Source: a virus
Taxonomy: Duplodnaviria > Caudoviricetes
DNA length: 64,000 nt
Virus record (IMG/VR): IMGVR_UViG_3300036770_002726
Span: 541-64,540 of that record
Strand: one strand, 5' to 3'
Notes under the pieces: model-generated
What the model was told of the DNA's origin: nothing
The model's database searches: none
What the model saw: the letters and a program-made list of their open reading frames with translations, nothing else
In this document: positions 1 through 64,000 of the stretch, piece by piece
Layout: each line of letters starts with the position of its first letter
Position numbering within the stretch: the stretch's first letter is position 1
Translations under genes and position numbers: made by a program

Positions 1-10
1 ACTTATTGAA

Positions 11-607
11 ATGGTTAGATGGACATTAGATGAATGTTCCAAGATAGCAAAAACAATCATCATTGTTGGAAATCACGATATGCTTGAAAATAATTTATCA
101 AGATTGGATACATTAACCCCCATCATTGAATCAATGAATAATGATAACATTGTCTATTACAAAGATAGAGGTGTATATGTTGATGAGAATATTGATTGGG
201 TTGTATATTCTTTATTTGAACACAATATTCCCCCAACAATTGAGAAATCTAATAACATTAAAATTGGATTGTTTCACGGACCTATTATAGGTTTATATAC
301 AGACATTGGATATAAGTTTGAAACAGGATATGAGGTGAGTAAATTTGAGGGATGTGATATCGTTCTATGCGGAGATATACACAAGCGTCAAATTATTTAT
401 TTGGACAAAACTCCAATAATTCAAGTAGGTTCAACTATCCAACAGAACTATGGGGAGTCAATTAAGAAACACGGATTTGGAATTTATGATGTTGTTAAGG
501 ATGAATATTCATTTGTTGATTTGGATAATCCAAAACCTTTTCTTAAATTTGCAATAAATTCATTTGAAGATATAATTGATGGAAAAGAAAAACTCACTAA
601 CGCTTAA
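11..607 (+). CDS. SbcD/Mre11-like metallophosphoesterase (recombination nuclease subunit), 5'-truncated by the window edge
   Basis: GNHD, LFHG and GDIH motifs of calcineurin-like phosphoesterases, plus GS..QQ.YGE typical of SbcD/gp47. Confidence 0.85.
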   Translation: MVRWTLDECSKIAKTIIIVGNHDMLENNLSRLDTLTPIIESMNNDNIVYYKDRGVYVDENIDWVVYSLFEHNIPPTIEKSNNIKIGLFHGPIIGLYTDIGYKFETGYEVSKFEGCDIVLCGDIHKRQIIYLDKTPIIQVGSTIQQNYGESIKKHGFGIYDVVKDEYSFVDLDNPKPFLKFAINSFEDIIDGKEKLTNA

Positions 608-1160
608 CAAACAAAATCAAAAAGATTTAACTGATTATTGTAAGTTAAACAATATTGAAGATGTTGAGATGTTTTTTCAACAATGTTTCAAACAAGGATT
701 TGATATAAAAAAATATGGATTAATAGGAGAAAATAATGAGAGAGTTATCGAATACATTGAAAAGGAAGTTCCGATTGAGGTTATCAAATATGTTGAGAAG
801 GAGATTATTAAGGAAGTCCCCATCGAGATTATTAAAGAGGTTGAAAAGGAAGTCATTGTTGAGGTAATAAAAGAAGTCCCAATTGAGTCGAAAATTTTTG
901 TACCAAATGAGGTTATAGTAGAAAAAATTGTGCAAGTTCCAATTGAAGTTGAGAAGATAGTGGAAAAAATTGTGCAAGTTGAGAAACCAAATGATAAGAT
1001 GGGAATGTTGCAAGAGACATTGATGAAACTAAGAAAAGAGATTGGGGAGAAAGATAAAACAATAACTGAATTAAATAACAAGATTGAACAACTTGAAAAA
1101 TTGGTATCCAATACTGGTGCTGTGTTTATGAAGGGTTCAAATTTATTAAATAACTTATGA
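576..1160 (+). CDS. Hypothetical protein with low-complexity (E/K)VP(I)E-(V/I)(I/V)(K/E) repeats and C-terminal coiled coil
   Basis: Repeated EKEVPIEVIK / VEKIVQVP units in the translation. Confidence 0.7.
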   Translation: MMEKKNSLTLNKQNQKDLTDYCKLNNIEDVEMFFQQCFKQGFDIKKYGLIGENNERVIEYIEKEVPIEVIKYVEKEIIKEVPIEIIKEVEKEVIVEVIKEVPIESKIFVPNEVIVEKIVQVPIEVEKIVEKIVQVEKPNDKMGMLQETLMKLRKEIGEKDKTITELNNKIEQLEKLVSNTGAVFMKGSNLLNNL

Positions 1161-1366
1161 CAGCAGTAGAATTTTTAATTAAGCAGATATTTAGCGAAGA
1201 AGATAAATCATTTTTAGAGTTTTACAATGGTGAAATTCAACGAGCTAATAAACTTTTTGAACAACAAATTAATGATGCTTTTAATGCAGGAGTAAATAGT
1301 GAAGATTATTATTATCCTAATTCAATGTTTACAGAAAGTGAAACCTATAAAGAAGATAACTTATAA
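1157..1366 (+). CDS. Small hypothetical phage protein (TAVEFL...EQQINDAF family)
   Basis: ORF overlaps the previous stop (ATGA coupling). Confidence 0.6.
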   Translation: MTAVEFLIKQIFSEEDKSFLEFYNGEIQRANKLFEQQINDAFNAGVNSEDYYYPNSMFTESETYKEDNL

Positions 1367-1387
1367 TATTTATTAAAAAAAAATATT

Positions 1388-1891
1388 ATGAAAAAAATTG
1401 TAAGATTAACTGAATCAAATTTAATTAGATTGATAAAAAGAGTAGTTAATGAAAACGAAGAAAGTTTAAGAACTAAAATAGGTAAAGAGAGGCAAGGAAT
1501 TGGTAATTTTGATAAAACTAAGGACTATAAAATTAAAGTTCTAAAAAGATTTCCTAAATATTTGATTGATATTCATGATACTGCAGTTAATTATTGGGAA
1601 GATACTTTAGAATATTTTCCATACACAAAAGAAGAATTAGATAAAGATAAACAGATTTACTCAACTCAAGAATATGTATCTAAATCTTTTATAGATAGCA
1701 TTACAGACGAAATATATGAAGAATCTGATATAATATTATCTGAAGATAAACAAGGTAGACTTTGGTTATTAGATGGACACCATAGATTAGTTTACGATAG
1801 AATAAATAATCGAAATTCTAAAGTTTATATTATACCTTTTGAAGATGTTGCTGAAATACAAGACATTTTCTATTCTGGAGGAGATGATTAA
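1388..1891 (+). CDS. Leader-bearing protein with ParB/Srx-like domain
   Basis: N-terminal MKKIVRLTESNLIRLIKRVVNE leader; LLDGHHRL ParB-like motif. Confidence 0.65.
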   Translation: MKKIVRLTESNLIRLIKRVVNENEESLRTKIGKERQGIGNFDKTKDYKIKVLKRFPKYLIDIHDTAVNYWEDTLEYFPYTKEELDKDKQIYSTQEYVSKSFIDSITDEIYEESDIILSEDKQGRLWLLDGHHRLVYDRINNRNSKVYIIPFEDVAEIQDIFYSGGDD

Positions 1892-1912
1892 AAAACAATA
1901 AAAATTAATAAT

Positions 1913-2131
1913 ATGGCAGATAGAAGAAGTACAGAAATATTTGAAAGAATATTCGAAGTGTTGGCAAACAATCCAGTTCAAGAAAACATTGATATTGCCA
2001 ATGAACTGTGGTCAATGATTGGTGATTATGATATTCCACTCAGTCATTTGGAAGATGAAAATCTAATAACACTTGGGTTGGCGAGTGTTGATGAAGATGG
2101 TGAAATAAATTATAAAGAAGTTTCATATTAA
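1913..2131 (+). CDS. Hypothetical acidic protein
   Basis: ORF with A-rich leader. Confidence 0.55.
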   Translation: MADRRSTEIFERIFEVLANNPVQENIDIANELWSMIGDYDIPLSHLEDENLITLGLASVDEDGEINYKEVSY

Positions 2132-2152
2132 CATATTTATAGTTAAAAACAT

Positions 2153-2563
2153 ATGGAAAAGTTAATAAGAAGAATCTTAAAAGAAATTAGAGAAGAAAAT
2201 CCTTATCATCAACTTAAAAAGTTTTTGGAAGATAGGATTAGTTTTGAGGGTTATAATTTGGATAAAAATCCACATAACAAAATTAGTCAATTATATGATG
2301 TTTTTGAGGATGAATATGGTTGGCACATTCAACAAGGGTTAAGTAGAAATCCTAGTCCTGAAAAATTACATTTAAAGACCAAAAAATCTTTAATTGAATG
2401 GTTACAAGGATTACCAAGTACAATTGATATTCCTTATTATTACAATGAAATGAGTAATTTATTATATGCTTTAGGTTTTGATGAGGTCAAAGAAATGGAA
2501 GATGATGAAGTTAGTGACTTTTATTATGATTTAATCGCTGAAACTATTCTAGAAAATAAGTAA
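2153..2563 (+). CDS. Leader-bearing hypothetical protein
   Basis: MEKLIRRILKEIREE N-terminus; ATATTTAT at 2133-2140. Confidence 0.6.
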   Translation: MEKLIRRILKEIREENPYHQLKKFLEDRISFEGYNLDKNPHNKISQLYDVFEDEYGWHIQQGLSRNPSPEKLHLKTKKSLIEWLQGLPSTIDIPYYYNEMSNLLYALGFDEVKEMEDDEVSDFYYDLIAETILENK

Positions 2564-2617
2564 ATTAATTAACATTTAACTTTTACAAAGTCCCACTATC
2601 TTTTTTAGTTAAAAATA

Positions 2618-2909
2618 GTGGGACTTTGTTTACTTTGTCAAAGACAATTCTGACCAAGTTAAAATAGGGTACACAAAAAGAGATGTACAAAAGAGGGTTA
2701 AAGAGTTGAATTCACCAAATTTAAGTGTTATTCTTGAATTTGAGTCAAAGTACCCCACCCAACTAGAAAAAGCCTTACATTTTAGATTCAAACAACATAA
2801 TATTGAGAGGGAGTGGTTTAATTTAACTGACTTCACTATTGATGATTTGAAAAAAATTTGTCATATTTTGGAGGAGGGTATAAACTCAATAAAAGAAAAT
2901 AAATTTTAA
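2618..2909 (+). pseudogene. T5orf172/MUG113-like GIY-YIG nuclease lacking an in-frame start (apparent 1-nt frameshift after GTG 2618)
   Basis: The frame of ORF 2706-2909 extends upstream as WDFVYFVKDNSDQVKIGYTKRDVQKRVKEL to a TAG at 2616; EKALH...EWF motif downstream; GTG at 2618 is one base out of frame. Confidence 0.6.
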
Positions 2910-2910
2910 T

Positions 2911-3264
2911 ATGATTACAATTCAAATTTTAACTTGGTTCATTTTATCCTATGGACTTATGAACATTATGGTTTATGGAAGTATATTCCAAGGACTAAGA
3001 GATTTCTTCAAAAATATGGGTGATAATCCACATACCCCACTTAGATTTTTATTTGAGTTTATTAGTGGGGTATTATCCTGTCCGATGTGTTTCAGTACTT
3101 GGAGTGGGTTCTTTTTAGGTTTGGTAGTGTTTTCTCCAATACATACACTATTTGGAATACCTATATGGGGTTCTTGGTTCTTTGATGGTATTTTATCATC
3201 AGGAGCAGTATGGGCGATTAATGCAATTGTTGAATATTATGAAGAAAATAGACCATCTAAATGA
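2911..3264 (+). CDS. Membrane protein (DUF1360-like, CxxC)
   Basis: Hydrophobic segments; LSCPMCFSTW motif. Confidence 0.55.
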   Translation: MITIQILTWFILSYGLMNIMVYGSIFQGLRDFFKNMGDNPHTPLRFLFEFISGVLSCPMCFSTWSGFFLGLVVFSPIHTLFGIPIWGSWFFDGILSSGAVWAINAIVEYYEENRPSK

Positions 3265-3896
3265 AAAAAGTTTTAGAGTTATTTGCTGGTAGTCGTTCTA
3301 TTGGTAAAGCCGCAGAATCACTTGGAATGGAAGTATTTTCAGTTGATTGGGAACAATATGAGGGGATAAATTTATCAAAAGATATTGGTGAATTAACAAT
3401 GGAAGATGTTCCATTCACCCCTGATATTGTTTGGGCTTCACCAGATTGTACAACATATACAATTGCGGCAATATCACATCACAGAAACGGAACTGAACCC
3501 AAAAGTGAATATGCAAAAAAATGTGATATGGTTAATCAACATTTTATTTCATTGATAAAACAATGGTTAACCATTAATCCAAATATGGTATTCTTTATTG
3601 AAAATCCAAGGGGTATGTTAAGAAAGATGCCTTGGATGTTAGAATTCACAAGACATACAATATGGTATTGCAAATATGGTGATGAAAGAGCCAAACCAAC
3701 TGATATATGGACAAATAGTACAACTTGGATACCAAGACCTGTTTGCAAGAATGGTAATACTGAATGTCATCACCAACCAGCACCAAGGGGAAGTAAAACT
3801 GGAACTCAAGGTAGAAAAGGAAGTTATGAAAGAAGTAAAATACCTGAAAAACTTTGTATGGAAATATTAACGTCCGATGATAAACAATCGTTTTAA
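3261..3896 (+). CDS. DNA cytosine-C5 methyltransferase-like protein
   Basis: VLELFAG (motif I), SPDC (motif IV), IENP (motif VI). Confidence 0.75.
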   Translation: MKKVLELFAGSRSIGKAAESLGMEVFSVDWEQYEGINLSKDIGELTMEDVPFTPDIVWASPDCTTYTIAAISHHRNGTEPKSEYAKKCDMVNQHFISLIKQWLTINPNMVFFIENPRGMLRKMPWMLEFTRHTIWYCKYGDERAKPTDIWTNSTTWIPRPVCKNGNTECHHQPAPRGSKTGTQGRKGSYERSKIPEKLCMEILTSDDKQSF

Positions 3897-3958
3897 TGTT
3901 GTTTATCATTTCTTAGGTTTTGTCATTAATTTGTTTTACCTTTGTAAAAAATATAAAT

Positions 3959-4177
3959 ATGGAAAGTAAAGGACATTTTTGTTATGGATGTAATGAGTAT
4001 TTTCATGGCTCACGATTTGGTATTACAACACACAAAGGTTGTAAGGGTAAAAAGAGTTTAGGTATTTGTGTGGATAGTAAAGAATGGGGTGAATACCATC
4101 CATATAATTTAGAAGAAAAAAGTAAATGGGAGTTGATTCAAATTATACAAAAACTCTCAAAACAAATTAATGATTGA
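3959..4177 (+). CDS. Small Cys/His-containing hypothetical protein
   Basis: ATG 3959 follows a TACCTTTG -7 element at 3937-3944; CYGC motif. Confidence 0.5.
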   Translation: MESKGHFCYGCNEYFHGSRFGITTHKGCKGKKSLGICVDSKEWGEYHPYNLEEKSKWELIQIIQKLSKQIND

Positions 4178-4180
4178 ACC

Positions 4181-4268
4181 TAATGGTACTTGTGTATATG
4201 CCGTGCAAGTACAAAGATTTATTAACGGCTATAATTTTCAAAGCATGGCATATACACAATGTTATGCA
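4181..4268. repeat. attC-like hairpin (17-bp arms 4190-4206 / 4243-4259) ending in GTTATGCA
   Basis: TTGTGTATATGCCGTGC vs GCATGGCATATACACAA: 16/17 complementary. Confidence 0.75.
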
Positions 4269-4296
4269 GCGAAGCGAACAGTTTAAAATTTTTATT

Positions 4297-4482
4297 ATGG
4301 AAAGTTACTCAGAACGAATAGACAGAGAAATTGCGGAAACCGAAAAAATGTTTCCTGATGTTAAAAAAATAGTGGATGAAATTTCAAGGATTAAAAATAT
4401 GTCGAATATGGAATTTGACTATGACAGCGAAAGGAAACATTTGATGTACGAAGCTGTTAAGAAAATTTTAAATTGTGCATAA
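4297..4482 (+). CDS. Small hypothetical protein in a cassette-like unit
   Basis: Flanked by GTTATGCA (4261) and TGCATAAC (4476-4483); the stop codon lies inside TAAC. Confidence 0.6.
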   Translation: MESYSERIDREIAETEKMFPDVKKIVDEISRIKNMSNMEFDYDSERKHLMYEAVKKILNCA

Positions 4483-4571
4483 CTAGAATATATACGTAAG
4501 TCGCCATAACCGATTAGTACTCAATCACTTAAAAGACCCAACTATAAGGATTCACAAACAAAAACTGAATT

Positions 4572-5204
4572 ATGAAAGTATTGAATTTATATGCTGGTAT
4601 TGGTGGGAATAGAAAATATTGGGAAGATGTTGAAGTAACAGCGGTTGAATATAATGAAGAAATCGCAAATGTATATCAACATTTTTTCCCCAATGATAAT
4701 GTTATTGTTGATGATGCCCACGAATATCTTGCAAAGAATTGGAGAAACTTTGATTTTATATGGAGCAGTCCCCCTTGTCAAAGTCATAGCAAAGTTAGGA
4801 TGATGGCAAGCAAGGGTGGAAGTTATGATTCAGTAATGCCAGATATGAAATTATGGGCGGAGATAATCTTCTTACAAAACTTCACAAAGAATACCAATAT
4901 AAAGTTTGTTGTTGAGAATGTTAAACCCTATTATGAACCATTTGTTAAACCATCATTGAAATTGGGGAGACATTTATTTTGGACAAACTTTGATATTCCA
5001 ATTATTGATATTAAGGATGGTTTGACCCATAATGAGAGGGGAAGTTCAGAGAAGGGTTATTTTGATTTGAGGGTGTTTAAATTAAAACATAGGAAAGACC
5101 AAATTATTAGAAATTGTGTTGATCCCAATGTTGGAAAATATATATTTGACATTGTTAAAAAAAATAATTATAATGGAGAAAAAATTGGTGAGATTTCCCA
5201 ATGA
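4572..5204 (+). CDS. DNA cytosine-C5 methyltransferase
   Basis: LYAGIGG, SPPCQ and ENV motifs. Confidence 0.85.
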   Translation: MKVLNLYAGIGGNRKYWEDVEVTAVEYNEEIANVYQHFFPNDNVIVDDAHEYLAKNWRNFDFIWSSPPCQSHSKVRMMASKGGSYDSVMPDMKLWAEIIFLQNFTKNTNIKFVVENVKPYYEPFVKPSLKLGRHLFWTNFDIPIIDIKDGLTHNERGSSEKGYFDLRVFKLKHRKDQIIRNCVDPNVGKYIFDIVKKNNYNGEKIGEISQ

Positions 5205-5316
5205 AAGTGAGTTCATTGAAATGGAAATCAATATGGATGAATTTGATAATGATAAAACATTTGAACAAGAAATGTTTGGATGGTACAAAGGAATATACAT
5301 TTCAATTAAATTATAA
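5173..5316 (+). CDS. Small hypothetical protein
   Basis: ATG 5173; stop coupled to the next start. Confidence 0.45.
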   Translation: MEKKLVRFPNESEFIEMEINMDEFDNDKTFEQEMFGWYKGIYISIKL

Positions 5317-5747
5317 TGGAACTAATAACAACTTATATTTGTAAATTATCGGACACTGGTGTTCACGATAATATATTTGGTGGAACAATACTTGGTTTGA
5401 TTGACCAAAGTGCTGGTGCTTATGCCGCTCAGATATGTGATACACCAAGAATGGTGACAGTTAAAATTGATGAATTGGTTTTTAAGAATCCAGTTAAAGC
5501 TGGAACAATTATAAAAATATATGGCAAAGTTTTGGAATTTGGTAATACTTCCATAACTTTATATATTGAAGTTAGAAAACATAATGTTTATACTGGTAAA
5601 CAAGAGGTTGTTGTTTCAACTAATATCAAGTTTGTTAGAATTGATGAAGAAGGTTATCCAATTCCAATCTCGGAAAGAGTTAAGATTAGATACAATGAAA
5701 GAATTGAAAAATATGGTAAAGGATTATTAAACCCAGGTGAAAAATAA
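5316..5747 (+). CDS. Acyl-CoA thioesterase (hotdog fold, YciA-like)
   Basis: NIFGG.IL..ID..AG and VTV.ID.L.F..PV motifs. Confidence 0.85.
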   Translation: MELITTYICKLSDTGVHDNIFGGTILGLIDQSAGAYAAQICDTPRMVTVKIDELVFKNPVKAGTIIKIYGKVLEFGNTSITLYIEVRKHNVYTGKQEVVVSTNIKFVRIDEEGYPIPISERVKIRYNERIEKYGKGLLNPGEK

Positions 5748-5748
5748 T

Positions 5749-6207
5749 ATGGAAGATTTTGATTCATTAAATGAGAAACAATTGGAATCCCTTGAAAGGG
5801 GGCTCTCCGATTTAAAAAATAATAGAGTTATGACAAGTGATGAATTTTGGAAGGAATTGTTATCAAAAAAAGAACAACAAGAATTATTGGATGAGGTTTA
5901 TGAGAATTATTGTAAGTCATTTGAAAATCAAACACTAATTGAAGAATACTCTTTTGATACAGACCCAATGACTCAATTTATGTTCATCAACAAATGTAAA
6001 AACGACAAAGGATTCTCTGAAAAGTGGGGATTGAAAATTGAGGAACGAGAGTTGAGTGAACTAGAGAGAATGAATATAGGTAAGAGTAAAGGAATGTGGA
6101 AAGAGTTTCAATTTGGCAATGTTCACGAACCATGTAATGAAAGAGGAATACCCACCAAACTAATCACAATAAAATACAACGATAAAACAATAGAAAGTTA
6201 TGAATAA
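5749..6207 (+). CDS. ThyA-insert-related mini-protein, copy 1 (extra N-terminal segment)
   Basis: QQELLDEVYENY...FINKCK...FSEKWGLKIEERELS...IPTKLITI..KTIESYE. Confidence 0.75.
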   Translation: MEDFDSLNEKQLESLERGLSDLKNNRVMTSDEFWKELLSKKEQQELLDEVYENYCKSFENQTLIEEYSFDTDPMTQFMFINKCKNDKGFSEKWGLKIEERELSELERMNIGKSKGMWKEFQFGNVHEPCNERGIPTKLITIKYNDKTIESYE

Positions 6208-6583
6208 CGAACAACAAGAATTATTGGATGAGGTTTATGAGAATTATAAAAAGGAAATCCTTCGGCAAAGGAAAATTCAGAGAGAAAAAGTTCAAAAATT
6301 GAGAAGTCAAGGTAAACGATTAAAGGTTTCTTTGATTGAGTTATTAACAAAAGAAGACTTCATCGACAAATGTAAAACCGATTCTAAGTTCTCTGAAAAG
6401 TGGGGATTAACCATTGAAGAACGAGAGTTGAGTTTGGAAGAGAGAGCAAAATTATACGAACAGAAAACAAATGTAGACACTAATTTCTTTCCTGTTCTTA
6501 GAGAAACATTAAATTTTCACAATATCCCAACCCGACTAATCACAATAACATATCACGATAAAACAATAAAAAGTTATGAATAA
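6200..6583 (+). CDS. ThyA-insert-related mini-protein, copy 2
   Basis: Paralog of 5749 and 6819; RELSLEER...NIPTR shared with ThyA. Confidence 0.8.
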   Translation: MNNEQQELLDEVYENYKKEILRQRKIQREKVQKLRSQGKRLKVSLIELLTKEDFIDKCKTDSKFSEKWGLTIEERELSLEERAKLYEQKTNVDTNFFPVLRETLNFHNIPTRLITITYHDKTIKSYE

Positions 6584-6812
6584 AGAAATTCCTGTAAAAT
6601 ACAATGGTGAGATTGTTGGATACACAACAGATGAAGGAAAGACCATTCAATTTAATGATAGTGATGCCTCAAAAAAGGTAAACGAAATGCTTAATCAAAA
6701 ACAAACGGTGTGGGTTTCATCAAGAGCAATTGGTGAAATTAAAAGTGACAACACTGTTGAATTAAATGAAATTAAATCATACGATATATCACACTTTGGA
6801 AACAAACAATAG
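6576..6812 (+). CDS. Hypothetical protein between junction repeats
   Basis: Starts MNKE inside one repeat and ends at the next; WVSSRAIG motif. Confidence 0.65.
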   Translation: MNKEIPVKYNGEIVGYTTDEGKTIQFNDSDASKKVNEMLNQKQTVWVSSRAIGEIKSDNTVELNEIKSYDISHFGNKQ

Positions 6813-6818
6813 AAAGTT

Positions 6819-7295
6819 ATGAATAAAGAACAACAAGAATTATTGGATGCAGCATACGAGAATTACACGAAAACTTTGGTAGGTTCTATTACTTTCTCGG
6901 AAAGAGAAAAAAATTTCAAATCAAATGGGATTGAATTTAACTCAGGTTATCCAAATTATACCCACTATACACAAGAAGAATTCATCAATAAATGTAAAAC
7001 TGAGGATGCACTATCCTTAAAGTGGAGAGAAGAATATAGAAACCTCCAATATGGCTCCAAAGAAGAAATAGAACACTTAAGTAAACATTATACATCCAAT
7101 ACAGAGTTCTCTAAAAAGTGGAGATTAAAGATTGAAGAACGAGAGTTGAGTTTGGAAGAGAGAGCAACAATTTGGGATAATACACATAATCCAGCAGGTA
7201 ACATATTCACACATAACCAATATGACGAGAATAATATACCTAAACGAGCAATCTCATTAAGATACAACCATAAAACAATAACGAGTTATGAATGA
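6819..7295 (+). CDS. ThyA-insert-related mini-protein, copy 3
   Basis: TQEEFINKCK...RELSLEER...NIPKRAISL, closest to ThyA NIPIRAISL. Confidence 0.8.
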   Translation: MNKEQQELLDAAYENYTKTLVGSITFSEREKNFKSNGIEFNSGYPNYTHYTQEEFINKCKTEDALSLKWREEYRNLQYGSKEEIEHLSKHYTSNTEFSKKWRLKIEERELSLEERATIWDNTHNPAGNIFTHNQYDENNIPKRAISLRYNHKTITSYE

Positions 7296-7527
7296 AGAAT
7301 TTTCACCAAAAAGAAGCCTGTCTGACCGATATTCAATTGAAAGTATGGCTAAGTCCCAGGGACTTTCAGTAGAAGAATTTCAAACCAGCATTAAAGAAGA
7401 ATTTAAAATAAAGAACGACTTAATTCAAAAGTACTTAGATAAAGGTTATACTCAAGAGCAAGCCGAAACCACTGCACTCAGAATACTGTATATTCCATCG
7501 TTCGGAGGAGGAACCTTTAAAGATTAA
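7288..7527 (+). CDS. Hypothetical protein between junction repeats
   Basis: MNEE start inside a repeat variant. Confidence 0.6.
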   Translation: MNEEFSPKRSLSDRYSIESMAKSQGLSVEEFQTSIKEEFKIKNDLIQKYLDKGYTQEQAETTALRILYIPSFGGGTFKD

Positions 7528-7540
7528 ACAATAGAAAGTT

Positions 7541-8011
7541 ATGAATAAAGAAAAATACATAGGTCTCATCTTAGATGAAAGAAATGACCATTATACTATT
7601 GGTTATAGAGAAACCACCGATTTTGAAACTTTAAAAAAGTGGAAGGAAGAAATGTTAGAATGTTCTAACGTTGAAGATTGTAAAATACTAAAAGTTGAAG
7701 AGATAGAAAGAGAGAAACTTGACATAGAACATAATGTTGTTAATAAACAATCACTCTACTCAGAAATTGAAACACTTATTATTAAGTGGAATATTGATGG
7801 AACTAAAACAGCAGGTTCTCTCACTAGAGATATAATGAAATTACTAAATGTCACATTAAAAAATAAAGCAAAAGAATCAGCAGAATATAAAAAAATCTTC
7901 AAGGAAATCAAACCAAATAGGCTGATAAGTACTGAATACGGTTCAGGAATAATTGATTCTCAAACAGGTGAAGTTACAATTACACCATATCCAACAATAA
8001 AAGACTTATAA
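7541..8011 (+). CDS. Hypothetical protein
   Basis: MNKE start inside an exact junction repeat. Confidence 0.65.
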   Translation: MNKEKYIGLILDERNDHYTIGYRETTDFETLKKWKEEMLECSNVEDCKILKVEEIEREKLDIEHNVVNKQSLYSEIETLIIKWNIDGTKTAGSLTRDIMKLLNVTLKNKAKESAEYKKIFKEIKPNRLISTEYGSGIIDSQTGEVTITPYPTIKDL

Positions 8012-8031
8012 AGAATTAAATACAATGAACC

Positions 8032-8220
8032 ATGAATAACGAACAAAAAACACTTCTATCTAAGTTGCTAAAAGCATCTCAAGAAATTGATAGAACACCT
8101 AAAGCTAATTACGTACATCTTTCAGAAGAGTTCATCCAAAAACAAGCGGATGAAAAAGGTATTACCTTGGATGAGATGGTAGAAATAATCAAAAACGAAT
8201 TAAAACCAAACAATAACTAA
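8032..8220 (+). CDS. Hypothetical protein
   Basis: MNNEQK start resembling the mini-protein starts. Confidence 0.55.
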   Translation: MNNEQKTLLSKLLKASQEIDRTPKANYVHLSEEFIQKQADEKGITLDEMVEIIKNELKPNNN

Positions 8221-8223
8221 GTT

Positions 8224-8376
8224 ATGAAAATAAATAAAGAAGAACTATATAAACTCTATATGGAGTGGATAGATAAAGTTACCAAAGAATGTGATTGGAA
8301 AACTTCATTTACACCAGAAGAAATAGTTGGAGCAATTGCTACCATTTTAGAAAATAATCCAAATTTATATGAGTAA
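8224..8376 (+). CDS. Small hypothetical protein (50 aa, not in ORF track)
   Basis: MKINKEELYKLYMEW...NLYE*, starts in a junction variant. Confidence 0.55.
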   Translation: MKINKEELYKLYMEWIDKVTKECDWKTSFTPEEIVGAIATILENNPNLYE

Positions 8377-8530
8377 AGAAGATACATATTCAATACCTAT
8401 TTACGAAAACGGAGTGAAGACAGAATGGAGTGTTGATGGAATAATTGGTGATGAGAAATACTTTAAATTATTAGAGTTGGGTAATGGGAAAGATTTACCT
8501 GATATGATTAACATAACAACGAAACAATAG
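8369..8530 (+). CDS. Small hypothetical protein (53 aa, not in ORF track)
   Basis: MSKEDTYSIPIYENG...; overlaps the previous stop. Confidence 0.5.
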   Translation: MSKEDTYSIPIYENGVKTEWSVDGIIGDEKYFKLLELGNGKDLPDMINITTKQ

Positions 8531-8536
8531 ATTAGT

Positions 8537-8653
8537 ATGAATAAACTAGATAAACTAATAGAATGGGTTAGTTGGGAAACATCCACACACTACTGCATTT
8601 CTCAATGGGATGTAGCCTCACCAATTAAAAGCAAATGGATTAAAAAAAAATGA
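8537..8653 (+). CDS. Small ORF starting with the same MNKLDK as ThyA
   Basis: ATGAATAAACTAGATAAA vs thyA ATGAACAAACTAGATAAA. Confidence 0.4.
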   Translation: MNKLDKLIEWVSWETSTHYCISQWDVASPIKSKWIKKK

Positions 8654-8904
8654 GCAGTCAATACCGAAAAATAAAATATGAATCAGAGGGACCATATGGT
8701 TCAGTTGAAGAAAAATACTTATACATTCATTCACATAGTACGGTAGATGTGTATAACATTTATGATAATAATGGTGAACATCTATTTTCTTTTTCAGAAA
8801 CTGGATTTGATATGGGTAGTGCCTTAGCTGTTGCCTTTACAAATTGGCAAGACCCAAGAATGGAAATAGTTTCTCATAACGAATGGAAAAATAAAATAAA
8901 ATGA
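8650..8904 (+). CDS. Hypothetical protein
   Basis: ORF coupled to the thyA start. Confidence 0.6.
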   Translation: MSSQYRKIKYESEGPYGSVEEKYLYIHSHSTVDVYNIYDNNGEHLFSFSETGFDMGSALAVAFTNWQDPRMEIVSHNEWKNKIK

Positions 8905-9983
8905 ACAAACTAGATAAAGATTACCAAGCACTCCTACAAGACATACTTGATAATGGAGTAACAAAAGAAACAAGAAATGGAGGAACTATCTCAGTATTCG
9001 GTAGACAAATTCGTCATCGAATGAGTGATGGATTTCCATTATTAACTACCAAAAAAATGTATTTTAAAGGTATTGTAACCGAACTCCTTTGGTTTTTAAG
9101 GGGTGATACAAATATCAAATACCTTGTTGATAATGGCTGTCATATTTGGGATGGGGATGCGTTTAAATCATTTAAAAGTAAACAATACCCTCATTCATCT
9201 GGATTGAATGAGTTTGAAATGGAAGACTTTATCATTGCTATAAAAAATGGACATTATAAAGAGTATAATCTCGGTGAATTAGGTCCCATCTATGGTAAGC
9301 AATGGAGAAGTTGGAATAAAAAGAAAATGTATCTATCGACAGATGGTTCATACGAAAACATTTATGATGAGGCTGACCAAACAGTTATAGACCAAATCGC
9401 AAACCTAATCAACGACCTTAAAACAAATCCTGATTCAAGACGTAATAAAGTTTCAGCTTGGAATGTTGGAGAACTTGAAGAAATGACACTTCCACCATGT
9501 CATACAGATTTTCAAGTTTATACAAGAGAGTTGAGTTTGGAAGAGAGGAGAAAATTAGCAAATCACGATTCAGAATTTATTTCACCAATCACAGTAGAAT
9601 CTTGGGATAGAGCTAATATCCCAATACGAGCAATCTCTTTAATGTGGAACCAACGTTCAGTAGATACACCACTTGGATTACCATTCAACATAGCCTCTTA
9701 CGGACTACTATTAACAATAATTGGTAAGATGGTTAATATGGTTCCAGATGAACTTATATGGAATTTGGGAGATACACATATCTACTTAAATCAAGTTGAT
9801 GGTGTTAAAGAACAATTAACAAGAGAACCATATCCCCTACCAACATTAAAGATTAATTCAGGTAATGAGAATTGGCATTTGTTAGAGTTAGATGAAGTAT
9901 TGAATACATTAGACCCAGACATTACATTCAAGGTTGAAAACTATCAATCACACCCTAAAATATATTTTCCATTGTCAAATTAA
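8901..9983 (+). CDS. thyA: Thymidylate synthase with extra insertions
   Basis: FPLLTTKK, ELLWFLRG, GPIYGKQWR, DSRR, LPPCH (catalytic Cys), QRSVD..GLPFNIASY and GDTHIY motifs. Confidence 0.97.
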   Translation: MNKLDKDYQALLQDILDNGVTKETRNGGTISVFGRQIRHRMSDGFPLLTTKKMYFKGIVTELLWFLRGDTNIKYLVDNGCHIWDGDAFKSFKSKQYPHSSGLNEFEMEDFIIAIKNGHYKEYNLGELGPIYGKQWRSWNKKKMYLSTDGSYENIYDEADQTVIDQIANLINDLKTNPDSRRNKVSAWNVGELEEMTLPPCHTDFQVYTRELSLEERRKLANHDSEFISPITVESWDRANIPIRAISLMWNQRSVDTPLGLPFNIASYGLLLTIIGKMVNMVPDELIWNLGDTHIYLNQVDGVKEQLTREPYPLPTLKINSGNENWHLLELDEVLNTLDPDITFKVENYQSHPKIYFPLSN

Positions 9984-10009
9984 TCAATATTTATTTGATA
10001 AAAATCACA

Positions 10010-10429
10010 ATGAGAAATATTATAAAAAAAATATTGAGAGAAGAATCTGAACTAAACGAATTAAAACGTTTAGTTAATTCATATCAACCAAATAATGTAC
10101 AATTAGCTTTAATAATGTCAGAAGGATTTGGACTTAAAAAAGAAGTTTTAGAACTTATTTTTAATAGAATTTTAAAAGAACTGAAATTAATAGTGGGAAA
10201 AGAACCACGTTTTGGTTTTTTTGGTCTTTTTAATGAAGAAGTTGCTAAATTAATTAGGGATGTTGATAAAATAAAAATTAATAAAATAGCTAATAATTTA
10301 GTTTCTGTTAATGTTTATGGTTCAGTTGTTGGGGATGAATATGTTTTATTTCCATTGTTTGGGGAAATAGAAGAAGAATATAAAAAATTAGTTGGAGAGT
10401 TTATTAATATAATAGTAGACACAAATTAA
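10010..10429 (+). CDS. Leader-bearing hypothetical protein
   Basis: MRNIIKKILREE start; ATATTTAT at 9987-9994. Confidence 0.6.
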   Translation: MRNIIKKILREESELNELKRLVNSYQPNNVQLALIMSEGFGLKKEVLELIFNRILKELKLIVGKEPRFGFFGLFNEEVAKLIRDVDKIKINKIANNLVSVNVYGSVVGDEYVLFPLFGEIEEEYKKLVGEFINIIVDTN

Positions 10430-10560
10430 AATTATGAATACATTTGTAGTTGTCAAAGAATTGGAAAATGGTTATATTATAATGGCACCAGATGGTGAAA
10501 CTGGTTATATAACAGAAGATACTTATCAAAAATTGAAAATTCAAAATAAGATTTAGATTA

Positions 10561-11397
10561 ATGAAATACATTTATGGGATAATAAAGGAATATAAGTTTT
10601 CTTTATTAATGATATACTTTTATATATTCATAGCTCAACTATTGTTTTTAGTTGAGCCTTTTATTCTAGGAAAAGCAATTGATGGATTGTTGAATAAAAA
10701 CTATGTTTGGTTATTTGTATTCTTGATTATAGAATTATTACATAATTTTTTTATGTATAGAAGAATGGTATTTGACACCAAGATATATACCAAAATTTAT
10801 AATGATTTAATTTTTAAATTCTTAAAGAATAATAAAGATGCTGACACCTCAGTTAAAGTTGCAAGAACCGATTTATCCAACTATGTTATAAATTTCTTGG
10901 AACATGGACTTTATTATTTCTTATGGTCATTTATGAGTTTATTTGGTAGTTTATTTTTTATATTCTATCAGAGTTGGATTACAGGTTTAATTGCAATGTG
11001 TTGTATCTTACCAATCATAATAATTGTTTATATTTTTTATAGTAAGATTGACCAGGTTACAAAAGTTGAACATACCCACTACGAACAAAAAACTCGTGCA
11101 ATGGAATCAAATGACGATGAAGTAATTGAGACATTTTATAAACGTAGAGCAAGAGTAATAATATTACAATCAACATTACAAGGTAGAAATTGGGCATCAT
11201 TGAATATAACCAAAAGTATATTCTTGGTGGGATCTTTAATAATATTTACAAACTTCAATTTCCAAATGACTCAAGGTCAGGCAATATCAATGTATGCTTA
11301 TATCAGCCAATTCTTAAATTCATTGATGTCATTTCCTATTGGTATGGAAGTATTCTCAAGAATGAAAGATATTATTAAAAGAGTAAAAACAGAATGA
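10561..11397 (+). CDS. ABC-transporter six-TM-domain-like membrane protein (no ATPase domain)
   Basis: About six hydrophobic helices; PFILGKAIDGLL as in ABC exporter TMDs. Confidence 0.65.
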   Translation: MKYIYGIIKEYKFSLLMIYFYIFIAQLLFLVEPFILGKAIDGLLNKNYVWLFVFLIIELLHNFFMYRRMVFDTKIYTKIYNDLIFKFLKNNKDADTSVKVARTDLSNYVINFLEHGLYYFLWSFMSLFGSLFFIFYQSWITGLIAMCCILPIIIIVYIFYSKIDQVTKVEHTHYEQKTRAMESNDDEVIETFYKRRARVIILQSTLQGRNWASLNITKSIFLVGSLIIFTNFNFQMTQGQAISMYAYISQFLNSLMSFPIGMEVFSRMKDIIKRVKTE

Positions 11398-11630
11398 AAA
11401 CCTACATTCACGTTAATCAACATCACATCCGTTCAAATAAAACAAAAGGAACGGATTTACCTGTTATAACAATCAAACAAGGTAAAAAGAACACCTATTG
11501 TAATGAGGTTGAAATATTGGGACCTAGTAAGATTATATATGGTGGTGAGGGATGTGATGCAAAACCAATCTTATCTTGTGGTGCAAGGGTGGTTATTGTA
11601 ACTGAAGCTGAGATTAATATTATTAAATGA
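11394..11630 (+). CDS. Conserved phage hypothetical protein
   Basis: IHVNQH.I..N...LSCGARV.I.T motif. Confidence 0.6.
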   Translation: MKTYIHVNQHHIRSNKTKGTDLPVITIKQGKKNTYCNEVEILGPSKIIYGGEGCDAKPILSCGARVVIVTEAEINIIK

Positions 11631-11695
11631 GATTTGACAATCCAAGTTTGATTTTCTATATTATCTTAACTTAACAATTTAAAATTTACAAGACA

Positions 11696-11956
11696 ATGAT
11701 AGTTTATGAATACACAATGAAGGGTAATGATAAACCCATCCATTATTTAACTCCATTTGAAAATATGGCCGAAACTGATTGTGATGATTGGATAATAATA
11801 TGGGAAGCTGAAGTTGCCCCTATTGAATTCCAAAATGATGAATCAAAGGAAAAAACAAAAGAATGTAAAGATGCTGGATATTCTTATTGTCAAGGTATTG
11901 GGTGGGTTAAACTTATTAATGAAATAAAAAAAGTTAATTTAAAGAAGGGACTATGA
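11696..11956 (+). CDS. Hypothetical protein
   Basis: ORF in operon context. Confidence 0.5.
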   Translation: MIVYEYTMKGNDKPIHYLTPFENMAETDCDDWIIIWEAEVAPIEFQNDESKEKTKECKDAGYSYCQGIGWVKLINEIKKVNLKKGL

Positions 11957-12171
11957 TGACACTTTTAAAACTCACAATCAATGATGAACCGATTTATATA
12001 AATCCAGGAATGATATTGTCATTAAGTCCAAGAGAAAATGGAACTGAAATAACAACGATGAATCCTAATGAATTCTATCACGTTGACCAAAATATTGAAA
12101 CAATAATTCAACATTTAAAAGCATATTCAATAACTAAACAAATAATTAATATTACAGATGGGAAAGGCTAA
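11953..12171 (+). CDS. Hypothetical protein (FlbD-like small beta protein)
   Basis: LT.N..PIYINP..I pattern. Confidence 0.45.
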   Translation: MMTLLKLTINDEPIYINPGMILSLSPRENGTEITTMNPNEFYHVDQNIETIIQHLKAYSITKQIINITDGKG

Positions 12172-12418
12172 AAAAGAACACAGGAAAAAAGTCGCAAAAA
12201 GAAATGAAAAAATTGCTGCAGAAAAGAAAAAATTCCAAAAACAATACACACAATTGTTGGAACAAAAATTAAAAGAATATCAAGCAAAATTAACTGAAAA
12301 CGAACAATTGGAAAACGAATTGAAAGTTACCCTAGGTGGACAAGAACTTGGATTTTCAGTTGTTGACCCAAGTGAATTGGAAACCAATACTGAACCTGAA
12401 TCACAAAATGAAAATTGA
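12158..12418 (+). CDS. Basic coiled-coil hypothetical protein
   Basis: Lys-rich N-terminus. Confidence 0.55.
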   Translation: MGKAKKEHRKKVAKRNEKIAAEKKKFQKQYTQLLEQKLKEYQAKLTENEQLENELKVTLGGQELGFSVVDPSELETNTEPESQNEN

Positions 12419-12581
12419 ATTTGATAATTGTCCAAAATGTGGGTCTGAAATAAAACGAGAGGACAATTCTCTTCACGTATGGGAAATGGAGTATCAATGT
12501 GGACTTACAATGGTGGGTGCTATTGATACTCAAACCCACGGAGATGAAATTGAAATAATTTCTGAGTGTTCTAAAAATTAA
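12408..12581 (+). CDS. Small Zn-ribbon protein
   Basis: CPKCG...YQCG. Confidence 0.5.
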   Translation: MKIEFDNCPKCGSEIKREDNSLHVWEMEYQCGLTMVGAIDTQTHGDEIEIISECSKN

Positions 12582-12586
12582 AACAA

Positions 12587-12850
12587 ATGGTAAATAGAAA
12601 ACTGAACGCCTTTTTTGCCTATGTGTTGTTAGCAGTAGTGTTTTCTTCTTGTGATGTAGAAACTAAATTCCCTAATAGCCAATCAAAATTTGTAGTAAAA
12701 AGAATTCAAACTAACAAAACAAAAGGAACTAGTCTTTACTTAGTCGAGCCTATTGATAAAATGGATTTGAATATGAAAGGAACTTGGTTTGTGGATAGCG
12801 TTGGTAGGTTCAATGCTGGCGATACGCTGTCTTTTCAACATTACCGCTAA
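12587..12850 (+). CDS. Putative lipoprotein in a cassette-like unit
   Basis: Hydrophobic signal + FSSC lipobox; GTTAGCAGTAGTG (12628) / CATTACCGCTAAC (12839) inverted repeat. Confidence 0.6.
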   Translation: MVNRKLNAFFAYVLLAVVFSSCDVETKFPNSQSKFVVKRIQTNKTKGTSLYLVEPIDKMDLNMKGTWFVDSVGRFNAGDTLSFQHYR

Positions 12851-12884
12851 CTAGAATATATACACACCTCAATACAACTCACCC
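12848..12884 (+). repeat. 37-bp direct repeat TAACTARAATATATACACACCTCAAWACAACTCACCC, copy 1
   Basis: 35/37 identical to 13430-13466; first 16 nt also at 4480-4495. Confidence 0.9.
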
Positions 12885-12898
12885 GCAAAAAATATAAT

Positions 12899-13093
12899 AT
12901 GAAAAAAGATAATGTTTATTTTGAAAAACAAGAAAAGAAAAATTCATTATTAAATAATGAGTTTAAATTTAGACATATAAATAATATGCTTGGTGAAGAT
13001 GATTTCTTAAAGACCTATTTTTCTTTTCAGATAAAATTGAAAAAAGAATTATATGCTGATTATAAAAGAAATTCAAAATCAAAAATAAATTAA
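12899..13093 (+). CDS. Hypothetical protein
   Basis: ORF only. Confidence 0.4.
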   Translation: MKKDNVYFEKQEKKNSLLNNEFKFRHINNMLGEDDFLKTYFSFQIKLKKELYADYKRNSKSKIN

Positions 13094-13139
13094 TTATAAT
13101 GGTTGCAAATAAACACAGTATTAAATTAATTTTAAAAAT

Positions 13140-13367
13140 ATGAAAACAGTAGAATTTAGACAAGAAGATTTAGTTAATGTGAATGAATTAACTGAACAAA
13201 GAAACGACAAAATTGAACATTTAGTTGAAGTTTTAAAAGTAAATGATAGTATAACAGAAAAGAAATCTTCTGAATTGCTACAAGATATTTTTAAAATTAA
13301 TTCACAACTTAAATTAGAAGAAGATAAACTAATTGTTAAAACACTAACTGACAACGGAGCAATGTAA
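13140..13367 (+). CDS. Hypothetical protein enclosed by 18-bp inverted arms
   Basis: Arms 13106-13123 and 13365-13382 are 17/18 complementary. Confidence 0.55.
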   Translation: MKTVEFRQEDLVNVNELTEQRNDKIEHLVEVLKVNDSITEKKSSELLQDIFKINSQLKLEEDKLIVKTLTDNGAM

Positions 13368-13429
13368 TATTGTGTTTATTTGTTGTTATGTTTAACGAAG
13401 TGTAGTTGTGAGGAACGAACAATTAAACA

Positions 13430-13466
13430 TAACTAAAATATATACACACCTCAAAACAACTCACCC
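13430..13466 (+). repeat. 37-bp direct repeat, copy 2
   Basis: See 12848; preceded by the perfect inverted repeat GTTATGTTTAA/TTAAACATAAC. Confidence 0.9.
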
Positions 13467-13490
13467 CCAAAATCAATTAAAAAATTCACA

Positions 13491-15860
13491 ATGGATTTAT
13501 TCAATCCACCAATAGAATACAATTACAATTATATGATTAAAGATATAGATTTTACCAAGTTTGATAATCCATACATCCAGGTAATATGGGAAGATTATGC
13601 TGAAAACTTTACACAAGAAAAAATAAAGAGCATCAAACATTACTTCCAAAAAAAATACAATTCAACCAATGTTAATGTAATTACCAAAACAAAAATATCA
13701 GAAACAACCAATCACTCGGTTGATGTTTCCTTTAATATCTTGGATAAAAATTATCAATATGAATTGGTAAAATCATATCTCGATTCCAAAAATCAAAATC
13801 AATTATCGGATGAAATCTTTAATCTAGATAGAATTGTTGATAATAGATTATTGACAGATGAAGATATTACCCCATTCAAAAAATGGTATATCAAAAATAT
13901 TGAATTCTCCAATTTCTTATCTTATGGACAAAATCAAAAAATAGATTTTGAAAAATGTAATGGAATATCGGTTGTTGAATCAGACCCACCAAATTTTGGT
14001 GGAAAGACAGTTTTAACCGTTGACCTATTGTTATTCCTATTCTTCAATGAAACCACCAAGACAACAAAAGCTGAAGAAATCTTTAATAGATTCTCAACTC
14101 AAGATAAAGTCCACGTAAAAGGTGAAATTATCATTGATGGGGATGAATATGTTATCATTAGAAACATTGAAAGAAAGAAGAAGAAAGATGATACCTGGAA
14201 TGTAAAAACCGAATTGGATTTTTATAAGAAATTATCCGATGGGTCATTACAAAACTTCACTGGTGAACAAAGGAGAGAAACAGAGAATTTCATCAAAACA
14301 TCAATTGGAACAAAAGATGATTTCTTGATGACAATCTTAACAACAGCAACAAATCTTGAAGATTTGATTGACTCCAAACCAACAGCAAGAGGTCAAGTAT
14401 TATCAAAATTTATGGGGTTGGACTTTCTCAAAAAGAAAGAAGAACTTGCAAAAGAAATATATTCTGACTTCTCAAAATCAATGTTGTCAAATGTATATTC
14501 TAGTGAGAAATTGAAATCAGATAATGATGGTTATAATTCAAGAATCCAAGAATTAACCACAGATAATATAACCCAACAAAACAATCTTATTGATGTTCAA
14601 AACAGAATAATCAAAGGACAAGAATATAGAGATGGATTATTAAAATCCAAACACACGGATATTGATGTTGAAATCTCAAATATTGTTCCTGAACGTGTTG
14701 AAAGTGAAATCATCGGAATAAAAACCCAAAAACAAAGTGTTGAAAGACAATTAAAAGAACTTAAAGTAGTTGAACCTACAGAGTTTTACTCGGAACAAGA
14801 ACACGATTGGATAAAAGATGAACACAAACTATACTACAAAAAGATTGTTCAAGTTGAACAAACAATCAATTCGATTGAAGAACTAAAGTCTTCAGTTGAT
14901 GGGGGAATTAAATGTGAACATTGTGGAATTGAATTAATAACCGCATCAATAACTCAAAACAAGATAGCAGAACTTGACTATTATAATAGTCAAAAAGTCG
15001 AATTTGAGGGGTTAATGTCTAATATAATAGACAGAGAAGCTAAGTATGTTCTATTGAAAAAAGAATTTGATGAGTATGAGAAAAACAAACTTATCAAAGA
15101 AAAATATGAGCTTACAATTGAGGGTTATGAGATGAAAATCAAAGGGTTGGAAGATAAGTTGGAAAAATTCAATTTGTTACAGGATAAAATATCCACCAAT
15201 AACAAAATTGAAACCCAACTTATCAAAGCCAATCTGAGAATTGATGAATTGGATAGGGAAAAAGTATCTGTACAAAGAATCATTGATTCTAACAATTATC
15301 AAATTGAAAGTCTGAAAGATAAGATTAAAGATAATCTTCAAAAGATTGAAAAAATTAAGGAAGAATCTGAAAAAGAAAAAATATATAAGTTATATTTGGA
15401 AATCTTTGGAAAGAATGGAATATCTAAGACAATAATGAAAACAATGATTCCAATGTTGAATTCTGAGTTACAGAGGTTGTTGGAAGATAGTTGTCATTTT
15501 AGATTGGAGATTAATATTAATGATAAGAATGAGGTTGAATTTTTAATGATTGATAATAATACCCAAGTTGAGAAACTTATGTCATCAGGATCGGGTTATG
15601 AGAGAACCATAGCATCATTAGCATTGAGAGCGGTGTTGAGTAAGATTAGTTCATTACCAAAACCTAATATCATAGTGTTTGACGAGGTGTTTGGAAAGAT
15701 ATCAAATGAGAATTTGGATATGGTTGGTGAATTTTTTATTAAAATCAAGAACTATTTTGAAAAGATATTCGTTATTACCCATAATCCACTTGTAAGTAAT
15801 TGGGCGGACAATGTGGTTAAAATATCTAAAGAAAACAATATTAGTAACGTAAAACAATAA
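13491..15860 (+). CDS. SbcC/Rad50-like SMC ATPase (recombination nuclease subunit)
   Basis: NFLSYG, Walker A NFGGKT, coiled coil with CEHC zinc hook, SGSGYE signature, Walker B IVFDEVFG, ITHN H-loop. Confidence 0.92.
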   Translation: MDLFNPPIEYNYNYMIKDIDFTKFDNPYIQVIWEDYAENFTQEKIKSIKHYFQKKYNSTNVNVITKTKISETTNHSVDVSFNILDKNYQYELVKSYLDSKNQNQLSDEIFNLDRIVDNRLLTDEDITPFKKWYIKNIEFSNFLSYGQNQKIDFEKCNGISVVESDPPNFGGKTVLTVDLLLFLFFNETTKTTKAEEIFNRFSTQDKVHVKGEIIIDGDEYVIIRNIERKKKKDDTWNVKTELDFYKKLSDGSLQNFTGEQRRETENFIKTSIGTKDDFLMTILTTATNLEDLIDSKPTARGQVLSKFMGLDFLKKKEELAKEIYSDFSKSMLSNVYSSEKLKSDNDGYNSRIQELTTDNITQQNNLIDVQNRIIKGQEYRDGLLKSKHTDIDVEISNIVPERVESEIIGIKTQKQSVERQLKELKVVEPTEFYSEQEHDWIKDEHKLYYKKIVQVEQTINSIEELKSSVDGGIKCEHCGIELITASITQNKIAELDYYNSQKVEFEGLMSNIIDREAKYVLLKKEFDEYEKNKLIKEKYELTIEGYEMKIKGLEDKLEKFNLLQDKISTNNKIETQLIKANLRIDELDREKVSVQRIIDSNNYQIESLKDKIKDNLQKIEKIKEESEKEKIYKLYLEIFGKNGISKTIMKTMIPMLNSELQRLLEDSCHFRLEININDKNEVEFLMIDNNTQVEKLMSSGSGYERTIASLALRAVLSKISSLPKPNIIVFDEVFGKISNENLDMVGEFFIKIKNYFEKIFVITHNPLVSNWADNVVKISKENNISNVKQ

Positions 15861-15867
15861 AAAAATT

Positions 15868-18303
15868 ATGAGAAATTTAACAGGTCAAACCATAACACAA
15901 CTAACATTATCAAAAGATGAAATGGATGTTAATAGTAGTTACAGACAATTCATTTCAACAAAAATACCTGATATGGTATTTACATCACCATTCAAATGTG
16001 ATGGTTATGGTGTTTCACAAAAATACGGTATTAAATTATTGTGTGAATTCAAAAAAGATGTTGATTTAAGAGATAAATCTAATCAAGTTGATGTATTAAT
16101 ACAAGCAATCTATTATGTTAAAAAATTTGAACTTAATGGATTGATGTTACCAAATGTTTTACTATTGGCAGATAAAAACGAGTGGTTTTTAATCCATACA
16201 AATACAATATTTGAATACCTTTCTTTGGATATTAATTGGGAACTTGCGGCATCTTCAGCTTATAAACAAGTTGAGTTACACAATATGTTAATGCAAAATG
16301 ATAAAATAGCTCCTTTTATTTATTCTATTGACCAAATAGATTCAGTTGTTGAAAAAATAAAAGATTTAGCTAAAAATGTAACAAGATTAATACCAATAAC
16401 ACCATATAATATAACTGGGGTATTCAATTATTTCGAACAAAATGTATTAGGCAAACATATCTTGAATACAAATCAATTGGCTAATTTATTCGTACAATTG
16501 TTAATTAATCCTGATGAAAATTACTTACATCCTGTTGTTAAAAGAAAAACAATAGTTACTAAATCTTTTAACGAAATTAGTGTTAAATCTAAGGAAGCTT
16601 TTACATCTTTTTTTAGTCACTTTTCTCATAATTATACACCAACACAAAAAGAGGAATTAACTGCAGTTGTTGATAGATTAATTCAAGACATTACTAGAAG
16701 AAAACAAGGTGAGTTTTTTACACCTGAGTCTTGGGTAAAAAAAGCATATGAATACATTGCATCGGTATTTGGTGAGGATTGGAAAGAAAAGTATGTTGTT
16801 TGGGATCCAGCTTGGGGTACAGGTAATTTAACTAGGGGAATTAAATTTAAAGAACTATATGTCTCAACTTTAAATTACTCAGATATACAAACTGCTGAAC
16901 AAATGGGTTACAATCCTGAAGCTGTCAAGTTTCAATTTGATTTTTTGAATGATGAATATGATTTGTTACCGAAAGGTTTGAAAGATGCTATTGAAAGTGG
17001 AAAGAAAATTATTATTTTGATAAATCCACCATATGCTAGTTCAGCCAATTTTGGTGAAACTGATAAAAAAGACACATCTAAAACTAAACAAAATGAATTA
17101 ATGTTACTTGAAGGGTGGGGTAAGTCTGCTCAAAATTTATATGCACAATTCATTTTTGGTATTTGTAAATTGAAAGAAATAAACAATAACATAAATCTTT
17201 GTTTATTTTCACCTTCTCTTTTTTTAACTGGAACTTCTTTTAAAGAGTTTAGAAATAAATTTTTTAATTATTTTAATTACGAAAAAGGTTTTTTATTTAA
17301 AGCAAGTCATTTTTCTGATGTTGCTAGTGATTGGGGGATTAATTTCTTATGTTTTAGTAGTCAAAAAAATTACAACGAAATACTTTTAGATTTATTAGAT
17401 AGTAATGACGATTTTCAAATTGAAAAATTTGGTACAAAAGAATTGTATAATTTAGATAACCATAAACCTGCTTCATCTTGGGTAAGAGAGGAAATAAAAA
17501 AATTAAAAACCAATTCTGAACTACCACAAATGAAAAATAGTACTGAAGTTTATAGTGGTGAAAAACCAAATGGTTCGTATTTAGATAACTCATTGGGTTA
17601 TTTTTTGAATGGTGCTAATTGTATTGATAAAAACTCACAACAAGTAGCACTTTGGGGTGTCGGATTTTACAATGGGCATGGTTTATCTATATTACATAAT
17701 AATTTCAATAAATGTTGTAATTTGTTTACCGCCAGAAAAATTATTAATAAAACTTGGATAAACTCAAAAGATGAATATCTTTCACCTAACGAAGAACATC
17801 CAAAATATAATCAATTTAGTTACGATAGTATAGTTGTATCATTATTTCATATCCATTCCTACCAATCTAGTTTAAGACAGGTAATATACAAAGAAAAGTT
17901 ATGGGATATTAAGAATGAATTCTTTTGGATGTCAAAACAAAGAATGTTAAATTTAGCAAATGACAATCACTACACAGAGTTATACAATGATGCAAGAACT
18001 AGTAACAATAGATATGTTTATGAATTACTATTCGGTGAACAAGACATTTACAACAAACTTAGTCCTGATGCAAAACTTGTATTAGATAAAGCAATTGAAT
18101 TAGTTGAAAAATCTATGAAACAAAGACATCTTATGGCTGATGATACTAACCATTTGAATAGTTGGGATGCTGGATATGCACAACTTAAATTAGTTTGGAA
18201 AGAATATTTCCCAGATGAATTCAAAGAGTTTAGACAATTATACAAAAACTTGGAAGATAGAATGAGACCACTTGTTTATGAACTTGGATTTTTATTGAAA
18301 TAA
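15868..18303 (+). CDS. Type IIG-like restriction-modification fusion (putative nuclease + N6-adenine methyltransferase + TRD)
   Basis: N-terminal DG...EFK (PD-(D/E)xK-like); GEFFTP, WDPAWGTGNL (motif I), NPPY (motif IV); long C-terminal region. Confidence 0.75.
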   Translation: MRNLTGQTITQLTLSKDEMDVNSSYRQFISTKIPDMVFTSPFKCDGYGVSQKYGIKLLCEFKKDVDLRDKSNQVDVLIQAIYYVKKFELNGLMLPNVLLLADKNEWFLIHTNTIFEYLSLDINWELAASSAYKQVELHNMLMQNDKIAPFIYSIDQIDSVVEKIKDLAKNVTRLIPITPYNITGVFNYFEQNVLGKHILNTNQLANLFVQLLINPDENYLHPVVKRKTIVTKSFNEISVKSKEAFTSFFSHFSHNYTPTQKEELTAVVDRLIQDITRRKQGEFFTPESWVKKAYEYIASVFGEDWKEKYVVWDPAWGTGNLTRGIKFKELYVSTLNYSDIQTAEQMGYNPEAVKFQFDFLNDEYDLLPKGLKDAIESGKKIIILINPPYASSANFGETDKKDTSKTKQNELMLLEGWGKSAQNLYAQFIFGICKLKEINNNINLCLFSPSLFLTGTSFKEFRNKFFNYFNYEKGFLFKASHFSDVASDWGINFLCFSSQKNYNEILLDLLDSNDDFQIEKFGTKELYNLDNHKPASSWVREEIKKLKTNSELPQMKNSTEVYSGEKPNGSYLDNSLGYFLNGANCIDKNSQQVALWGVGFYNGHGLSILHNNFNKCCNLFTARKIINKTWINSKDEYLSPNEEHPKYNQFSYDSIVVSLFHIHSYQSSLRQVIYKEKLWDIKNEFFWMSKQRMLNLANDNHYTELYNDARTSNNRYVYELLFGEQDIYNKLSPDAKLVLDKAIELVEKSMKQRHLMADDTNHLNSWDAGYAQLKLVWKEYFPDEFKEFRQLYKNLEDRMRPLVYELGFLLK

Positions 18304-18305
18304 AT

Positions 18306-18336
18306 TTTGAAAATTCATAGTTATAAATTATCTTTG
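18306..18336 (+). promoter_or_regulatory. Bacteroidota primary-sigma promoter
   Basis: TTTG-N19-TATCTTTG. Confidence 0.75.
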
Positions 18337-18359
18337 ACCCACACAAAAACAACAACAAT

Positions 18360-18575
18360 ATGAGAGAACCAGATGAAGAACCAAGAAGACCAAAAATAGA
18401 TTGGAGACCAGGTTATAGTAGAAAAGATTTTAAACTCAGACGTTTGCTAGGTAACCAATATAGAGAAAAAATTCCCACACTAAATGAACTTTTGGACAAG
18501 ATAATTGGTTATGGTTTAAAGTCATTGACTAATAAAGAAACAGAATTGTTAAACAAATATTCAAAACAACTATGA
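18360..18575 (+). CDS. Small protein with PTL(N/D)ELLDKI..G..SLT..E motif (DUF6576-like)
   Basis: Motif shared with the C-terminus of the next gene. Confidence 0.6.
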   Translation: MREPDEEPRRPKIDWRPGYSRKDFKLRRLLGNQYREKIPTLNELLDKIIGYGLKSLTNKETELLNKYSKQL

Positions 18576-19111
18576 AGTACCTATTAAATGTTTTTATCCA
18601 ACACGACAAACAAGAATTGTTCACACAAAGTCTTGCAACCGAAATTAGAGATTCAATACCTGTGGGTAACTCAATCAAATATTTTTATGGTGAACAAACA
18701 ATTTTGATTACCTTTGAAACCAAGTTGGGTTTTGACAAGGTTAAAAATTTGTTTGATGCAATCTTGGCTGATTTATCCATAACTTTTATACTCACCCCAA
18801 TAAAACCTGACAAAATGTCATATTGGTTTCCAAAAGAGTATGAACAACATCTATTTGGTACGGATTTGTGTAAGACAAATGATGAGTACACAGATGAAGA
18901 ACAAAAAATGGTTCAAGATGCTATGTATATGAGTATGGATGAACCCATTGATGATTTAAAAATGGAAAGAATATCAATTGACATTAAGAAAAAATTATTC
19001 GGTGAACCTAAAGTACCAACTTTGGATGAACTTTTGGATAAGATTAATGTTAGTGGTATGGGTTCACTTACAGCTGATGAAAAAAATTTGTTAACACAAT
19101 ATTCAAAATAA
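18572..19111 (+). CDS. Hypothetical protein with C-terminal DUF6576-like motif
   Basis: PTLDELLDKINVSGMGSLTADEK. Confidence 0.6.
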   Translation: MKYLLNVFIQHDKQELFTQSLATEIRDSIPVGNSIKYFYGEQTILITFETKLGFDKVKNLFDAILADLSITFILTPIKPDKMSYWFPKEYEQHLFGTDLCKTNDEYTDEEQKMVQDAMYMSMDEPIDDLKMERISIDIKKKLFGEPKVPTLDELLDKINVSGMGSLTADEKNLLTQYSK

Positions 19112-19112
19112 A

Positions 19113-19913
19113 ATGAAAGAAAAAAATTCAGGTATTCCAATCAATCAAGAAGAAATCCAATCTTATCTTAAAGACATAAGAAAGAAAAAGGTAATGACCC
19201 CAGAGAGGGAGAAAGAACTTGCAGAACTTATGAAGTCTGACACCTTGACTCTTGAAGAAAGAGAAAAAGTCAATAAAGAATTGTTGGAGGGTAATCTACG
19301 TTTTGTGATTACCGTGGCCAAACAATATCAAAATCAAGGATTGGATTTACCCGACCTTATTGCCGAAGGTAATCTTGGTCTTATGAAAGCCATCAAAAAC
19401 TTTGATTGGAACAAAGATTTACGTTTCATATCTTATGCTGTATGGTGGATTAAACAATCAATTCTACAATCTCTTAATGAGAATGCAAGAACAATTCGTC
19501 TCCCAACAAATGTTGTTCAAGATTTACATAGAGCCAAGAAAGAGGTTGATAAAAGAGGTGGTGAACTGGATGAAAGATTTGTGGGGTTACCATCAATGAT
19601 TGACCTTGATATGGATATCAATGAAGAAGGTGATACACTATTTGATGTGTTGAAGAATGATGAAGCAGATATGCCTGATGAAGCATTTAATACCAAAGAC
19701 ATTCTTAAAACCAAACTACTTGGATTGTTGACCTGTTTGGATGAACGTGAAAAAACCATTATTGAAGATTATTTCGGTCTTACAGGTTCACCAAGAACAT
19801 TGGAAGATATTGGTGGGGATTTCAATCTTACGAAAGAAAGAGTACGTCAAATAAAAGAAAAATCATTGAGAAAGTTGAGAAACTTATCTAGTGACTTGTT
19901 TGAGTGGATGTAA
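19113..19913 (+). CDS. RNA polymerase sigma-70 factor, Bacteroidota primary-sigma-like (no region 1.1)
   Basis: YLKDI, NLRFVITVAKQYQNQG, DLIAEGNLGLMKA, FISYAVWWIKQSI, TIRLP, TLEDIG...TKERVRQIKEK. Confidence 0.95.
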   Translation: MKEKNSGIPINQEEIQSYLKDIRKKKVMTPEREKELAELMKSDTLTLEEREKVNKELLEGNLRFVITVAKQYQNQGLDLPDLIAEGNLGLMKAIKNFDWNKDLRFISYAVWWIKQSILQSLNENARTIRLPTNVVQDLHRAKKEVDKRGGELDERFVGLPSMIDLDMDINEEGDTLFDVLKNDEADMPDEAFNTKDILKTKLLGLLTCLDEREKTIIEDYFGLTGSPRTLEDIGGDFNLTKERVRQIKEKSLRKLRNLSSDLFEWM

Positions 19914-19957
19914 TGTTAACAATAAAAAATAAACTAATATTTATAACATAAAGAAAT

Positions 19958-20251
19958 ATGAAAAAAGTAATAGATTTTATTGAAAAATATGGATTAATAA
20001 TTTTGGTTGTCTTAATCGTAACCAGCACTTGTTCTAGTGGTATGAGTAAAAGAAGAAGTGAGAAAAAAATAAGTGACCAATTTGATAGTTTGAAAACTGA
20101 AATCAAAACATTGAAGAATGAGTTAAAAAAAGAAATAAAAGTTGAAGGATTGAAATCTGAAAAAAGAATGATTCAATCAACAGACAGAAAGATTATGGAC
20201 TTGCAAAGACAAATTGAAATTGATAAAGAACTGAAGGTTTTGGACAAATGA
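19958..20251 (+). CDS. Membrane-anchored coiled-coil protein (possible spanin-like)
   Basis: N-terminal TM ending near Cys, then coiled coil; near amidase. Confidence 0.45.
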   Translation: MKKVIDFIEKYGLIILVVLIVTSTCSSGMSKRRSEKKISDQFDSLKTEIKTLKNELKKEIKVEGLKSEKRMIQSTDRKIMDLQRQIEIDKELKVLDK

Positions 20252-20727
20252 GAATAATAATCACTGAAAGACAACTAGAAGAAATTAACAGATTTCAACT
20301 TAGAGAAGACAACCCTGAATATGGGGGTTGTCTAGTGTCTGACAAAATCAGAATGGAGTTAATTAAAGACTTTCTACAAAAACTTAAAAAGAATCCTAAA
20401 TATAATACAGAAGAACCTGATTATGATATGTTATTGGATGATTGGGATGGTTATGATGACCAAGTTTATATTCAAAATAAAGGTAAATCAATTGTATTTT
20501 GGGAAGGTTGGGTGAGTAGTTGTTGGGAAGCAGCATTCCAAAAACCACAATATAAGGGATTAAAAAAATCTAAAGTTATAGATAAAATAATTGAGGAGAG
20601 ATTTCCTAGAATTGCCGAAAAATGTGGAATGGAAATAATTGACTCTGGTTATATTGATGATGATGGATATATTATGTATATTGAAATGAAAAAACAAAAT
20701 AATGAAGAACTTACTAACTTGGATTAA
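20248..20727 (+). CDS. Leader-bearing hypothetical protein
   Basis: MRIIITERQLEEI N-terminus. Confidence 0.6.
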   Translation: MRIIITERQLEEINRFQLREDNPEYGGCLVSDKIRMELIKDFLQKLKKNPKYNTEEPDYDMLLDDWDGYDDQVYIQNKGKSIVFWEGWVSSCWEAAFQKPQYKGLKKSKVIDKIIEERFPRIAEKCGMEIIDSGYIDDDGYIMYIEMKKQNNEELTNLD

Positions 20728-21526
20728 AGAAAACCCCATTCGTTCAATGTTCCTTGTACCCATCTTTTTGGTTGCAGGAATATCAATATCTCACGTTGTT
20801 GCGTGGTATGATATAACAAACCCATTCAGTTGGGCGATTTATCTATCAGTAGCAATTGAGATTGGTGCCATAACAGCACTGATTGCCGCCACACAGAAGA
20901 TTAAAGGTGGGGTGTGGTTCATGTTCGGATTGGTAACATTCGTTCAAATGATAGGGAATATTTTCTATTCATATAAAGAGATTGACCCAACTGGAGATTT
21001 ATTTAAAGCCTGGGTTGAACTTACATCACCAATATTTGAAGTGTTTGGAACAGAACCAACAGATATAATCGCTCACAAAAGATGGTTGGCAATATTGGGT
21101 GGTGGATTACTTCCAATTATATCTTTAACTTCATTACACTTCTTTGTGAAATATGAGAAACCTAAAGAAGAGATTATTGAAAACGATAGAGATTTGGAAA
21201 TTGTTTCACTGATGGATTTGGAGACTTTGGAAAAAGAAGAAGAGAAACCAAAAACAAAACGAGGTAGAAAGAAAAAAGAAGTCGTTGAAGAACCTCAATT
21301 GTTAAATGAAGAAAAAGAAGTTAAAATGATTGAGGATTGGTTAGACCAATATGGTGACCCAACAATTACTGAGAAAGTATTAAATGAGTTGGAAAAAATT
21401 GAAAATGAAAAAGTTGAAGATAAGATAGTCCCAATACCTCTTGAACCAAAAGTAGAACAACCAAAACCTATACGTCCATCAAAACTGACATACACCAAAC
21501 CAAATGTATCTATAGATAGAATGTAA
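20702..21526 (+). CDS. Multi-TM membrane protein with charged C-terminal tail
   Basis: Four hydrophobic segments; directly upstream of amidase. Confidence 0.65.
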   Translation: MKNLLTWIKENPIRSMFLVPIFLVAGISISHVVAWYDITNPFSWAIYLSVAIEIGAITALIAATQKIKGGVWFMFGLVTFVQMIGNIFYSYKEIDPTGDLFKAWVELTSPIFEVFGTEPTDIIAHKRWLAILGGGLLPIISLTSLHFFVKYEKPKEEIIENDRDLEIVSLMDLETLEKEEEKPKTKRGRKKKEVVEEPQLLNEEKEVKMIEDWLDQYGDPTITEKVLNELEKIENEKVEDKIVPIPLEPKVEQPKPIRPSKLTYTKPNVSIDRM

Positions 21527-22119
21527 TGGATATAATAAAATATGGTGATTTTAAGCCATTGGGGAAACAAAAGAAGAAACACCAAATAATTCTCACACAC
21601 ACAAGTAGAAATGTGGAGAATTATTTGGCTTCTTTACGTTATAGACATAATGGAAAATTTGATAGGATTCCAAATTATGTGATTAAAAAAAATGGGGTAG
21701 TTTTACAATTATTAAATGATATTGAACATACCAATTATTTAAAGGAAATAAGTATGAATCGTAATTCAATTGCTATTTGTTTGGAAAATTTTGGTTGGTT
21801 AGAAAAACAACCATTAGAAAATCAGTATGTTAATTGGATTGGTGATATTTATAAAGGTAAACCATATGAAAGACATTGGAGGGACTATTATTTTTGGGAA
21901 CCATATACAGAAGAACAAGTTAATAGTTTATCTAACTTATGTAAAATAATAATTATAGAAAATAAGATTAACAAAGATTTAATAGGGCATAATACGAAGG
22001 TCAAAAATATTAGTATATTTGAAGGAATTGCAACAAGAAGTAATTTTGATTCAAATTATACAGATATAAGTCCAGCTTTTGATTTTGATAAATTTAGAAA
22101 CAAATTAGAATATGAATAA
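21526..22119 (+). CDS. N-acetylmuramoyl-L-alanine amidase-like protein (Amidase_2 fold, possibly degenerate)
   Basis: IILTHT, YVI..NG.V.QL, N.NSIAICLEN, YTEEQ..SL..L, IGHN, DISP. Confidence 0.7.
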   Translation: MDIIKYGDFKPLGKQKKKHQIILTHTSRNVENYLASLRYRHNGKFDRIPNYVIKKNGVVLQLLNDIEHTNYLKEISMNRNSIAICLENFGWLEKQPLENQYVNWIGDIYKGKPYERHWRDYYFWEPYTEEQVNSLSNLCKIIIIENKINKDLIGHNTKVKNISIFEGIATRSNFDSNYTDISPAFDFDKFRNKLEYE

Positions 22120-22789
22120 CAGATACGATGAAATTAGAAAATTATTAAAAACCTCAAAAGAGTTACTTTCAAAAAAAAGTTCAATTAATGAACTAAATGA
22201 AATAAGAAGTAAATATGGAATTTTAAATGAAGATGATTCAGTTACAAAAAAAATAAATGTAACGAAATCAATTGAACAAGGAATGACAGATGACGATGAG
22301 GACATAAAAAATGAAGATGAAAAAACTCAAGGTTATAGAATTTTAAATGGTTTGATGTATGTGGTTGGAAAAACTGATGCGGAATTAATACTAACTGAGG
22401 ATGAAAAAACTGCATTTAAAGAAACTATGGATGAGTTCTTTAATGAAGTATCTGATGCTGTTGATTTTGATGAATTAATATTATATCCAAAAAAAGTTGA
22501 GTGGTCTGGATATTTAAATACTTTAGGTGTTAAATTTAAATTTATTACAAATGATAGTGCCTATTTTTTATTTGAGTCTGAAGAAGATGATGAGGTTCAA
22601 ATAACACCAATGTTAAAATTAGATGAAAACTTTAAAGAAATCACAGATAAAGTTATGGTTTATTTTGGAAAATTTGAATCCAAATGGAATCAAATTATCT
22701 CTGAAAGAAAGAAAACAAAAATTCCAATTGAAAGAAAACCTTTAGGAGGAAAAAATATTGAAGGTGGATACGAAACATTTAAAGCATAA
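22112..22789 (+). CDS. Hypothetical protein (putative virion/late)
   Basis: Operon context; acidic. Confidence 0.6.
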   Translation: MNNRYDEIRKLLKTSKELLSKKSSINELNEIRSKYGILNEDDSVTKKINVTKSIEQGMTDDDEDIKNEDEKTQGYRILNGLMYVVGKTDAELILTEDEKTAFKETMDEFFNEVSDAVDFDELILYPKKVEWSGYLNTLGVKFKFITNDSAYFLFESEEDDEVQITPMLKLDENFKEITDKVMVYFGKFESKWNQIISERKKTKIPIERKPLGGKNIEGGYETFKA

Positions 22790-23583
22790 TGGATACTATA
22801 TCAAAAAATTTAAAAAATTCTTTGGATAAAGAATTCAGTAATTTACTAGGTCAATTCCCAGAAAGCGGAGGTGATGTTATGACGAATTATCAGAATATAA
22901 AAAAAGAACTCCCAGAAATGAAAAAAACATTTAAAAAATCGGAGATTACAGATTTAATAGGTAAAAAAAGTATGAATTTACCAATAGGTAAATTATATTC
23001 AATTGGTAAAACACCAAAAACCGAGAATAATAAATCATCAAATGTGATGACTAAAAAAGATATGATGGAAAAATGGAGTCAAAAATATAAAGATTCTATT
23101 GATTGTAACAATCCAAAAGGTTTTAGTCAAAAAGCTCATTGTCAAGGTAAAAAGAAAAAAGAAACAAAAGAAGCAACTGCATCAGGTGCTGGTGGAGGTT
23201 TTATAGGTAAAGTAGCATTTGACCGTAATAGTGAATTTGTTAAAAGAAGTTTTGTTGAAACACCAAGCAAAGGAGAATTTAAAGAAGGGGCATCTTCAGC
23301 ATCGTCTGGTTCTTATGTCACACCTGCGGCTTGGGCTAAATCAACAAGTAAAAAGGATTGGAGAGGTAAAAGTAAAACACAAATACCTGGTGGACAATTC
23401 GTTCAGGTTAAGAAAAAATGTAAAAAATTTCCATATTGTAATCAAGGTGATATTAAGTCTTTAAATTTTACAAATGAAAGTAAACTTAATAAAATAATAT
23501 CTGAACTAAGTCAAAAATATAACATAAGTAAAAATACAATTAAAAATATGGTTATCAAGGAGTATGTTAATAACACTAAATGA
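22789..23583 (+). CDS. Basic hypothetical protein with Cys motifs
   Basis: KWSQKYKDSIDCNNPKGFSQKAHC and KKKCKKFPYCNQG motifs. Confidence 0.6.
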   Translation: MDTISKNLKNSLDKEFSNLLGQFPESGGDVMTNYQNIKKELPEMKKTFKKSEITDLIGKKSMNLPIGKLYSIGKTPKTENNKSSNVMTKKDMMEKWSQKYKDSIDCNNPKGFSQKAHCQGKKKKETKEATASGAGGGFIGKVAFDRNSEFVKRSFVETPSKGEFKEGASSASSGSYVTPAAWAKSTSKKDWRGKSKTQIPGGQFVQVKKKCKKFPYCNQGDIKSLNFTNESKLNKIISELSQKYNISKNTIKNMVIKEYVNNTK

Positions 23584-23603
23584 TATTTATTAAAAAAAAA
23601 ACA

Positions 23604-25142
23604 ATGAAAGACATAAAAAAACAATTAAGATATTTTTTATCTATTAATGAAACTTTGGAAAATAAAGCTGACCACCTTATAAATAAAATAAAGGAAATGG
23701 AAATGGGTGAAGCTTACGTTGATGATAATAGAACTCCGGGTGGTGATAATACACCTAATTTTGACTTTAAAAAATATAAAAGATTCTTATCCCAAAAACA
23801 TAATAAGGGGGATATGGTAACATCTAAAAAAGAATTGAGAAAATATTTCCCATCTAAAGACATAGAAGATGAAGATGAAGAAGGATTACAATTTATTGGC
23901 GAAGGTGAAATGTGTGAATGTGGTGGTATGATGAGAGAAGGTGAGTGTATGGAATGTGGAATGATGAAAGAAGGTATTTACGATGTAGCTGGTAAATTTC
24001 CTAAAAAACAATCATTTGATTATATTGAAGAAGAGAAGGAAAAAAAAATAACTCCTTTTGAAGAAGCAAATTTGATAGAAGGATGTATAGAATCAACGAA
24101 ACTTGCTGATAAATCTGGAGATAAAGCGTCAAGAATACACGCTGAAAATGAATGTAAATTAGCTATGGATGCTTTAGAAGAAAAAAATGATACTAAAAAA
24201 ATTGAGGAGTTAAAAAGTTTTTTAAATGAAAGTAAAAATTTGGTTGGAAAACAATATAAATTAGATAAAAACAAAAACAAAAGAGTTGACTCTGAAGATT
24301 TAAGACTTTTACGTAAAAGTAAAAAACGTAAATTTGAAGTTGATGAGGAAGAAATGGAAGAAGGTAACGAATTTTCTGGGGAATTAGAGAAAGCTAGAAA
24401 GGCTGGAAAAAAAACATTTAAAGTTGATGGAAAGACATATCCAGTAAAAGAATCTATTGAATATCATATTGTAGATAGTGTAGGTGACATAATTAAACTA
24501 AATGAGAATGAGGTTATTGATTTGATTGAAAATATCGTTAATGAAGAAAAATTAAAATCAATGGGTAAACATAAAGGATTAGCAACATATGACAAAGCTC
24601 ACAAGGATTCTGGAAAAGAAAATGACGATTATATCAAATCAGTCACTAAAAAGATGAAAGATTACTTAAAAGATGGGTCTAAAGGTGGTTATGATATGAA
24701 TCCAAAAATGTTCCCACAGGGTAATGGTGAATTAGGAAAAATGAGTAAAAAAGCTTTCCAAATGACTGATGATTTAGAAGACTTTAATTATGAAATAGGA
24801 GGTCAACAATTTCCAATTCCTGATGAAATAGGTTATGATGAAAAAAGAATGGAGAAATATTTTAAAGGAGATTCAACAACAGGTAATGCACCTGGTGGGA
24901 ATGCTTTAGATTCAAAAGCTAATGAAAGATTTAATAAAATGAGAAAGAAAAATACTCTTAAAAAGATTAAAGACCAATCATATAAAAGGGTAAGTCAACC
25001 AGTTTTCAATGAAACATCAACAGATGAAGATGGTAAATTAAATCTTAAATTTGAAGCTATAAATGAAAAAAAAATAAATCAGTTGAATGAAGAATTTGAT
25101 AGAATGAGAGAATTATTAGGTTATAATAGAAAAACTCAGTAG
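23604..25142 (+). CDS. Charged protein, possible head core/scaffold-associated
   Basis: CECG/CMECG repeats, EF-hand-like DKNKNKRVDSED, internal leader-like KLNENEVIDLIENIVNEE; ATATTTAT at 23583. Confidence 0.55.
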   Translation: MKDIKKQLRYFLSINETLENKADHLINKIKEMEMGEAYVDDNRTPGGDNTPNFDFKKYKRFLSQKHNKGDMVTSKKELRKYFPSKDIEDEDEEGLQFIGEGEMCECGGMMREGECMECGMMKEGIYDVAGKFPKKQSFDYIEEEKEKKITPFEEANLIEGCIESTKLADKSGDKASRIHAENECKLAMDALEEKNDTKKIEELKSFLNESKNLVGKQYKLDKNKNKRVDSEDLRLLRKSKKRKFEVDEEEMEEGNEFSGELEKARKAGKKTFKVDGKTYPVKESIEYHIVDSVGDIIKLNENEVIDLIENIVNEEKLKSMGKHKGLATYDKAHKDSGKENDDYIKSVTKKMKDYLKDGSKGGYDMNPKMFPQGNGELGKMSKKAFQMTDDLEDFNYEIGGQQFPIPDEIGYDEKRMEKYFKGDSTTGNAPGGNALDSKANERFNKMRKKNTLKKIKDQSYKRVSQPVFNETSTDEDGKLNLKFEAINEKKINQLNEEFDRMRELLGYNRKTQ

Positions 25143-25189
25143 TTACAATTTTCATATTATTATTATATTCTCCGTAAGAATTATTTCTT

Positions 25190-25669
25190 ATGGAGAATTT
25201 TTTTAATTATTTATCAAAACCAATACCTGAAGAAGAGGTTATAGTATGGTTTAAAATCAATAACATTATTCCAGAAAAGTTGGAATTATTTTATGATTTT
25301 AGTCAATCCTTAAATACATTGATTAATGAGACGTATTTAGGCCGATTTGATAAGATTCAAGAAACAAATATTATTTTAACTGAAGAGGATAAAATAAAAC
25401 ACTTTACTTGGTGTTTTAATAAAATAATTTCAAATTATGAAAAAGAAGGAATTATTTTTAATCAACAAGGAAAACATTTTGATTACTTTAAGACATTTTT
25501 TCTTGATATATTTTATAATCAAAAAGAAGAAAAAGTTAGAACATCAGTTAAAGATTTTTTTAATATATTATTTGAGTTAAATAAACAATTTACTAAATCA
25601 GATTTGGATATGGTGAGTGTGATTTATAAAGTATTAAATGAAAATATGACAATACAAAATGTTTACTAA
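25190..25669 (+). CDS. Hypothetical protein
   Basis: ORF. Confidence 0.6.
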   Translation: MENFFNYLSKPIPEEEVIVWFKINNIIPEKLELFYDFSQSLNTLINETYLGRFDKIQETNIILTEEDKIKHFTWCFNKIISNYEKEGIIFNQQGKHFDYFKTFFLDIFYNQKEEKVRTSVKDFFNILFELNKQFTKSDLDMVSVIYKVLNENMTIQNVY

Positions 25670-25705
25670 AATATAAATAAACGTATTTTTATAAAAATTA
25701 AAATT

Positions 25706-25900
25706 ATGGAAACATTAGAACAAATTAAAACATTAACGGAAGAATTATCACAAAACACAACAAAATTTTTCAAAGGAAACAATAGTGCTGGTATAAGAGC
25801 TAGAAAAAACGCACAAGATTTAAAAGCACTTTTACAGACATTAAGAAATGAAATTTTGGATGAAAGAAAAAAAGAAAATGGGACTGAATCAATTGGATAG
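25706..25900 (+). CDS. Histone H1-like (Hc1-type) small DNA-binding protein
   Basis: KFFKGNNSAGIRARK..Q.LK...Q.LR motif. Confidence 0.7.
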   Translation: METLEQIKTLTEELSQNTTKFFKGNNSAGIRARKNAQDLKALLQTLRNEILDERKKENGTESIG

Positions 25901-26072
25901 TTTATTTTTTTTCTTATTTTTATTCTCAATACTATATGTATCAAGAATAGTTTTTAGGTTTATGAGTGCCCTATTACAAAATCCACCAAAAAAGTTGATT
26001 CTTAGTGATAGGGAACTCTTTTTAATCAACATAACAATATCATACATTATAACATATATTTTTAAATTATGA
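25878..26072 (+). CDS. Small two-TM protein
   Basis: Two hydrophobic stretches. Confidence 0.5.
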   Translation: MGLNQLDSLFFFLFLFSILYVSRIVFRFMSALLQNPPKKLILSDRELFLINITISYIITYIFKL

Positions 26073-26512
26073 GTTTATATCAAGAATTTTCATCATTATT
26101 ACCATATCTACAATCAGTAAGAAAACTACAAAACTATTTATCATTTGATGTTAGTTTTCCCAATACTTGGAAAATTCCAAAAAAATTTGCTGAGGAAGAC
26201 AAAATTATGGAACAACAAAGTAATTCGGCAAATCAGAGATTATTTTCTTATGTGACTGAAATAAGTGAAACTGGAGTACAAAAAGTACATTACAATATAA
26301 AAAATATAATCAAATACAATCTAGAAAAAGAAGAAAAAGATAGGTTGTTTGAAACAAAAGTTGAAGAACTTAAAAAATTATTTGAAAAACAAAATTTAGA
26401 AAAATTAAAAGGTTTATATTTTGACATAAGTGAACCTATAATGAAAAAACCAACTTTAGAAGATGATGAAGAACAAATCGGAACAGATAAAATGGTTAAT
26501 GAAGGAAGTTAA
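26069..26512 (+). CDS. Hypothetical protein
   Basis: ORF in operon. Confidence 0.6.
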   Translation: MSLYQEFSSLLPYLQSVRKLQNYLSFDVSFPNTWKIPKKFAEEDKIMEQQSNSANQRLFSYVTEISETGVQKVHYNIKNIIKYNLEKEEKDRLFETKVEELKKLFEKQNLEKLKGLYFDISEPIMKKPTLEDDEEQIGTDKMVNEGS

Positions 26513-26648
26513 CAAAGACAATATTGAACTTGAAAATGAGAAGAAAAAATTCCTTGATGAAATAAAGAAATTTAAAAAGGAAGAAATGTTCCCCAAACCT
26601 AAAAAACTAACATTATGGCAAAGAATAAAGAAAGTGTTAATGAATTAA
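26463..26648 (+). CDS. Small basic hypothetical protein
   Basis: C-terminal LTLWQRIKKVL amphipathic helix. Confidence 0.5.
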   Translation: MMKNKSEQIKWLMKEVNKDNIELENEKKKFLDEIKKFKKEEMFPKPKKLTLWQRIKKVLMN

Positions 26649-26863
26649 TATATAAATTGGCAAACATTGCTGATGATTTAGTTAAAATATATCCAAGTGG
26701 AAAATCTGTTGTGGTATTTTCATTATCTAATGATGATTTTAAAAATACAAAATTACAAGTTAATGATTTTTCAAGTACAGAACAATTCAAAATAGATATT
26801 TCTGGTACAGAATTTATTTTTTTGATGGATGAGCGGTTAAAGGACGTTGTAAATAATTCTTAG
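26615..26863 (+). CDS. Hypothetical protein
   Basis: ORF. Confidence 0.5.
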   Translation: MAKNKESVNELIYKLANIADDLVKIYPSGKSVVVFSLSNDDFKNTKLQVNDFSSTEQFKIDISGTEFIFLMDERLKDVVNNS

Positions 26864-27440
26864 AAAATCCTTTTTGTTCTAAAATTTCGTATAAATATTT
26901 TCTATGAATTGTATTATAATCTTTAACATACATACAATCTTTTCTATTTAATTTTTGTAAAGTGTCAATGAATCTAGCCGATTCATCAATTGTCTTGAAA
27001 GTGAACAAAAATGTTAAATCATCGTTTTGTAACACAATTTTATTATTTAATTTAGACAATAATTTAAAACCTGGTTTATCCAAATATTTCTTTATAAATT
27101 GTTGGGTTGGTATTTTTTGTTTATTTTGATAATCCACAAACAATTCTTCAATTTTAAAGTCATTTATTTTAATGATATTAAAACCATCTTCAATTTCTAT
27201 TTTTATATTTCTACCTAAACTATCCTTCACATAGGTATTATCTTTTTTCTTATCATTTATTTCCACCAAAGCTAATTCAAAATCACAGATAACCCCATTT
27301 TCTGTCATTTTAGGAAATAACACTTGTTCACTAGATTTTATTTTATTATTATAGTAATCTAGTGCTTTTTTATAAGTTTTAAACTTATTGATTATTTTTC
27401 TTTTTTCTTTATTTTTGAAAAGAACAACTAAATAATTCAT
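26814..27440 (-). CDS. Hypothetical protein
   Basis: 208-aa minus-strand ORF with normal composition. Confidence 0.65.
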   Translation of the reverse strand: MNYLVVLFKNKEKRKIINKFKTYKKALDYYNNKIKSSEQVLFPKMTENGVICDFELALVEINDKKKDNTYVKDSLGRNIKIEIEDGFNIIKINDFKIEELFVDYQNKQKIPTQQFIKKYLDKPGFKLLSKLNNKIVLQNDDLTFLFTFKTIDESARFIDTLQKLNRKDCMYVKDYNTIHRKYLYEILEQKGFSKNYLQRPLTAHPSKK

Positions 27441-27476
27441 AATATAATCATAAATAAATTCTCAATAATATAAATA

Positions 27477-28409
27477 ATGGAAAACTATTACGAAATTCTA
27501 GGTGTAGATGAAAATACACCAATTGATGAAATTAAAAAAACGTATAGAAAATTAGCAATGGAACATCACCCAGATAAAGGTGGGGATGAAGAAAAATTTA
27601 AAAAAATATCTCAGGCTTACGAGATATTGGGTGACGAAAATAGACGTGCCAATTATGACAATCAAAGAAAGAATCCTTTTGCTAATATGGGTGGAGGATT
27701 TAATCCATTTGAAGATATGTTCAATGAGTTTACAAATAGAGCTCACACTAGACAAACAGTACCTGATAAAATAATTGATATCAATATTGGGGTTTTGGAA
27801 ACATATAACTCAATGGAAAAAGAATTTGAATATGAACGAAATCATAATTGTGATTCTTGTAATGGATCTGGTGGAGAAAAAATTATTTGTAAACATTGTA
27901 ATGGTTATGGTTTTATTGAAGGTAGAATCAGAACTGGTTTTTTTACTCAAATTGTCAGACAAGGTTGCGATAAATGTAATGGTATTGGTCAGGTTTTTAT
28001 ATCAAAATGTAAAAAATGTAACACTAGTGGAGTACAATCAGTAAAAGAAAAAGTTAGAATAAAAATTCCTCACAATATAAATGATGGACAATTTTTCAAA
28101 ATGAGAGGAAAAGGTGATTATCACCAAGGAATCTTTGGTAATTTAATTTTGAGGGTTTTTGTAAAACCTCAAGACAACTTTGATAAAATTGGTAACGATT
28201 TAATATATGATGCTTTCTTCAATCTGGAAGACTTAAATAAAGAAACTTATGAAATTCCACACCCAAATGGTAAATTGTCAATTAAGTTACCAAACGAATT
28301 TGACACAACAAAACCCCTAAGAGTTCAATCCAAGGGGTTTAGAGATGATAACAATAACTTAAAGGGTGATTTGATAATAAATTTAAATGTTAGATTTACT
28401 AAAACATAG
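27477..28409 (+). CDS. dnaJ: DnaJ (Hsp40) co-chaperone
   Basis: J domain with HPD, G/F region, four CxxCxGxG-type repeats, C-terminal domain. Confidence 0.95.
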   Translation: MENYYEILGVDENTPIDEIKKTYRKLAMEHHPDKGGDEEKFKKISQAYEILGDENRRANYDNQRKNPFANMGGGFNPFEDMFNEFTNRAHTRQTVPDKIIDINIGVLETYNSMEKEFEYERNHNCDSCNGSGGEKIICKHCNGYGFIEGRIRTGFFTQIVRQGCDKCNGIGQVFISKCKKCNTSGVQSVKEKVRIKIPHNINDGQFFKMRGKGDYHQGIFGNLILRVFVKPQDNFDKIGNDLIYDAFFNLEDLNKETYEIPHPNGKLSIKLPNEFDTTKPLRVQSKGFRDDNNNLKGDLIINLNVRFTKT

Positions 28410-28539
28410 AATATAAATCACTTATTAATTTGATTGTACCATAAATTGCTGCGAAAAGTATATACGCAGAAAATACAAACATCGTCCATTGTGGTATACT
28501 TAAACCATTACCACATTTTGAACACTTTTTTTCTTCCAT
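28399..28539 (-). CDS. Small CxxC + TM protein (46 aa, not in ORF track)
   Basis: MEEKKCSKCGNGLSIPQWTMFVFSAYILFAAIYG... Confidence 0.45.
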   Translation of the reverse strand: MEEKKCSKCGNGLSIPQWTMFVFSAYILFAAIYGTIKLISDLYSMF

Positions 28540-28638
28540 ATTGATTTTTAATCAAAATATAAAAAAAAGTTGATAATATCAAATATAATTTAAAAAATTA
28601 ATAATTTCAGAATTTTGTAATATTTATAGTAAAAAAAA

Positions 28639-30366
28639 ATGAAGTTTAGATACATTTTAAAAAAGTTAATACAAGAAGATAAACGTCTTGATTTCATACT
28701 TGACAATGCGATGATTAATGTTAGTGGGAAACCATCAACTGGAAAACAAGTAAACATTAGTTTAGATTATTTAAAACAAATAATGAAAACAGACCCAACT
28801 ACTGTTGCACCAGCAGGTTTTGATTGGAATAATGCTGGTATGACAAAAAATAAAGATGGTAAACGTGTCCCAAAAGATACTGATAAAATAAAGGAAGATT
28901 TTAATGATGTAATTACTGGACAATATGTTAATTGGTTGTTAAGAACATTTTTGAAACCCAGTACTAATGACTTTGTGAGTGATTACGAAAAAGGTACTCC
29001 CGAATATGATGAACAATTTAAACATTTTCAAAATGAAATCTTTGAAGATGAAGATTTTATTAAAGGGTTACTAAGTAAATTTCATAGATTCCAAAAAAGA
29101 GTAGCCGAAGATAAAAGAAATATAATGAATATCAAAGGTAAAGAGGAATTAATGAATTTACCTGTTAGAGCAACGGCTGGTGGTGAAACTGTTCCATTGA
29201 GAGAATTTGAAGGTAGATTATCAAGTAAAGTTTTTGATAAAGAAGAGAGTGATTCGCCCGATTCACCAAGAATTAGATTCTCTTATCCTGGTTCTGAGAT
29301 ATTAAAAGTTGGTAGTAATTATACATTGGTTAGAATTCCTGCTGGGGGTGAATTGGGTCAAAAAGCGGCATCACATTTTGGCGGATATCATTTGGGGGCA
29401 TCTAACCCTAGTTCAAATGAAACGAATTGGTGTACTTCACCAGAAAACTCACATAACTTTAGAAATTACATCCAACAAGCTCCTCTTTATATTATATTGG
29501 CCAATGATGATAAAGGACAAGTTGGTACAAAAAGTAAGTTACCTAAAGAACGTTATCAAATACATTTTGGTTCTTATAGACAATATAAAGACAGATTAAA
29601 TGGTAATATACCAAACTTTGTTGAGGAGTTGGCCAATGGTAAGTTTTCTGAGTTTAAAGAATATTTTAAAGATGAATTCAAAAAAGGTGTTGGGTCATCT
29701 AGTTTTAGTAGTAGTAGTGGTAATTTACCTGGTGAAACTATTATAAAATTAAATAATCCAAATCCTGGTGCAACAAGTGAATATGTTAAAGTCTACGGTA
29801 GAGGAGATTTAGAAGAAGAGAATCCAACTGAAAAACTTAAAGAACAAATACAAAAAGTTCCAAAAGATTGTTCAGCTTTAACAATTAAAAACGATACTAG
29901 AGAAAATTTATTTATTGATATTCCTAATGAGATATTGAATTTAACAAATTTAAAGACTATCAATATTACAAACATAGCTAAATCTTTACCAAATGATATT
30001 TCACCTCTTAAAAACCTTAGATTTGTTTCAATTGTTGATAATCCAGAATTAACAAAGTTACCTGATGGTTTTGACCAATGTCCTAATCTTGTATTCATTA
30101 ATCTTAAAGGTACTTTGGTTGATTTGGGACAAGAATTGACTGAAATGATTGATAAGACTAAAAAAGAGTTAGAATTTGAAAGACAATACAATCGAACTGA
30201 AAGTATAGCTAAATTAGAAAATGAGTTAAATAAATTGAATAAAATGTATGATGCTAAGTATGGTAGTGGAGCTCCAATGTGGCTTCGTGCATTCTTAGAA
30301 CATTTTGAACAGGATAAAGATGAAGATGGAAGAATAGAAGAACCTTATTTTTGGACACCAAAATAA
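28639..30366 (+). CDS. Leader-bearing protein with WCT domain and leucine-rich repeats
   Basis: MKFRYILKKLIQE; ETNWCTS...PLYII; LRR units IPNEILNLTNLKTINI / LPNDISPLKNLRFVSI / LPDGFDQCPNLVFINL. Confidence 0.7.
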   Translation: MKFRYILKKLIQEDKRLDFILDNAMINVSGKPSTGKQVNISLDYLKQIMKTDPTTVAPAGFDWNNAGMTKNKDGKRVPKDTDKIKEDFNDVITGQYVNWLLRTFLKPSTNDFVSDYEKGTPEYDEQFKHFQNEIFEDEDFIKGLLSKFHRFQKRVAEDKRNIMNIKGKEELMNLPVRATAGGETVPLREFEGRLSSKVFDKEESDSPDSPRIRFSYPGSEILKVGSNYTLVRIPAGGELGQKAASHFGGYHLGASNPSSNETNWCTSPENSHNFRNYIQQAPLYIILANDDKGQVGTKSKLPKERYQIHFGSYRQYKDRLNGNIPNFVEELANGKFSEFKEYFKDEFKKGVGSSSFSSSSGNLPGETIIKLNNPNPGATSEYVKVYGRGDLEEENPTEKLKEQIQKVPKDCSALTIKNDTRENLFIDIPNEILNLTNLKTINITNIAKSLPNDISPLKNLRFVSIVDNPELTKLPDGFDQCPNLVFINLKGTLVDLGQELTEMIDKTKKELEFERQYNRTESIAKLENELNKLNKMYDAKYGSGAPMWLRAFLEHFEQDKDEDGRIEEPYFWTPK

Positions 30367-30373
30367 TATAATT

Positions 30374-30652
30374 ATGAACATCGATGTTGAAATATACATT
30401 AAGAATTTTATAAACTTCTTTGAGAATAATCCAAATGAACTGCTTGAGTTAATTGGTGACACACTCAAAGAAGTTTTTTATGAGAAGGTAAAAGAACAAT
30501 GTTATAAGAACCACGATAATGGTGAAGAAATAACATTGACACAAAAACAACTGATTGACATTGTCGTTAAGCTCAAAAAAGGTGATGTCAAAATTGCTTT
30601 AACCAATGGGGTATTCCAACAAACAAATTTTGGATTAATTTCTTTGAATTAA
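30374..30652 (+). CDS. Hypothetical protein
   Basis: ORF. Confidence 0.6.
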   Translation: MNIDVEIYIKNFINFFENNPNELLELIGDTLKEVFYEKVKEQCYKNHDNGEEITLTQKQLIDIVVKLKKGDVKIALTNGVFQQTNFGLISLN

Positions 30653-30653
30653 A

Positions 30654-30685
30654 TTTGGAAATTAGAAAATGAGTTTGTAATTTTG
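30654..30685 (+). promoter_or_regulatory. Bacteroidota-type promoter, class A repeat
   Basis: TTTG-N20-TAATTTTG within TTTGGAAATTAGA...GTAATTTTGACCCATC. Confidence 0.85.
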
Positions 30686-30715
30686 ACCCATCGTTAACCA
30701 ATAAAAATATATGTT

Positions 30716-30931
30716 ATGACAAAAGGACAAAAATTTGAAGCGGTAAGAGATACTGATTTTTTGTATACTCGTAAATTAGGTGGAGGTCTTTTGGGTAGAA
30801 AAGTCAAAAAAGGTGATGTAGTTACTTTCTTGACTGAAGAAATTAGTTTTAGTACCCGTATGGTTAGTTGTTATGAATTACTATTATGTATGACCAAAAA
30901 TGAGTTCCTAAGTAATTTTAAGGCTCTTTAA
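30716..30931 (+). CDS. Small early hypothetical protein
   Basis: Follows class A promoter. Confidence 0.6.
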   Translation: MTKGQKFEAVRDTDFLYTRKLGGGLLGRKVKKGDVVTFLTEEISFSTRMVSCYELLLCMTKNEFLSNFKAL

Positions 30932-30942
30932 AAAAAATCCAG

Positions 30943-30986
30943 TCATCTTGGAACTAATGGTGGGGTGATATGGTTTATATAATTGA
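30943..30986 (+). promoter_or_regulatory. Class B 44-bp repeat (putative promoter)
   Basis: 42/44 identical to 31429-31472; related sequence at 46616. Confidence 0.65.
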
Positions 30987-31021
30987 TGATTGATTAAATA
31001 ATCTAATAAAATATTCAAAGT

Positions 31022-31207
31022 ATGGAAAGAACATTCAATAGAAAAGAAGTTGAGGAAATGTGTAAAAGAGCATACCTTAGAGGTATGAGCATTCAATATG
31101 ATGGAATGACAAAAAATAAAATGAAACCACCAAAAGTTTTTGTTGAATGGTTAAAGGAACTTATTGATGAATGTCCAGATGAATGTCCAATTGATAAATT
31201 CAAATAA
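31022..31207 (+). CDS. Small hypothetical protein
   Basis: Follows class B repeat. Confidence 0.6.
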   Translation: MERTFNRKEVEEMCKRAYLRGMSIQYDGMTKNKMKPPKVFVEWLKELIDECPDECPIDKFK

Positions 31208-31224
31208 AAAAATCTCAACCAAAG

Positions 31225-31256
31225 TTTGGAAATTAGATAAGTAGTTTGTAATTTTG
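31225..31256 (+). promoter_or_regulatory. Bacteroidota-type promoter, class A repeat
   Basis: TTTG-N20-TAATTTTG. Confidence 0.85.
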
Positions 31257-31293
31257 ACCCATCACTCACTCACCACTAAAAAGATACAAGATT

Positions 31294-31428
31294 ATGAAAA
31301 TGTTTAATTTGGTATATCAAAATGTTAAATTGAATAGAAAGCAATTGACTGAAAAGGAGGTTGATATAGAAATTTCATCCATAATTATGAATTATGGCTA
31401 TAGACCCACCAAAGTTGAAATTTTTTAA
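31294..31428 (+). CDS. Small hypothetical protein (44 aa, not in ORF track)
   Basis: MKMFNLVYQNV...; lies between class A and class B repeats. Confidence 0.5.
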   Translation: MKMFNLVYQNVKLNRKQLTEKEVDIEISSIIMNYGYRPTKVEIF

Positions 31429-31472
31429 TCATCTTGGAACTAATGGTTGGGTGATGTGGTTTATATAATTGA
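31429..31472 (+). promoter_or_regulatory. Class B 44-bp repeat, copy 2
   Basis: TCATCTTGGAACTAATGGTTGGGTGATGTGGTTTATATAATTGA. Confidence 0.65.
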
Positions 31473-31508
31473 ATAATTAATTGACTAATTTAATAAATTT
31501 AGAAGAAT

Positions 31509-31703
31509 ATGGAACACAAATATGTGAAATGCTTTGATAAGTTTGATAGGGAATTAAAAGAAGGAGATATTGTAGATGTTCAAAGGGATGGTGAACACGA
31601 AATTTATAAGAAGGAAGATGGTCAACTCTACTTCAAACCTTATGGAAAAGAAGACAGAGTAAGTGCTTATTTCTCGAATGATATGATTAAAGTAGAACGA
31701 TAG
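31509..31703 (+). CDS. Small YopX-like hypothetical protein
   Basis: DK...ELKEGDIV motif. Confidence 0.5.
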   Translation: MEHKYVKCFDKFDRELKEGDIVDVQRDGEHEIYKKEDGQLYFKPYGKEDRVSAYFSNDMIKVER

Positions 31704-31741
31704 TAAATTTAATTACCTCTAAAAAAAAATCTCATCCAAAG

Positions 31742-31773
31742 TTTGGAAATTAGAAACCTAATCCGTAATTTTG
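31742..31773 (+). promoter_or_regulatory. Bacteroidota-type promoter, class A repeat
   Basis: TTTG-N20-TAATTTTG. Confidence 0.85.
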
Positions 31774-31808
31774 CCCTATCAATTATTCACCAATAAAAAT
31801 ATAATAAT

Positions 31809-32558
31809 ATGACAATCCAAGAAATTAAGTCTATCGCCCCAGCAGTATTCACAACTTCAGCTGACCCTAAGATGTCTAAAAGATATTCATTCGTACCAAC
31901 GATTGATATTATGGAGAAATTCACCAACGAGGGTTGGGAGCTTAAATCCGTAAAACAAAATGGTACTGGTCTTTATGGTGTGCACGAATTGAGATTTAGA
32001 AATGGTGAACTACCTGCGGTTGGAGACACCTTGGTTGAAGCCATTGTTAGAAACTCACATAATGGTATGACCACTCTATCTGTAAGTGCTGGACTATACC
32101 GATTAGTTTGCTCTAATGGTTTAACTGTCCCCACTTCCACAGCTGAGCAATTCAATGTGAGACATATGGGATTTGACTCAGAAGAAGTCAAAAGATTGAC
32201 TGAGAGTTTTGCAACGAAACTCCCCATCATACAAAACTCAGTTGATAAGATGATGGATAGAATGTTGACCGAAGGCGAGAAAATCGACTTTGCAAAAAGT
32301 GCCTCAATCATCAAGTGGGGAATGGGTTCAGTACCATACCTTGATTATGAGGAATTGATTACTCCTCAAAGACTTGGAGACAACAACGATGACCTTTGGA
32401 CAACATTCAATATCCTTCAGGAGAGATTTGTTAGAGGTGGTCTTGAGTACAGAAGTCAAACTGGTCGTAAGACATCCCTAAAAGGTTTGAAAAACATTAT
32501 GGCAACAAACCAAATGAACACCAAACTTTGGGAATTGGCCGAAACATTTGTCTATTAA
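31809..32558 (+). CDS. DUF932/DUF945 family protein
   Basis: SKRYSFVPT, NSHNG, GLYRLVCSNGL, LWTTFN..QE. Confidence 0.85.
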   Translation: MTIQEIKSIAPAVFTTSADPKMSKRYSFVPTIDIMEKFTNEGWELKSVKQNGTGLYGVHELRFRNGELPAVGDTLVEAIVRNSHNGMTTLSVSAGLYRLVCSNGLTVPTSTAEQFNVRHMGFDSEEVKRLTESFATKLPIIQNSVDKMMDRMLTEGEKIDFAKSASIIKWGMGSVPYLDYEELITPQRLGDNNDDLWTTFNILQERFVRGGLEYRSQTGRKTSLKGLKNIMATNQMNTKLWELAETFVY

Positions 32559-32567
32559 AATTAAGAT

Positions 32568-32596
32568 TGGGGAGTTTACACTCCCCATTTTTTTTA
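32568..32596 (+). terminator. Rho-independent terminator
   Basis: TGGGGAGT-TTAC-ACTCCCCA followed by a T run. Confidence 0.8.
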
Positions 32597-32617
32597 TTAT
32601 AGTTAGGAAAAAAATAT

Positions 32618-34348
32618 ATGGAAACTTTATTTGATTTTATAAAGATAAACAAAGGTGTTGTAATACACAAAGATGTATGTGAGTTAAGTGAAGAAGAAAT
32701 TCTAGGTAATCATAAAACAGATGATTCTGAATTGGGTTTCTATCTATATAAAAACCGAAATTTTTTTAGACATGAATATGATGTCTCAAGTAGAAGTTTT
32801 GGTGATGAAACTTATAGTGAAAACAAAAAAAATATTTTAGCTAGAGTTAGTTTTGATAAAATACGTTTGATGGTCACAAAAACTGATGAAAAAGTTTCAT
32901 TGAAATATTTTACATATAACTTAAATAAAAATGTTGGGGTTAAGTTTTTCACAAAAAACACAACCTGTCAATTCATTACGTTTAATTTTAAAACCAACAC
33001 AAAATATACTGGTACTATTGTAAATCATCATAAGAAAAGATGTGGAAAAAGTTTCTCAAAAAACAAATGGAATCATAAAAGTTTAAAACTTTTATCAACT
33101 GTTATCAGTTCAGCATTAAAACATTTTAAGTCGGATAATTTTAATGAATTATATGAGTCACAACTTGATGTTAATAGAGCTTTTGAAATATTCTTTAACA
33201 ATATACCAGGATTGGATAATTCCATCAAAGACCCAGACGATAGATTATATAAAAAATATTTGGATGGACATAATATTAAAACACCAAACAATTGGATGTG
33301 TTTTGAGAGAACTTATCCCCAGATTACATTAAAGGACTTTAGAAAGCACAAAAACAAGTTTGTGGACACTTTTATGTCATTCAATGAACTAAGTGGTGAC
33401 AAGATAAAAAGAGTTCTCCATATGGTCAATTCAACGTCAGGAGTACTTATGCTTAGATTTGTTTTAAGATTATTTGGGAATGATTTTATTTTATCCCAAA
33501 ATGATGAAATCATTAAAAAAACTATTGAATCAAATTTCAATTTTAATTTTCAAGGGTGGAATATACATTTACATCTTAATAATTTTACCAAGAGAGAAAT
33601 CAAAAATTGTTTTGAGGTTTTTAAAATGGTTATGATTGGTGAAATAAATTTTAACACATTTATGGATCACGTAATGACCAAGAATAGATTGCATAATTTA
33701 GAACCAGTAAGTTGGCAATCTAGTACTTATGAAAAATTTATGGAGGAACATTTTGAATGGTCAGAGAAATTTGGTTCATATCAAACCGCAACATATAATA
33801 GATATTACAACGAAGAATTCAAAAAAATTATAGAAGAACCAATATTAGGATATCACCCAGTCATATTAGTTAATAATAAAGAATATAACGTTGAAAGTTT
33901 TACCCAATCAAATTGTGTTAGAACTTATGCAAGTAGACCAGAATCAATTATAATATCAATAATAAGAATGGAAGATAAAGAACGAGCATCAGTTGAATAT
34001 AGAATAATTGGGGACAATGATGATATTAATTTAATCAGAGTTCAATCACTAGGTAGATTCAATAAAGTTTTGGATGTTAGTTGGGATGAAATATTAAAAG
34101 TATTGGATAATAGAGTTGAATATTGTTTAATAAATGGTATTTTTAAATTACCCACCTTTGAAGTTAGTTTCGGTAAAAAAACATTGTATAGTGAATTGGA
34201 GTTTAGAGATAGTCTTGAATATGCAATGAGACCAGGACAGAGGGGAATAAAAACAATTAATAAAGCTTTATATTTCTCTAATAGAGAAATTTATGATATT
34301 AAAGGAACAAAATTACCAACATTAGAAATTGATGAAACACCATTCTAA
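32618..34348 (+). CDS. PcfJ-like domain protein
   Basis: C-terminal ES..QSNCVRTY...SI...R.SVEY..Q.LGRFN. Confidence 0.65.
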   Translation: METLFDFIKINKGVVIHKDVCELSEEEILGNHKTDDSELGFYLYKNRNFFRHEYDVSSRSFGDETYSENKKNILARVSFDKIRLMVTKTDEKVSLKYFTYNLNKNVGVKFFTKNTTCQFITFNFKTNTKYTGTIVNHHKKRCGKSFSKNKWNHKSLKLLSTVISSALKHFKSDNFNELYESQLDVNRAFEIFFNNIPGLDNSIKDPDDRLYKKYLDGHNIKTPNNWMCFERTYPQITLKDFRKHKNKFVDTFMSFNELSGDKIKRVLHMVNSTSGVLMLRFVLRLFGNDFILSQNDEIIKKTIESNFNFNFQGWNIHLHLNNFTKREIKNCFEVFKMVMIGEINFNTFMDHVMTKNRLHNLEPVSWQSSTYEKFMEEHFEWSEKFGSYQTATYNRYYNEEFKKIIEEPILGYHPVILVNNKEYNVESFTQSNCVRTYASRPESIIISIIRMEDKERASVEYRIIGDNDDINLIRVQSLGRFNKVLDVSWDEILKVLDNRVEYCLINGIFKLPTFEVSFGKKTLYSELEFRDSLEYAMRPGQRGIKTINKALYFSNREIYDIKGTKLPTLEIDETPF

Positions 34349-34643
34349 AATACAAGATATTTTTAAAGAAAGATACAAACAAATACCATCTTCTTTATAT
34401 ATAAAAAATGAAAAAATATCCAAAGAAAATTTGGATAAATTTTTAAGTAAATCTCATTTAATATTTACCAATAAGAAAGTTATTGATAACAAAATAGTTG
34501 AATTTGAAAAATTGGTTGAATATGACCCAAGTGGAATTCTTATTTACATAGAAGAAGGTATTGATATATTTATTTTTACCACAACAGATAGATTGAATGT
34601 TGCGGAGTTTACATTACATAATTTAATAAAACTTAACAAATAA
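34329..34643 (+). CDS. Hypothetical protein
   Basis: ORF. Confidence 0.5.
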   Translation: MMKHHSKIQDIFKERYKQIPSSLYIKNEKISKENLDKFLSKSHLIFTNKKVIDNKIVEFEKLVEYDPSGILIYIEEGIDIFIFTTTDRLNVAEFTLHNLIKLNK

Positions 34644-34644
34644 A

Positions 34645-34953
34645 ATGGAAATTACAGGAGAAGAATTAAAATCAAAAATTGAAGGTGGGGAGACAGTTAT
34701 GGTAGCCTGGACGGCCAAATGGTGCGGACCCTGCAAGATATATAAACCCACTTTTGGGAAAGTATCTGAGTCAGCTAGTATACCTATGTATATAATGGAT
34801 GTTGAAGAAGATGGTGAATATGCTGTTCAATTGGGTATTAGAGCTGTACCAACAACTAAACTATTTAGTAATGGTGTTGAGATGTTTTCAAAACCTGGTA
34901 TGTTATCAGAGGGTGAATTAAAATCAATAATAAATAATGTAATCAATGGATAA
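34645..34953 (+). CDS. trxA: Thioredoxin
   Basis: WCGPC active site; IRAVPT cis-Pro loop. Confidence 0.9.
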   Translation: MEITGEELKSKIEGGETVMVAWTAKWCGPCKIYKPTFGKVSESASIPMYIMDVEEDGEYAVQLGIRAVPTTKLFSNGVEMFSKPGMLSEGELKSIINNVING

Positions 34954-35233
34954 TAAGTTAGTCATATTATATACGATGAAGGGATGTCCCCATTGTACAG
35001 ACTTCAAAGATATGTTAAAAGAAAATGACATTGAATTCTATGATAGGGATATAAATGAATACTCGGATGAATTTGACATGTTTGTTGAAATAACAGGAAA
35101 AGATTATGTTCCATCATTTATGTTGGTGGATGAGAGTGAAAGTGATGAACCAATACCAATGTTATTTGCACCAGAAGTTGATTTCAATGAATTGAATGAA
35201 GGATTGGAAATAATTAAAAAATTTATTTTGTAA
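34946..35233 (+). CDS. Glutaredoxin-like protein
   Basis: YT..GCPHC; YVP motif. Confidence 0.85.
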   Translation: MDNKLVILYTMKGCPHCTDFKDMLKENDIEFYDRDINEYSDEFDMFVEITGKDYVPSFMLVDESESDEPIPMLFAPEVDFNELNEGLEIIKKFIL

Positions 35234-35294
35234 AAGTGTTTTTTTTTTTTGATAGATATTTATATGGAAATAAATTAATTAAAAAAAAAATACA

Positions 35295-35582
35295 ATGAAA
35301 AAAATAGTAAGATTAACTGAAAGTGATTTAACTAGATTGGTTAAAAGAGTTATTGAAGAACAAGAAGATTTTGGATTCTCAATTGGGAAAGAACGAACTA
35401 CTGAAGATTTTTTAGAAAAAATAAAAAATATCGGTGGAGGTCAATCGGGCATGAAAAAATTAGTTGATTTACAAACTCTAATTGATATTGCGACACTTGA
35501 CCCAGCTAAAAAAAGAAAAATTATGAGAGCAATTGATAAACAATTAGAAGTAATAAACTCACAAGATTGGAGTAAATATTAA
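35295..35582 (+). CDS. Leader-bearing small protein
   Basis: MKKIVRLTESDLTRLVKRVIEEQ, near-identical to the 1388 leader. Confidence 0.65.
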   Translation: MKKIVRLTESDLTRLVKRVIEEQEDFGFSIGKERTTEDFLEKIKNIGGGQSGMKKLVDLQTLIDIATLDPAKKRKIMRAIDKQLEVINSQDWSKY

Positions 35583-35589
35583 TAAAAAC

Positions 35590-35619
35590 AAAACCCCACC
35601 TTAGAGATGGGGTTTTTTT
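35590..35619. terminator. Bidirectional terminator
   Basis: AAAACCCCA...TGGGGTTTT between convergent genes. Confidence 0.75.
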
Positions 35620-35621
35620 AT

Positions 35622-36446
35622 TTAAAATAATATCAAATCTTTTATTCTATCTTTAACCAACCAAGGCTTTGAATCTAGTTGGTTTTTTATATCACTATCA
35701 ATATTAAATTCATTTAAGTATTCGTTTGAGAATTTATTTAAATTAAAATCGAATACATCCAACACCAACGATTTAATATCTTTATTTGAATAAATTGAAT
35801 CGCAAATAATATCAATATTTAAATCATCTTCAACCACATCGGTTGTGTATTTGAATAATATCTCATCTGTGACCAAAATATCAAAAAGATGATTACAGAC
35901 ATACTCACCATAATAAAACTCTCTCCTACCAAGATTTAGACTATAACCATAAGGGAATGATGAAGAGACAGACATAAAGTTTGTCGAATTAAAGATATTC
36001 AACTTGTCAGGTAAGAATGGAGAATAGAATTCAAGTTCAAGTTTGTTAGTATAATTGATGTTATTTAAAAATTCTTTGTTATATTCACTTGTTTGTCTAT
36101 TAACTTCTTTAATGACTTCTTTGTGATATATTGGTCTATCACTTTTATAATATGTGAAATAATATTGATTTGGACTAATTGGTTCTCGATAATCAATTAA
36201 GTCAATGATACTAAGAGTTTTTAGATTTAGAAAATCAAATAGTTTTTTGTTTTCTTCAATGAATTCATCTCTGAGTTTATTTAAGTCTATAACAACATCG
36301 GATGATGTTGCGCCATAAACAACCAAAAAGGATTTAAAATCAATAACTTGGAAACGTGATTTATGGATTGGATTAATGTTTTTTATTATATAATCCGCAA
36401 AGAGATTAACCAATCCTTCTTTTGATAATGTGTTAATGTATTTCAT
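35622..36446 (-). CDS. Hypothetical protein (weak resemblance to a degenerate MetK fold)
   Basis: 274-aa ORF; resemblance by eye only. Confidence 0.55.
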   Translation of the reverse strand: MKYINTLSKEGLVNLFADYIIKNINPIHKSRFQVIDFKSFLVVYGATSSDVVIDLNKLRDEFIEENKKLFDFLNLKTLSIIDLIDYREPISPNQYYFTYYKSDRPIYHKEVIKEVNRQTSEYNKEFLNNINYTNKLELEFYSPFLPDKLNIFNSTNFMSVSSSFPYGYSLNLGRREFYYGEYVCNHLFDILVTDEILFKYTTDVVEDDLNIDIICDSIYSNKDIKSLVLDVFDFNLNKFSNEYLNEFNIDSDIKNQLDSKPWLVKDRIKDLILF

Positions 36447-36550
36447 AATTTTTTATTCAATTTATATGTAAAAAAAATCATACATTAAATAGTTAAATGA
36501 AAAAAGGGACATATTGTCCCCTTCTAAATTAAATCTCCCCAAATAAAATC

Positions 36551-36697
36551 TTACTTTTTTGTGTAGTATTTTTCTACAACTTTTTTGATAGACTCCTGAA
36601 TACTGTTGTTAGTTTGATTAGTAGTCTGTGTTACAGGAGTTGAAGTTGAAGGGGTCGATTGTTGAGGTTGTTTGTTTTTACATCCGCATCCAGCCAT
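36551..36697 (-). CDS. Small MAGCGCK protein (48 aa, not in ORF track)
   Basis: MAGCGCKNKQPQQSTPSTS...IQESIKKVVEKYYTKK*. Confidence 0.55.
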   Translation of the reverse strand: MAGCGCKNKQPQQSTPSTSTPVTQTTNQTNNSIQESIKKVVEKYYTKK

Positions 36698-36714
36698 AAT
36701 TGTTTTGTTTTTTT

Positions 36715-37302
36715 TCAGTTTATTATTTTAAAAAAGTGTTTGTAACAAGTTTTTCTAATAGTTCCTTTACCTCCATTATCTAATTTTCTACCTCTCAGAC
36801 AATTTGATATCATCATCCTGACATTTCTTGATTTACCTTTTGCAAATCCATTATTAATTAAGTAATTAGCCCCATCAATTAAACTCTCAAATATAAATAT
36901 CTCGTTACTTTCAATATTTGTTAATGAATACTTGGAAAAATTATTATTTTTTTGTTGATTGATTTTAGATAATTTAAGTTTTACCGCATCACTTATTATA
37001 TTTCTTCTAGAATCACTAACTAAAGCTAAATTATAACCAAAATTCATTTCATTTGCTTTATAATTATTAATATAATAGTTTTCTTTTAAAATTAAATCTT
37101 TTTCTTCACACAATTCTAATATTTCAAACACAAAGTTTTCAATTCCGTGTTTATTGAATGATTTTTGTAAATAAACATTATCGTGAATACCTTTTTTTAA
37201 CATCCAAAAGTGTTTATATTCTCTACTTGGTAAATCAATTGAACTACCCACATAAACTTTATTATTTTGTTTGTTTAATATTTTGTAAATACCACAATTC
37301 AT
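36715..37302 (-). CDS. GIY-YIG homing endonuclease (free-standing)
   Basis: GIYKI.N..N.KVYVGSS, R..H, H.N..LQ.SFNKHG, F.FEILE, E..YI, GYN. Confidence 0.9.
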   Translation of the reverse strand: MNCGIYKILNKQNNKVYVGSSIDLPSREYKHFWMLKKGIHDNVYLQKSFNKHGIENFVFEILELCEEKDLILKENYYINNYKANEMNFGYNLALVSDSRRNIISDAVKLKLSKINQQKNNNFSKYSLTNIESNEIFIFESLIDGANYLINNGFAKGKSRNVRMMISNCLRGRKLDNGGKGTIRKTCYKHFFKIIN

Positions 37303-37377
37303 ATTTATTTATTATTATAAATATCAAAACTCATAACAATATTTAATATATTTATATAATAATTAATAAAAAAAATC

Positions 37378-38781
37378 ATGCGAAAAATTATATTAAATCA
37401 AGGTCAGTTTAAACACTTGATTAAAGTTATAAAAGAACAAGAAGAGGAATATTATAAAATAAGTCCACAAGAATTATTGAATATGTTGGAATTGGGTTCT
37501 TATTCAAGTGCAGTTCTAAAACCAAAATTCTTTGAGGGTAAAAAATTATATGTGACTGGTAATTTGGATTTAAGTGATAAACCAATTAAAACATTGGGTA
37601 ATATTGCTTATATAGATGGGAATTTGAGTATAAACAATACAAATATTTCTAGTGTTGAGGGAGTTCAAGTTAAGGGACACATTTGGGATTCTGGTTCACC
37701 TGTTGAAGCTAAAAGAATTAGACAAGAAGAATTAAAGAAATTAGCTGAAGCTGAATCAAGAAGAGAAGATGGTGATTGGGATTTGACCAATCCAAACATT
37801 GATGAAGAAGGATTGGCAGCAAATGCTTTATTCAACCATTTAGTTAATGAGGGTAAACTAGATGAAATGGATGATGAAACCAAAGAATTAATAAATAATA
37901 AATTAGAAAGAATAGAAGAGCTTACTCAACAAGGAGTAGGATTAGAATCAGATTCTGAAGAAAGAGATGAATTGTATGAAGAAATAGATAGAATAGAAGA
38001 TGAAATAGAAGAACTAAAAGAAAAATATGGTGATGTATATTATATAATTCCAACAAATTATAAACCTTATGGAACATTATATAGTTTTGAGGTTACTGGA
38101 TTGAGAAATCAAGAATATATGGTTGGAACTTATGATGATATGTATGAAGCAGCAATTGAAAATACAGAACAATTATTGGATGATGTTGGATTGGATGGTA
38201 TACACCAATATATAATAGAGAGCAATCTTGATCAAAATAGTATTAGGGAATATATTGAGGAGTTCTATGATAACGATATAAGAGAAAGTCCAGAAAGTTA
38301 TTTTAGACAAGATGATTATGAATTAACTGATGAACAAGAAGAAAGAAAAGAAGAGTTGGAACGTTATATCAATGAAATGGAAGACCTCAAAACTGAAAAA
38401 GAAGAAGAATTGGAAGATACCGAAGATGAGGATGAAAAAAGTAAATTAGAAAAAGAAATTGAACAAATTGAAGAGAATATTGAAAAGGCTCAAGATGAAT
38501 TTGATAGTATTGAACCTGATGATGAACCAACAGAAGAAATGATTGAAGAAAAAGTAAGTTATTATGTTAGAAGAGCTATGGATAACCCAGTTCGTTGGTT
38601 AAGAGGTATGGGTGAGGATGATAGAATCCAATATCATGTTAATTTTAGAGGAGTCGCTGAAGATATTGTAGAACATGATGGTATTGGTACATTATCAAGT
38701 TGGGATGGAAGTTATGATGATGTTTATATAACAGGACCTGATGGTATTAGATACAATTTTGTTGTTATAAGAAACAATTAA
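37378..38781 (+). CDS. Leader-bearing acidic protein with short LRR-like repeats
   Basis: MRKIILNQGQFKHLIKVIKEQ; VTGNLDLS/IDGNLSIN repeats; acidic coiled coils. Confidence 0.65.
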   Translation: MRKIILNQGQFKHLIKVIKEQEEEYYKISPQELLNMLELGSYSSAVLKPKFFEGKKLYVTGNLDLSDKPIKTLGNIAYIDGNLSINNTNISSVEGVQVKGHIWDSGSPVEAKRIRQEELKKLAEAESRREDGDWDLTNPNIDEEGLAANALFNHLVNEGKLDEMDDETKELINNKLERIEELTQQGVGLESDSEERDELYEEIDRIEDEIEELKEKYGDVYYIIPTNYKPYGTLYSFEVTGLRNQEYMVGTYDDMYEAAIENTEQLLDDVGLDGIHQYIIESNLDQNSIREYIEEFYDNDIRESPESYFRQDDYELTDEQEERKEELERYINEMEDLKTEKEEELEDTEDEDEKSKLEKEIEQIEENIEKAQDEFDSIEPDDEPTEEMIEEKVSYYVRRAMDNPVRWLRGMGEDDRIQYHVNFRGVAEDIVEHDGIGTLSSWDGSYDDVYITGPDGIRYNFVVIRNN

Positions 38782-38816
38782 TTTATTTTTTAAAAAACTT
38801 TAATTATATTTTTGAT

Positions 38817-39518
38817 ATGAGAAAAAATAAATTAAAGTTTGTGATGGACACAGATTGGATATTTGATGGAGTCATAGACGCAGAACAGAAACAATATGTA
38901 TTATTAGGTTATTTCCAAAAATTGAATAAACAATTGGAAGAGATGAAAGTCTATCCTATGTTTACTGAAATAACACTACATCTTGCAAATGTCCAAAACA
39001 TCATCAAAAATAATAAAATATTATATACAGATAAGAAACTCACCAATTATGATGATGAGTTAACTTTTATTGATTTAAAAACAAAAGATTTACCCCCACT
39101 CAAAGTTACTGAATTAAACGAACTCAAAACTATATTACAATATAGTTTATCCAAACTCCAAGATTATTTTGATATTATCAAATCATTATGGACAGTTGTA
39201 TATGATTCAATTGAAATTGTATCAATTCATAATGAAGATAATATTGGTTCTAAGAAAGGTTATTTCACTACCAAATCTAGTCAAAAAATTAAGATTTGGG
39301 AGTACAATATTAGAAAGTACAAGGGTTATGACAAGTTCAATATTGAGGAAAAACTTGAGGATAATTTGTTAAAACATATTCATTCACCAGATAATACACT
39401 ACCAGCATTTTATCTTCATTGTGAAAAAGACATACCGATGGAAGAAACTCTAATACCATTATTCAAAAGAAAGGTTATGTCATATGTATTACAAACAAAA
39501 AATTTAGCGATAAGATAA
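38817..39518 (+). CDS. Conserved hypothetical protein
   Basis: DW..G.ID.E.K.Y.LL.Y pattern. Confidence 0.6.
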   Translation: MRKNKLKFVMDTDWIFDGVIDAEQKQYVLLGYFQKLNKQLEEMKVYPMFTEITLHLANVQNIIKNNKILYTDKKLTNYDDELTFIDLKTKDLPPLKVTELNELKTILQYSLSKLQDYFDIIKSLWTVVYDSIEIVSIHNEDNIGSKKGYFTTKSSQKIKIWEYNIRKYKGYDKFNIEEKLEDNLLKHIHSPDNTLPAFYLHCEKDIPMEETLIPLFKRKVMSYVLQTKNLAIR

Positions 39519-39560
39519 TTTGATTAGTAAAAATAAATTTTATATATTTTTTTTAAAAAA

Positions 39561-39767
39561 ATGGAAAACCTTAAACTTAGAATGACTCTAACCGATGGAA
39601 AAGGTTGGAAAGAAACAAAAATTATTCAATTATCACATTATCTTTTAGAAAAAGAAAAGGGAAATAGTTTACTTGATGAAACCTTGGAAAAATTAATTGA
39701 TAGTCAAAAAATTATTGAAAATAGTAGAGAAGAAAATAAAATAAATTATCAAAATTGGAGACCTTAA
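39561..39767 (+). CDS. Hypothetical protein
   Basis: ORF. Confidence 0.5.
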   Translation: MENLKLRMTLTDGKGWKETKIIQLSHYLLEKEKGNSLLDETLEKLIDSQKIIENSREENKINYQNWRP

Positions 39768-40000
39768 TGAAAACTTGGGAAAATAAAGAAATGGTTAATC
39801 ACCCTAGTCACTATGGGGGAGCTGATAATGTTTACGAAGCGATAAAAGTGATTGATGCTTGGCAACTCGGATTTGCTTTAGGGAACACTGTGAAATACAT
39901 TAGTAGAGCGGGGAAAAAAGACCCCAATAAAGAATTGGAAGATTTAAAGAAAGCAATGTTTTATCTTCAACATCATATAAATAAGTTAGAAAATAAATGA
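39767..40000 (+). CDS. DUF3310 family protein
   Basis: VNHPSHY, GN.VKYI.RAG.K, EDLKKA..YL. Confidence 0.85.
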   Translation: MKTWENKEMVNHPSHYGGADNVYEAIKVIDAWQLGFALGNTVKYISRAGKKDPNKELEDLKKAMFYLQHHINKLENK

Positions 40001-40791
40001 ACGCACCGATAAGATACTTTGGCAGCAAAGGGGGATTTTACAACAAAATAATTGAACAATTCCCCACCGAACCTTATGATATATATGTTGAACCATATGG
40101 GGGGACTTATATTGTTGGATTACAAAAACCTGAAGTTCCAGTAGAAATTTATAATGATTTGGAGCAAAATGTTTATTCATTGTATAAAGTTATTGGAGAC
40201 AAAGAAATGTTTGAAGAGTTCAAACAGAAGTGTGATTTATCCTTATACTCCGAAGATTTAAGAAATGAATATAAATCTGAACTTAAAGAAGAATTATCAT
40301 TGGTTGATAGAGCATTTTATTTCTTTTATGTTAATAGAACATCACATAACGGAATTGGTGGATTTTCAATGAACTCAAGTATTAGGAGAAAGATGTCAAA
40401 AGCAACATCAGATTATCTAAGTTGTATTGATAGATTACCTGAACTTCATCAAAGATTATCAAAGGTAATGATATCCAATATGGATGGTGTTAAACTTATT
40501 GAGAAATATAAGGATAAACCAAATTGTTTAATATATGCTGATCCGCCTTATCATCAATCAACAAGAACTGGTGCAAGATATAAACAAGATATGGATGATA
40601 AACAACAAGAACAATTTGTTGAAAGTGTATTAAACTCTAAAGCAAAGATATTGATTAGTGGTTATGATTGTGAACTCTATAATAAATTAACTGAAAATGG
40701 GTTCACAAAAATTCAATTTGAAGTAAAAACAATTGATGGTAACTTCAACCCCAAAACTAAAACTGAAACCCTTTGGAAAAATTATGAATAA
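39997..40791 (+). CDS. DNA adenine methyltransferase (D12/Dam class)
   Basis: YFGSK, YVEPYGG, YND and DPPY motifs. Confidence 0.9.
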   Translation: MNAPIRYFGSKGGFYNKIIEQFPTEPYDIYVEPYGGTYIVGLQKPEVPVEIYNDLEQNVYSLYKVIGDKEMFEEFKQKCDLSLYSEDLRNEYKSELKEELSLVDRAFYFFYVNRTSHNGIGGFSMNSSIRRKMSKATSDYLSCIDRLPELHQRLSKVMISNMDGVKLIEKYKDKPNCLIYADPPYHQSTRTGARYKQDMDDKQQEQFVESVLNSKAKILISGYDCELYNKLTENGFTKIQFEVKTIDGNFNPKTKTETLWKNYE

Positions 40792-41146
40792 GATTTTTTT
40801 GATTGACATTGATGGGACAATATGTGAAGACATAAATAATGAAGATTCCCATTTATTTCCATTTGCATTACACTTTGAAGAAAGTAGATTGATGTTAAAT
40901 AAATGGTATGATGAAGGAAACATTATAACTTTTTTTACCGCAAGAGAGTCAAAAGATAGACATATTACGGAAGATTGGTTAAGATTAAAAGGATTCAAAT
41001 TCCACGGACTAATAATGGATAAACCAAGATGTAAGGATGGTCAAGAATATCATTGGATTGATAATAGACCAGTTAAAGCAACAACATACAAAGGAACTTG
41101 GAGTGAATTAATAAAAACAGAAGCAAAAATAGAAGTGTTTAAATGA
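40784..41146 (+). CDS. HAD-family phosphatase
   Basis: DIDGT, FTAR, TEDWL, KP, WIDN. Confidence 0.8.
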   Translation: MNKIFLIDIDGTICEDINNEDSHLFPFALHFEESRLMLNKWYDEGNIITFFTARESKDRHITEDWLRLKGFKFHGLIMDKPRCKDGQEYHWIDNRPVKATTYKGTWSELIKTEAKIEVFK

Positions 41147-41964
41147 ATGTATTGAGTCTTTTCGATGGGATTAGTTGTGGTCAAATTGCCCTAAATAGAA
41201 TTGGTATTAAGTATGAGAATTATTACTCCTCAGAAATTGATAAAAGTTCAATTAAGGTCACACAACAAAATTATCCCAACACAATTCAATTGGGTGATAT
41301 AACGGAAATTAAAGGAAGTGATTTACCACAAATTGATTTATTAATAGGTGGGTCACCTTGCCAAGGATTCTCAAAGGTAGGAAAACAATTGAATTTCAAT
41401 GACCCAAGGAGTAAATTATTCTTTGAGTATGTTAGACTATTAAAAGAAACAAATCCAAAGTATTTTTTATTGGAGAATGTTGTAATGAGAGAAGAATGGC
41501 AAGATGTAATCACTGAACATCTCGGTGTGAAACCAATTAAGATTAATAGTAGATTAGTTTCAGCACAGAATAGACCAAGGCTGTATTGGACAAATATTCC
41601 AAATATAACACAACCAAAAGACTTGGGATTAAATATTTGTGATGTTATCACTCCAGACTTTAAGGACAAATATCCAAACTATTTGGATTTACCATTTTAT
41701 GGTAGGGGAACAAGAAAGGATGTTGTTAAGTCATATAAAGATAAGGCATCTTGTTTAACAGCATCAATGTATAAAGGACAGGTTTCATCTTTTTGTAAAA
41801 ATGAATTGGGTCAGATATACAAATATACACCACAAGATTGTGAACTATTACAAACAGTTCCATTAAATTATACAAGGGGAGTCTCAAACACAGAAAGATT
41901 TAAATTACTTGGTAATGGATGGACTATAGATGTCATAACACATATATTTAAAAATATCAAATAA
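41143..41964 (+). CDS. DNA cytosine-C5 methyltransferase
   Basis: LFDGISCG, GGSPCQ, ENV, Q.R.RLYW, LGNGW. Confidence 0.92.
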   Translation: MNVLSLFDGISCGQIALNRIGIKYENYYSSEIDKSSIKVTQQNYPNTIQLGDITEIKGSDLPQIDLLIGGSPCQGFSKVGKQLNFNDPRSKLFFEYVRLLKETNPKYFLLENVVMREEWQDVITEHLGVKPIKINSRLVSAQNRPRLYWTNIPNITQPKDLGLNICDVITPDFKDKYPNYLDLPFYGRGTRKDVVKSYKDKASCLTASMYKGQVSSFCKNELGQIYKYTPQDCELLQTVPLNYTRGVSNTERFKLLGNGWTIDVITHIFKNIK

Positions 41965-41987
41965 GGGTCAGTTATGACCCTTTTTTT
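41963..41987 (+). terminator. Rho-independent terminator
   Basis: AAGGGTCA-GTTA-TGACCCTT + T run. Confidence 0.8.
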
Positions 41988-42020
41988 ATTTTATTGGATA
42001 TTTATTATAAAAATTCCAAA

Positions 42021-43205
42021 ATGATTTTATTAGAGTCTGAAAAATATGAGTTAAGTTATTTGGTTAAAAACAAAAAGTTAACTTACAATCACGATATAAC
42101 AAAAAAGTTGACAAAACTTTGGGAAGAAACAACAATTGAAGAAAGATTATTTTTAGTTGAATTCCTATCCACAATTTATCCTAAAAAAGTTAAATTAATA
42201 AATGAGTCTAGATGGTATAACACATTAGCCGACATTATAGGTATTTTTGACCCAACTGGAGTTGTTGATATTTTGAATGGTATAAGTTATTGGAGACAAG
42301 GAGATAAGTTGTTTGCTATATTATCTTGGATTGGAGCTGTTCCTGGATTAGGTGATTTGATAGCAAAACCAATAATTGGTGTTATGAAAATAGGTTCAAC
42401 ATCAACAAAAGCATTCAAAGCCGCAGTTGAGGCTGGTAATGCGGCTAAAATAGCTGAAACAGCATCAAAAGCTGGTGGTAAAGTTTCTTCTTTTGTTAAA
42501 GGTGCTTACACTTGGGGTGATAATTTGGTTAGTGTATTAAGAAAAACTGTGGGAAGAGTTCCTATTGGGTTACCTTTTTTAGCAGGTGGGGCGACATTAT
42601 CAGGTAAAGGATTCGTTAGAACTGTTGAGGAATGGGTTAATCTTTTTAAATCGGCATCGTCCCAAATGAAAGGAGCTGATGATGTTTATAAAGCCGTGTT
42701 ACAAGGTTCTAAACCATTAACTGCAGTTGAAAAAGAATTATTGTTAAAACAATTAGAAAAACAAAGTATTACAGCATTCAGAACATATAAAGGTACTGGA
42801 CAAAACTTTACCGAAAAATATATTTCAGGTGGATTAGGAAGAATTTGGGGTAATCGAGCAACAAGGTCTTTAATGACTAGAACAAAATCATATTTAGGTT
42901 TCTTGGATTATTTAGGTATTGGTAATTTTGATACCGATCCTGAAGATTTAATTAAAAAAATACCAAATGTTGAACAAAAATTAGAAGAATATGGTAAAAC
43001 ACCTCAAGGAAAGAAAAATTTTGAAGATGATTTTGGTAGTGTAACAAATGTAATACCACCAGGATTAACTGCTGACGAATATGAAAAAATAAAGCATAAA
43101 ATAGTAGCACCAAGTAGTGGAAAAGTTGGAGGATTTGATATATCGGATGCTTTAGGACAAAGTTCAAATCCTATAATTTCATTATTTGCAACAGTATTAA
43201 AATAA
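42021..43205 (+). CDS. Hypothetical protein with pre-toxin-TG-like hydrophobic domain
   Basis: DIIGIFDPTGVVDILNG..Y..GD...A.LS..GAVPGLGD; ATATTTAT at 41998. Confidence 0.55.
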   Translation: MILLESEKYELSYLVKNKKLTYNHDITKKLTKLWEETTIEERLFLVEFLSTIYPKKVKLINESRWYNTLADIIGIFDPTGVVDILNGISYWRQGDKLFAILSWIGAVPGLGDLIAKPIIGVMKIGSTSTKAFKAAVEAGNAAKIAETASKAGGKVSSFVKGAYTWGDNLVSVLRKTVGRVPIGLPFLAGGATLSGKGFVRTVEEWVNLFKSASSQMKGADDVYKAVLQGSKPLTAVEKELLLKQLEKQSITAFRTYKGTGQNFTEKYISGGLGRIWGNRATRSLMTRTKSYLGFLDYLGIGNFDTDPEDLIKKIPNVEQKLEEYGKTPQGKKNFEDDFGSVTNVIPPGLTADEYEKIKHKIVAPSSGKVGGFDISDALGQSSNPIISLFATVLK

Positions 43206-43211
43206 AAAACA

Positions 43212-44876
43212 ATGATTAAAAAACGAAAAAACCTCTTAATTGAAAGTGGTATAAGGGACATAAAAGATTTAGCTAATCGATATAGAGATGGTGGAGCAAA
43301 AATATATTTTCATCAAGATTTGGATGGTGTTACTACGGCTTTAGCTATGAAAAAGTATTTGGAAAGATATGGGATTGAAACAGTAGATGCTGAAGTTATA
43401 CAATATGGAACATCAGAATTTGCGATTAAGAAACCAGATGCTAGTGGTAAAATTATGCCAGTATTGGTAGATTTTGCACATGGTAAACCTATGTTTTTAA
43501 TTCATACGGATCACCACGATACACAAGCTGGGACTGAATTTACCAAATCAAAACAATTTTCACATTCAAGGTCAAATGTTAGAACAATATCTGATGTAAT
43601 ATCCCCAAACGATTTATTTTATGGAACGGATATTCAAGCAATATCAACAATTGATAGTGCGGATTTTATTAGATATAATATTACACCGCAGGATATTCTA
43701 AATTTTAATTTTAGAGATTCTAGTAATAAGAATAGATTTATGCTTATGTTTATTGTTAATAAATGGTTATTGGCATACAAAAGTAAGAATAGATTTTTGG
43801 AAACATTAGTATTGGATTGTACCCCATCCGCAATAAATATTTATTTGAAAATAAAAGAATTAGTTGGTGGTAGTTTTGATGAAAAATCTCAAGAATTATT
43901 AGAAAATCAAATTCATTATATTGAAAATAGAAAAACAGATAAAGACATTGATGTTGATGATAAAATTATCTTCCAATATGGAATTGGGTATTCAAAACCG
44001 ACTGGTTCTTATGACAGATATACCCCATTCATTAATAATCCAGATGGTGATTTCTTAATAACAGCATTTCCGATGGGGATGGTTCAAGTATCTTGTAATC
44101 CATTTAAGACAGATAGAGCATTGAAAGGTATTAATTTAGGTAAAATTAAAGATGAAGTATTGAGTGAATTTGAAACTGAACTTAAAAATATTAAAGTTAG
44201 TCTATCATCTTTAAAATGGATTTCGGAAAGTGACCCAGGGTTTACTGAAGAATCAGTTGGTTTCACATATAGAGATTTAAAAGCATTGTATGGTAACGAT
44301 TATGTAATCCAAGATGTAAGTGAAGAGGAATTACAAAATATAATGAATCAACATTTTGATAAATTATCAGAAGAAGAAAAAGAAATATTAGATGATATCT
44401 ATATAACTGGTTGGGACATTGTACTTAGAAATAGTGGTGGACATAGATGTATAACCAATATTTCAGGTTTAAATTATTTGGTTAGGTCTAAAAGACCACC
44501 AGAAAAGGAACAAAAAACATCTAAAAAAACTAATGATGAAGATAAGATTATTAAAGTTGATATTAATGATTTAATTATTGAAAATATAGAACTTAATACA
44601 TCGTTATTTAAAATGAAACGAGGGAAAAAACAACCTTTAGATAATGGTTCTTACTATATTGATACAATGAGAAGTGTTGTCAAAGTTAAAGATGGTGTTG
44701 TTGTTAAAATAACCAAATATAATCCATTTGGTGTTAAGAAAGATGAAACACCATATGTTGGATTTGTTAAACGAATTGCGGAATCATTTAAGGCTAGATT
44801 AATTCAAATGATACAAAGTGAAAATGTTAATGAAAACTATTTTAGGAATATAATTAAAAAAGTAATCAGAGGTTAA
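43212..44876 (+). CDS. DHH-family phosphoesterase
   Basis: HQDLDG, VDF, TDHH and SGGH motifs. Confidence 0.7.
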   Translation: MIKKRKNLLIESGIRDIKDLANRYRDGGAKIYFHQDLDGVTTALAMKKYLERYGIETVDAEVIQYGTSEFAIKKPDASGKIMPVLVDFAHGKPMFLIHTDHHDTQAGTEFTKSKQFSHSRSNVRTISDVISPNDLFYGTDIQAISTIDSADFIRYNITPQDILNFNFRDSSNKNRFMLMFIVNKWLLAYKSKNRFLETLVLDCTPSAINIYLKIKELVGGSFDEKSQELLENQIHYIENRKTDKDIDVDDKIIFQYGIGYSKPTGSYDRYTPFINNPDGDFLITAFPMGMVQVSCNPFKTDRALKGINLGKIKDEVLSEFETELKNIKVSLSSLKWISESDPGFTEESVGFTYRDLKALYGNDYVIQDVSEEELQNIMNQHFDKLSEEEKEILDDIYITGWDIVLRNSGGHRCITNISGLNYLVRSKRPPEKEQKTSKKTNDEDKIIKVDINDLIIENIELNTSLFKMKRGKKQPLDNGSYYIDTMRSVVKVKDGVVVKITKYNPFGVKKDETPYVGFVKRIAESFKARLIQMIQSENVNENYFRNIIKKVIRG

Positions 44877-44878
44877 GA

Positions 44879-45226
44879 TTAAAGGGGGAATAATACATTA
44901 TCCCCCTTTTTTATTCCTAATTTTTTACAAGTCCCACCTCTAACTTCAAGTATAAAGTTTCCTTCACCACAATAATTTTTATGTGATTCATCAGTCATTG
45001 GTTGACAATTGTGATGTATTTTGGTGATTACATCATTATCAATAAAGATAATATCAAGAGGGATAATACAATTTTTCATCCAAAAACAATGTTCTTGGTT
45101 TCTCATAACAAATAACATTCCATTGAATGTTTTGTCGAAGGTTTTATTCATCATTCCTTCTTGAGTTTCTTTGGGTGATGTTTGAATTTTTACCTTGAAA
45201 ATGTTGTCATTTATACTTAACTTCAT
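44879..45226 (-). CDS. DUF192 family protein
   Basis: GMM...GMLF...FWMKN..IPLDIIFID...LEV.GG. Confidence 0.85.
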   Translation of the reverse strand: MKLSINDNIFKVKIQTSPKETQEGMMNKTFDKTFNGMLFVMRNQEHCFWMKNCIIPLDIIFIDNDVITKIHHNCQPMTDESHKNYCGEGNFILEVRGGTCKKLGIKKGDNVLFPL

Positions 45227-45252
45227 ATATATAAATATAATAAAAAATTATT

Positions 45253-45639
45253 ATGGGAAATTGTGCAGGTATTTTATTAAAATATAAAAATCATTGTTTA
45301 TTATGTAAACGGAGTCAGAAAGGGAGTTTACCTGGTATTTGGTCAGTTCCTGGAGGACATTTGGAGAAAGGAGAGGATATTCAAGATGGTGCTGTAAGGG
45401 AGTTTAAGGAAGAGACTGGATATCAGATTGTTGATAACTTGGATTATGTAGCAACATTGAATGGCGGGTCAAAAATGAAATTCTATTTGTTCTTATATGA
45501 GATTGATAAAAAGATAAATATTGATTTGGATGATGCTCAAGATGGGTATGAACACGAGGAATGTGGGTGGTTTACCAAAAAAACTTTACCTAAAAAGGTA
45601 GAAAATCAACTTTTTTTTATAATAAATAAGATTTTTTGA
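45253..45639 (+). CDS. NUDIX hydrolase
   Basis: PGGHLEKGE....AVREFKEETG Nudix box. Confidence 0.92.
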   Translation: MGNCAGILLKYKNHCLLCKRSQKGSLPGIWSVPGGHLEKGEDIQDGAVREFKEETGYQIVDNLDYVATLNGGSKMKFYLFLYEIDKKINIDLDDAQDGYEHEECGWFTKKTLPKKVENQLFFIINKIF

Positions 45640-45704
45640 AAAATTCAATATATTTATATTTCACAAATCCCCAACTTCCCTTTCTTATGTTGGTCAATAT
45701 ATAG

Positions 45705-45740
45705 AACTCCGATAATTGTAAAAAATTATTGGAGTTTTTT
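45705..45740 (+). terminator. Rho-independent terminator
   Basis: AACTCCGATAAT...ATTATTGGAGTT + T run; near-copy at 46226. Confidence 0.7.
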
Positions 45741-45774
45741 GTTTTTTATTTATATATTTATCCAAAACTGAATT

Positions 45775-46212
45775 ATGAAAAAAACTATCAGATTATCTGA
45801 AACAGATTTAAGTAGATTAGCTCAAATTATATCTGAAGAATATCCTGAAATAAATTATGGTGGTTGTGGTGTTTTCGCAAGAGCGTTTCACAATGTTACC
45901 AAATTACCATATGTTTTAATTATTGATGATGGATTACCAGATGAAGACCCACCAATACACGTTATGATTAAATTACCTAATGGTAAATTATTTGATGGGG
46001 AAGGAATTAAAACAAAACAAGAAGTTAAAGAATATTACAAATATGATTTGGAAGGTAAATTGATATTCCTTGAAGATGTTGATGGTTCAATTTTGGATAA
46101 TTATTATGAAGAACTTGGAAGTGGATTATTTACACATTGCCATAAAGATGATTATGATGATATTTTTAATATTATTAAAAGTGTGATGGAGGGAATCTCA
46201 AAATCTTCATAA
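45775..46212 (+). CDS. Leader-bearing protein with possible Cys-His-Asp (papain/transglutaminase-like) triad
   Basis: MKKTIRLSETDLSRL leader; GGCGVFA...IHVMI...LFDGEG. Confidence 0.55.
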   Translation: MKKTIRLSETDLSRLAQIISEEYPEINYGGCGVFARAFHNVTKLPYVLIIDDGLPDEDPPIHVMIKLPNGKLFDGEGIKTKQEVKEYYKYDLEGKLIFLEDVDGSILDNYYEELGSGLFTHCHKDDYDDIFNIIKSVMEGISKSS

Positions 46213-46223
46213 TTTACAAAACA

Positions 46224-46256
46224 AAAAAACTCCAATAATTTATTGGAGTTTTTTTG
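46224..46256 (+). terminator. Rho-independent terminator
   Basis: AAAAACTCCAATAA-T-TTATTGGAGTTTTT. Confidence 0.75.
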
Positions 46257-46327
46257 TTTTTATTAAAAATCTTTTCTTATTATTGTGTAATAATTGAACC
46301 TAAAAAACATTTACACAAATTTTTATT

Positions 46328-46570
46328 ATGATATACGCAAAAGTAATATTTTGGTCAAACGACATTAAGGATTTAGATATTGTATTACCATATCCACCAA
46401 GAATAGGTGAAAATCTTGAATTCCCAATTGGAACTATCAAATATAACAATGGAGTTGAACTTGAAGATAGGTCATTCAAGATTTCTCATATTGATTGGGA
46501 GTTTACAGAAATTTTAATGAAACCCAAATATAAGTTTGATAAATTATCAATTTATGTTGAATGTCCGTAG
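46328..46570 (+). CDS. Hypothetical protein
   Basis: PPRIGE motif. Confidence 0.5.
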   Translation: MIYAKVIFWSNDIKDLDIVLPYPPRIGENLEFPIGTIKYNNGVELEDRSFKISHIDWEFTEILMKPKYKFDKLSIYVECP

Positions 46571-46681
46571 AATTAATCATAACCAAAATAAATCCCAATA
46601 AAAAAATAATCAAACTTGGAACTTAATGGTTGTTTGATTGGTTATATTAGTATTGAATCACTTAATAAAAAACACAATCAT

Positions 46682-46918
46682 ATGACTACTGAAAAAACAT
46701 TGGGACAGATTTTACTAAGTAAAAGCAATGGTTTATTTGTTAATGACAAAGGTGAATACATCTATGTTGTTAGATACTACAATAACAACAAATTGAAGTA
46801 TCAGGTTATCTTTTCTAAAAGTTTGACTGAGATGGCAAGAAAACCAGCATTGAACACCATTGTTGAGAAGAAAGTGTTGAAATTAATTAACGATGAAAAT
46901 TATCAATTGGTAAAATAA
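46682..46918 (+). CDS. Hypothetical protein
   Basis: ATG 46682 downstream of a class B-like motif at 46616. Confidence 0.55.
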   Translation: MTTEKTLGQILLSKSNGLFVNDKGEYIYVVRYYNNNKLKYQVIFSKSLTEMARKPALNTIVEKKVLKLINDENYQLVK

Positions 46919-46936
46919 TTAAAAAAAATTTAAAAT

Positions 46937-47161
46937 ATGAACTTATTAAAATTGTTTCTCCCTAAAGAGAAAATGCAAACCATTACAGAAGTTGAAAGTT
47001 GGACTGTAACTTGGTATGTAAAAACGGGATGGTCAGATGATACACGAAGACAAGCAAAGGTTTTCATTAAAAATGAAGATGCGAAAGAATTTGAAAAACA
47101 ATTACTTGAACAAGCTAAATTCATAGGATGTTGGATAAAAACCAATTTAACTAAGAATTAA
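46937..47161 (+). CDS. Hypothetical protein
   Basis: ORF. Confidence 0.55.
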   Translation: MNLLKLFLPKEKMQTITEVESWTVTWYVKTGWSDDTRRQAKVFIKNEDAKEFEKQLLEQAKFIGCWIKTNLTKN

Positions 47162-47175
47162 AAAATAAAATTATT

Positions 47176-47409
47176 ATGAAAGTAGAAGAAGCTGAAAACT
47201 GGAATAATGTTCACTATAGAATGAATCAAGAAGGATTCCACTATTGTTTCAAACATTACTCCTCTTTCAAAGAAATAGAGGATGAAAAATTCCACGAGTT
47301 AAGACAAAAATACTTGGAAGTCGCCAAAGAATTGGAGGAATATGTCAAAAACAAAGTCAATGAAGCAAATTGGGAATTAGAATATGATGACGATGAAGAC
47401 GAATATTGA
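47176..47409 (+). CDS. Hypothetical protein
   Basis: EGFHYCF..YS.F.EIEDEKFH.LR motif. Confidence 0.55.
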   Translation: MKVEEAENWNNVHYRMNQEGFHYCFKHYSSFKEIEDEKFHELRQKYLEVAKELEEYVKNKVNEANWELEYDDDEDEY

Positions 47410-47815
47410 AAATAGAAAAACCAAATTTGAATATACATTCCTTGAAACTTATCAAGCAGGTATTGTATTGACAGGAATGGAAGTTAAATCAATCCGTAAT
47501 GGAAATGCAAATTTAACTGACACATATTGTTATTTCAAAGACCAAGAATTGTTTGTTAAAAATATTTCAATATCTTTACCAAATGGGGAACCAAAAAGGG
47601 AAAGAAAGTTGTTATTAAAGAAATCTGAGCTTAATAAATTGAAATCAAAACTTATTAATGGTTTAACAATTGTCCCCACCAAAATTTATGTTAATGATAG
47701 AGGATTGGTTAAAGTTGAAATAGTTTTGGCACAAGGGAAGAAGATTCACGATAAGAGAGAAACAATTAAAGAAAGAGATATTCAAAGAGAACTTCAAAAT
47801 AAATCAAAATGGTAA
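47393..47815 (+). CDS. smpB: SsrA-binding protein SmpB
   Basis: NRK..FEY..LETYQAGIVLTGMEVKSIR, R.RKLLL.K.E, GLTIVP, GKK.HDKRETIKERD. Confidence 0.95.
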   Translation: MKTNIENRKTKFEYTFLETYQAGIVLTGMEVKSIRNGNANLTDTYCYFKDQELFVKNISISLPNGEPKRERKLLLKKSELNKLKSKLINGLTIVPTKIYVNDRGLVKVEIVLAQGKKIHDKRETIKERDIQRELQNKSKW

Positions 47816-48081
47816 CTAAAAAAGTTATAAATAAAACCACATTCATTCAAAAAGTTGAAAATCGTACATTGAGTTGGAATTGTAGAAAAAACAATTTTCA
47901 CATACAAATTGAAAGATATGGTTTAAGTTGGTATATTTTAGCTCACAGAAAAAAAGATGATGTTTATTGGAACTCTTTATGGACTGAAATGTGTTGGAAT
48001 AATTTAGAAGATGCAATGGAATTCGCAAGTAAATTTAATTACAATAAAATAACTCAGACAAATGAACACAACAATGTATAA
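47809..48081 (+). CDS. Hypothetical protein
   Basis: ORF. Confidence 0.5.
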   Translation: MVTKKVINKTTFIQKVENRTLSWNCRKNNFHIQIERYGLSWYILAHRKKDDVYWNSLWTEMCWNNLEDAMEFASKFNYNKITQTNEHNNV

Positions 48082-48337
48082 CATCAAGATTGTTAATGAA
48101 AAATTTGGAACAATCCTTAACGAGAATTTCATTAACGATGTTCAATTCAAGTTGTTTCTTAAAATGATACAAGGATCCTTGGAACTTAAAAATGCGTTAA
48201 CATTTTTCAATGGAGTTGACTTTTTGGTACATATTCCTTATGATAAACTTGTTGATTCAATAATTACAACAAATGTAAATACTTATGATATGACAGAGAT
48301 TGTCAAATCAAAGATTGAAGCTCTAGTCACAAAATAA
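48062..48337 (+). CDS. Hypothetical protein
   Basis: ORF. Confidence 0.55.
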   Translation: MNTTMYNIKIVNEKFGTILNENFINDVQFKLFLKMIQGSLELKNALTFFNGVDFLVHIPYDKLVDSIITTNVNTYDMTEIVKSKIEALVTK

Positions 48338-48355
48338 ACTTTAAATTACTTGGAT

Positions 48356-48487
48356 ATGAAATTGTTTTTATTTGGTATGTTTGTGGTTCTTATGGTAGCT
48401 TGTTGTCCAGCAAAGAAAACTTGTTGCAAAAAAGTTGAGAAAACTTGTCACCAGGTTGAGAAAGATAGTTCTTGCCATAAGAAGTAG
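48356..48487 (+). CDS. Small Cys-rich putative lipoprotein (43 aa, not in ORF track)
   Basis: MKLFLFGMFVVLMVA-CCPAKKTCCKKVEKTCHQVEKDSSCHKK. Confidence 0.55.
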   Translation: MKLFLFGMFVVLMVACCPAKKTCCKKVEKTCHQVEKDSSCHKK

Positions 48488-48538
48488 TTTCCTTATTTAG
48501 AAAAATGAGGTGGTGGAGTCCGATTCTATCGGTCCTAT

Positions 48539-48567
48539 AAAAGGAGACGTTATTGTCTCCTTTTTTT
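48539..48567 (+). terminator. Rho-independent terminator
   Basis: AAAAGGAGAC-GTTATT-GTCTCCTTTT. Confidence 0.8.
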
Positions 48568-48598
48568 ATTTTATTGTTATATTTATTAATAAAAAAAT

Positions 48599-49039
48599 AT
48601 GGAAGATAAAATTAAAAAAACAGTAATGGAAGAAGCCAAGAAAAGAGGTTTAATCCTAGAACAAGAATCAGATAAAGGTGATTTTGTTGAAATGATATCA
48701 TTGTTATTTCATTCAAGAACTCAAGCACACACATTTCACCTTCAAACTGAATCATTTGCCGAACATAAGGCATTAGAAGGTTATTATGATGGAATTGTTG
48801 GTCTCATAGATAGTATTACAGAATCGTATCAAGGTAAATATGGTATTGTTAAAGGTTATAAAAACTATCCTTTAGTTGAATATAAAGGTAATGAATCAAC
48901 TGTATCTTTCTTTCATAATGTTTGTGAAAAAGTAACCAAACTTAGAGATTGTTGTAAAGATAGTTGGTTACAGAATGAAATTGATAATGTCTGCACACTT
49001 TTAAATCAAACAATATATAAACTAAAATACTTGAAATAA
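48599..49039 (+). CDS. Ferritin/Dps-like protein (DUF5856-like)
   Basis: H.FHLQT.SFAEHKAL..YYD....ID...E.YQGKYG; LQN.ID...YKL..L. Confidence 0.75.
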   Translation: MEDKIKKTVMEEAKKRGLILEQESDKGDFVEMISLLFHSRTQAHTFHLQTESFAEHKALEGYYDGIVGLIDSITESYQGKYGIVKGYKNYPLVEYKGNESTVSFFHNVCEKVTKLRDCCKDSWLQNEIDNVCTLLNQTIYKLKYLK

Positions 49040-49068
49040 AAAAAACCCTCTTAATTGAGGGTTTTTTT
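49040..49068. terminator. Bidirectional terminator
   Basis: AAAAACCCTC-TTAATT-GAGGGTTTTT between convergent genes. Confidence 0.8.
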
Positions 49069-49069
49069 A

Positions 49070-49564
49070 TTAGTTAATGTTTATTGTACTTACTGGTGCG
49101 GTTGATAAAGTATTTGTTTTTCTAAGAACTATAATTGTTCCACTTATACTTTTCACAAATAGTTCATCAGGGTTTGAGTGAGATGAACGTATTTCAAATG
49201 TTCCATTGAATAAGTTATATAAACTAACATTATTATGATTTGCAATATAACAAGTTGATGTGGTGATGATTTCTAGTTTATTCTCATCATTAACATATTG
49301 TTTTGAACAAGTATTTTGACCCAATGTCATTTCAACAATACCATCATTGAATGTGAATTTTGGATATCTACTTGACCAAGATAATTCAACTGAGTTAGGG
49401 TCAGAGTCTATAGATAAAACTTCCCAAGTAGTTCTATTGAGAACATCATTAGTTAATGATTTTTCAGTTCCAATAACTTCTGTTGGAAGAATTTCAGTTT
49501 TTTTGCATTGAACAAAAAGTAAAGATGTGATTAGTGCGATTGAGATAACGAATAAATTTTTCAT
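49070..49564 (-). CDS. Putative lipoprotein (META/HslJ-like)
   Basis: Signal peptide ending FVQCKK; L..TTW.V.SI pattern. Confidence 0.55.
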   Translation of the reverse strand: MKNLFVISIALITSLLFVQCKKTEILPTEVIGTEKSLTNDVLNRTTWEVLSIDSDPNSVELSWSSRYPKFTFNDGIVEMTLGQNTCSKQYVNDENKLEIITTSTCYIANHNNVSLYNLFNGTFEIRSSHSNPDELFVKSISGTIIVLRKTNTLSTAPVSTININ

Positions 49565-49742
49565 AATTGTTTTTTTAAATTTGTTTTTTAATTATTTTCT
49601 ATACCAATATATACACATCAATCCTCCAGAAAACAATGACCTTAAAAGGGGTGTTTTATGACCTACATCAGTTTTGAATTATTTTTTAAATTTGAACATA
49701 AAGGTTGGATGTTTAATATTTATAGTTTATAGAAAAAATATT

Positions 49743-52700
49743 ATGTCATTAATTAATCAAAAGAAAATAATACAATTATTAAAGGAATATAATGATAATT
49801 TTGGATTGTTGAATGAATCCAAGAAGGAAATCCTAATGAACAAATTTGGATTAAAAGAGGATGTTGCAAAAGTATTTGATGAAATAGGAAAAAAACTATC
49901 TATTTGGTTAGTTAGAGATGTTTACTTACGACATTACATTAATAAAGCTAAAACTTTAACTAGAGAAAAAGTACCTGAAGAAGTTTTTGAAACTTGGGCT
50001 AAAACTCAATTAAATCAAGAACCAATTAATTCATTGACTCAAGTATTGTCAAGAATTATGGATTATATTATACGTGAGTTAGGTGGAAATAAATCTTCAT
50101 TAGATAATTTAACACTTACTGAAATTATTGGTAAAGCCGATGAATGGCATAGAAGTTTAAATATAGGTAGTGGAAAAATAAATTATATTGAAAAAAATCC
50201 AATCATAATTGATTTTAGAGATGAAGATGGTAATGGATATTATTGGGTTGATTTAAGAACTAAAGACTCCAAAGAAGAATGTGAGAGAATGGGTCATTGT
50301 GGAAGAAGTAGTTTAGGTAGTTTATATTCATTAAGAAGTTATCAACAAAATGGAAAATACAAGGTTAATAAAAGCCATTTAACCGCATCAATTGGTGATA
50401 ATGGAAAATTATATCAATTAAAAGGTCCAAAAAATTCAAAACCAAGTGAAAAATATCATAGATATATTTTACCATTATTTGATGTTAAAGATGAGGATGA
50501 TGAATATTTGATTCAAGGGTTTGGAACAGAATACGCAACACAAGAGGATTTCAAATTGGAAGATTTACCAATGGAGACACTCAAAGATTTATATAGGGTA
50601 AGACCTAAAATATTCAAATCAAGAACATTACAAAGTAAAATGGCTGAATTTGGAATTGAAATAGAAGTTGACCCATTACCAACAGATTTTGATATATCTA
50701 TTCCATATGGGGAGATAACCAAATATATTCAAGGCGATGAATCTGGGTTTGATGTTGTCCGTAATTATTGGACTAAAACTATTTATTTATCTGAGATTAT
50801 TTTGTCTGGTGATTATGAATCATTGGAAAATTATATTGACATTCACGGCAATATTTACGCTGAGGATATTTTGGAAAAATATGTTAGTGAGGAACTCAAA
50901 GATTATATGAGACAAATTATTATGCTTGAAGTTCCAATTGACGAAAAATTAAAATTCGATCAAGCATCATTACCAGTATTAATTGAACACACTGAAGCAG
51001 GTAGTGATATTAGTACTGAAATATTTACAATATATAGGGAAGTATTAATTGAACCATTATATGAGGATTATTATCCAAGGTTAATTCAAACTCTTGAACA
51101 TTATGGTTCAATCATCAATGATACGCGACACGAAGAAATTAAAATAATGGGTGACCTTAGTCAAATAGTTGATATAAATAATCCTAATATTATTGAAATT
51201 TATAATAAAGTTGAAGAGGATTTTGATGAGTTTTATATGGATAGTGTTGTTGATATGATAGTGAAATCTGACCTACTTGAAAAACCTATTTGGGAAAAAC
51301 CTAGTGTAAGTGAAATAGAAATTAATGTTGAAATATTCAACAAGAGACTATATAGACAATTGAATAAATTGGAACAAATAATTAAAAAAGATTCAATGAA
51401 TGAAATTTATCATCAAAACAAGATTATAAAACTATTAAAAGAATATAACTCCAAACATAGTGATATTCTTACTGAGGCCAAATCAAAATTAGAAATACTA
51501 ATTAACAAAACTGGATTAAAACCTGAAACAGCTCAAATGTTTGATTCAATTGCTGGTGGGTTATCTACTTTTTTTGCTAATAAAGTGATTGATAGTTTTC
51601 AAAAACTTACTAGTATGCCCAAAGAACGTGTGGCAAAAGAATTAAATCCAACGTCACAATTAAGACAGGATTTAAATTCCATTATGGATTATTTTATTAA
51701 TGGATTAAATAGAAATAAATCATCTTTGGTTAATTTAACTTTTGAACAAATTAAAGAGAAATCCAAAGAATGGCACGATAGTTTAAATATTGGTGATAGT
51801 AAGATAAATTATATTGAAAACAATCCAATCCTAATTGATTTTAGAAATGAGAATGGTATAGGGTATTACTGGGCAGACCTACAAACGAATAATTCTACCG
51901 AAGAGTGTGAAAGGATGGGACATTGTGGAAGAAGTTCTTCAGGTAAATTATATTCATTAAGAAGTTATAGATTTACACCAGATGGAAAGTATAAGGTTAA
52001 TGATAGTCATTTAACAGCATCAATAAGTAATGATGGGATAATATACCAATTAAAAGGACCTAAGAACTCAAAACCAAAAGAAGAATATCATAAATTCATT
52101 TTACCTTTATTTGATTTACAAGATAAATATGATGATTATTTCATCAAAGGATTTGGAACTGAATATGCCTCACAACAAGATTTCAAATTAGAAGATTTAC
52201 CAATACAGACTCTCAAAGATTTGTATGAAATTAGACCTGAAATATTCAAATCAAGAGGGTTAAAAAGTAAAATGGCTGAATTGGGAATTGAAATAGAAGT
52301 TGAACCACTACCAACAGATTTTGATGTAGAAATAGAGTTTGAATATATAAATCATTATATAGATAACGATGAAGTAATCCACACACGAAAACAAAGAACT
52401 AATTATGGGTCAAATTATACCGTGAATACATACTTATCTGAGGCTCTTTTTAATCCCAACAAAATAGATGAATTAGATGAATGGATTGAAAGAGAATATT
52501 CATTACCTAGTTATGAACAACCATCATTAGAAAAAGTTTTAAAAGAAAATGTTTATGCTGGATTAAGGTCACATATTATAAGATTATTAAAAATGATGAA
52601 ACCAACTGAAGAACAATTAAAACAATTGGAAGAAGTTGAGAAGATTACAGAATGGAGTTTACAAATATCTAGACTAGCTCATTTAATGAGACAAATTGAT

Positions 52701-53108
52701 AATGAAAAAATAATGATTATAAATGACATTTACGATTGTTATGATATTAGTTATATGTATAGTATAAAAGATTCGGCAATTAGTAAATTAAAAGAATCTT
52801 TAATAACTACACTTGAAGGTTATGGTGGGGCTAGTGCTAATAAATATGGAATTTCAATAGAAGGTGATATTGGAGAACTTGTTGATATTGATGACCCAGA
52901 AGTTATTGAAGTATATGATAAAACAGAAGGATCCTATGGTGAATTATATACCTCCGATGTATTCAGAGAATTAGTTGAAACAGACATTATATCAAGACCT
53001 TGGTGGAGAAGACCTGATATAGATGAAGTTGATATTGATAATGACCGATTTAATGAAGAACTAAATGACAGATTAAATTATATTGAAAGATACCAATTAT
53101 GGAATTAA
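49743..53108 (+). CDS. Large leader-bearing protein made of two tandem units (EECERMGHCG domain)
   Basis: Two copies of EWH.SL...YYW.DL...EECERMGHCGRSS...YQLKGPKNSKP; second unit begins near 51396. Confidence 0.75.
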   Translation: MSLINQKKIIQLLKEYNDNFGLLNESKKEILMNKFGLKEDVAKVFDEIGKKLSIWLVRDVYLRHYINKAKTLTREKVPEEVFETWAKTQLNQEPINSLTQVLSRIMDYIIRELGGNKSSLDNLTLTEIIGKADEWHRSLNIGSGKINYIEKNPIIIDFRDEDGNGYYWVDLRTKDSKEECERMGHCGRSSLGSLYSLRSYQQNGKYKVNKSHLTASIGDNGKLYQLKGPKNSKPSEKYHRYILPLFDVKDEDDEYLIQGFGTEYATQEDFKLEDLPMETLKDLYRVRPKIFKSRTLQSKMAEFGIEIEVDPLPTDFDISIPYGEITKYIQGDESGFDVVRNYWTKTIYLSEIILSGDYESLENYIDIHGNIYAEDILEKYVSEELKDYMRQIIMLEVPIDEKLKFDQASLPVLIEHTEAGSDISTEIFTIYREVLIEPLYEDYYPRLIQTLEHYGSIINDTRHEEIKIMGDLSQIVDINNPNIIEIYNKVEEDFDEFYMDSVVDMIVKSDLLEKPIWEKPSVSEIEINVEIFNKRLYRQLNKLEQIIKKDSMNEIYHQNKIIKLLKEYNSKHSDILTEAKSKLEILINKTGLKPETAQMFDSIAGGLSTFFANKVIDSFQKLTSMPKERVAKELNPTSQLRQDLNSIMDYFINGLNRNKSSLVNLTFEQIKEKSKEWHDSLNIGDSKINYIENNPILIDFRNENGIGYYWADLQTNNSTEECERMGHCGRSSSGKLYSLRSYRFTPDGKYKVNDSHLTASISNDGIIYQLKGPKNSKPKEEYHKFILPLFDLQDKYDDYFIKGFGTEYASQQDFKLEDLPIQTLKDLYEIRPEIFKSRGLKSKMAELGIEIEVEPLPTDFDVEIEFEYINHYIDNDEVIHTRKQRTNYGSNYTVNTYLSEALFNPNKIDELDEWIEREYSLPSYEQPSLEKVLKENVYAGLRSHIIRLLKMMKPTEEQLKQLEEVEKITEWSLQISRLAHLMRQIDNEKIMIINDIYDCYDISYMYSIKDSAISKLKESLITTLEGYGGASANKYGISIEGDIGELVDIDDPEVIEVYDKTEGSYGELYTSDVFRELVETDIISRPWWRRPDIDEVDIDNDRFNEELNDRLNYIERYQLWN

Positions 53109-54745
53109 AAGAAAAATATTACCACAAAAAAATCCTAAATTTATTAAAGGAATATAATGATAATTTTGGATTGTTGAATGAATCCAAAAAAGAAATCATA
53201 ATGGATAAGTTGGGGATAAAAGAATCGTTAGCTCAAGTGTTTGATGAAGTTGGAAGAAAATTATCTGTATGGTTGGCCAATAAGTTTCTTAAATATTATT
53301 ATGACTTGGGAGCGAGTATAGCAGAACCTGATGTACCTAAAAAAGATTTAATAGAATTTGCAAAGAACAGACTTAATCAAGAACATAGCCCACACACTAC
53401 TAGAATGGTTTTATCATCAATTATGGATTATATAATAGTTGGTCTAAATGGTAATAGAAGTAGTTTAGAAGATTTACCTATGTTTGAAATTAAAAGAGGT
53501 GAACCGAACATTTACAAGAAAGCTAAAGAATGGCACGATAGTTTAAATATTGGTAATGGTGCAATAAATTATATTGAAAATGCTCCAATCCTAATTGATT
53601 TTAGAAATGAAGATGGTGAAGGATATTATTGGGCTGACCTTAATGTTAAAAGTTCAACTGAAGAATGTGAAAGAATGGGACATTGTGGAAGAAGTTCATA
53701 TGGTTATCTATATTCATTAAGAAGTGATAGAGTTTTACCTGGTGGAAAATATAAGTTAAATAGAAGTCATTTAACTGCTGCTATTGATACTGATGGAATA
53801 TTATATCAATTAAAAGGACCTAAGAACTCAAAACCAAAAGAAGAATATCACCAATATATTGAACCTTTATTTTATTATGAAGATGATGGAGATTATCTAA
53901 TTAAAGGATTTGGAAGTGAATATGCTTCTAACCAAGATTTCAAGTTATCTGATTTACCTGATGCAACAATTAGAAAAATATATAACGATAGACCTGAATT
54001 ATTTAATACAAGAGGTTTAAAAAGAAAGTTGGGTGAGATGGGTATTATTGATGTTGAACCTCCCCAAACAAAATTTGTTTTGGAACTATCACCAAATGAG
54101 CTTGGAACATATTTGCAAGATGATACTTATTCAACTCGTAGATATAAAAATAGAGAGGGTAAAGAGATAGTTAGAAGAGAAAGTTGGTATGAAAAAATAA
54201 TGTCTGATGATATTTGGGAATCAGTTTGGGATACAGACTTTGGATATGATTGGAAGTCAATATTTTATATTGTAAATCCTGAAAACGAAAAATTAATTGG
54301 GTCAATTATTGACGAATGGATTAGTAAGATTGGTGATGAAGTTGATGAAGATATGTCTTTGGAAGACAAAATAGAAGAATATGATAATAACTATGATATC
54401 CGTAATGCTATCACTAATGCAGCAAATGATGTTGGAATAAATGAATATATTGATTATTTAAGAGACACCTTAAAATCAGCTTTAGAAGAATATGGAAATG
54501 TTATTGAATTCAGTAATGAAACAATTAAAATACAAATTGATTTGAAAGATTATACTAGTAGGATGGATGAGGACACTCTTGATGAATATTATGAGAATTG
54601 TTATGATAATCCTAGTTGTGTATTTAATGAATTATTAAGCGAAGGAAATATTGATATACCAAAACCAAGATTCAGAGACTTTGATCCTGATATAAATAAA
54701 AATGATTATAATGAAAATTTAATGGGTAGATTAAACGAAATATAA
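53099..54745 (+). CDS. Third paralogous EECERMGHCG-domain unit
   Basis: Same domain; 47-bp perfect match 53141-53187 to 49776-49822. Confidence 0.75.
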   Translation: MELKEKYYHKKILNLLKEYNDNFGLLNESKKEIIMDKLGIKESLAQVFDEVGRKLSVWLANKFLKYYYDLGASIAEPDVPKKDLIEFAKNRLNQEHSPHTTRMVLSSIMDYIIVGLNGNRSSLEDLPMFEIKRGEPNIYKKAKEWHDSLNIGNGAINYIENAPILIDFRNEDGEGYYWADLNVKSSTEECERMGHCGRSSYGYLYSLRSDRVLPGGKYKLNRSHLTAAIDTDGILYQLKGPKNSKPKEEYHQYIEPLFYYEDDGDYLIKGFGSEYASNQDFKLSDLPDATIRKIYNDRPELFNTRGLKRKLGEMGIIDVEPPQTKFVLELSPNELGTYLQDDTYSTRRYKNREGKEIVRRESWYEKIMSDDIWESVWDTDFGYDWKSIFYIVNPENEKLIGSIIDEWISKIGDEVDEDMSLEDKIEEYDNNYDIRNAITNAANDVGINEYIDYLRDTLKSALEEYGNVIEFSNETIKIQIDLKDYTSRMDEDTLDEYYENCYDNPSCVFNELLSEGNIDIPKPRFRDFDPDINKNDYNENLMGRLNEI

Positions 54746-54746
54746 T

Positions 54747-55592
54747 ATGAAAATAATAATAACAGAAAGTCAGTATAAAATACTTAATGAACAATTAGGT
54801 AATTTCGGTGATATAAGAAATGTAAAGAAATTACGAAAAGATTGGAAAACTGATGTTCTATCAAATACAGAAAGAGGTATTAAAAAAATAAAACAAGGAC
54901 TTGATGGAGCAGACATCAAAGATATTGTTAATGACTTATCAAAAAAATTTGGAATTAATAAAATTTCATATGCTGGTAGAGGATATTATGGTATTGCATT
55001 TGTAGCTGATGGTACAAAAATATTGAAACTCACCCAAGACGAAGATGAAATAAAAGGAATTGAAAAAATAGTAGGAAAAGAAATACCTGGTATTGTAAAT
55101 TATTATGATTATGAATATTATCCTGAATATAACATTTATGGTATTCTAATGGATAAAGCAAAACCAATTTCAAAAATAGAAAAAGACATTTACACAACAA
55201 TGTTTTATATGGGTGCGAATTATTCTGACTCTGATTTTTGGGATGATTATGATGAAGAGTTTTTGGATAATTTGGTTGATAGATTGGAAAGTCCTGAACC
55301 TGAAGATGAAATCCCACCAATTGGTATTAGTGGTTATTATAGTAGTGATGAAGATGATGAGGAAGATGAAGAGTTTGATGATGAAGACGAGAGTAATTAT
55401 TACATTCCAAAAAGGGAAAAACCAGTTTCGAGTGTAAATATTACCTATGATGAACTGATAGAGTATATAGAGAAATACAGAGAATTATTATTGAAGTTGG
55501 AAGCTAACGATATTGCAACAAAAGATTTACACGGAGAAAACATTGGACAAATAAATGGAGAACTAGTCCATTTTGATGTAATGGCATTTTAA
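54747..55592 (+). CDS. Leader-bearing protein-kinase-like (PKL) protein
   Basis: GRGYYGIAF Gly loop, ILKLT, DLHGENIG catalytic loop, HFD. Confidence 0.75.
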   Translation: MKIIITESQYKILNEQLGNFGDIRNVKKLRKDWKTDVLSNTERGIKKIKQGLDGADIKDIVNDLSKKFGINKISYAGRGYYGIAFVADGTKILKLTQDEDEIKGIEKIVGKEIPGIVNYYDYEYYPEYNIYGILMDKAKPISKIEKDIYTTMFYMGANYSDSDFWDDYDEEFLDNLVDRLESPEPEDEIPPIGISGYYSSDEDDEEDEEFDDEDESNYYIPKREKPVSSVNITYDELIEYIEKYRELLLKLEANDIATKDLHGENIGQINGELVHFDVMAF

Positions 55593-55671
55593 TAACTTAA
55601 CAATAAGTTAATACAAAACATTTTACTATCTCAACTATTTTTCCTATTTATGATTTGTCAAAACCATAAGT

Positions 55672-58500
55672 ATGAAAAATATCTTTCTAGTCCTATTACT
55701 CCTATTATCATTTAAATCCTTTTCACAATTTACAATCATTGGTAAAGTTGTTGATGAAAACACAAAAGAACCATTAATTGGTGTTACAGTTATAATTAAA
55801 GAAACTTCAGTTGGAACAACAACAGACATTGAAGGTATATTCACAATAGACTCAGACAAAGACACTGTTACATTAGAGTTTTCATATGTCTCATATAAAA
55901 AAGAAATCCAAGAAGATATTGTATTGGTTGGTGAATTAACAACCATACCTGATATTTTACTTAAAGAGGATGTATTAGAAATTGGTGAAGTTGTTATTAC
56001 CGCAGACAGAATTGTTAAAAATGAAATTGGTTTGATTGATATGAAAATGAAATCAGTCACAATGGTTGATGGTATTAGTTCTGAGAAAATGAAATCAACA
56101 GGTGATGGTAATGCTGTTGAAGCAAGTAAACGAGTCACAGGTGTATCAATAGATAATGGAAAATATGTATATGTTAGAGGATTGGGTGATAGATATTCAA
56201 AGACAATAATGAATGGAGTTGAAATACCAGGATTGGATCCTGATAGAAACTCACTCCAAATGGATATATTCCCCACCAATTTATTAAATAATATTGTCGT
56301 ATCAAAAAGTTTTACATCAGAATTACCAGCAGATTTTACTGGTGGATTAATTAATATTGAAACAAAAGATATACCTGAAACACCACAAGGTTCATTCTCA
56401 CTAACAATTGGTTTCAATAATCAAACCCACTTCAATAATAATTTCTTTAGTGAGAAAGGAAGTATGACTGACATATTAGGATTTGATGGTGGAATAAGAA
56501 GATTACCAAATGAACTAAGAAGTATTTATATCCCAACCCCATTTAATAAACCATCAAGTATAAGTTCAGCACAACATCAACAGAATATTGTTAATACATT
56601 AAGAAGTTTGAATCCTGAATTGGGTGGTGTAAATGGTATGCCATTCTTGGATTTTGGTGGTGGATTTTCTTATGGAAGAACAAATAAAAAGTTTGGTTAT
56701 GTTGTATCATTAAATCAAAAAACAGATTATAGATTTTATACTGATGTAAAGTATGGTGAATACCAAAGGGTAACTGATAACTCACAATATGATTTGATTT
56801 ATGCAACAAAACAATCAGGTCAATTAACTGAAATTAATAATCTATTGGGTGGTTTAATTGGATTCAATTTTGTTAAAGGTAAGAGTAAATACAAATTAAA
56901 TCTAATTCATTTACAGAGTGGTGAGAGTAGAGCTGGTAAGTTCAATATATCAAACAATTCATCAGCGGTTGGACAATCAGGTTATGAAGCAACATCATAT
57001 AATCTTGAATACAATCAAAGAGGATTAACCAATTTGTTATTAAATGGAAAACATAAAATAAATAAATGGAATATTGATTGGAAATTGTCCCCAACTTATT
57101 CATCATCAATTGACCCTGACATTAGAAAGACACCATTTAGTTATGATGGTTCATATTCATTTTCATCTGGTGAAGCGGGAAATCCATCAAGGATATGGAG
57201 AAACTTGGGTGAATTTAATAACCAATCAAAGATTGATATAAATAAAGAATATGAAAACTTCAAATTAAACTTTGGGTTATCTCACGTATATAAATTGAGA
57301 AACTATGAAATCAAGTTATTTGAATTGATGTTTTCAAAACCACAATCTTGGGCATCACCAAACCCCAACCTTGTAATGAATACTGATAACTTATATCCAT
57401 CTGATGTCAATGGAACTTATATTCAATCTGGTAATGTGAATCCAAATCCAAATCAATATTCATCAAATGTTAATAATCTTGGTGTATATGTTTCAGGTGA
57501 TTATAACATTAAGAATAAGTTAAAGATTAATTTGGGTTTAAGAACTGAATACTTTATTCAAAGACATACAGGAAGAGATATAAGATATGCCAATGGTGAT
57601 GTGAATGGAAACAATTTGGTTAATGATAAAGTTATGGAAACCATAAATCTATTCCCATCAACAAATATCATATATTCAATAACACCAAAACAAAATCTAA
57701 GAACATCATATTCAAGAACCATTGCAAGACCATCATTCAAGGAACTATCTTATGCTCAAATATTAGACCCAATCACAAATAGAATATTCAATGGCGGTTT
57801 ATTCACTTATAATGGAACTTGGGGTGGAAATTTGAAATCAACAAATATTGATAACTTGGATTTAAGATGGGAGTTATCAAATAAAAATGATTTCTATTCA
57901 ATATCTGGGTTTTATAAACATTTCAATAATCCAATTGAACTTGTTAGAATACCTGAACAACAAACATCAACTGAATATCAACCAAGAAATGTTGGTAATG
58001 GTGATGTGTATGGATTGGAATTTGAGTTAAGAAAATCGTTTCTAAAGAACTTTTATTTCAATACCAATGTCACACTAGTTAAGTCACAAATAACGATGAC
58101 AGAGACAGAATATCAAGCAAGAAAACAATATGAGAGATTGAATGAGAACATAGACAATACAAGAGTTATGGCAGGACAATCACCATTTGTAATCAATACT
58201 GGATTATCTTATAAGAACGATAAAATTGGGTTGAATGTTGGGTTGTTTTATAATGTAAAAGGACAAACATTATCCATTGTTGGAACTGGTTTATCTCCTG
58301 ATGTTTATGATGAATCATTCCATTCATTGAATCTTTCAGTGAGTCAAAAGATTAAGAATACATCAATTGATTTTAGAGTTCAAAATATTCTTAATGATAG
58401 AGTTGAAAGTTTTTATCACTCCTATAAAGCTAAGAAACAAGTATTCAATAGTGTTAATCCTGGTGTGACTTTAACATTGGGTGTTAGTCATAAGTTCTAA
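55672..58500 (+). CDS. TonB-dependent outer-membrane receptor, Bacteroidota-type
   Basis: Signal peptide; GKVVD..T.EPLIGVTV...GTTTD..G.F (CarboxypepD_reg); EVVITA; YVRGLGDRY plug; RTIARPSF.EL; C-terminal Phe. Confidence 0.93.
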   Translation: MKNIFLVLLLLLSFKSFSQFTIIGKVVDENTKEPLIGVTVIIKETSVGTTTDIEGIFTIDSDKDTVTLEFSYVSYKKEIQEDIVLVGELTTIPDILLKEDVLEIGEVVITADRIVKNEIGLIDMKMKSVTMVDGISSEKMKSTGDGNAVEASKRVTGVSIDNGKYVYVRGLGDRYSKTIMNGVEIPGLDPDRNSLQMDIFPTNLLNNIVVSKSFTSELPADFTGGLINIETKDIPETPQGSFSLTIGFNNQTHFNNNFFSEKGSMTDILGFDGGIRRLPNELRSIYIPTPFNKPSSISSAQHQQNIVNTLRSLNPELGGVNGMPFLDFGGGFSYGRTNKKFGYVVSLNQKTDYRFYTDVKYGEYQRVTDNSQYDLIYATKQSGQLTEINNLLGGLIGFNFVKGKSKYKLNLIHLQSGESRAGKFNISNNSSAVGQSGYEATSYNLEYNQRGLTNLLLNGKHKINKWNIDWKLSPTYSSSIDPDIRKTPFSYDGSYSFSSGEAGNPSRIWRNLGEFNNQSKIDINKEYENFKLNFGLSHVYKLRNYEIKLFELMFSKPQSWASPNPNLVMNTDNLYPSDVNGTYIQSGNVNPNPNQYSSNVNNLGVYVSGDYNIKNKLKINLGLRTEYFIQRHTGRDIRYANGDVNGNNLVNDKVMETINLFPSTNIIYSITPKQNLRTSYSRTIARPSFKELSYAQILDPITNRIFNGGLFTYNGTWGGNLKSTNIDNLDLRWELSNKNDFYSISGFYKHFNNPIELVRIPEQQTSTEYQPRNVGNGDVYGLEFELRKSFLKNFYFNTNVTLVKSQITMTETEYQARKQYERLNENIDNTRVMAGQSPFVINTGLSYKNDKIGLNVGLFYNVKGQTLSIVGTGLSPDVYDESFHSLNLSVSQKIKNTSIDFRVQNILNDRVESFYHSYKAKKQVFNSVNPGVTLTLGVSHKF

Positions 58501-58521
58501 TAAAATATTTTTTGATTATTG

Positions 58522-58553
58522 TTTGGAAATGTCAATTGGTGTGTCTATTTTTG
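58522..58553 (+). promoter_or_regulatory. Bacteroidota-type promoter
   Basis: TTTG-N20-TATTTTTG. Confidence 0.75.
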
Positions 58554-58570
58554 TAAAAAATTAATAGAGT

Positions 58571-59125
58571 ATGAAACACAACATAATTAAAACAAACAAC
58601 TATCTACTTGTTGTAGATGATAGTCAGATTAAAATAGGAGATATTGTATTAGAAAAATACCTTGATGGTACAATAGGATTGGAACAGATTGATACTTTGA
58701 ATGACATTCATAATGTACTACATAAAAAAATCATAGCCCATTTGCCTTTAAATGGGGCTTCCACTCTCAATGGTGTAGATTTATTACCACCAATTGAAGA
58801 TGATGTTGAAAGGTTGGCAGAAGAGTATTCTAAAAATCATTCAATATATGAAACTGCACAAGACGATGTTTATCATGGATTTTTCCAAGGCTATAACAAA
58901 GCCAAAGCGAAGTATAAGTACACAGAGGAGGATATGAGAGAGGCCTTTAAAGCAGGACAATTAGATAAAGGTAATAATTGGTATGGAGGGGATTTTATTG
59001 AATTTATCAAATCCCTCCAACAACCAAAGATGCCTATTGGGTTTGAGTTTGAAACTAAAGATGAGTATTTAAAAAATGGAATTTTAATTAAAACTGAATG
59101 GGTGGGAAAATATATTTTTGATTAA
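58571..59125 (+). CDS. Mosaic hypothetical phage protein
   Basis: KIIAHLPL..., GYNKAK..YTEEDMR modules. Confidence 0.65.
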   Translation: MKHNIIKTNNYLLVVDDSQIKIGDIVLEKYLDGTIGLEQIDTLNDIHNVLHKKIIAHLPLNGASTLNGVDLLPPIEDDVERLAEEYSKNHSIYETAQDDVYHGFFQGYNKAKAKYKYTEEDMREAFKAGQLDKGNNWYGGDFIEFIKSLQQPKMPIGFEFETKDEYLKNGILIKTEWVGKYIFD

Positions 59126-59127
59126 AT

Positions 59128-59158
59128 TTTGAAATAAGAAAATCAAATTGTAATTTTG
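59128..59158 (+). promoter_or_regulatory. Bacteroidota-type promoter driving the tRNA-like RNAs
   Basis: TTTG-N19-TAATTTTG, ending 9 nt before the RNA. Confidence 0.8.
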
Positions 59159-59167
59159 TGACACAAT

Positions 59168-59292
59168 AGTCCTGTGGCGGAATTGGTAGACGCAATAGTA
59201 GACGATTCTCAGTCCTAACTACAAAGAGTAGCTAACTTTGAAAGTGGGTGTCAGGTTAATCTGAGATACAGGTTCGAATCCTGTCAGGACTA
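59168..59292 (+). ncRNA. tRNA-framed RNA 1 (Leu-type D arm, no canonical anticodon arm)
   Basis: Acceptor AGTCCTG/CAGGACT, D arm GCG-GAATTGGTAGA-CGC, T arm ACAGG-TTCGAAT-CCTGT, about 75-nt insert. Confidence 0.7.
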
Positions 59293-59297
59293 CAAAA

Positions 59298-59407
59298 AGT
59301 TAGGTTGGAAGTTGGTAATCCGCCGGAGGAAAGGAGTTCGTTTGGAGGAGTAAAATCTGAGAACAAATGATTATCTGAGAATACAGGTTCGAATCCTGTC
59401 CTAACTA
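59298..59407 (+). ncRNA. tRNA-framed RNA 2 (degenerate)
   Basis: Acceptor AGTTAGG/CCTAACT; T arm identical to RNA 1; atypical core. Confidence 0.6.
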
Positions 59408-59562
59408 CAAAAAATTATAAAAATGAAAACTGAAAAAGAAAAAATTGAATTAGAAATTAAAAAGTTAACTGATAAAAGGGATAATTCCTCCGATACCTTT
59501 ACTAGAATTAAACTATTTCAACAAATAAAAAAACTTAAAGAAAAATTAGAAAAATTAATATA

Positions 59563-59814
59563 ATGTACAGATTAACCAGAGAAAGAGACAATAAAACCAT
59601 AATAGGTGAACAAGTGATATTCATTGAATGGGATGAAGATGGAAGATTTTCAAATAAACACGATGAACCAGCTGAAGGTAGGTCAGTTATGATTGACCCC
59701 CATCATTTCAGTTATACTTGGTTAACCACAGAAATTACCTCATTCACCAAAGATGGAAATAAATTAATATTTTCAACCAAAAACTCAAATTACATTTTGG
59801 AAATTGAGGATTAA
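59563..59814 (+). CDS. Hypothetical protein
   Basis: W.TT.I...F.TKNS.Y pattern. Confidence 0.6.
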   Translation: MYRLTRERDNKTIIGEQVIFIEWDEDGRFSNKHDEPAEGRSVMIDPHHFSYTWLTTEITSFTKDGNKLIFSTKNSNYILEIED

Positions 59815-59826
59815 ATCATATCTTTG
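59796..59826 (+). promoter_or_regulatory. Bacteroidota-type promoter
   Basis: TTTG-N19-TATCTTTG. Confidence 0.75.
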
Positions 59827-59847
59827 TCCTAACAAAAAAACACAATA

Positions 59848-60258
59848 ATGGAATTTATCACACACACTCAAGCTTTAGAACTGAAACAACTGGGATTCGA
59901 TGAACTTTGTTGGGCTTGGTACAATATACCTGATGAAGATGTCAGATATTGTTATTCAGAACAAAGAAGTCCAATTACAAATAGTCATGAAGAATGGAGT
60001 GCCCAAATTTGGGGAAAGAAGGCTGAGAACATTGGATTGCCAACATCATCACAAGTCTTAAAATGGTTTCGTGAGAAATATGATTATCATTGTGAGATAT
60101 TTGTAGATGATAATAAGACGTTTGGTTTTTTAATCAGTTATTTTATTGAAGATGGCTTCTTAAGAGCTGATAAACCTATACAAAGAGGATATAATTCTTA
60201 TGAAGAAGCTGAAGATGCTTGTATATCCAAGTTAATTGAAGTAGTAAAACAAAAATAG
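59848..60258 (+). CDS. Paralog array member 1 (ALELKxLGF family)
   Basis: QALELKQLGFDE.C / P..QV.KWFREKY / YEEAEDACI.KLIE. Confidence 0.75.
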   Translation: MEFITHTQALELKQLGFDELCWAWYNIPDEDVRYCYSEQRSPITNSHEEWSAQIWGKKAENIGLPTSSQVLKWFREKYDYHCEIFVDDNKTFGFLISYFIEDGFLRADKPIQRGYNSYEEAEDACISKLIEVVKQK

Positions 60259-60259
60259 T

Positions 60260-60652
60260 ATGGAAAACTTATTTGTATCTTACGAACACGCACTCCAACT
60301 TAAACAGTTGGGATTTAATGAACCTTGTTTAAAAGTTGGTAATCCAAACGGACATATTTTGTGGAAGTTTATGGATGTTCTTGATGTTGAAGGTGTTGAT
60401 ATTGGTGATATAATGAAAGAGAAGTTTGATGATAGGTTTGTTGAAATACCACTCAAACAACAAGTTTATGTATGGTTTATAGAAAAACAAGGATTGAGTA
60501 GTTGGATACTGAGTATAAGTGACCCAAAAGAAACTGACACAAAATACTCATATAAAATTAAAAATTGTGATGACAAATTATTATTTGATAATTTAGAAGA
60601 AGCTGAAGATGCTTGTATTAATAAATTAATTGAAATTCTTAAACAAAAATAA
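60260..60652 (+). CDS. Paralog array member 2
   Basis: Same three conserved blocks. Confidence 0.75.
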   Translation: MENLFVSYEHALQLKQLGFNEPCLKVGNPNGHILWKFMDVLDVEGVDIGDIMKEKFDDRFVEIPLKQQVYVWFIEKQGLSSWILSISDPKETDTKYSYKIKNCDDKLLFDNLEEAEDACINKLIEILKQK

Positions 60653-60653
60653 T

Positions 60654-61025
60654 ATGAAAGATTTATTTTCATCTTATGAACAATCAATCCAACTTAAAGA
60701 AATTGGAATGGATTTAGGGTGGGATAACTATTTACAATTCTATGATTCCTCGACAAAAGAATTTTGTGATGTAATGAAAGATGTTCCAGCACCGCTCAAA
60801 ACCCAAGTCTTCAAATGGTTTCGTGAAAAATATAATATATTATATGATATTGTTTTTTTCAGAGAAGATAAAAGAACAAAAAAAGGTTATTGGTATAAAA
60901 TAAATAAATGGAATACTGATATGGTAAAAAGAGAAATTATATCTAATAATTCTTATTTTTATACCTACGAAGAAGCTGAAGATGCTTGTATAACCAAATT
61001 AATTGAAATAGTTAAACAAAACTAA
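60654..61025 (+). CDS. Paralog array member 3
   Basis: Same three conserved blocks; ATG 60654. Confidence 0.75.
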   Translation: MKDLFSSYEQSIQLKEIGMDLGWDNYLQFYDSSTKEFCDVMKDVPAPLKTQVFKWFREKYNILYDIVFFREDKRTKKGYWYKINKWNTDMVKREIISNNSYFYTYEEAEDACITKLIEIVKQN

Positions 61026-61026
61026 T

Positions 61027-61374
61027 ATGGAAAATCAATTCGTATCATACGAACAAGCATTAGAACTTAAAGAACTAGGATTCAATGAACCTTGTTTTGG
61101 ATGGTGGTTTGTAGATGAAAAAATGCTTTTTATTGAAAAATCTAAAAAATCAACATCAGATAATATTTTACAAGCTCCACTCAAACAACAAGTTCTACGA
61201 TGGTTCAGAGAGAAGTATGAATTGCATGGGTATATTGAAGGAATGTATCCTTGGTGTAGATACTACATTAACTCAGAAGATGATAGGTGGGAGGGACATA
61301 AATACAATACGTATGAGGAATGCGAGAATTCCCTTACCAACAAATTAATTGAAATCGTTAAAAACAAACCATAA
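61027..61374 (+). CDS. Paralog array member 4
   Basis: Same three conserved blocks. Confidence 0.75.
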   Translation: MENQFVSYEQALELKELGFNEPCFGWWFVDEKMLFIEKSKKSTSDNILQAPLKQQVLRWFREKYELHGYIEGMYPWCRYYINSEDDRWEGHKYNTYEECENSLTNKLIEIVKNKP

Positions 61375-61760
61375 TGGAAAACTTATTTGTATCTTATGAA
61401 CAAGCACTCCAACTTAAAGAAATTGGATTTAATGAACCTTGTTTTGGGTATTATTATACATTAAATGGGAAAGATTGGAAATTTGTTGAAAAAACTGAAT
61501 TTTATAGATTAGATGATGAAATAAATATTGGTTATAAATTTTCCTTATTAGCACCACTCAAACAACAAGTTCTACGATGGTTTCGTGAGAAATATAATAT
61601 CATTGGACTCATTGAAGGGGGTTTTGATATGACAAACATATTCACATATTGTATATGGGAGGGATTCAAAGATAAAATTTATGATGATTATTATGGAACT
61701 TATGAGGAGGCTGAAGATGTTCTAATTAATATATTGATTGATAAAGTTAAAAACAAATAA
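61374..61760 (+). CDS. Paralog array member 5
   Basis: Same three conserved blocks. Confidence 0.75.
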   Translation: MENLFVSYEQALQLKEIGFNEPCFGYYYTLNGKDWKFVEKTEFYRLDDEINIGYKFSLLAPLKQQVLRWFREKYNIIGLIEGGFDMTNIFTYCIWEGFKDKIYDDYYGTYEEAEDVLINILIDKVKNK

Positions 61761-61761
61761 T

Positions 61762-62514
61762 ATGAAAAACATATATGTATTACCAACAGATAAACCAAGT
61801 AGGTTAACATTACTCAATGGTGAAAGATTATTGTTTAGTAAAGAAGATTGTGAATTATCTAAACATAAAAGATGCGTCAATCAACACATATACATCACTT
61901 CTGATGAAGAGATTAAAGAAGGAATCAATCAATGGTATTTAGATAAGGTATTAAATAAACCTTATAATTCAGGTGGGGCTCAATACTCTTCTAATCAAAA
62001 TGTAATCATCCTAACAACAGATGGTGACTTAATCAAAGATGGTATTCAAGCTATTGATGATGAGTTTTTAGAATGGTACGTTAAGAATCCAAGTTGTGAG
62101 TATATTGGGATTGATTTAATTCCTGTAAATGAGTTTGGTTCACACATTACAATTGACAGTTATGGTTTTGATAAGTTTATTTACAAAATCATCATTCCAA
62201 AAGAACTTCATATTTGTAAGTACTGTGGAGCTGAAACTATTCAATCTGATGATGAATGTTATGCTAAACCTAAAAAAGAAACTCTTGAAGAAGCAGCTGA
62301 AAAATGGGTATTTGAAACAAATGGGCATAAATGGTCGAATAATGATGATACAGGTGGAGATAATTATGGTTCTTTTATAGCAGGTGCTAAATGGCAAGCT
62401 GAACAAATTAAACATAAAATATCTGAAGCATATGAACGTGGATTAAATGCACTAATCCCACTAATTGAAAACTTAAATAAAGAAATTACTGAATTAAAAA
62501 GAAAAGGGATATGA
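61762..62514 (+). CDS. Mosaic hypothetical phage protein
   Basis: MKNIYVLPTDKPSRL...IILTTD.DLIKDG.QAIDDEFLEW; ETLEEAAE...FIAGAKWQ modules. Confidence 0.7.
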   Translation: MKNIYVLPTDKPSRLTLLNGERLLFSKEDCELSKHKRCVNQHIYITSDEEIKEGINQWYLDKVLNKPYNSGGAQYSSNQNVIILTTDGDLIKDGIQAIDDEFLEWYVKNPSCEYIGIDLIPVNEFGSHITIDSYGFDKFIYKIIIPKELHICKYCGAETIQSDDECYAKPKKETLEEAAEKWVFETNGHKWSNNDDTGGDNYGSFIAGAKWQAEQIKHKISEAYERGLNALIPLIENLNKEITELKRKGI

Positions 62515-62933
62515 TACAACTAAAATGGCTTAAATCACAATTGGAATCCTATGGTACTCCAGACCAATGTGAAATTGATTGGAAAACATTAGATGAACTA
62601 TTTGAACAAGCAAAACAAATGGACGAACTTAAAGGTAAAACATTTCAAATGACTGATGCTCACTTGAAACTATTGAGTAATCTTAATGTTGTATGGAGAA
62701 CCTGTGAATACGGAGCACCAGCAATTGATTGTAAAAGGCCATACGGAAATAGTGATGTTGAAAGTGATATTGCTGAAATATTAGGTTGGGATGAACCATC
62801 AACAAACTCAGCAGAAAGAATACACAGAGAACTTGAAACAGCTCTCCAAATAGTCTTGGTTACTCAAAAGTTTGAACCAGGATTATACCACCTTAAAAAT
62901 GAATATACAACAGACTGGATAAAAATTGGATAA
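62511..62933 (+). CDS. Hypothetical protein
   Basis: GAPAIDCKRPYGNSDV motif. Confidence 0.65.
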   Translation: MIQLKWLKSQLESYGTPDQCEIDWKTLDELFEQAKQMDELKGKTFQMTDAHLKLLSNLNVVWRTCEYGAPAIDCKRPYGNSDVESDIAEILGWDEPSTNSAERIHRELETALQIVLVTQKFEPGLYHLKNEYTTDWIKIG

Positions 62934-63312
62934 TATGAGAATGGCCAAAGCCCCACAGAAACACATTGATAAATTGAGAAACTTCTTACAATTCACAGAA
63001 GAATTATGTAGGATTGACCCAACCAATAGTAAAGAATGGGAAAAACTTAAAGAAGTTTGGGAAGACGATGAAGATTATACAGAAATAATCAAAGATTGTG
63101 AAGATAAAGATGGGTTTAATTACGAATTTTATTTTGATTATTTTCATTCCAATATATCTTACATCTATGGAAGAATATTAATGGGATATGAAGTTTTAGT
63201 TGAAAATGCTTGTAATCCTAAACTTGACTATTTGGATTATAATGACGATATTAAAAAAGGATTAGAATTATTAGAAAAAACAGAAGAAAATGAAAGACAG
63301 AATACAAATTGA
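62926..63312 (+). CDS. Hypothetical protein
   Basis: ORF. Confidence 0.6.
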   Translation: MDNMRMAKAPQKHIDKLRNFLQFTEELCRIDPTNSKEWEKLKEVWEDDEDYTEIIKDCEDKDGFNYEFYFDYFHSNISYIYGRILMGYEVLVENACNPKLDYLDYNDDIKKGLELLEKTEENERQNTN

Positions 63313-63658
63313 TGGTGTTTGGTATGTTAGAGAAACTGAACCACAACCTGAATTCCTTGATGTAAAAATACATACATCATTAAGTGTTCATTGTGAAAAT
63401 GATGACTATGTTTGGGAAGCCATAAGAACATACAAAGATGATAATGAAACTTTCTATGAAGGTTTTGATATTAAGTTTACTAATAAAAATATTATCCAAC
63501 CTTTGGAAGAAGAATATTGGGATAATATGAAATGGATTAAAGGTGTTTATGAAAATAACCCAGATTCAATCAAGGAAGCGTTAGAAGAAATGAATGAAAA
63601 TGGCATTAAACACTTTAGGTCATTTCTTAACGAATTAAATAAATTAGGATGGTTCTGA
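63290..63658 (+). CDS. Hypothetical protein
   Basis: RIQIDGVWYVRE N-terminus. Confidence 0.6.
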   Translation: MKDRIQIDGVWYVRETEPQPEFLDVKIHTSLSVHCENDDYVWEAIRTYKDDNETFYEGFDIKFTNKNIIQPLEEEYWDNMKWIKGVYENNPDSIKEALEEMNENGIKHFRSFLNELNKLGWF

Positions 63659-63704
63659 TATGATACTAAAGGGAATTATAAAAATGATGAATCTTTAAAT
63701 GTTT

Positions 63705-63756
63705 TATAACGGTTGGGTATATGTGTTCGTTTTAATGACACATATTCTTTGTTATA
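63705..63756. repeat. Short attC-like hairpin
   Basis: TATAAC-GGTTG-GGTATATGTGT...ACACATATTC-TTT-GTTATA. Confidence 0.65.
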
Positions 63757-63780
63757 TTTAGTATCAAAAATTTTATACAA

Positions 63781-64000
63781 ATGAAAAATATGAATTTACC
63801 AGAAAAGATTAAACTGAATGGTTATGGAGAAATGATTGAATTTTCTTTGACCGACAAACGAGAAATAAAATACTACGGAAAAACAAAAACATCAAATGAA
63901 AGTTTATGGAGAACTGATAAGTTAAAAGATAATGAAGTATTTTATCAAACTGAATGGGGTTGGGGTGTTTTTGTTGATATGTATAAAATGGAAACCATTT
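63781..64000 (+). CDS. Hypothetical protein, truncated by window end
   Basis: Open frame from ATG 63781 to the edge. Confidence 0.5.
   Translation, partial: MKNMNLPEKIKLNGYGEMIEFSLTDKREIKYYGKTKTSNESLWRTDKLKDNEVFYQTEWGWGVFVDMYKMETI

Follow-up and report, generated by a model that had tools for sequence, protein, structure and literature searches.

Integrons are the textbook gene-capture device of bacteria, and a special insertion carried by their integrase IntI is believed to be needed for recombination of folded single-stranded sites. In T4-type phages, PeSL cassettes consist of small early genes in hyperplastic regions, flanked by repeated stem-loop intergenic elements which are thought to shuffle genes, the proposed route being homologous recombination between the repeats. 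Unlike PeSL elements, the phage sites described here mostly share a 4-nt core only, with a private box pair for each cassette and a tyrosine recombinase gene beside the arrays. The pdif sites of Acinetobacter plasmids are short double-stranded dif-like sequences served by the host proteins XerC/XerD, and to our knowledge pdif modules have no long variable hairpin, cassette-specific box pair or dedicated array-side enzyme. What they have in common with the present system is an arrangement of single genes between inverted sites, moved (in the phage case putatively) by Xer-family tyrosine recombinases (PMC7399989).

With integrons and CALINs (Cury 2016, PMC4889954), above all with chromosomal arrays that have homogeneous attC sites, the phage system shares one-gene cassettes bounded by imperfect AAC/GTT hairpin sites, core extensions which are complementary across the cassette, and an array on the 5' side of a gene for a tyrosine recombinase, beside which a separate docking site is located. 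Further likenesses are a folded strand corresponding to the sense strand of the recombinase gene (as described in part in PMC9892861 and as generally understood), the existence of orphan arrays without an enzyme, insertion at a secondary ..TTAAC site and the occurrence of subfamilies of near-identical sites. Unlike integrons, however, the phage arrays are accompanied by an Xer-like recombinase of 265-267 aa with no IntI insertion, their cargo is co-directional with the recombinase gene, the site stands before rather than after its ORF and folding involves the coding strand. The boxes are also long (10-25 bp) and may hold a bulge, and the spacers are asymmetric, with 5 nt on one side and 1-3 nt on the other.

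CALINs have been described in phages before. Qi et al. 2023 (Front Microbiol, PMC9892861) reported 17 of them in 10,705 phage genomes, including one in Polaribacter phage P12002L which carries methyltransferases and of which one site was recombined by IntI1. The portions of that paper concerned with phage CALINs treat these as bacterial integron components recognised by IntI1 and describe neither the docking motif nor the box-pair signature presented below; Xer, Bacteroidetes and Flavobacteria have 0 occurrences each in its text. P12002L, which is virulent and infects a flavobacterial host, resembles the present case in that its methyltransferase genes are surrounded by attC-type sites. A literature search covering sources outside subscription journals returned no description of an Xer-like recombinase associated with such arrays, and the phage CALINs of Qi et al. 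were the only related elements found in print.

Our preferred reading, to which we assign a probability of roughly 0.7, is that positions 4184-4483 of the DNA analysed represent one mobile cassette of an integron-like system of phages with Bacteroidota-type hosts, located behind a second cassette (3872-4183) and at an orphan docking motif between two methyltransferase genes. By its enzyme, which lacks the IntI insertion, and by its inverted cargo orientation, the system is apparently not a classical integron, and the role of the classical integron integrase seems to fall to a short Xer-type recombinase. Many large phages display the same cassette logic, with folded sites, a private box pair per cassette, a docking site and orphan arrays, but combine it with inverted cargo and a plain Xer-like enzyme, and the locus offers a compact, testable example of it, with an empty allele and the same cassette in three contexts, one of them beside the enzyme.

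Insertion between two methyltransferase genes

The window, that is, the whole 64,000-nt stretch of DNA analysed, originates from a 64.5-kb virus record in IMG/VR with an assigned completeness of 22%, the full genome being about 290 kb as estimated by CheckV. Two DNA methyltransferase genes on its + strand enclose the segment of interest: methyltransferase 1 at 3261..3896 (211 aa; PHROG 757, 2.2e-30) and the DNA (cytosine-5) methyltransferase 2 at 4572..5204 (210 aa; PF00145, 2.2e-11; PHROG 363). The last 25 nt of methyltransferase 1 (3872-3896) come from inserted DNA; in relatives the gene ends in ..ILTSTL, its stop overlapping the start of the next gene.

A scan with methyltransferase 2, in which 80 loci were examined, revealed that 5/5 loci with 97-99% identity in both methyltransferases (L033-L037) are without 3875-4568. 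These empty alleles read ..ATATTAAC ATCAAC ATT ATG.., the stop of methyltransferase 1 overlapping the start of methyltransferase 2, and a metagenome contig from run X6 (Logan) displayed the same empty joint, 3871|ATCAAC|4569. The insert starts exactly after TTAAC, the TAAC core at this left junction (3868..3871, + strand) being present in the empty alleles as well, and it carries two cassettes, the docking motif and a leader. The latter (4496..4571, + strand) runs from the docking motif to methyltransferase 2 and is missing from the empty alleles. At the right junction (..CTGA|ATTATG) there is no TAAC/GTTA core, and the ATCAAC of the empty allele is gone, so a single clean site-specific event does not account for the full 694-bp difference. 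The left junction, in other words, looks site-specific on comparison of these alleles while the right one does not, and the empty relatives may either have lost the block or never have had it.

The initial annotation had proposed a single capture unit (4181-4500) inserted between the two methyltransferase genes. Its location holds, but the extent has to be revised, as the insert covers 3872-4568 with two cassettes, docking motif and leader. Likewise, the empty-site alleles expected of relatives were found, with a precise crossover at TTAAC on the left but a coreless junction on the right. The absence of an integrase gene from the window was borne out by a profile search, in which no PF00589 recombinase was detected in the 64.5-kb record. 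With two sites close to each other (3868-3915 and 4180-4268) and no tyrosine recombinase in the 64.5 kb of a record that is 22% complete, the locus fits the definition of a CALIN, a cluster of attC sites lacking an integrase.

Structure of the two cassettes

Cassette B is entered through CCTAAT (4179-4184), which follows the stop of ORF A (4175-4177) and overlaps TAATGGT at 4181-4187. Its site occupies 4185..4260 on the + strand and consists of the spacer GGTAC, a hairpin with arms at 4190-4206/4243-4259 and a 36-nt loop, and a single T (4260). The 17 positions of the arms form 16 Watson-Crick pairs and one G.T. Taken together, 4180-4268 gives CTAAT, GGTAC, the 17-bp hairpin, T and GTTATGCA, i.e. 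the order of an attC-type site. All elements named in the initial annotation (TAATGGT, the 17-bp arms, GTTATGCA, a 61-aa ORF, TGCATAAC and TAGAATATATAC) were present where it had placed them, and its description of the hairpin as attC-like is justified by the cores and the imperfect pairing, but not by the position, since the hairpin stands in front of its ORF and an attC stands behind. Positions 4170-4300 folded as + strand RNA with -31.9 kcal/mol (z -2.46, 1/200 shuffles as good). Folding of the bottom strand as DNA, a check suggested alongside the annotation, returned -15.2 (z -2.11, 5/200 shuffles as good). The hairpin sequence occurs once in the window. A terminator was ruled out, there being no T run behind the hairpin, as was a known RNA or tRNA identity: in the window Rfam gave 0 matches at gathering scores and ARAGORN 0 genes.

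The hairpin is followed by the 5' box of the cassette (4261..4293, + strand), made up of GTTATGCA at 4261-4268, a bulge at 4268-4277 containing GCGAAGC, and a second arm at 4278-4293. ORF B (4297..4482, + strand, 61 aa) comes next, and the 3' box (4461..4483, + strand) includes the ORF stop (TAA, 4480-4482) and ends with TGCATAAC (4476-4483), reading TGCATAA|C at its end to match the core box GTTATGCA. The complementary cassette ends noted initially are thus present, but the 8-bp repeat was rejected as evidence by itself, because inverted repeats of the form GTTAnnnn...nnnnTAAC within 3 kb are at chance level across this AT-rich window (48 seen vs 47.2 in shuffles). A longer repeat enclosing ORF B did prove significant. 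It comprises 7 + 16 bp around the 10-nt bulge (4268-4277), pairing 4261-4293 with 4461-4483, and the energy of these 23 interrupted base pairs (-20.4 kcal/mol) was equalled by 0/500 shuffles and by 0/2921 further windows of 32 nt taken from the 3 kb that follow. The box and leader of cassette B resemble one in Polaribacter phage P12002L.

Neither Pfam nor PHROG gave a match for ORF B. Six homologues of 61-94 aa have a common end point, and a metagenome scan for relatives led to one locus only. The possibility that ORF B is a truncated gene, raised by a homologue of 134 aa in L113, was rejected because 6/6 other homologues end where ORF B ends.

Cassette A is built in the same manner. Its site (3872..3915, + strand) is composed of the spacer GTCCG, an 11-bp hairpin (3877-3887/3899-3909) with the loop TCGTTTTAATG, TT, and a core, CTTA (3912-3915), in place of the family consensus GTTA; 3912 C>G was seen in 7 and 6 metagenome contigs. 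A 5' inverted repeat (R'-like box, 3912..3937, + strand) gives way to a conserved leader, which extends to the start codon (ATG, 3959) of the Cys-rich ORF A (3959..4177, + strand, 72 aa), and the 3' inverted repeat (R''-like box, 4159..4184, + strand) ends in CCTAAT. Over 25 nt the 5' box is 88% complementary to 4159-4183, with a duplex energy of -26.6 kcal/mol. ORF A had no Pfam or PHROG match; a homologue in L114 has 84% amino-acid identity, and its flanks are not shared. Because both cores are degenerate here (CTTA, TAAT), cassette A may no longer be mobile.

The flanks of cassette A are widespread. Dozens of recombinase loci contain sequences 90-98% identical to site and TAAC together (3868-3915), with up to 5 copies per locus, and the whole 5' flank (3868-3973) is 82-95% identical around different ORFs. 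The 3' box has 100% identical copies behind other ORFs in four loci (L121, L315, L167 and L159), and window positions 3879-3970 match the 462-kb phage LR756500.1 at 92.6%. Judged by these identities, the cassette A site is a homogeneous subfamily with a 25-bp box. Flanks that are 82-100% identical across many loci while the inner ORF differs would suffice for homologous exchange, and one might therefore picture a moron-type mosaic in which homologous or illegitimate recombination through repeated flanks swaps unrelated ORFs with no site-specific enzyme; the right junction of the insertion, lying away from any core site, is in line with this as well. Most cassettes, however, share with their neighbours only the 4-nt core and a loose spacer, each having its private box pair, and so offer no substrate for homologous recombination. 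Given also that breakpoints gather at TAAC and that the arrays are associated with a recombinase, such a mosaic is the account to which we give the least credence, and we hold it to be highly improbable.

Site family and folding strand

The site family to which, in our preferred reading, the mobile cassettes owe their boundaries follows a simple grammar: x'TAAC, a spacer of about 5 nt, a variable hairpin, 1-3 nt and GTTAx, where x and x' are complementary across each ORF. The window conforms to it, as does the array of LR756500.1, in which each small ORF stands after a long variable hairpin with T-GTTAx and before x'TAAC, x and x' again being complementary. In P12002L the same grammar was found on the gene strand at 38936-38879, 38090-38035 and 32700-32290, with one gene inside a hairpin loop. 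A search of 697 kb of phage DNA for TAAC and GTTA enclosing a stem with 10 or more Watson-Crick pairs, separated from TAAC by 2-7 nt and from GTTA by 0-3 nt, produced 68 hits on the gene strand, compared with 6 on the opposite one and 2 in shuffles. Of the unique sites, 43/65 had a spacer of 5 nt, and site lengths clustered at 84-91 and 113-133 nt. Further family members were identified inside the window and in many phage contigs, so that both the precise junction (on the left side) and the additional members that the initial annotation had counted on were encountered.

As the finder itself selects for pairing, a second set of sites was chosen solely by the 11-nt loop TCGTTTTAATG (window 3888-3898), with no selection for pairing. 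It comprised 87 distinct instances with 24 different stems, 'empty' units without an ORF among them, and 80/87 were paired at 9/10 positions or more (mean 9.48, vs 4.99 for arms of different instances). Pairing of boxes by at least 4 bp past the core was seen in 32/47 adjacent pairs, vs 2/65 pairs within the same site and 198/5000 random ones, with a recurrent G.T at position 7 of the box extension. Such pairing across the ORF is the signature to be expected if crossovers take place inside the conserved core.

In the stems from the 697-kb search G.T mismatches outnumbered A.C (112 vs 34), which marks the coding strand as the folding strand. The same bias (G.U in a transcript), together with the location of sites on the coding strand, the conserved G.T in the box extension, the better fold of the window hairpin as + strand RNA and the existence of long sites with a start codon in the hairpin loop and the gene reading through the 3' arm (L082 3950-4594), would also suit elements acting at the RNA level. 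Hairpins and box pairing would then operate in mRNA (processing, stability, termination or translational control), and the DNA polymorphism would be the product of ordinary recombination. This leaves unexplained the block-wise movement with breakpoints at TAAC, the empty alleles, the 'empty' units without an ORF and the dedicated tyrosine recombinase which in most arrays follows the last TAAC at a distance of 50-70 nt; nor do any Rfam families match. We consider a purely RNA-level origin very improbable, even though the hairpins may have a secondary RNA role beside DNA recombination.

Docking motif, recombinase and probable cassette movement

ORF B ends within the docking (attI-like) motif TAAC TAGAATATATAC (4480..4495, + strand; TAGAATATATAC at 4484-4495). 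No recombinase gene lies behind it here: the place which such a gene occupies elsewhere, with an expected distance of 50-70 nt, is taken in the window by a methyltransferase gene. Near-identical copies of the motif start at three positions of the window (4480, 12848 and 13430). In phage arrays TAAC with a TA..ATATATA motif is seen just before the recombinase gene, and a loose version, TAAC(3-6 nt)TATA, precedes the recombinase start by no more than 130 nt in 74/78 loci, vs 79/3259 (2.4%) of other TAACs. A phage promoter as the explanation of the motif behind TAAC was dropped, because CTGCAGGTATATA has 2 exact copies in the 462-kb phage and both lie in the array.

A complete arrangement is exemplified by the G002 array, the last member of which is a methyltransferase cassette, followed by CTTATAAC TATTATATATAC, about 50 nt and the gene for a 265-aa tyrosine recombinase. 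Array-linked recombinases are 265-267 aa long and match PF00589 at 1e-35, and that of G002 has a SAM-like N-domain in addition. Their best models are XerA, XerC and XerD, and they score 140-163 bits with the IntI model TIGR02249 (cut-off 265). Alignment to IntI4 falls into two pieces with about 48 residues missing, vs one piece for XerC-like and XerD structures. Among the best 80 viral matches to the recombinase, 57/58 loci with at least 2 kb of upstream sequence had sites upstream on the same strand; in total there were 368 such upstream sites, whereas only 7 lay downstream and 14 on the opposite strand, and cargo genes were co-directional with the recombinase gene. The link between recombinase and sites is one of position. 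The initial call of an integron-cassette-like unit is supported, but the enzyme beside such arrays is a short Xer-like recombinase and not IntI.

These observations also bear on the possibility that the locus is a remnant of a classical integron, with ordinary attC sites moved by a host IntI and the phage having picked up bacterial cassettes. Such an origin would agree with the attC-like build (AAC/GTT cores, imperfect hairpin, cassette-specific core extensions) and with the detection of phage CALINs, including that of P12002L, by IntegronFinder/HattCI, IntI1 having recombined attC2 with attI1 (PMC9892861). The present site family does occur in P12002L, and attC2 may or may not be among those sites. 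Against a classical remnant, however, the enzyme beside the arrays in 57/58 phage loci is, at 265-267 aa, short and below the IntI cut-offs, and its alignment is broken with IntI4, relative to which it is about 48 residues short, and continuous with XerC-like/XerD. In addition, the site precedes its own ORF, and cargo runs in the same direction as the recombinase, while integron cassettes are mostly opposite to intI (Cury 2016, PMC4889954, in its account of cassette orientation). A classical remnant is in our view unlikely.

Evidence that cassettes of the preferred, Xer-associated kind change neighbours came from several comparisons, all of which involve different genomes or low-depth contigs, with no parent-product pair among them. 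One X6 contig (record 28) contains 4180-4483 with 0 differences and other flanks on both sides, and locus L280 matches 4342-4494 at 98%, after which 53 nt lead to the gene for a 267-aa Xer-like tyrosine recombinase. By these matches the cassette B unit is present in at least three contexts. That 4180-4483 is 100% identical between other neighbours, its 3' part 98% identical beside a recombinase and the whole absent in close relatives lends support to the cassette-type capture unit suggested by the initial annotation.

The docking segment shows similar exchange. A contig from run X3 departs from the window after 4494 into an L280-like leader, and in X5 and X6 other cassettes stand in front of segment 4480-4508, the X6 contig continuing into methyltransferase 2; the X5 joint is weak, one side having 24 nt only at a depth of 2.4. 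The leader 4496-4571 was also recovered in X6 record 29, with another cassette upstream. A further X3 joint (3953/4159) falls within the cassette A flanks. Depth of the Logan contigs was 2.4-12.9, and stretches without cover in runs X3-X6 carry no meaning. Relatives of methyltransferase 2 are cassettes themselves in other phages, where cassette and hairpin stand behind 6 different upstream cassettes. Their homology begins at the hairpin arm, just past TAAC and a partly variable spacer, which assigns the hairpin to the ORF that follows. When the left junction of the insertion is included, these breakpoints fit an interval rather than a mapped point; it begins at TAA, reaches some 2 nt beyond TAAC and corresponds to G|TT on the opposite strand.

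In the mechanism we envisage, the recombinase would join two sites by a crossover within TAA|C (on the opposite strand G|TT) or directly behind it, thereby releasing a circle, in which both boxes would meet and, with the hairpin, make up a single long folded site of the coding strand. Re-insertion of the circle would then take place at the docking motif. The enzyme would act in trans, because none was seen in the window record or in known relatives, and might be supplied by a co-infecting phage, by the host or by the unsequenced 78% of the genome. No PF00589 domain was found in a 291-kb relative-context record or in LR756500.1, which retains a recombinase fragment only, with two stops. Nor was a recombinase detected in contigs of the close relatives (L034, L035 etc.) among the best 80 + 80 matches, in what was a weak search as shared 8-residue words were required. 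The search for a tyrosine recombinase or HUH nuclease elsewhere, recommended with the initial annotation, thus turned up an Xer-like recombinase in L280 and other phage loci, but no HUH transposase of the IS200/IS605 type (PF01797) in the window record or in LR756500.1.

A broader proposal is offered more tentatively, as we judge it about as probable as its opposite and if anything slightly less so. A giant phage without a recombinase of its own may use orphan docking motifs (4480, 12848 and 13430) to collect cassettes from a pool common to phages and Bacteroidota hosts, by means of a trans-acting Xer-like enzyme working on folded single-stranded sites without the IntI-specific helix that is believed to be required for such activity. 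This would amount to a second, independently built, coding-strand integron which trades anti-defence genes such as methyltransferases; the cassette cargo does include genes for DNA methyltransferases, a classic means of anti-restriction. Should the mechanism be correct, it would be relevant to the turnover of accessory genes in large phages and the passage of cassettes between phage and host, as well as to the minimal needs of a tyrosine recombinase acting on folded DNA.

A chromosomal link of the cassette system is partly supported by comparison with bacterial genomes. At 80 genome loci, many of them in Flavobacteriaceae, short recombinases about 40% identical to the phage enzyme are encoded, and many of the chromosomal contigs stop at the recombinase gene. 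The chromosomal arrays lie mostly past the 3' end of the recombinase gene and on the other strand, a layout that is mixed and different from that in phages. Arrays of at least 3 relaxed AAC/GTT sites were found beside some chromosomal recombinases, for instance in Croceivirga, Polaribacter and Oceanihabitans.

Docking motifs and empty units

The docking motif that follows the last cassette (TAAC and a TA-rich stretch, 4480–4495) has two further near-identical copies in the window, at 12848–12863 (TAAC TAGAATATATAC) and 13430–13445 (TAAC TAAAATATATAC), both of which run into a common leader, ACACCTCAA.ACAACTCACCC. Additionally, a short site belonging to the cassette-site family was found at 63707–63754, where TTTATAAC and then GGTTGG precede a 10-bp hairpin whose loop is TCGTTTTAATG, and TTT and then GTTATATT come after it.

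The same 11-nt closing loop is shared by site hairpins and by 'empty' cassettes. In the latter units, present at five loci (L308, L281, L147, L283 and L164), the 11-nt TCGTTTTAATG connects a GTTAx box to its matching x'TAAC counterpart without any intervening ORF; a docking motif lies directly 3' of some of these units.

Coding sequence within and across site hairpins

In the cassette forms of methyltransferase 2 (L082, 3950–4594, as well as L056, L059, L061, L062 and L072), the start codon is located inside the hairpin loop; together, loop, 3' arm and GTTA box code for the N-terminal ~ 17 residues, MSNEAQNGNFAKPMLAPV. An annotated gene of Polaribacter phage P12002L (L199), gp41 (32700–32480, − strand), is situated wholly within the loop of a site hairpin, after which the box and leader, GTTACCTG ACGAAGTGAACAGTTTAAAAT, resemble window positions 4261–4288, bulge included.

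The frame of ORF B (4174–4482) is open upstream across the entire hairpin, back to a TTG at 4174. Two gene-caller forms of this ORF, one of 94 aa (P0002) and another starting at an ATG inside GTTATGCA (P0003), are probably artefacts of this open frame.

Homologues of the cassette ORFs lacking cassette flanks

A 134-aa ORF on a contig of a 291-kb phage (L113, 3001–3402) has an N-terminal part homologous to ORF B (60% identity) and is devoid of cassette flanks. The contig carrying an ORF A homologue (L114), in which that ORF also lacks such flanks, contains TAACGTCCGATGATA (3722–3736), identical to window positions 3868–3882, ~ 500 nt downstream of the homologue.

Recombinase, transposase and intein-like sequences in other phages

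In the 462-kb phage LR756500.1 (L360), a fragment of the Xer-like tyrosine recombinase (48542–48802, − strand; residues 37–125, 38% identity) containing two TAA stops was identified far from the cassette array. The record of the 291-kb phage mentioned above (G001) encodes an intact IS200/IS605-type Y1 transposase (662–1018, − strand; PF01797, 1e-38).

One close relative (L036, 2846–3786) displayed an in-frame 311-aa insertion within methyltransferase 1 that looks like an intein: its first residue is Cys, it ends in His-Asn followed by Cys, and it contains a LAGLIDADG-like block.

What the first reader, a model, noticed from the sequence alone, without database searches (positions are those of the whole stretch)
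5749..9983. Mini-genes that carry ThyA's variable insertion: possible donor cassettes or decoys for thymidylate synthase
Seen: ThyA has a non-canonical insertion between PPCH and QRSVD (RELSLEER-variable-NIPIRAISL). Three upstream paralogs (5749, 6200, 6819) contain the same bordered segment with different middles. The 22-mer GAGAGTTGAGTTTGGAAGAGAG is identical at 6423, 7141 and thyA 9526. The right border AATATACCTAAACGAGCAATCTCATTAA (7233) matches thyA 9615 at 24/28. The paralogs also have AYENY...E(D/E)FI.KCK...FSEKWG, which aligns loosely with ThyA's first insert (DAFKSF...EDFIIAIK...LGELG), and their starts (QQELLDE) resemble ThyA's YQALLQD. They lack all catalytic motifs. Established: L. 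casei-type ThyA has a small-domain insert ending FAAKYGDLG. Inference: these genes are ThyA surface inserts stitched together without the enzyme core. They could be gene-conversion donors that swap ThyA loops, or decoys/mimics that titrate a host defence sensor or binding partner of phage ThyA.
Basis: partly seen in the sequence, partly recalled or inferred. Interest (0 to 1): 0.88.

Follow-up and report, generated by a model that had tools for sequence, protein, structure and literature searches.

The report
Core-less ThyA mini-genes swapping cassettes
Three small genes upstream of this phage's thymidylate synthase are stand-alone copies of the enzyme's extra surface segments, and they trade variable pieces with the enzyme by recombination, which is unusual for a housekeeping enzyme.

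Summary
The three ORFs (5737/5749-6207, 6200-6583, 6819-7295) are paralogues. They match thyA (8901-9983) only in its phage-specific insertions. The 22-mer is exact three times, with 0 expected. The right border matches at 24/28.

The mini-proteins belong to an undescribed family seen only in viral and metagenome data. It had 1042 hits, no Pfam, PHROG or NCBIfam model, 0 relatives in 185,579 prokaryote species genomes and 0 in 50,697 deposited phage records. Each member is the L. casei-type small domain (V1) joined to a second module (RELSxEER, cassette, NIPxR, beta-strand), without the catalytic core.

Cassettes between the conserved borders are shared across phages between thyA site V2, thyA site V3 and mini-genes. 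The window's own ThyA loop recurs in a mini-protein from another sample. The cassette of mini 6200 recurs in two foreign ThyAs. DNA homology covers only border, cassette and border.

In relatives, thyA is a homing-endonuclease hot spot (12 of 33 loci), a plausible driver of exchange.

Recombinational exchange is well supported. Its direction and the proteins' function (decoy, partner mimic or by-product) remain open. This scan reported the same phenomenon earlier on other genomes. Four literature searches found no description.

The parts
5737..6207 (+). Mini-gene 1 (156 aa from GTG 5737; first ATG at 5749). It is a family member with a 43-aa N-terminal extension. Its left border ERELSELER lies at about 6047.
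   Evidence: mini HMM E 2e-48
6200..6583 (+). Mini-gene 2 (127 aa), the typical family form. V1 is 6248-6346, the left border 6419-6445 (contains the 22-mer at 6423), the V2 cassette 6446-6523 and the right border plus beta-strands 6524-6580.
   Evidence: E 1e-70; AF2 pLDDT 90.7
6819..7295 (+). Mini-gene 3 (158 aa), with an internal duplication of the KT..KW block (6981-7028 / 7077-7124). The 22-mer is at 7141, the V2 cassette at about 7164-7235 and the right border starts at 7233.
   Evidence: (D4, D5, D6)
6185..6207 (+). 23-nt junction repeat AAACAATAGAAAGTTATGAATAA. It holds the mini-gene 3' end (..KTIESYE stop) overlapping the next ATG. Further copies are at 6561-6583 (1 mismatch), 6804-6826 and 7526-7548. 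The last two follow genes that are not mini-genes.
   Evidence: D1; 4 matches, 0 expected
8901..9983 (+). thyA, an intact long-form thymidylate synthase (360 aa).
   Evidence: (catalytic columns invariant)
9159..9281 (+). thyA V1, the small-domain insertion (aa 87-127). It is diverged in this phage.
9315..9389 (+). thyA V1b, a variable segment after QWRSW (aa 139-163). Other metagenome contigs replace it.
   Evidence: joints 9314->9387
9525..9548 (+). thyA V2 left border RELSLEER, containing the 22-mer (9526-9547).
9549..9617 (+). thyA V2 cassette (aa 217-239). It is the same cassette type as the V2 of mini-protein P0054 from another sample.
   Evidence: joints 9536->9615/9626
9615..9642 (+). 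thyA V2 right border (NIPIRAISL), 24/28 identical to 7233-7260.
   Evidence: (D6)

Best explanation
The three mini-genes belong to a large phage-only family that descends from thyA. Each encodes only the two accessory pieces of the phage enzyme. The first is the L. casei-type small domain (conserved AYxNY, variable V1, conserved EEFINKxKTDxEFxxKWG). The second is a module inserted in the beta-hairpin after the catalytic Cys (RELSxEER, variable cassette, NIPxR), kept together with the two flanking core strands. The catalytic core between and around these pieces is missing. The result is a compact folded protein that reproduces ThyA's accessory lobe. In both thyA and the mini-genes, conserved borders of about 20-30 nt frame hypervariable cassettes. 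Homologous recombination or gene conversion at those borders moves cassettes among thyA site V2, thyA site V3 (absent in this window) and mini-genes. This happens within a genome and between co-infecting phages. Double-strand breaks made by the homing endonucleases that crowd thyA in this phage group probably stimulate it. Shown here: descent from thyA, the architecture, cassette sharing, homology tracts limited to the borders, and purifying selection. Inferred: the recombination mechanism and its trigger, and that the mini-proteins are made. My best guess for function (about 35%) is that the mini-proteins act as free copies of the ThyA lobe and bind whatever that lobe binds, as competitors, decoys or adaptors. 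On this view each cassette type is a distinct binding specificity that is kept once it has formed.
For: Paralogy and family. Three copies lie in the window. The protein database gave 1042 hits with E<=0.01 among 1052 candidates, and none of the 120 listed has a Pfam domain. In viral contigs, 129 of 588 pattern matches encode relatives, often in tandem arrays of up to 8 ORFs (L021).

Collinear homology. Mini 6200 aligns to the immuto phage ThyA at 47-69 versus 119-141 (E 2e-6) and at 69-126 versus 212-278 (E 5e-6). Mini-HMM positions 71-129 and 129-185 hit ThyAs in two pieces. All 120 listed longer proteins (362 aa or more) that match the mini profile carry PF00303 and no other Pfam family.

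Fold. AF2 gives pLDDT 90.7 and the same order of helices and strands as ThyA 107-255. The nearest Atlas structure cluster is viral ThyA (TM by query 0.46, 95 residues aligned). In BFVD, after 3 family members, the next hit is the ThyA of phage 201phi2-1 (E 0.018).

Cassette sharing with borders removed. 10 of 43 unique ThyA V2/V3 cassettes match one of 126 unique mini cassettes at z>5. The window's ThyA loop matches P0054 with score 90 against a null of 28+-3. Mini 6200's cassette type occurs in the ThyAs of L083 and P0229. 6 of 26 ThyA V1 segments match a mini V1. One cassette type sits in ThyA V2 (L085), ThyA V3 (L050) and mini-genes (L061, P0073).

Incongruence. The window ThyA is 78% identical to the L046 ThyA, yet their V1 and V2 are unrelated and only L046 has V3.

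DNA tracts. ThyA-to-mini homology between genomes spans only border, cassette and border: 98-126 nt at 82-84% identity in the two best pairs (L026/L070, L056/L057) and about 70% over 114-118 nt in two others. In L054, the mini-gene and the adjacent thyA share 129/137 nt.

Borders. Codons are conserved beyond the amino acids: GAG 88% (background 23%), TTG 84% (18%) and AGT 99% (26%) in 122 unique contexts.

Selection. dN/dS is 0.16 within cassette types (37 pairs) and 0.24-0.44 in scaffold blocks.

Other samples. Contigs of 4 runs keep the thyA core but replace V1b, V2 and the C-terminal variable part.

Homing endonucleases. 12 of 33 non-redundant thyA loci have a GIY-YIG or HNH ORF inside thyA or within 1 kb, and 5 of these split the gene.
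Against: No result here shows that the mini-proteins are made or what they bind. No run on record as RNA holds the stretch. The direction of transfer is unknown.

No cassette is shared between thyA and a mini-gene inside the window itself. Only the 22-32-nt border is shared. Most shared cassettes are 16-30% diverged at the DNA level, so those exchanges are old rather than ongoing.

The strong synonymous conservation at the borders is not unique to them. The thyA block IDQIANLINDLKT is similarly biased. The bias could therefore reflect frequent recombination in any conserved stretch rather than a dedicated signal.

Within cassette types, selection is purifying, not diversifying. This fits an arms race only if variation arises by swapping.

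A cassette type repeated within a locus is no rarer than chance (1 of 36 loci, 0.87 expected). There is thus no sign of a selected non-redundant repertoire.

No homing endonuclease lies next to thyA in this window. The only one found is at 36715-37302 on the minus strand.

One search used contigs at 88% likeness or more, so its joints come from related phages, not necessarily from this strain.
Confidence: 0.8

Rival explanations
1. Decoy or anti-defence reading. A host factor recognises or inhibits the accessory lobe of phage ThyA. The phage escapes by swapping loop cassettes and by flooding the cell with core-less copies that soak up the factor.
For: Hypervariable cassettes sit on a strongly conserved scaffold. 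The genes form multi-copy tandem arrays. The family is seen only in viral and metagenome data. Among 169 unique cassettes there are 104 cassette clusters.
Against: No defence gene, sensor or partner was identified. Selection within cassette types is purifying (dN/dS 0.16). Shared cassettes are old. The cultured relative, immuto, has an insert-bearing ThyA but no mini-gene, so the lobe can do without free copies.
Confidence: 0.2
2. The mini-proteins act on ThyA itself. They keep two strands that, from recall, belong to the sheet forming the ThyA dimer interface. They might therefore cap a phage or host ThyA monomer as a regulator or dominant-negative subunit. Alternatively, they might help reassemble endonuclease-split ThyA halves through the small-domain helices.
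For: The strands equivalent to FQVYT and AISLMWNQRS are retained and strongly conserved (LKIEE, KLITITYNDKTIESYE). The mini-genes lie on the same strand as thyA in all 33 loci that hold both. Split ThyA halves in L013, L054 and L069 end and begin with copies of the small-domain helices.
Against: The exposed face of the mini strands is polar (K, E, T), as read from the sequence. The conserved mini residues differ from those of ThyA at the same positions. Arrays of up to 8 diverse copies are not expected for a simple regulator.
Confidence: 0.12
3. Neutral or selfish by-products. Endonuclease-driven breakage and repair around thyA keeps spawning truncated, internally deleted thyA copies. These persist for a while and recombine but have no function of their own.
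For: The region is visibly rearranged. The junction 23-mer occurs behind unrelated genes. Fusions exist, such as P0126 (ThyA joined to a mini) and P0121 (a mini joined to a neighbour's C-terminus). Endonucleases lie at 12 of 33 thyA loci.
Against: The same deletion architecture and the same start and stop are conserved in more than 1000 proteins at 90% clustering. Length variation stays in frame. Scaffold dN/dS is 0.24-0.44 and cassette dN/dS is 0.16. The AF2 fold is confident.
Confidence: 0.12
4. Silent-cassette bank. The mini-genes matter only as DNA, as donors for one-way gene conversion into thyA, as in pilE/pilS or vlsE.
For: Conserved borders frame variable segments. The borders are conserved at synonymous sites. 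Tracts are limited to border, cassette and border.
Against: The donors are complete ORFs with their own conserved start, N-terminal block and C-terminal block under purifying selection. Pure DNA donors do not need this. No cassette is duplicated between thyA and a mini-gene in 35 of 36 loci. L054 shares V1, not V2.
Confidence: 0.08

Closest known systems
Long-form (Lactobacillus casei / Enterococcus faecalis / S. aureus type) thymidylate synthase with the roughly 50-residue small domain (PDB 1lca, 3uwl, 4dq1)
   Same: The phage ThyA V1 aligns with the small domain of these enzymes and ends in the same xxFAxKxGxLG motif. The core is a normal ThyA.
   Different: No solved ThyA covers the V2 or V3 modules; the alignment breaks at FQVYTRELS and resumes at WNQRS. 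No stand-alone small-domain protein is known. Cellular ThyAs closest to the phage enzyme lack the inserts: 78 of the 80 best loci span 696-819 nt.
Segmental gene conversion from cassette banks (Neisseria pilE/pilS, Borrelia vlsE; named from recall)
   Same: Variable segments are framed by short conserved borders. Several partial paralogues lie next to one full-length gene. Cassettes are shared between them.
   Different: The target is a metabolic enzyme of a phage, not a surface antigen. The paralogues are complete, conserved ORFs. Direction and frequency of transfer are unknown. Exchange is seen mainly between genomes.
Homing-endonuclease-driven co-conversion and split genes in T4-type phages (td intron/I-TevI; mobE in Aeh1 nrdA). 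I read passages of PMC2988022.
   Same: Free-standing GIY-YIG/HNH genes with NUMOD and I-TevI-type DNA-binding domains lie inside or beside thyA in relatives and split it into two ORFs. The paper describes co-conversion of flanking sequence.
   Different: No group I intron was found at Rfam gathering scores in the 5 split loci. No endonuclease flanks thyA in this window. A link between cleavage and cassette exchange is inferred, not shown.
Insert-bearing ThyAs of jumbo phages (201phi2-1, Erwinia RisingSun, Aeromonas PS1/D3; earlier scan notes on a Klebsiella jumbo phage)
   Same: These are phage ThyAs enlarged by inserted modules. They are weak structural neighbours of the mini model (E 0.018-1).
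   Different: The sequence relationship to this family was not tested here. The hits are marginal.

Membership tests
Thymidylate synthase ThyA (PF00303 / TIGR03284): window gene 8901-9983 | Profile match above the curated cutoffs | tested here: met
   PF00303 scores 299.8 bits against a cutoff of 24.3. TIGR03284 scores 285.5 bits against a cutoff of 108.35.
Thymidylate synthase ThyA (PF00303 / TIGR03284): window gene 8901-9983 | Catalytic Cys in PPCH, the dUMP-binding Arg residues, the QRSxD motif, Asn of PFNIASY, and His/Tyr of GDxHxY. The roles of these residues are recalled. | tested here: met
   C200, H201, R25, R180, R181, R252, S253, D255, H293 and Y295 are invariant in 23 phage ThyAs, and N263 is nearly invariant.
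Thymidylate synthase ThyA (PF00303 / TIGR03284): window gene 8901-9983 | dTMP synthesis activity | not testable with these tools
   This needs an enzyme assay.
Thymidylate synthase ThyA: the three mini-proteins | Profile match to PF00303 or NCBIfam ThyA models, and presence of the catalytic motifs | tested here: not met
   There is no PF00303 hit at E<=0.1 and no NCBIfam hit. No PPCH, DSRR or QRSxD motif occurs in the sequences. The mini-proteins are ThyA-derived but are not thymidylate synthases.
Long-form ThyA small domain (L. casei type) | Insertion after IWDxxA that ends in FAxKxGxLG and aligns with the small domain of solved long-form enzymes | tested here: met
   The L030 phage ThyA aligns through its V1 with 3uwl and 4dq1. 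The window ThyA and the mini-proteins occupy the same columns or profile positions.
Silent-cassette gene-conversion systems (pilE/pilS, vlsE type) | Donor copies are partial and unexpressed | tested here: not met
   The mini-genes are complete ORFs with conserved start, stop and end blocks. Expression itself was not measured.
Silent-cassette gene-conversion systems (pilE/pilS, vlsE type) | Variable segments framed by conserved borders and shared between the bank and the full-length gene | tested here: met
Silent-cassette gene-conversion systems (pilE/pilS, vlsE type) | Ongoing one-way transfer within one lineage | tested here: inconclusive
   Contigs of 4 runs show replaced V segments, but at 88% likeness or more they may be other phages. 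One recent intragenomic tract exists in L054.
Homing-endonuclease-invaded / split gene | Endonuclease ORF inside or abutting the gene | tested here: not met
   This applies to the window: none lies near thyA. The feature is met in 12 of 33 related loci.

The most novel reading that the evidence does not exclude
thyA and its array of core-less paralogues form a phage cassette-variation system. A display lobe on an essential nucleotide enzyme is re-tipped by border-guided recombination, promoted by endonuclease cuts. The lobe also exists as free copies. It meets a variable host factor, such as a defence sensor or an inhibitor of phage dTMP supply. That would place an arms-race interface on a metabolic enzyme. 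A second strand of this reading is that the small-domain helices are a natural self-assembling tag that lets endonuclease-split ThyA halves find each other.
Probability: 0.2. Interest if true: 0.9.

Novelty: new variant of a known kind. Interest (0 to 1): 0.72.

Why it matters
Thymidylate synthase is among the most conserved and best-studied enzymes. Here, a whole group of uncultured aquatic phages treats three or four of its surface segments as exchangeable cassettes. These phages also keep thousands of core-less paralogues built only from those segments.

If the lobe binds a host or phage partner, this would be a new kind of variable interface on a metabolic enzyme and a new family of small phage effectors. 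If it does not, it is a clean natural example of domain excision, domain insertion at two sites and border-guided cassette exchange. That would be useful for protein engineering, as it marks loop-permissive sites in ThyA and a possible split-protein tag. It would also help in understanding how homing endonucleases shape phage genes.

The family has no model in Pfam, PHROGs or NCBIfam, so it is currently annotated only as hypothetical.

Tried and rejected
Structure searches of the mini model against solved structures:
- Foldseek against pdb gave 0 matches at E<=0.001.
- VIA-align wide gave a best Z of 4.4 and none at 5 or above. The rows were dominated by the long N-terminal helix.
- This shows no known fold for the free protein, but it is not evidence of a new fold.

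Complex prediction of ThyA (A3) with mini 6200 (A2) returned no answer (score 0.03, mark 0.32). The controls were not run. It counts neither for nor against binding.

The Atlas and BFVD neighbour lists stand in for it.

Expression and population data:
- No RNA holder is listed among the 20 runs.
- Only contigs, not reads, could be laid, so loop heterogeneity within one strain could not be judged.
- The joint 9536->6443 in run X4 is ambiguous because the 22-mer is identical at both places.

Tests that gave no signal:
- A non-redundant repertoire per genome is not supported (1 of 36 loci observed, 0.87 expected).
- A border-specific DNA signal is only partly supported, because a thyA core block shows similar codon bias.
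- Group I introns in the split thyA genes: none at Rfam gathering scores.
- A diversity-generating retroelement was considered and rejected on the look of the data only. Cassettes differ by unrelated sequence and length, and the aligned pairs differ by several kinds of substitution. No reverse transcriptase search was run.
- A programmed deletion or shufflon is rejected by reasoning. All repeats are direct, so reciprocal recombination between a mini border and the thyA border would delete the 5' half of thyA.

Database and literature searches:
- Pfam, PHROGs and NCBIfam gave nothing for the mini-proteins above noise. The one PHROG hit (Rz-like spanin, E 0.005) covers the charged helix only.
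- tblastn of mini 6200 against 50,697 deposited phage records found no match.
- The cultured phage immuto has only its thyA.
- Four literature searches listed no paper on core-less ThyA paralogues or ThyA cassette exchange. I saw only listings and abstract starts for these, plus passages of PMC2988022. Supplementary files were not consulted.

Full report
SETTING. The window is an AT-rich (25-32% GC) stretch with its genes on the + strand. It is 64,000 of the 64,540 bases of an IMG/VR virus record rated 22% complete. The nearest deposited relative is Flavobacterium phage vB_FspM_immuto, a 160-kb phage at about 70% DNA identity over thyA and a thioesterase gene. The finding covers a 4HBT thioesterase gene (5316-5747), an array of small ORFs and thyA (8901-9983).

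OBSERVATION. The 22-mer is exact at 6423, 7141 and 9526 and occurs nowhere else, with 0 expected. The right border at 7233 matches 9615 at 24/28. The three ORFs at 5737/5749, 6200 and 6819 align over their whole length with 44 invariant columns. ThyA is a full thymidylate synthase by Pfam and NCBIfam, and every catalytic column is conserved. BLASTP joins mini 6819 (103-156) to ThyA 204-256 at E 8e-7.

The first-insert likeness is not significant against the window's own, diverged V1. The likeness of the mini start to the ThyA N-terminus has no statistical support.

WHAT THE MINI-GENES ARE. Against the immuto phage ThyA, mini 6200 gives two collinear matches. Residues 47-69 match ThyA 119-141, and residues 69-126 match ThyA 212-278 (E 2e-6 and 5e-6). 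A profile of 40 family members (A2) hits phage ThyAs in the same two pieces. Profile positions 71-129 cover ThyA from DAYKNY to KWG. Positions 129-185 cover FQVYT-RELSxEER ... NIPTRAISLMWNQRS.

The first piece is the small domain of long-form thymidylate synthases. The phage V1 aligns with that domain in 3uwl and 4dq1, and L. casei 1lca is among the hits. The second piece has no counterpart in any solved ThyA. It also has none in the closest cellular ThyAs, where 78 of the 80 best loci span 696-819 nt. A ThyA in a Flavobacteriaceae MAG has V1 but reads FQCYVRDGKYLSLMWNQRS at the V2 site, which shows the state without the insert.

The mini-proteins are therefore ThyA with the N-terminal core, the segment from GELGPIYG to PPCH, and everything after the second strand removed. 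They give no ThyA profile hit and have no catalytic motif.

AF2 predicts a confident compact fold (pLDDT 90.7). Its helices and strands come in the same order as ThyA residues 107-255 in the ThyA model. The Atlas's own model of this protein has a viral ThyA cluster as nearest structural neighbour (TM by query 0.46, 95 residues aligned). In BFVD, the first non-family hit is a jumbo-phage ThyA (E 0.018).

HOW WIDESPREAD.
- The protein database gave 1042 proteins at E<=0.01, all unnamed or 'hypothetical' and without Pfam domains among the 120 listed.
- In IMG/VR, 129 confirmed relatives were found among 588 pattern matches, often on 100-300-kb contigs.
- Among 185,579 prokaryote species genomes, 145 pattern matches yielded 0 relatives.
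- There was no tblastn match in 50,697 deposited phage records.
- The immuto phage has only its thyA.
- All 120 listed longer proteins (362 aa or more) that match the mini profile are ThyAs, so the module was not seen in any other enzyme.
- In the fetched loci the mini-genes form tandem arrays (up to 8 ORFs in L021). thyA lies on the same strand within the flanks in 33 non-redundant loci, mostly downstream.

CASSETTES. The family alignment has near-invariant blocks: MNKEQQELLDEAYENY; TxEEFINKCKTDxEFSEKWGLKIEERELSxxER; and NIPTKLITITYNDKTIESYE-stop. These separate two variable stretches, V1 and V2, which occur in discrete types and in different combinations.

Phage ThyAs are variable at V1, at V1b (after QWRSW) and at V2. 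In about half of them there is also V3, where the same bordered module (GRELxxEER ... IPxRT-REP) sits in a different loop.

With the borders removed, 10 of 43 unique ThyA V2/V3 cassettes match one of 126 unique mini V2 cassettes at z>5 over 30 shuffles. Nine are clear and one is marginal at z 5.1. The other 33 do not match in this sample. The window's own ThyA cassette is one of the matches: score 90 against a null of 28+-3, to mini-protein P0054. Conversely, the cassette of mini 6200 occurs in the ThyA V2 of L083 and of P0229. P0229's V3 also carries a common mini cassette.

One cassette type is found in ThyA V2 (L085), ThyA V3 (L050) and mini-genes (L061, P0073). For V1, 6 of 26 unique ThyA segments match a mini V1. 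Clustering 169 unique V2/V3 cassettes gives 104 clusters. Eight hold both ThyA and mini members, and two hold both V2 and V3.

Close ThyAs differ in their cassettes. The window and L046 are 78% identical, yet their V1 and V2 are unrelated and only L046 has V3. This is the incongruence expected from recombination.

DNA LEVEL. Between genomes, ThyA-to-mini homology covers only border, cassette and border. The two best pairs give 126 nt at 104 identical and 98 nt at 82 identical. Two further pairs are about 70% identical over 114-118 nt. These events are therefore not recent. In L054, a mini-gene and the adjacent thyA share 129 of 137 nt across V1, which is a recent exchange within one genome.

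The left border uses unusual codons in 122 unique contexts: GAG 88% against 23% background, TTG 84% against 18%, and AGT 99% against 26%. A thyA core block is similarly biased, so I read this as a mark of frequent recombination or shared descent rather than proof of a dedicated signal.

Cassettes of one type evolve under purifying selection (dN/dS 0.16 over 37 non-independent pairs). Four mini-versus-ThyA pairs give 0.60. Scaffold blocks give 0.24-0.44. Contigs of four metagenome runs keep the thyA core at high depth but replace V1b (9314->9387), V2 (9536->9615/9626) and the C-terminal variable part (9841->9936). Some skip the whole array (6205->8930). These are contigs at 88% likeness or more, so they are related phages and not necessarily this strain.

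LIKELY DRIVER. In 12 of 33 non-redundant loci with thyA, a GIY-YIG or HNH ORF with NUMOD or I-TevI-type DNA-binding domains lies inside thyA or within 1 kb. In five loci it splits thyA into two ORFs. No group I intron was found at Rfam gathering scores. Homing-endonuclease cuts are repaired with co-conversion of flanking sequence, and split genes of this kind are known in T4-type phages (passages of PMC2988022). I infer, but have not shown, that such breaks promote cassette exchange. This window has no endonuclease gene next to thyA.

FUNCTION. Nothing here shows what the lobe or the mini-proteins bind. The conserved ORF architecture, purifying selection and confident fold argue that they are made and used. 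The rivals are a decoy for a host factor, action on ThyA itself, neutral by-products and a pure DNA donor bank. They are listed with their evidence in the Rival explanations section. My committed reading is that the mini-proteins are free copies of the ThyA accessory lobe that share its partner, with about one chance in three.

RELATION TO EARLIER NOTES. This scan had already reported core-less ThyA mini-proteins with swappable cassettes on other genomes (e1-5374890, e1-6080592, e1-5376319, e1-5825616). It had also reported module-bearing ThyAs in a Klebsiella jumbo phage (e1-1957969). My tests on this window and on freshly fetched loci agree with those notes.

New here, as far as those short notes show:
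- the reciprocal matches for this window's own cassettes;
- the border codon analysis with its control;
- the chance-level test of within-genome redundancy;
- the L054 intragenomic tract;
- the endonuclease association, with matched tails on split ThyA halves;
- the absence of the family from deposited phage records.

Noticed in passing
L013:1997-4248, L054:659-2858, L066:7852-9771, L068:7407-9395, L069:7193-9286: thyA is split into two ORFs by a free-standing GIY-YIG or HNH endonuclease gene. In L013, L054 and L069 the N-half ends in ..LY(E/R)DYLK.. and the C-half starts with ..KEEFL(E/Q)KL(K/R)TDKEFN... These are copies of the two small-domain helices, at two different split positions. In L066 and L068 the endonuclease sits inside V1 itself. 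The helices may serve as an assembly tag for the split enzyme.
   Followed up: partly
L069:1233-1648: A full-length GOLLD RNA (RF02032, 277 bits, E 3.6e-78) lies about 5.5 kb upstream of thyA in a related phage contig.
   Followed up: no
window 6185-6207, 6561-6583, 6804-6826, 7526-7548: A 23-nt junction repeat holds the mini-gene stop and the next ATG. Two copies follow unrelated small genes (6576-6812, 7288-7527) in another frame, as if those genes were dropped into a mini-gene array. Mini-protein P0121 from another sample is fused to the C-terminal part of the 7288-7527 gene type.
   Followed up: partly
P0126 and P0229 (proteins): P0126 is a ThyA read through into a downstream mini-protein (479 aa), and several core motifs are damaged. 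P0229 is a 630-aa ThyA with an extra insertion of roughly 230 aa in the V1/V1b region, not analysed. Both its V2 and V3 carry common mini cassette types.
   Followed up: no
window 6981-7028 and 7077-7124: Mini-gene 3 has an internal duplication of the KT..KW block. The same 32-aa insertion occurs in P0061 and P0066 from other samples.
   Followed up: no
window 36715-37302 (-): This is the only homing-endonuclease-like ORF found in the window (GIY-YIG, Pfam E 3.1e-11). It is on the minus strand, far from thyA.
   Followed up: no
thyA alignment columns for IDQIANLINDLKT (window about 9390-9428): Synonymous codons in this core block are as strongly conserved across 26 phage thyA genes as those at the cassette borders. 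The cause is unknown. It could be a recombination hot spot, an endonuclease target or an RNA element.
   Followed up: no
window 4572-5204: The ORF upstream of the thioesterase has an SPPCQ motif that, from recall, suggests a cytosine-5 DNA methyltransferase. This was not tested.
   Followed up: no

Follow-up and report, generated by a model that had tools for sequence, protein, structure and literature searches.

The 64,000 nt of phage DNA analysed here (the window, to which all positions refer) contain small ORFs bounded by complementary boxes and followed by copies of one shared motif, which raises the question of whether these are mobile gene cassettes that the phage takes up at a dedicated site. 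The region is read here, with a probability of about 0.72, as a small outlying cluster of an integron-like cassette system of large phages with Bacteroidota-type promoters. The features of the window on which this reading was built are collected in Table 1.

Table 1. Positions of cassette, hairpin and docking-site features in the window
Feature	Position	Strand	Remarks
Short-form hairpin	3870..3917	+	TAAC-GTCC, 12-nt stem, loop TCGTTTTAATG (3888-3898), stem, TT-CTTAG; pattern scans
Cassette with ORF 3959-4177 (72 aa)	3912..4184	+	25/26-nt inverted flanks
Hairpin	4181..4264	+	TAATGG, perfect 13-bp stem TTGTGTATATGCC/GGCATATACACAA, T-GTTATG; folding, pattern scans
ORF 4183 (99 aa)	4183..4482	+	start within 5' flank of hairpin 4181..4264
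Docking copy 0	4472..4495	+	cassette end ATTGTGCATAAC joined to motif TAGAATATATAC; matrix 29.2 bits
Lipoprotein-like ORF (87 aa)	12587..12850	+	...VFSSC; cassette in L356 array
Hairpin remnant	12605..12640	+	3' arm and core-adjacent box GTTAGCAGTAGTG (12628-12640); compared with L356 1547-1680
Cassette end box	12839..12851	+	CATTACCGCTAAC; complementary to 12628-12640
Docking copy 1 and leader	12848..12884	+	left copy of 37-bp direct repeat; matrix 30.5 bits
ORF 12899 (64 aa)	12899..13093	+	no family; within variable 582-594-nt segment
Hairpin with 241-nt loop	13097..13388	+	TAATGGTTG, arm 13106-13123, loop, arm 13365-13382, TT-GTTA
ORF 13140 (75 aa)	13140..13367	+	no family; wholly inside hairpin loop
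Proposed vacant slot ('empty cassette')	13385..13433	+	GTTATGTTTAA, 27 nt, TTAAACATAAC
Docking copy 2 and leader	13430..13466	+	right copy of 37-bp repeat; matrix 23.9 bits
SbcC/gp46-like ATPase gene	13491..15860	+	conserved core gene; served to find relatives
Short-form hairpin	63707..63754	+	invariant loop TCGTTTTAATG; solitary, intergenic; fold z -3.26

Cassette units and a repeated motif in the window

The sequence-only reading had placed most of the lipoprotein ORF between two boxes complementary at 11 of 13 positions (GTTAGCAGTAGTG and CATTACCGCTAAC). About ten GTTA/TAAC-anchored pairs of this kind are expected by chance in 64 kb (by arithmetic, with no shuffle test), and the pair alone therefore proves nothing. 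It is nevertheless taken as real because a lipoprotein gene 82% identical to that of the window lies inside a recombinase-linked array at locus L356, where its boxes are complementary at 12 of 13 positions and a full hairpin stands on each side. Downstream of the lipoprotein cassette, L356 continues with TAAC|GGTTGAG and the window with TAAC|TAGAAT. The hairpin remnant of the window falls in the signal-peptide coding part of the ORF; its 5' half is gone, and the ORF starts in the loop of this hairpin.

ORF 13140 was indeed located within a hairpin loop, as had been claimed. The two arms paired at 17 of 18 positions, an inverted-repeat search extended the pairing to 22 nt at 91%, and the stem was kept in the minimum-energy fold of the single strand (z -4.83, 0 of 100 shuffles as good), with TAATGGTTG and TTGTTATG as its flanks. 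Sixteen ORF 13140 proteins were found, including that of the window, and second codon positions changed seldom. Among homologues at 11 metagenome loci, the gene-in-loop form was kept in six and core-adjacent inverted flanks surrounded the gene in three, with the right arm alone present in one and neither arm in one. A peptide-pattern search returned no viral-contig relatives of ORF 13140 or ORF 12899, and neither Pfam nor PHROGs assigned any of the three small ORFs to a family, every hit being below threshold.

The boxes at 13385-13395 and 13423-13433 had been described as enclosing an empty cassette. Their pairing stood (11 of 11, with 27 nt between), and the fold of 13385..13433 alone was weak (z -2.23, 11 of 200 shuffles as good). 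This unit recurs in L174 and in one contig of metagenome run X7. The block common to the window and L174 spans 13089-13433 at 97.4% identity, the remainder of L174 being unrelated, and the shared block with the ORF 13140 unit stops exactly at CATAAC in unrelated DNA. Since 13089-13433 moves as one block, the unit is more aptly interpreted as a vacant slot for cargo in the ORF 13140 cassette than as an empty cassette.

Further cassettes were located at 3912-4495. The inverted flanks of the ORF 3959-4177 cassette (3912-3937 and 4159-4184) match at 22 positions; the left flank carries a promoter-like TTTG...TACCTTTG and the unit ends in ATTGAACCTAAT. In the ORF 4183 cassette the start GTTATGCA is complementary to the end TGCATAAC, and the hairpin at 4181..4264 folded better than all 200 shuffles (z -3.10). 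The promoter consensus to which such flanks may correspond is TTTG/TAnnTTTG. Complementarity of cassette start and end was found in the window for the pairs 12628/12839, 13385/13423, 4261/4476 and 3912/4159. The hairpin at 3870..3917 overlaps the 3' end of the gene at 3261-3896.

The 37-bp repeat that ends two of these units was confirmed (35 of 37 positions identical), as was the exact occurrence of its 16-mer at 4480 as well as at 12848 and 13430. A 30-mer from the repeat matched twice in the window against 0.00 expected, and the 24-nt pattern ATTNNNNNTAACTANNATATATAC matched three times against 0.11. The three copies lie 15-90 nt upstream of start codons, preceding a methyltransferase-like gene, ORF 12899 and sbcC, and no recombinase gene is near any of them. 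The methyltransferase-like gene downstream of docking copy 0 spans 4572-5204, and docking copy 2 ends 25 nt upstream of the sbcC-like gene. The motif may also act as a promoter; the sequence-only reading had named an antisense promoter as an alternative, on account of a similar AATATATACACA upstream of the minus-strand gene at 49564. That sequence was found on the + strand at about 49605, where it stands between divergent genes and lacks TAAC, and the site matrix described below did not rank it within its top ten positions.

Hairpin sites and a short recombinase in related phages

The window hairpins belong to a family with the layout TAAC-GGTT, variable stem, TT-GTTAT, whose members, in phages with promoters of the Bacteroidota type, form arrays in which each cassette carries a single gene. 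Contigs carrying the system are about 120-460 kb in length, the longest being 464 kb. Comparison of sites revealed fixed flanks and variable stems. Among 13 short-form hairpins, 9 of 12 inner-stem pairs changed on both sides; 98.6% of cells were paired against 80.2% in shuffles, a value reached by 0 of 500 shuffles, and pairing fell to 41-60% when partners were slid. Judged on sequence and fold the sites are attC-like, being imperfect hairpins with conserved inverse-core and core boxes (..AAC / GTT..) and a variable rest, and the core boxes in L178 are the canonical GTTAGGC/GCCTAAC. The 11-nt loop of the short form was invariant in 13 of 13 copies, which counts against an integron-type reading since an integron-type site would not need an invariant loop.

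The search pattern TAA[CT]GGT...GTTA is blind to the TAAC-GTCC subfamily and to altered 3' cores, so the hairpin counts given here are minima. A short-loop pattern matched at least 119 loci in viral contigs, and among the matches listed seven passed the stem test and four were clear members. Rfam 15 at gathering score matched none of the hairpins and gave only three tRNA hits in 109 kb (the window and nine loci).

A short Xer-like tyrosine recombinase of 266-268 aa was found beside the arrays in related phages, including PF00589 matches adjoining arrays in G005 (1.9e-37) and G008 (6.1e-39). At 80 recombinase loci, the upstream DNA (517 kb) contained 122 hairpins on the strand of the recombinase gene, compared with five in 632 kb downstream and one on the opposite strand; control sbcC loci gave 1 and 2 hairpins in 958 kb. 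A relaxed scan of G005 found 27 hairpins on the + strand and one on the - strand. This linkage supports the proposal made from the window alone that a phage-borne, dispersed and site-specific system of gene capture may be at work. Profile searches detected no recombinase gene in the window record (CheckV 22% complete) or in G000-G004, among them the 86% relatives G001 (66% complete) and G002 (41% complete), nor was one found in the fragments G006 and G007; G001-G004 had no match to the short-loop hairpin pattern.

The best family of the phage recombinase was NF040815 (XerA/integron integrase) with 184 bits against a cut-off of 220, and NCBIfam TIGR02249, whose cut-off is 265 bits, matched in two stretches with 151. 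In an alignment to IntI4 (2a3v), recombinase residues 181-209 (29 aa) face IntI4 residues 182-258 (77 aa). The enzyme lacks the IntI-specific segment of about 48 residues and falls outside the IntI clade, and the system is therefore not a classical integron.

In these related phages the array adjoins the recombinase gene with an attI-type site between them. This docking site (TAAC|TA..TATATA..) sits 35-60 nt upstream of the recombinase gene at the end of the array, and the motif was present within -160..+40 of the start of the recombinase match at 57 of 76 loci. Read in reverse complement, the 3' sides of hairpins also fit a loose docking pattern, giving 63 background hits on the minus strand, and the fair background is the + strand only, with 17 matches in 1.17 Mb. 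A site matrix built from 49 unique sites of other phages only scored the three window copies at 23.9 bits or more (Table 1), against 9.0 bits for the next window position and maxima of 4.3-16.3 bits in 20 shuffles. The suggestion of a dedicated attI-like terminal site is supported by these two results. A scan of viral contigs with the 16-mer gave 82 loci, which were taken as chance matches except for L092, an already known relative; six 17-mer matches were unrelated, in coding or other contexts.

Gene content at the cassette boundaries

The segment between the two copies of the 37-bp repeat (582-594 nt) was absent from a near-identical phage (L003/L012, SbcC identity 98%) and from one lake-metagenome contig (run X7). 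The BLAST gap covers 12865-13455, its exact ends being ambiguous inside the repeat, and the single docking copy of L003 lacks 12 nt of the motif. The metagenome comparison used contigs of four runs from four studies. Run X7 contained the joint 12861->13456 together with a contig that covers 13106-13433 only, and contigs of X4 and X8 diverge from the window after 12851 and 12869, respectively. Neither circles nor products of recombination were seen among the contigs of these runs. Variable gene content thus maps to the boundaries in both the near-identical phage and the metagenome contigs, a test on which the sequence-only reading had staked its proposal. No DNA relative of 11000-16000 was found in the 'phages' collection.

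Among the arrays of related phages the paired ends ...gaatataac|GTCCGATG and ...gaatataac|TAGATTAT were observed. Shared blocks began with TAAC at the boundary in 46 of 117 cases against 243 of 5000 random places, and ended with it in merely 10 of 109 against the same background; many of the ends were gene starts. Of 66 adjacent hairpin pairs, 27 showed complementarity at six or more of eight positions between the 3' flank of the first hairpin and the 5' flank of the second. Random pairs did so in 258 of 5000 cases, and the two flanks of a single hairpin in 9 of 144. The frequent block ends away from a core, and the fact that no more than 27 of the 66 pairs follow the cassette logic, count against the integron-like reading.

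Proposed mechanism, alternatives and known systems

We propose that each cassette unit consists of a folding hairpin site, usually one small ORF, and an end box ATTnnnnnTAAC complementary to the start of its own cassette. The hairpin site comprises an outer stem (T)ATAAC/GTTAT(A), a 3-nt bulge and a variable inner stem, and in related phages rows of cassettes finish at the docking site upstream of the Xer-like recombinase gene. The recombinase would break and reseal the DNA at TAA|C or immediately beside it (G|TTA in the complementary strand), joining a folded hairpin site to the docking site or two like sites together, and cassettes would move as circles. The site family, its covariation, its linkage to the recombinase, the identity of the motif and natural presence or absence at the boundaries are shown by the data; catalysis by the recombinase, folding as a single strand, circular intermediates and the reacting strand are inferred. 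In the window, the 582 nt between the two TAAC junctions hold docking copy 1, ORF 12899 and the ORF 13140 cassette, and this variable segment may have entered, or may leave, as a circle by one crossover between docking copies, which would leave the 37-bp direct repeat behind. Simple insertion of a hairpin site at a docking site predicts no 37-bp duplication, so either a reaction between two docking sites or homologous recombination is needed; homologous recombination predicts the same product, and the duplication therefore fits other models too.

The strongest of these other models, which we consider unlikely, holds that the units are regulatory cassettes of the PeSL kind, in which each hairpin acts as a terminator or processing site, the motif serves as promoter or leader, general homologous recombination reshuffles the genes without a site-specific enzyme, and the recombinase gene merely edges a hyperplastic region. 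Under this model the 37-bp repeat around the 582-594-nt segment is the product of a single homologous crossover with a circle. Block 3868-3964 (hairpin and TTTG...TAnnTTTG promoter-like flank), repeated five times in G005 at 79-98% identity against only 66-78% for the core genes, is consistent with it, as are the many shared blocks that run from a hairpin to the next start codon. Five other indels of gene size separate the window from L003 within the same 14 kb; they lie at no such sites and require none. PeSLs are also documented in T4-type phages (PMC4122927, PMC2839356, as far as the available text goes). Partners exchanging at TAAC, however, have only about 4-12 nt in common (TAAC|GGTT.. 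versus TAAC|TAGA..), an overlap too short for homologous exchange, and every cassette start is complementary to its own end, which points to circles closed at a fixed point. The covarying stems with fixed flanks, the extreme strand and side bias around the recombinase gene (122 : 5 : 1) and the end box ATTnnnnnTAAC, which precedes hairpins as well as the docking site, also argue against the PeSL model.

Still less probable is that the recombinase serves lysogeny as an ordinary integrase with the adjoining motif as its attP, the hairpins acting on RNA (stability, processing or control of translation) and the window motifs being copies of a promoter or leader. The authors who described the cultured relatives took the integrase to indicate that these phages might be temperate (PMC8776804, in the portion available). 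Two conserved G-T pairs of the hairpin (columns 13-53 and 18-52) form on the coding strand only, as in RNA, and the position of all three window motifs close upstream of start codons and the related AATATATACACA lacking TAAC near 49605 would suit a promoter or leader. An attP would be single-copy, whereas the window holds three copies, each exactly at a cassette end, and complementarity of cassette ends has no rationale at the RNA level. Furthermore, isolates of one phage species differ by an insert at the motif site: the Polaribacter phages Freya_1 and Freya_10 are 99.9-100% identical except for a 4.9-kb block directly upstream of the integrase gene.

Chance repeats in AT-rich DNA (window GC 25-32%) might explain the 16-mer loosened to three mismatches (10 found against 6.79 expected, not significant), the weak fold of 13385..13433 and the relaxed 11/12 hairpin matches, which arise at the shuffle rate, but chance is refuted by units that recur in unrelated contexts, covary and are picked by a matrix from other genomes.

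Several other candidates were dropped: IS200/605-type ends, given no TnpA and the presence of the 37-bp repeat (HUH Y1 transposase PF01797 was absent from nine of nine virus records, G000-G008, several of them fragmentary); a MITE, given that no target-site duplication was seen; and a simple terminator, from which the ordinary GC-rich hairpins with T runs in the window look different. ARAGORN predicted no tRNA at 58900-59600.

Returning to the integron-like cassette system, we suggest tentatively that it is not tied to one platform. Docking copies may have been seeded upstream of core genes (sbcC and the methyltransferase-like gene), perhaps as a portable promoter or leader, cassettes could dock genome-wide, possibly served in trans by a recombinase elsewhere or in a co-infecting phage, and loops might tolerate whole genes (240 nt). 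Further evidence that docking sites can be copied elsewhere comes from the window; such copying would make one platform genome-wide. The scattered docking-site copies and the whole gene inside a hairpin loop are new, and our literature search found no paper describing the cassette system. Should the chemistry be confirmed, this type of gene capture would have arisen, or persisted, outside IntI. It would also supply a mechanism by which small accessory genes are replaced rapidly in the hyperplastic regions of phages, among them methyltransferase-like and lipoprotein-like genes with a possible bearing on phage-host interactions, and a compact new recombination system for study.

Recombination at folded single-stranded DNA sites is classically exemplified by integrons, in which it is thought to need a special segment of IntI. 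The phage system resembles integrons in its rows of mostly single-ORF, co-oriented cassettes, in imperfect hairpin sites with fixed AAC/GTT cores and variable, covarying stems, in cassette starts complementary to their own end box, in a distinct double-stranded docking site between array and tyrosine recombinase gene, and in junctions at the G|TT-equivalent position. It differs in that the recombinase (266-268 aa) is nearest to the XerA type, lacks the IntI segment and is co-oriented with and downstream of the cassette ORFs rather than divergent. The invariant short-form loop, the promoter-like flank owned by some cassettes, the hairpin loops that contain an ORF start or a whole ORF, the phage as carrier and the three window docking copies away from any recombinase gene are also unlike integrons. 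The integron grammar of hairpin sites, docking site and putative circles is thus apparently run by a short Xer-like enzyme without the IntI segment. In integration of the CTX-phi type, a Xer-family enzyme acts on a hairpin formed from one strand that mimics a two-arm core site, and a whole phage genome enters the host dif site via host XerCD, whereas the system described here would use an enzyme encoded by the phage to rearrange cassettes inside phage genomes.

As in the phage system, PeSLs place repeated modules of stem-loop and promoter on either side of ORFan genes within the hyperplastic regions of large virulent phages, and the indels that distinguish close relatives map to the modules, but the available portions of the two reports ascribe exchange to homologous recombination between conserved motifs of about 50 nt and describe no dedicated recombinase, fixed 4-nt junction or cassette-end complementarity (PMC2839356, PMC4122927). 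Clusters of attC sites in phage genomes have been found with integron models and, in the part of that paper available, were read as components of bacterial integrons usable by IntI1; the same text describes no phage-encoded Xer-like recombinase, docking site or gene within a loop (Qi et al. 2023, PMC9892861). Methyltransferase cassettes, as in the phage system, were noted in those clusters too.

Repeats and variable gene content around the docking motif

The sequence-only reading had described four elements in the region 12587-13466, and the counts for each were exact on recheck. These were the 11/13 complementarity of the boxes at 12628 and 12839 enclosing most of lipoprotein ORF 12587 (unit a), the 17/18 pairing of 13106-13123 with 13365-13382 around ORF 13140 (unit b), the 11/11 pair at 13385 and 13423 with 27 nt between (unit c), and a 37-bp direct repeat (12848-12884 and 13430-13466) identical at 35 of 37 positions. 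A 30-mer of this repeat had two window matches against 0.00 expected. The terminal, or docking, motif was present as an exact 16-mer at three positions, and the extended 24-nt pattern ATTNNNNNTAACTANNATATATAC was matched three times against 0.11 expected. About ten pairs like unit (a) would be expected by chance in 64 kb, by arithmetic estimate, and the fold of unit (c) was matched or bettered by 11 of 200 shuffles. Units (a) and (c) are each weak taken alone and are real in light of the wider comparison.

The closest relatives found through the downstream sbcC-like gene, loci L003 and L012 (SbcC identity 98%), showed 97% identity to the window in alignments that stop at 12864 and resume at 13456. 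Because both pass from the lipoprotein stop (...CCGCTAAC) via a single shortened motif copy to sbcC, the window holds a surplus of 582-594 nt that comprises ORF 12899, ORF 13140 and unit (c) and has the 37-bp direct repeat on both sides. Metagenome contigs were compared from four runs of four studies. The cassette-less joint of 12861 to 13456 also occurred in run X7, one contig of which spans 13106-13433 only. Still more reduced forms in X4, X7 and X8, with 12382 or 12329 joined to 13490, resemble the 86% relatives, and contigs diverged from the window directly after 12851 (X4) or after 12869 (X8). Variable gene content thus maps to the unit boundaries, as had been proposed, in the L003/L012 gap, the X7 joint and the X4 and X8 breaks. 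Within the same 14 kb, five further indels set L003 apart from the window, and none of them has the docking motif. The duplication is consistent with a single crossover in which the docking copy on a circle met the one in the genome, whether by site-specific or by homologous exchange.

Hairpin sites and the ORF 13140 cassette

ORF 13140 had 15 close relatives in the protein collection (16 matches including the window's own protein) and was encoded in 11 metagenome loci, with which the window had only about 13083/13106 to 13373/13433 in common by blastn. Locus L174 was 97.4% identical across 13089-13433 and otherwise unrelated. In L175 the unit adjoins sequences homologous to the window at 63.7 kb and at 3.9 kb, a different place in a related genome. 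These comparisons argue that the unit is mobile. Since second codon positions account for 1 of 18-20 changes, ORF 13140 is a coding gene. The gene-inside-hairpin form was kept in six of the 11 loci, and in three a hairpin stands on either side of the homologue, the flanks being GTTATAAACAGTATTA...TAATATTGTTTATAAC. The 5' leader and start codon (13117-13141) are 22/25 complementary to 13285-13309, an internal coding stretch encoding the invariant DIFKINSQ. The two form a second stem within the big hairpin in the minimum-energy fold, which may reduce the effective loop to about 143 nt.

The ORF 13140 loci were rich in hairpins of the form (Y)ATAAC-GGTT-[stem]...[stem']-TT-GTTAT(R), every one on the gene strand, which fold into an outer stem and, past a 3-nt bulge, a long inner one. 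The minimal form is 48 nt with an invariant loop, TCGTTTTAATG. Among 13 distinct copies, nine of 12 inner-stem pairs had both-sided changes, and 98.6% of cells were paired versus 80.2% in shuffles (0/500 reached the observed value) and 41-60% when slid. No matching Rfam family was found. Hairpin counts throughout are minima.

Coordinates of features in the window
Feature	Position
Docking motif, exact 16-mer, copy 0	4480
Docking motif, exact 16-mer, copy 1	12848
Docking motif, exact 16-mer, copy 2	13430
Hairpin site	3870-3917
Hairpin site	4181-4264
Half hairpin site	12605-12640
Hairpin site	13097-13388
Hairpin site	63707-63754
Intergenic motif CTTGGAACTAATGGTKGGGTGATRTGGTTTATATAATTGA	about 30950-30990, 31425-31465, 46610-46650
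ATATTTAT(A) box, intergenic regions	19914, 28540, 35234, 37303, 41965, 45640, 48338, 49565
Tandem families of paralogous small genes	5750-7550, 50100-54000, 60000-61800

A recombinase of related phages and its proximal site

In G005, a 122.6-kb viral contig and distant relative, TAACGGTT occurred 17 times forward and three times in reverse (control counts 4 and 2). The G005 hairpins were arranged as two arrays, the first directly followed by a PF00589 protein (1.9e-37); another such protein adjoins the hairpins of virus record G008 (6.1e-39). This recombinase (266-268 aa; Phage_int_SAM_4 and Phage_integrase domains) was closest to XerA-type models and PDB 4a8e, under all curated cut-offs, and is about 48 residues shorter than IntI4 at the IntI insert position. 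Relatives were encoded in 96 viral stretches, of which 80 loci were retained. The scan of these 80 placed at least 122 hairpins upstream of the recombinase on its own strand, at least five downstream and at least one on the opposite strand, compared with 1 and 2 in 958 kb of sbcC control loci. L176, a carrier of the ORF 13140 cassette, has a decayed copy of the recombinase gene, reduced to a 56-aa N-terminal remnant behind a docking-type site.

Upstream of the recombinase start, ATTnnnnnTAAC|TA(1-5 nt)TAT(A/G)T was found in 57 of 76 loci, and some loci had the variant TAACTATTATATATACACACCTAT, which resembles the window's TAACTAGAATATATACACACCTCA. A weight matrix of 49 unique recombinase-proximal sites, none from the window, placed the three window copies on top (30.5, 29.2 and 23.9 bits; next match 9.0; maxima in 20 shuffles 4.3-16.3). 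Both results support the dedicated, attI-like terminal site suggested earlier, and the window motif is the recombinase-proximal site of related phages. The site is single in G005, at the recombinase; none of the three window copies has a recombinase beside it.

In the arrays, the 3' flank of a hairpin and the next 5' flank were at least 6/8 complementary in 27 of 66 pairs (random 5%), as would be expected if cassettes circularise at the core. Window pairs of this type are (a), (c), 4261/4476 and 3912/4159. The lipoprotein gene is a cassette within the array of locus L356, where its start codon falls in a hairpin loop and the 3' arm and core box encode its signal peptide. After its end, CATTACCGCTAAC, comes the next hairpin in L356 and the docking motif in the window. 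TAAC stood at the start of 46 of 117 shared array blocks (4.9% at random) and at the end of only 10 of 109. Taken with the blocks of L174 and X7, the block starts point to exchange at or beside TAA|C (G|TTA on the other strand).

Region 12587-13466 reads as a lipoprotein cassette with a half site, docking copy 1, ORF 12899, the ORF 13140 cassette, copy 2 and sbcC. The 27 nt enclosed by unit (c) stand, and the supposed empty cassette reads rather as the vacant normal cargo slot of the ORF 13140 cassette. Region 3870-4495 reads as a mini-array of two cassettes, with a docking copy at its end and a methyltransferase-like gene downstream. In L009, an 86% relative, another cassette lies upstream, with a DPPY-type methylase motif seen by eye; motif and leader are kept at 91%, and the downstream gene is missing.

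Cellulophaga and Polaribacter phages encode recombinase relatives at 31-40% identity. The Polaribacter phages Freya_1 and Freya_10 are 99.9-100% identical apart from a 4.9-kb block of several genes that directly precedes the integrase gene; in the available text of PMC8776804 the authors take this integrase to mean that lysogeny is possible. A literature search found no published account of hairpin cassette arrays paired with an Xer-like recombinase encoded by a phage. The nearest, as far as their available text goes, were attC clusters in phages (PMC9892861) and PeSLs (PMC4122927; PMC2839356).

Source genome and other features

The window covers 64,000 of the 64,540 bases of its IMG/VR record (CheckV completeness 22%), with a GC content of 25-32% and 95 of 103 genes on the plus strand by a crude ORF call. 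It is a piece of a very large phage, because the viral contigs retrieved as relatives via the SbcC-like protein reach 322 kb. Intergenic regions carry TTTG...TAnnTTTG, which we take to be the Bacteroidota promoter consensus. The ATATTTAT(A) box recurs 15-30 nt 5' of start codons and may be a second promoter class. The repeated motif CTTGGAACTAATGGTKGGGTGATRTGGTTTATATAATTGA lies upstream of small genes, and its TAATGGTTGGGT part is similar to the 5' side of hairpin sites. Gene starts are conserved in the tandem families.

Two entire genes, in 10561-11397 and 15868-18303, were missing from the 98% relative L003; they encode an ABC_membrane_3-like protein (Pfam 6.5e-15) and an 811-aa protein, and their junctions lie at gene boundaries without hairpin or docking motif. 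In the relatives L068, L070 and L072 the SbcC-like match begins only at residue 173 with unrelated coding sequence ahead, which may reflect an insertion or split. At 59160-59410, two tRNA-end-like stretches (GTCCTGTGGCGGAATTGGTAGACGC ... GGTTCGAATCCTGTCAGGAC) with long inserts between follow a promoter-like TTTG...TAATTTTG; neither Rfam (gathering score) nor ARAGORN called a tRNA there. The 347 nt at 2564-2910, after a strong terminator-like hairpin (2585-2629), are without a called gene and contain an open frame lacking an ATG start.
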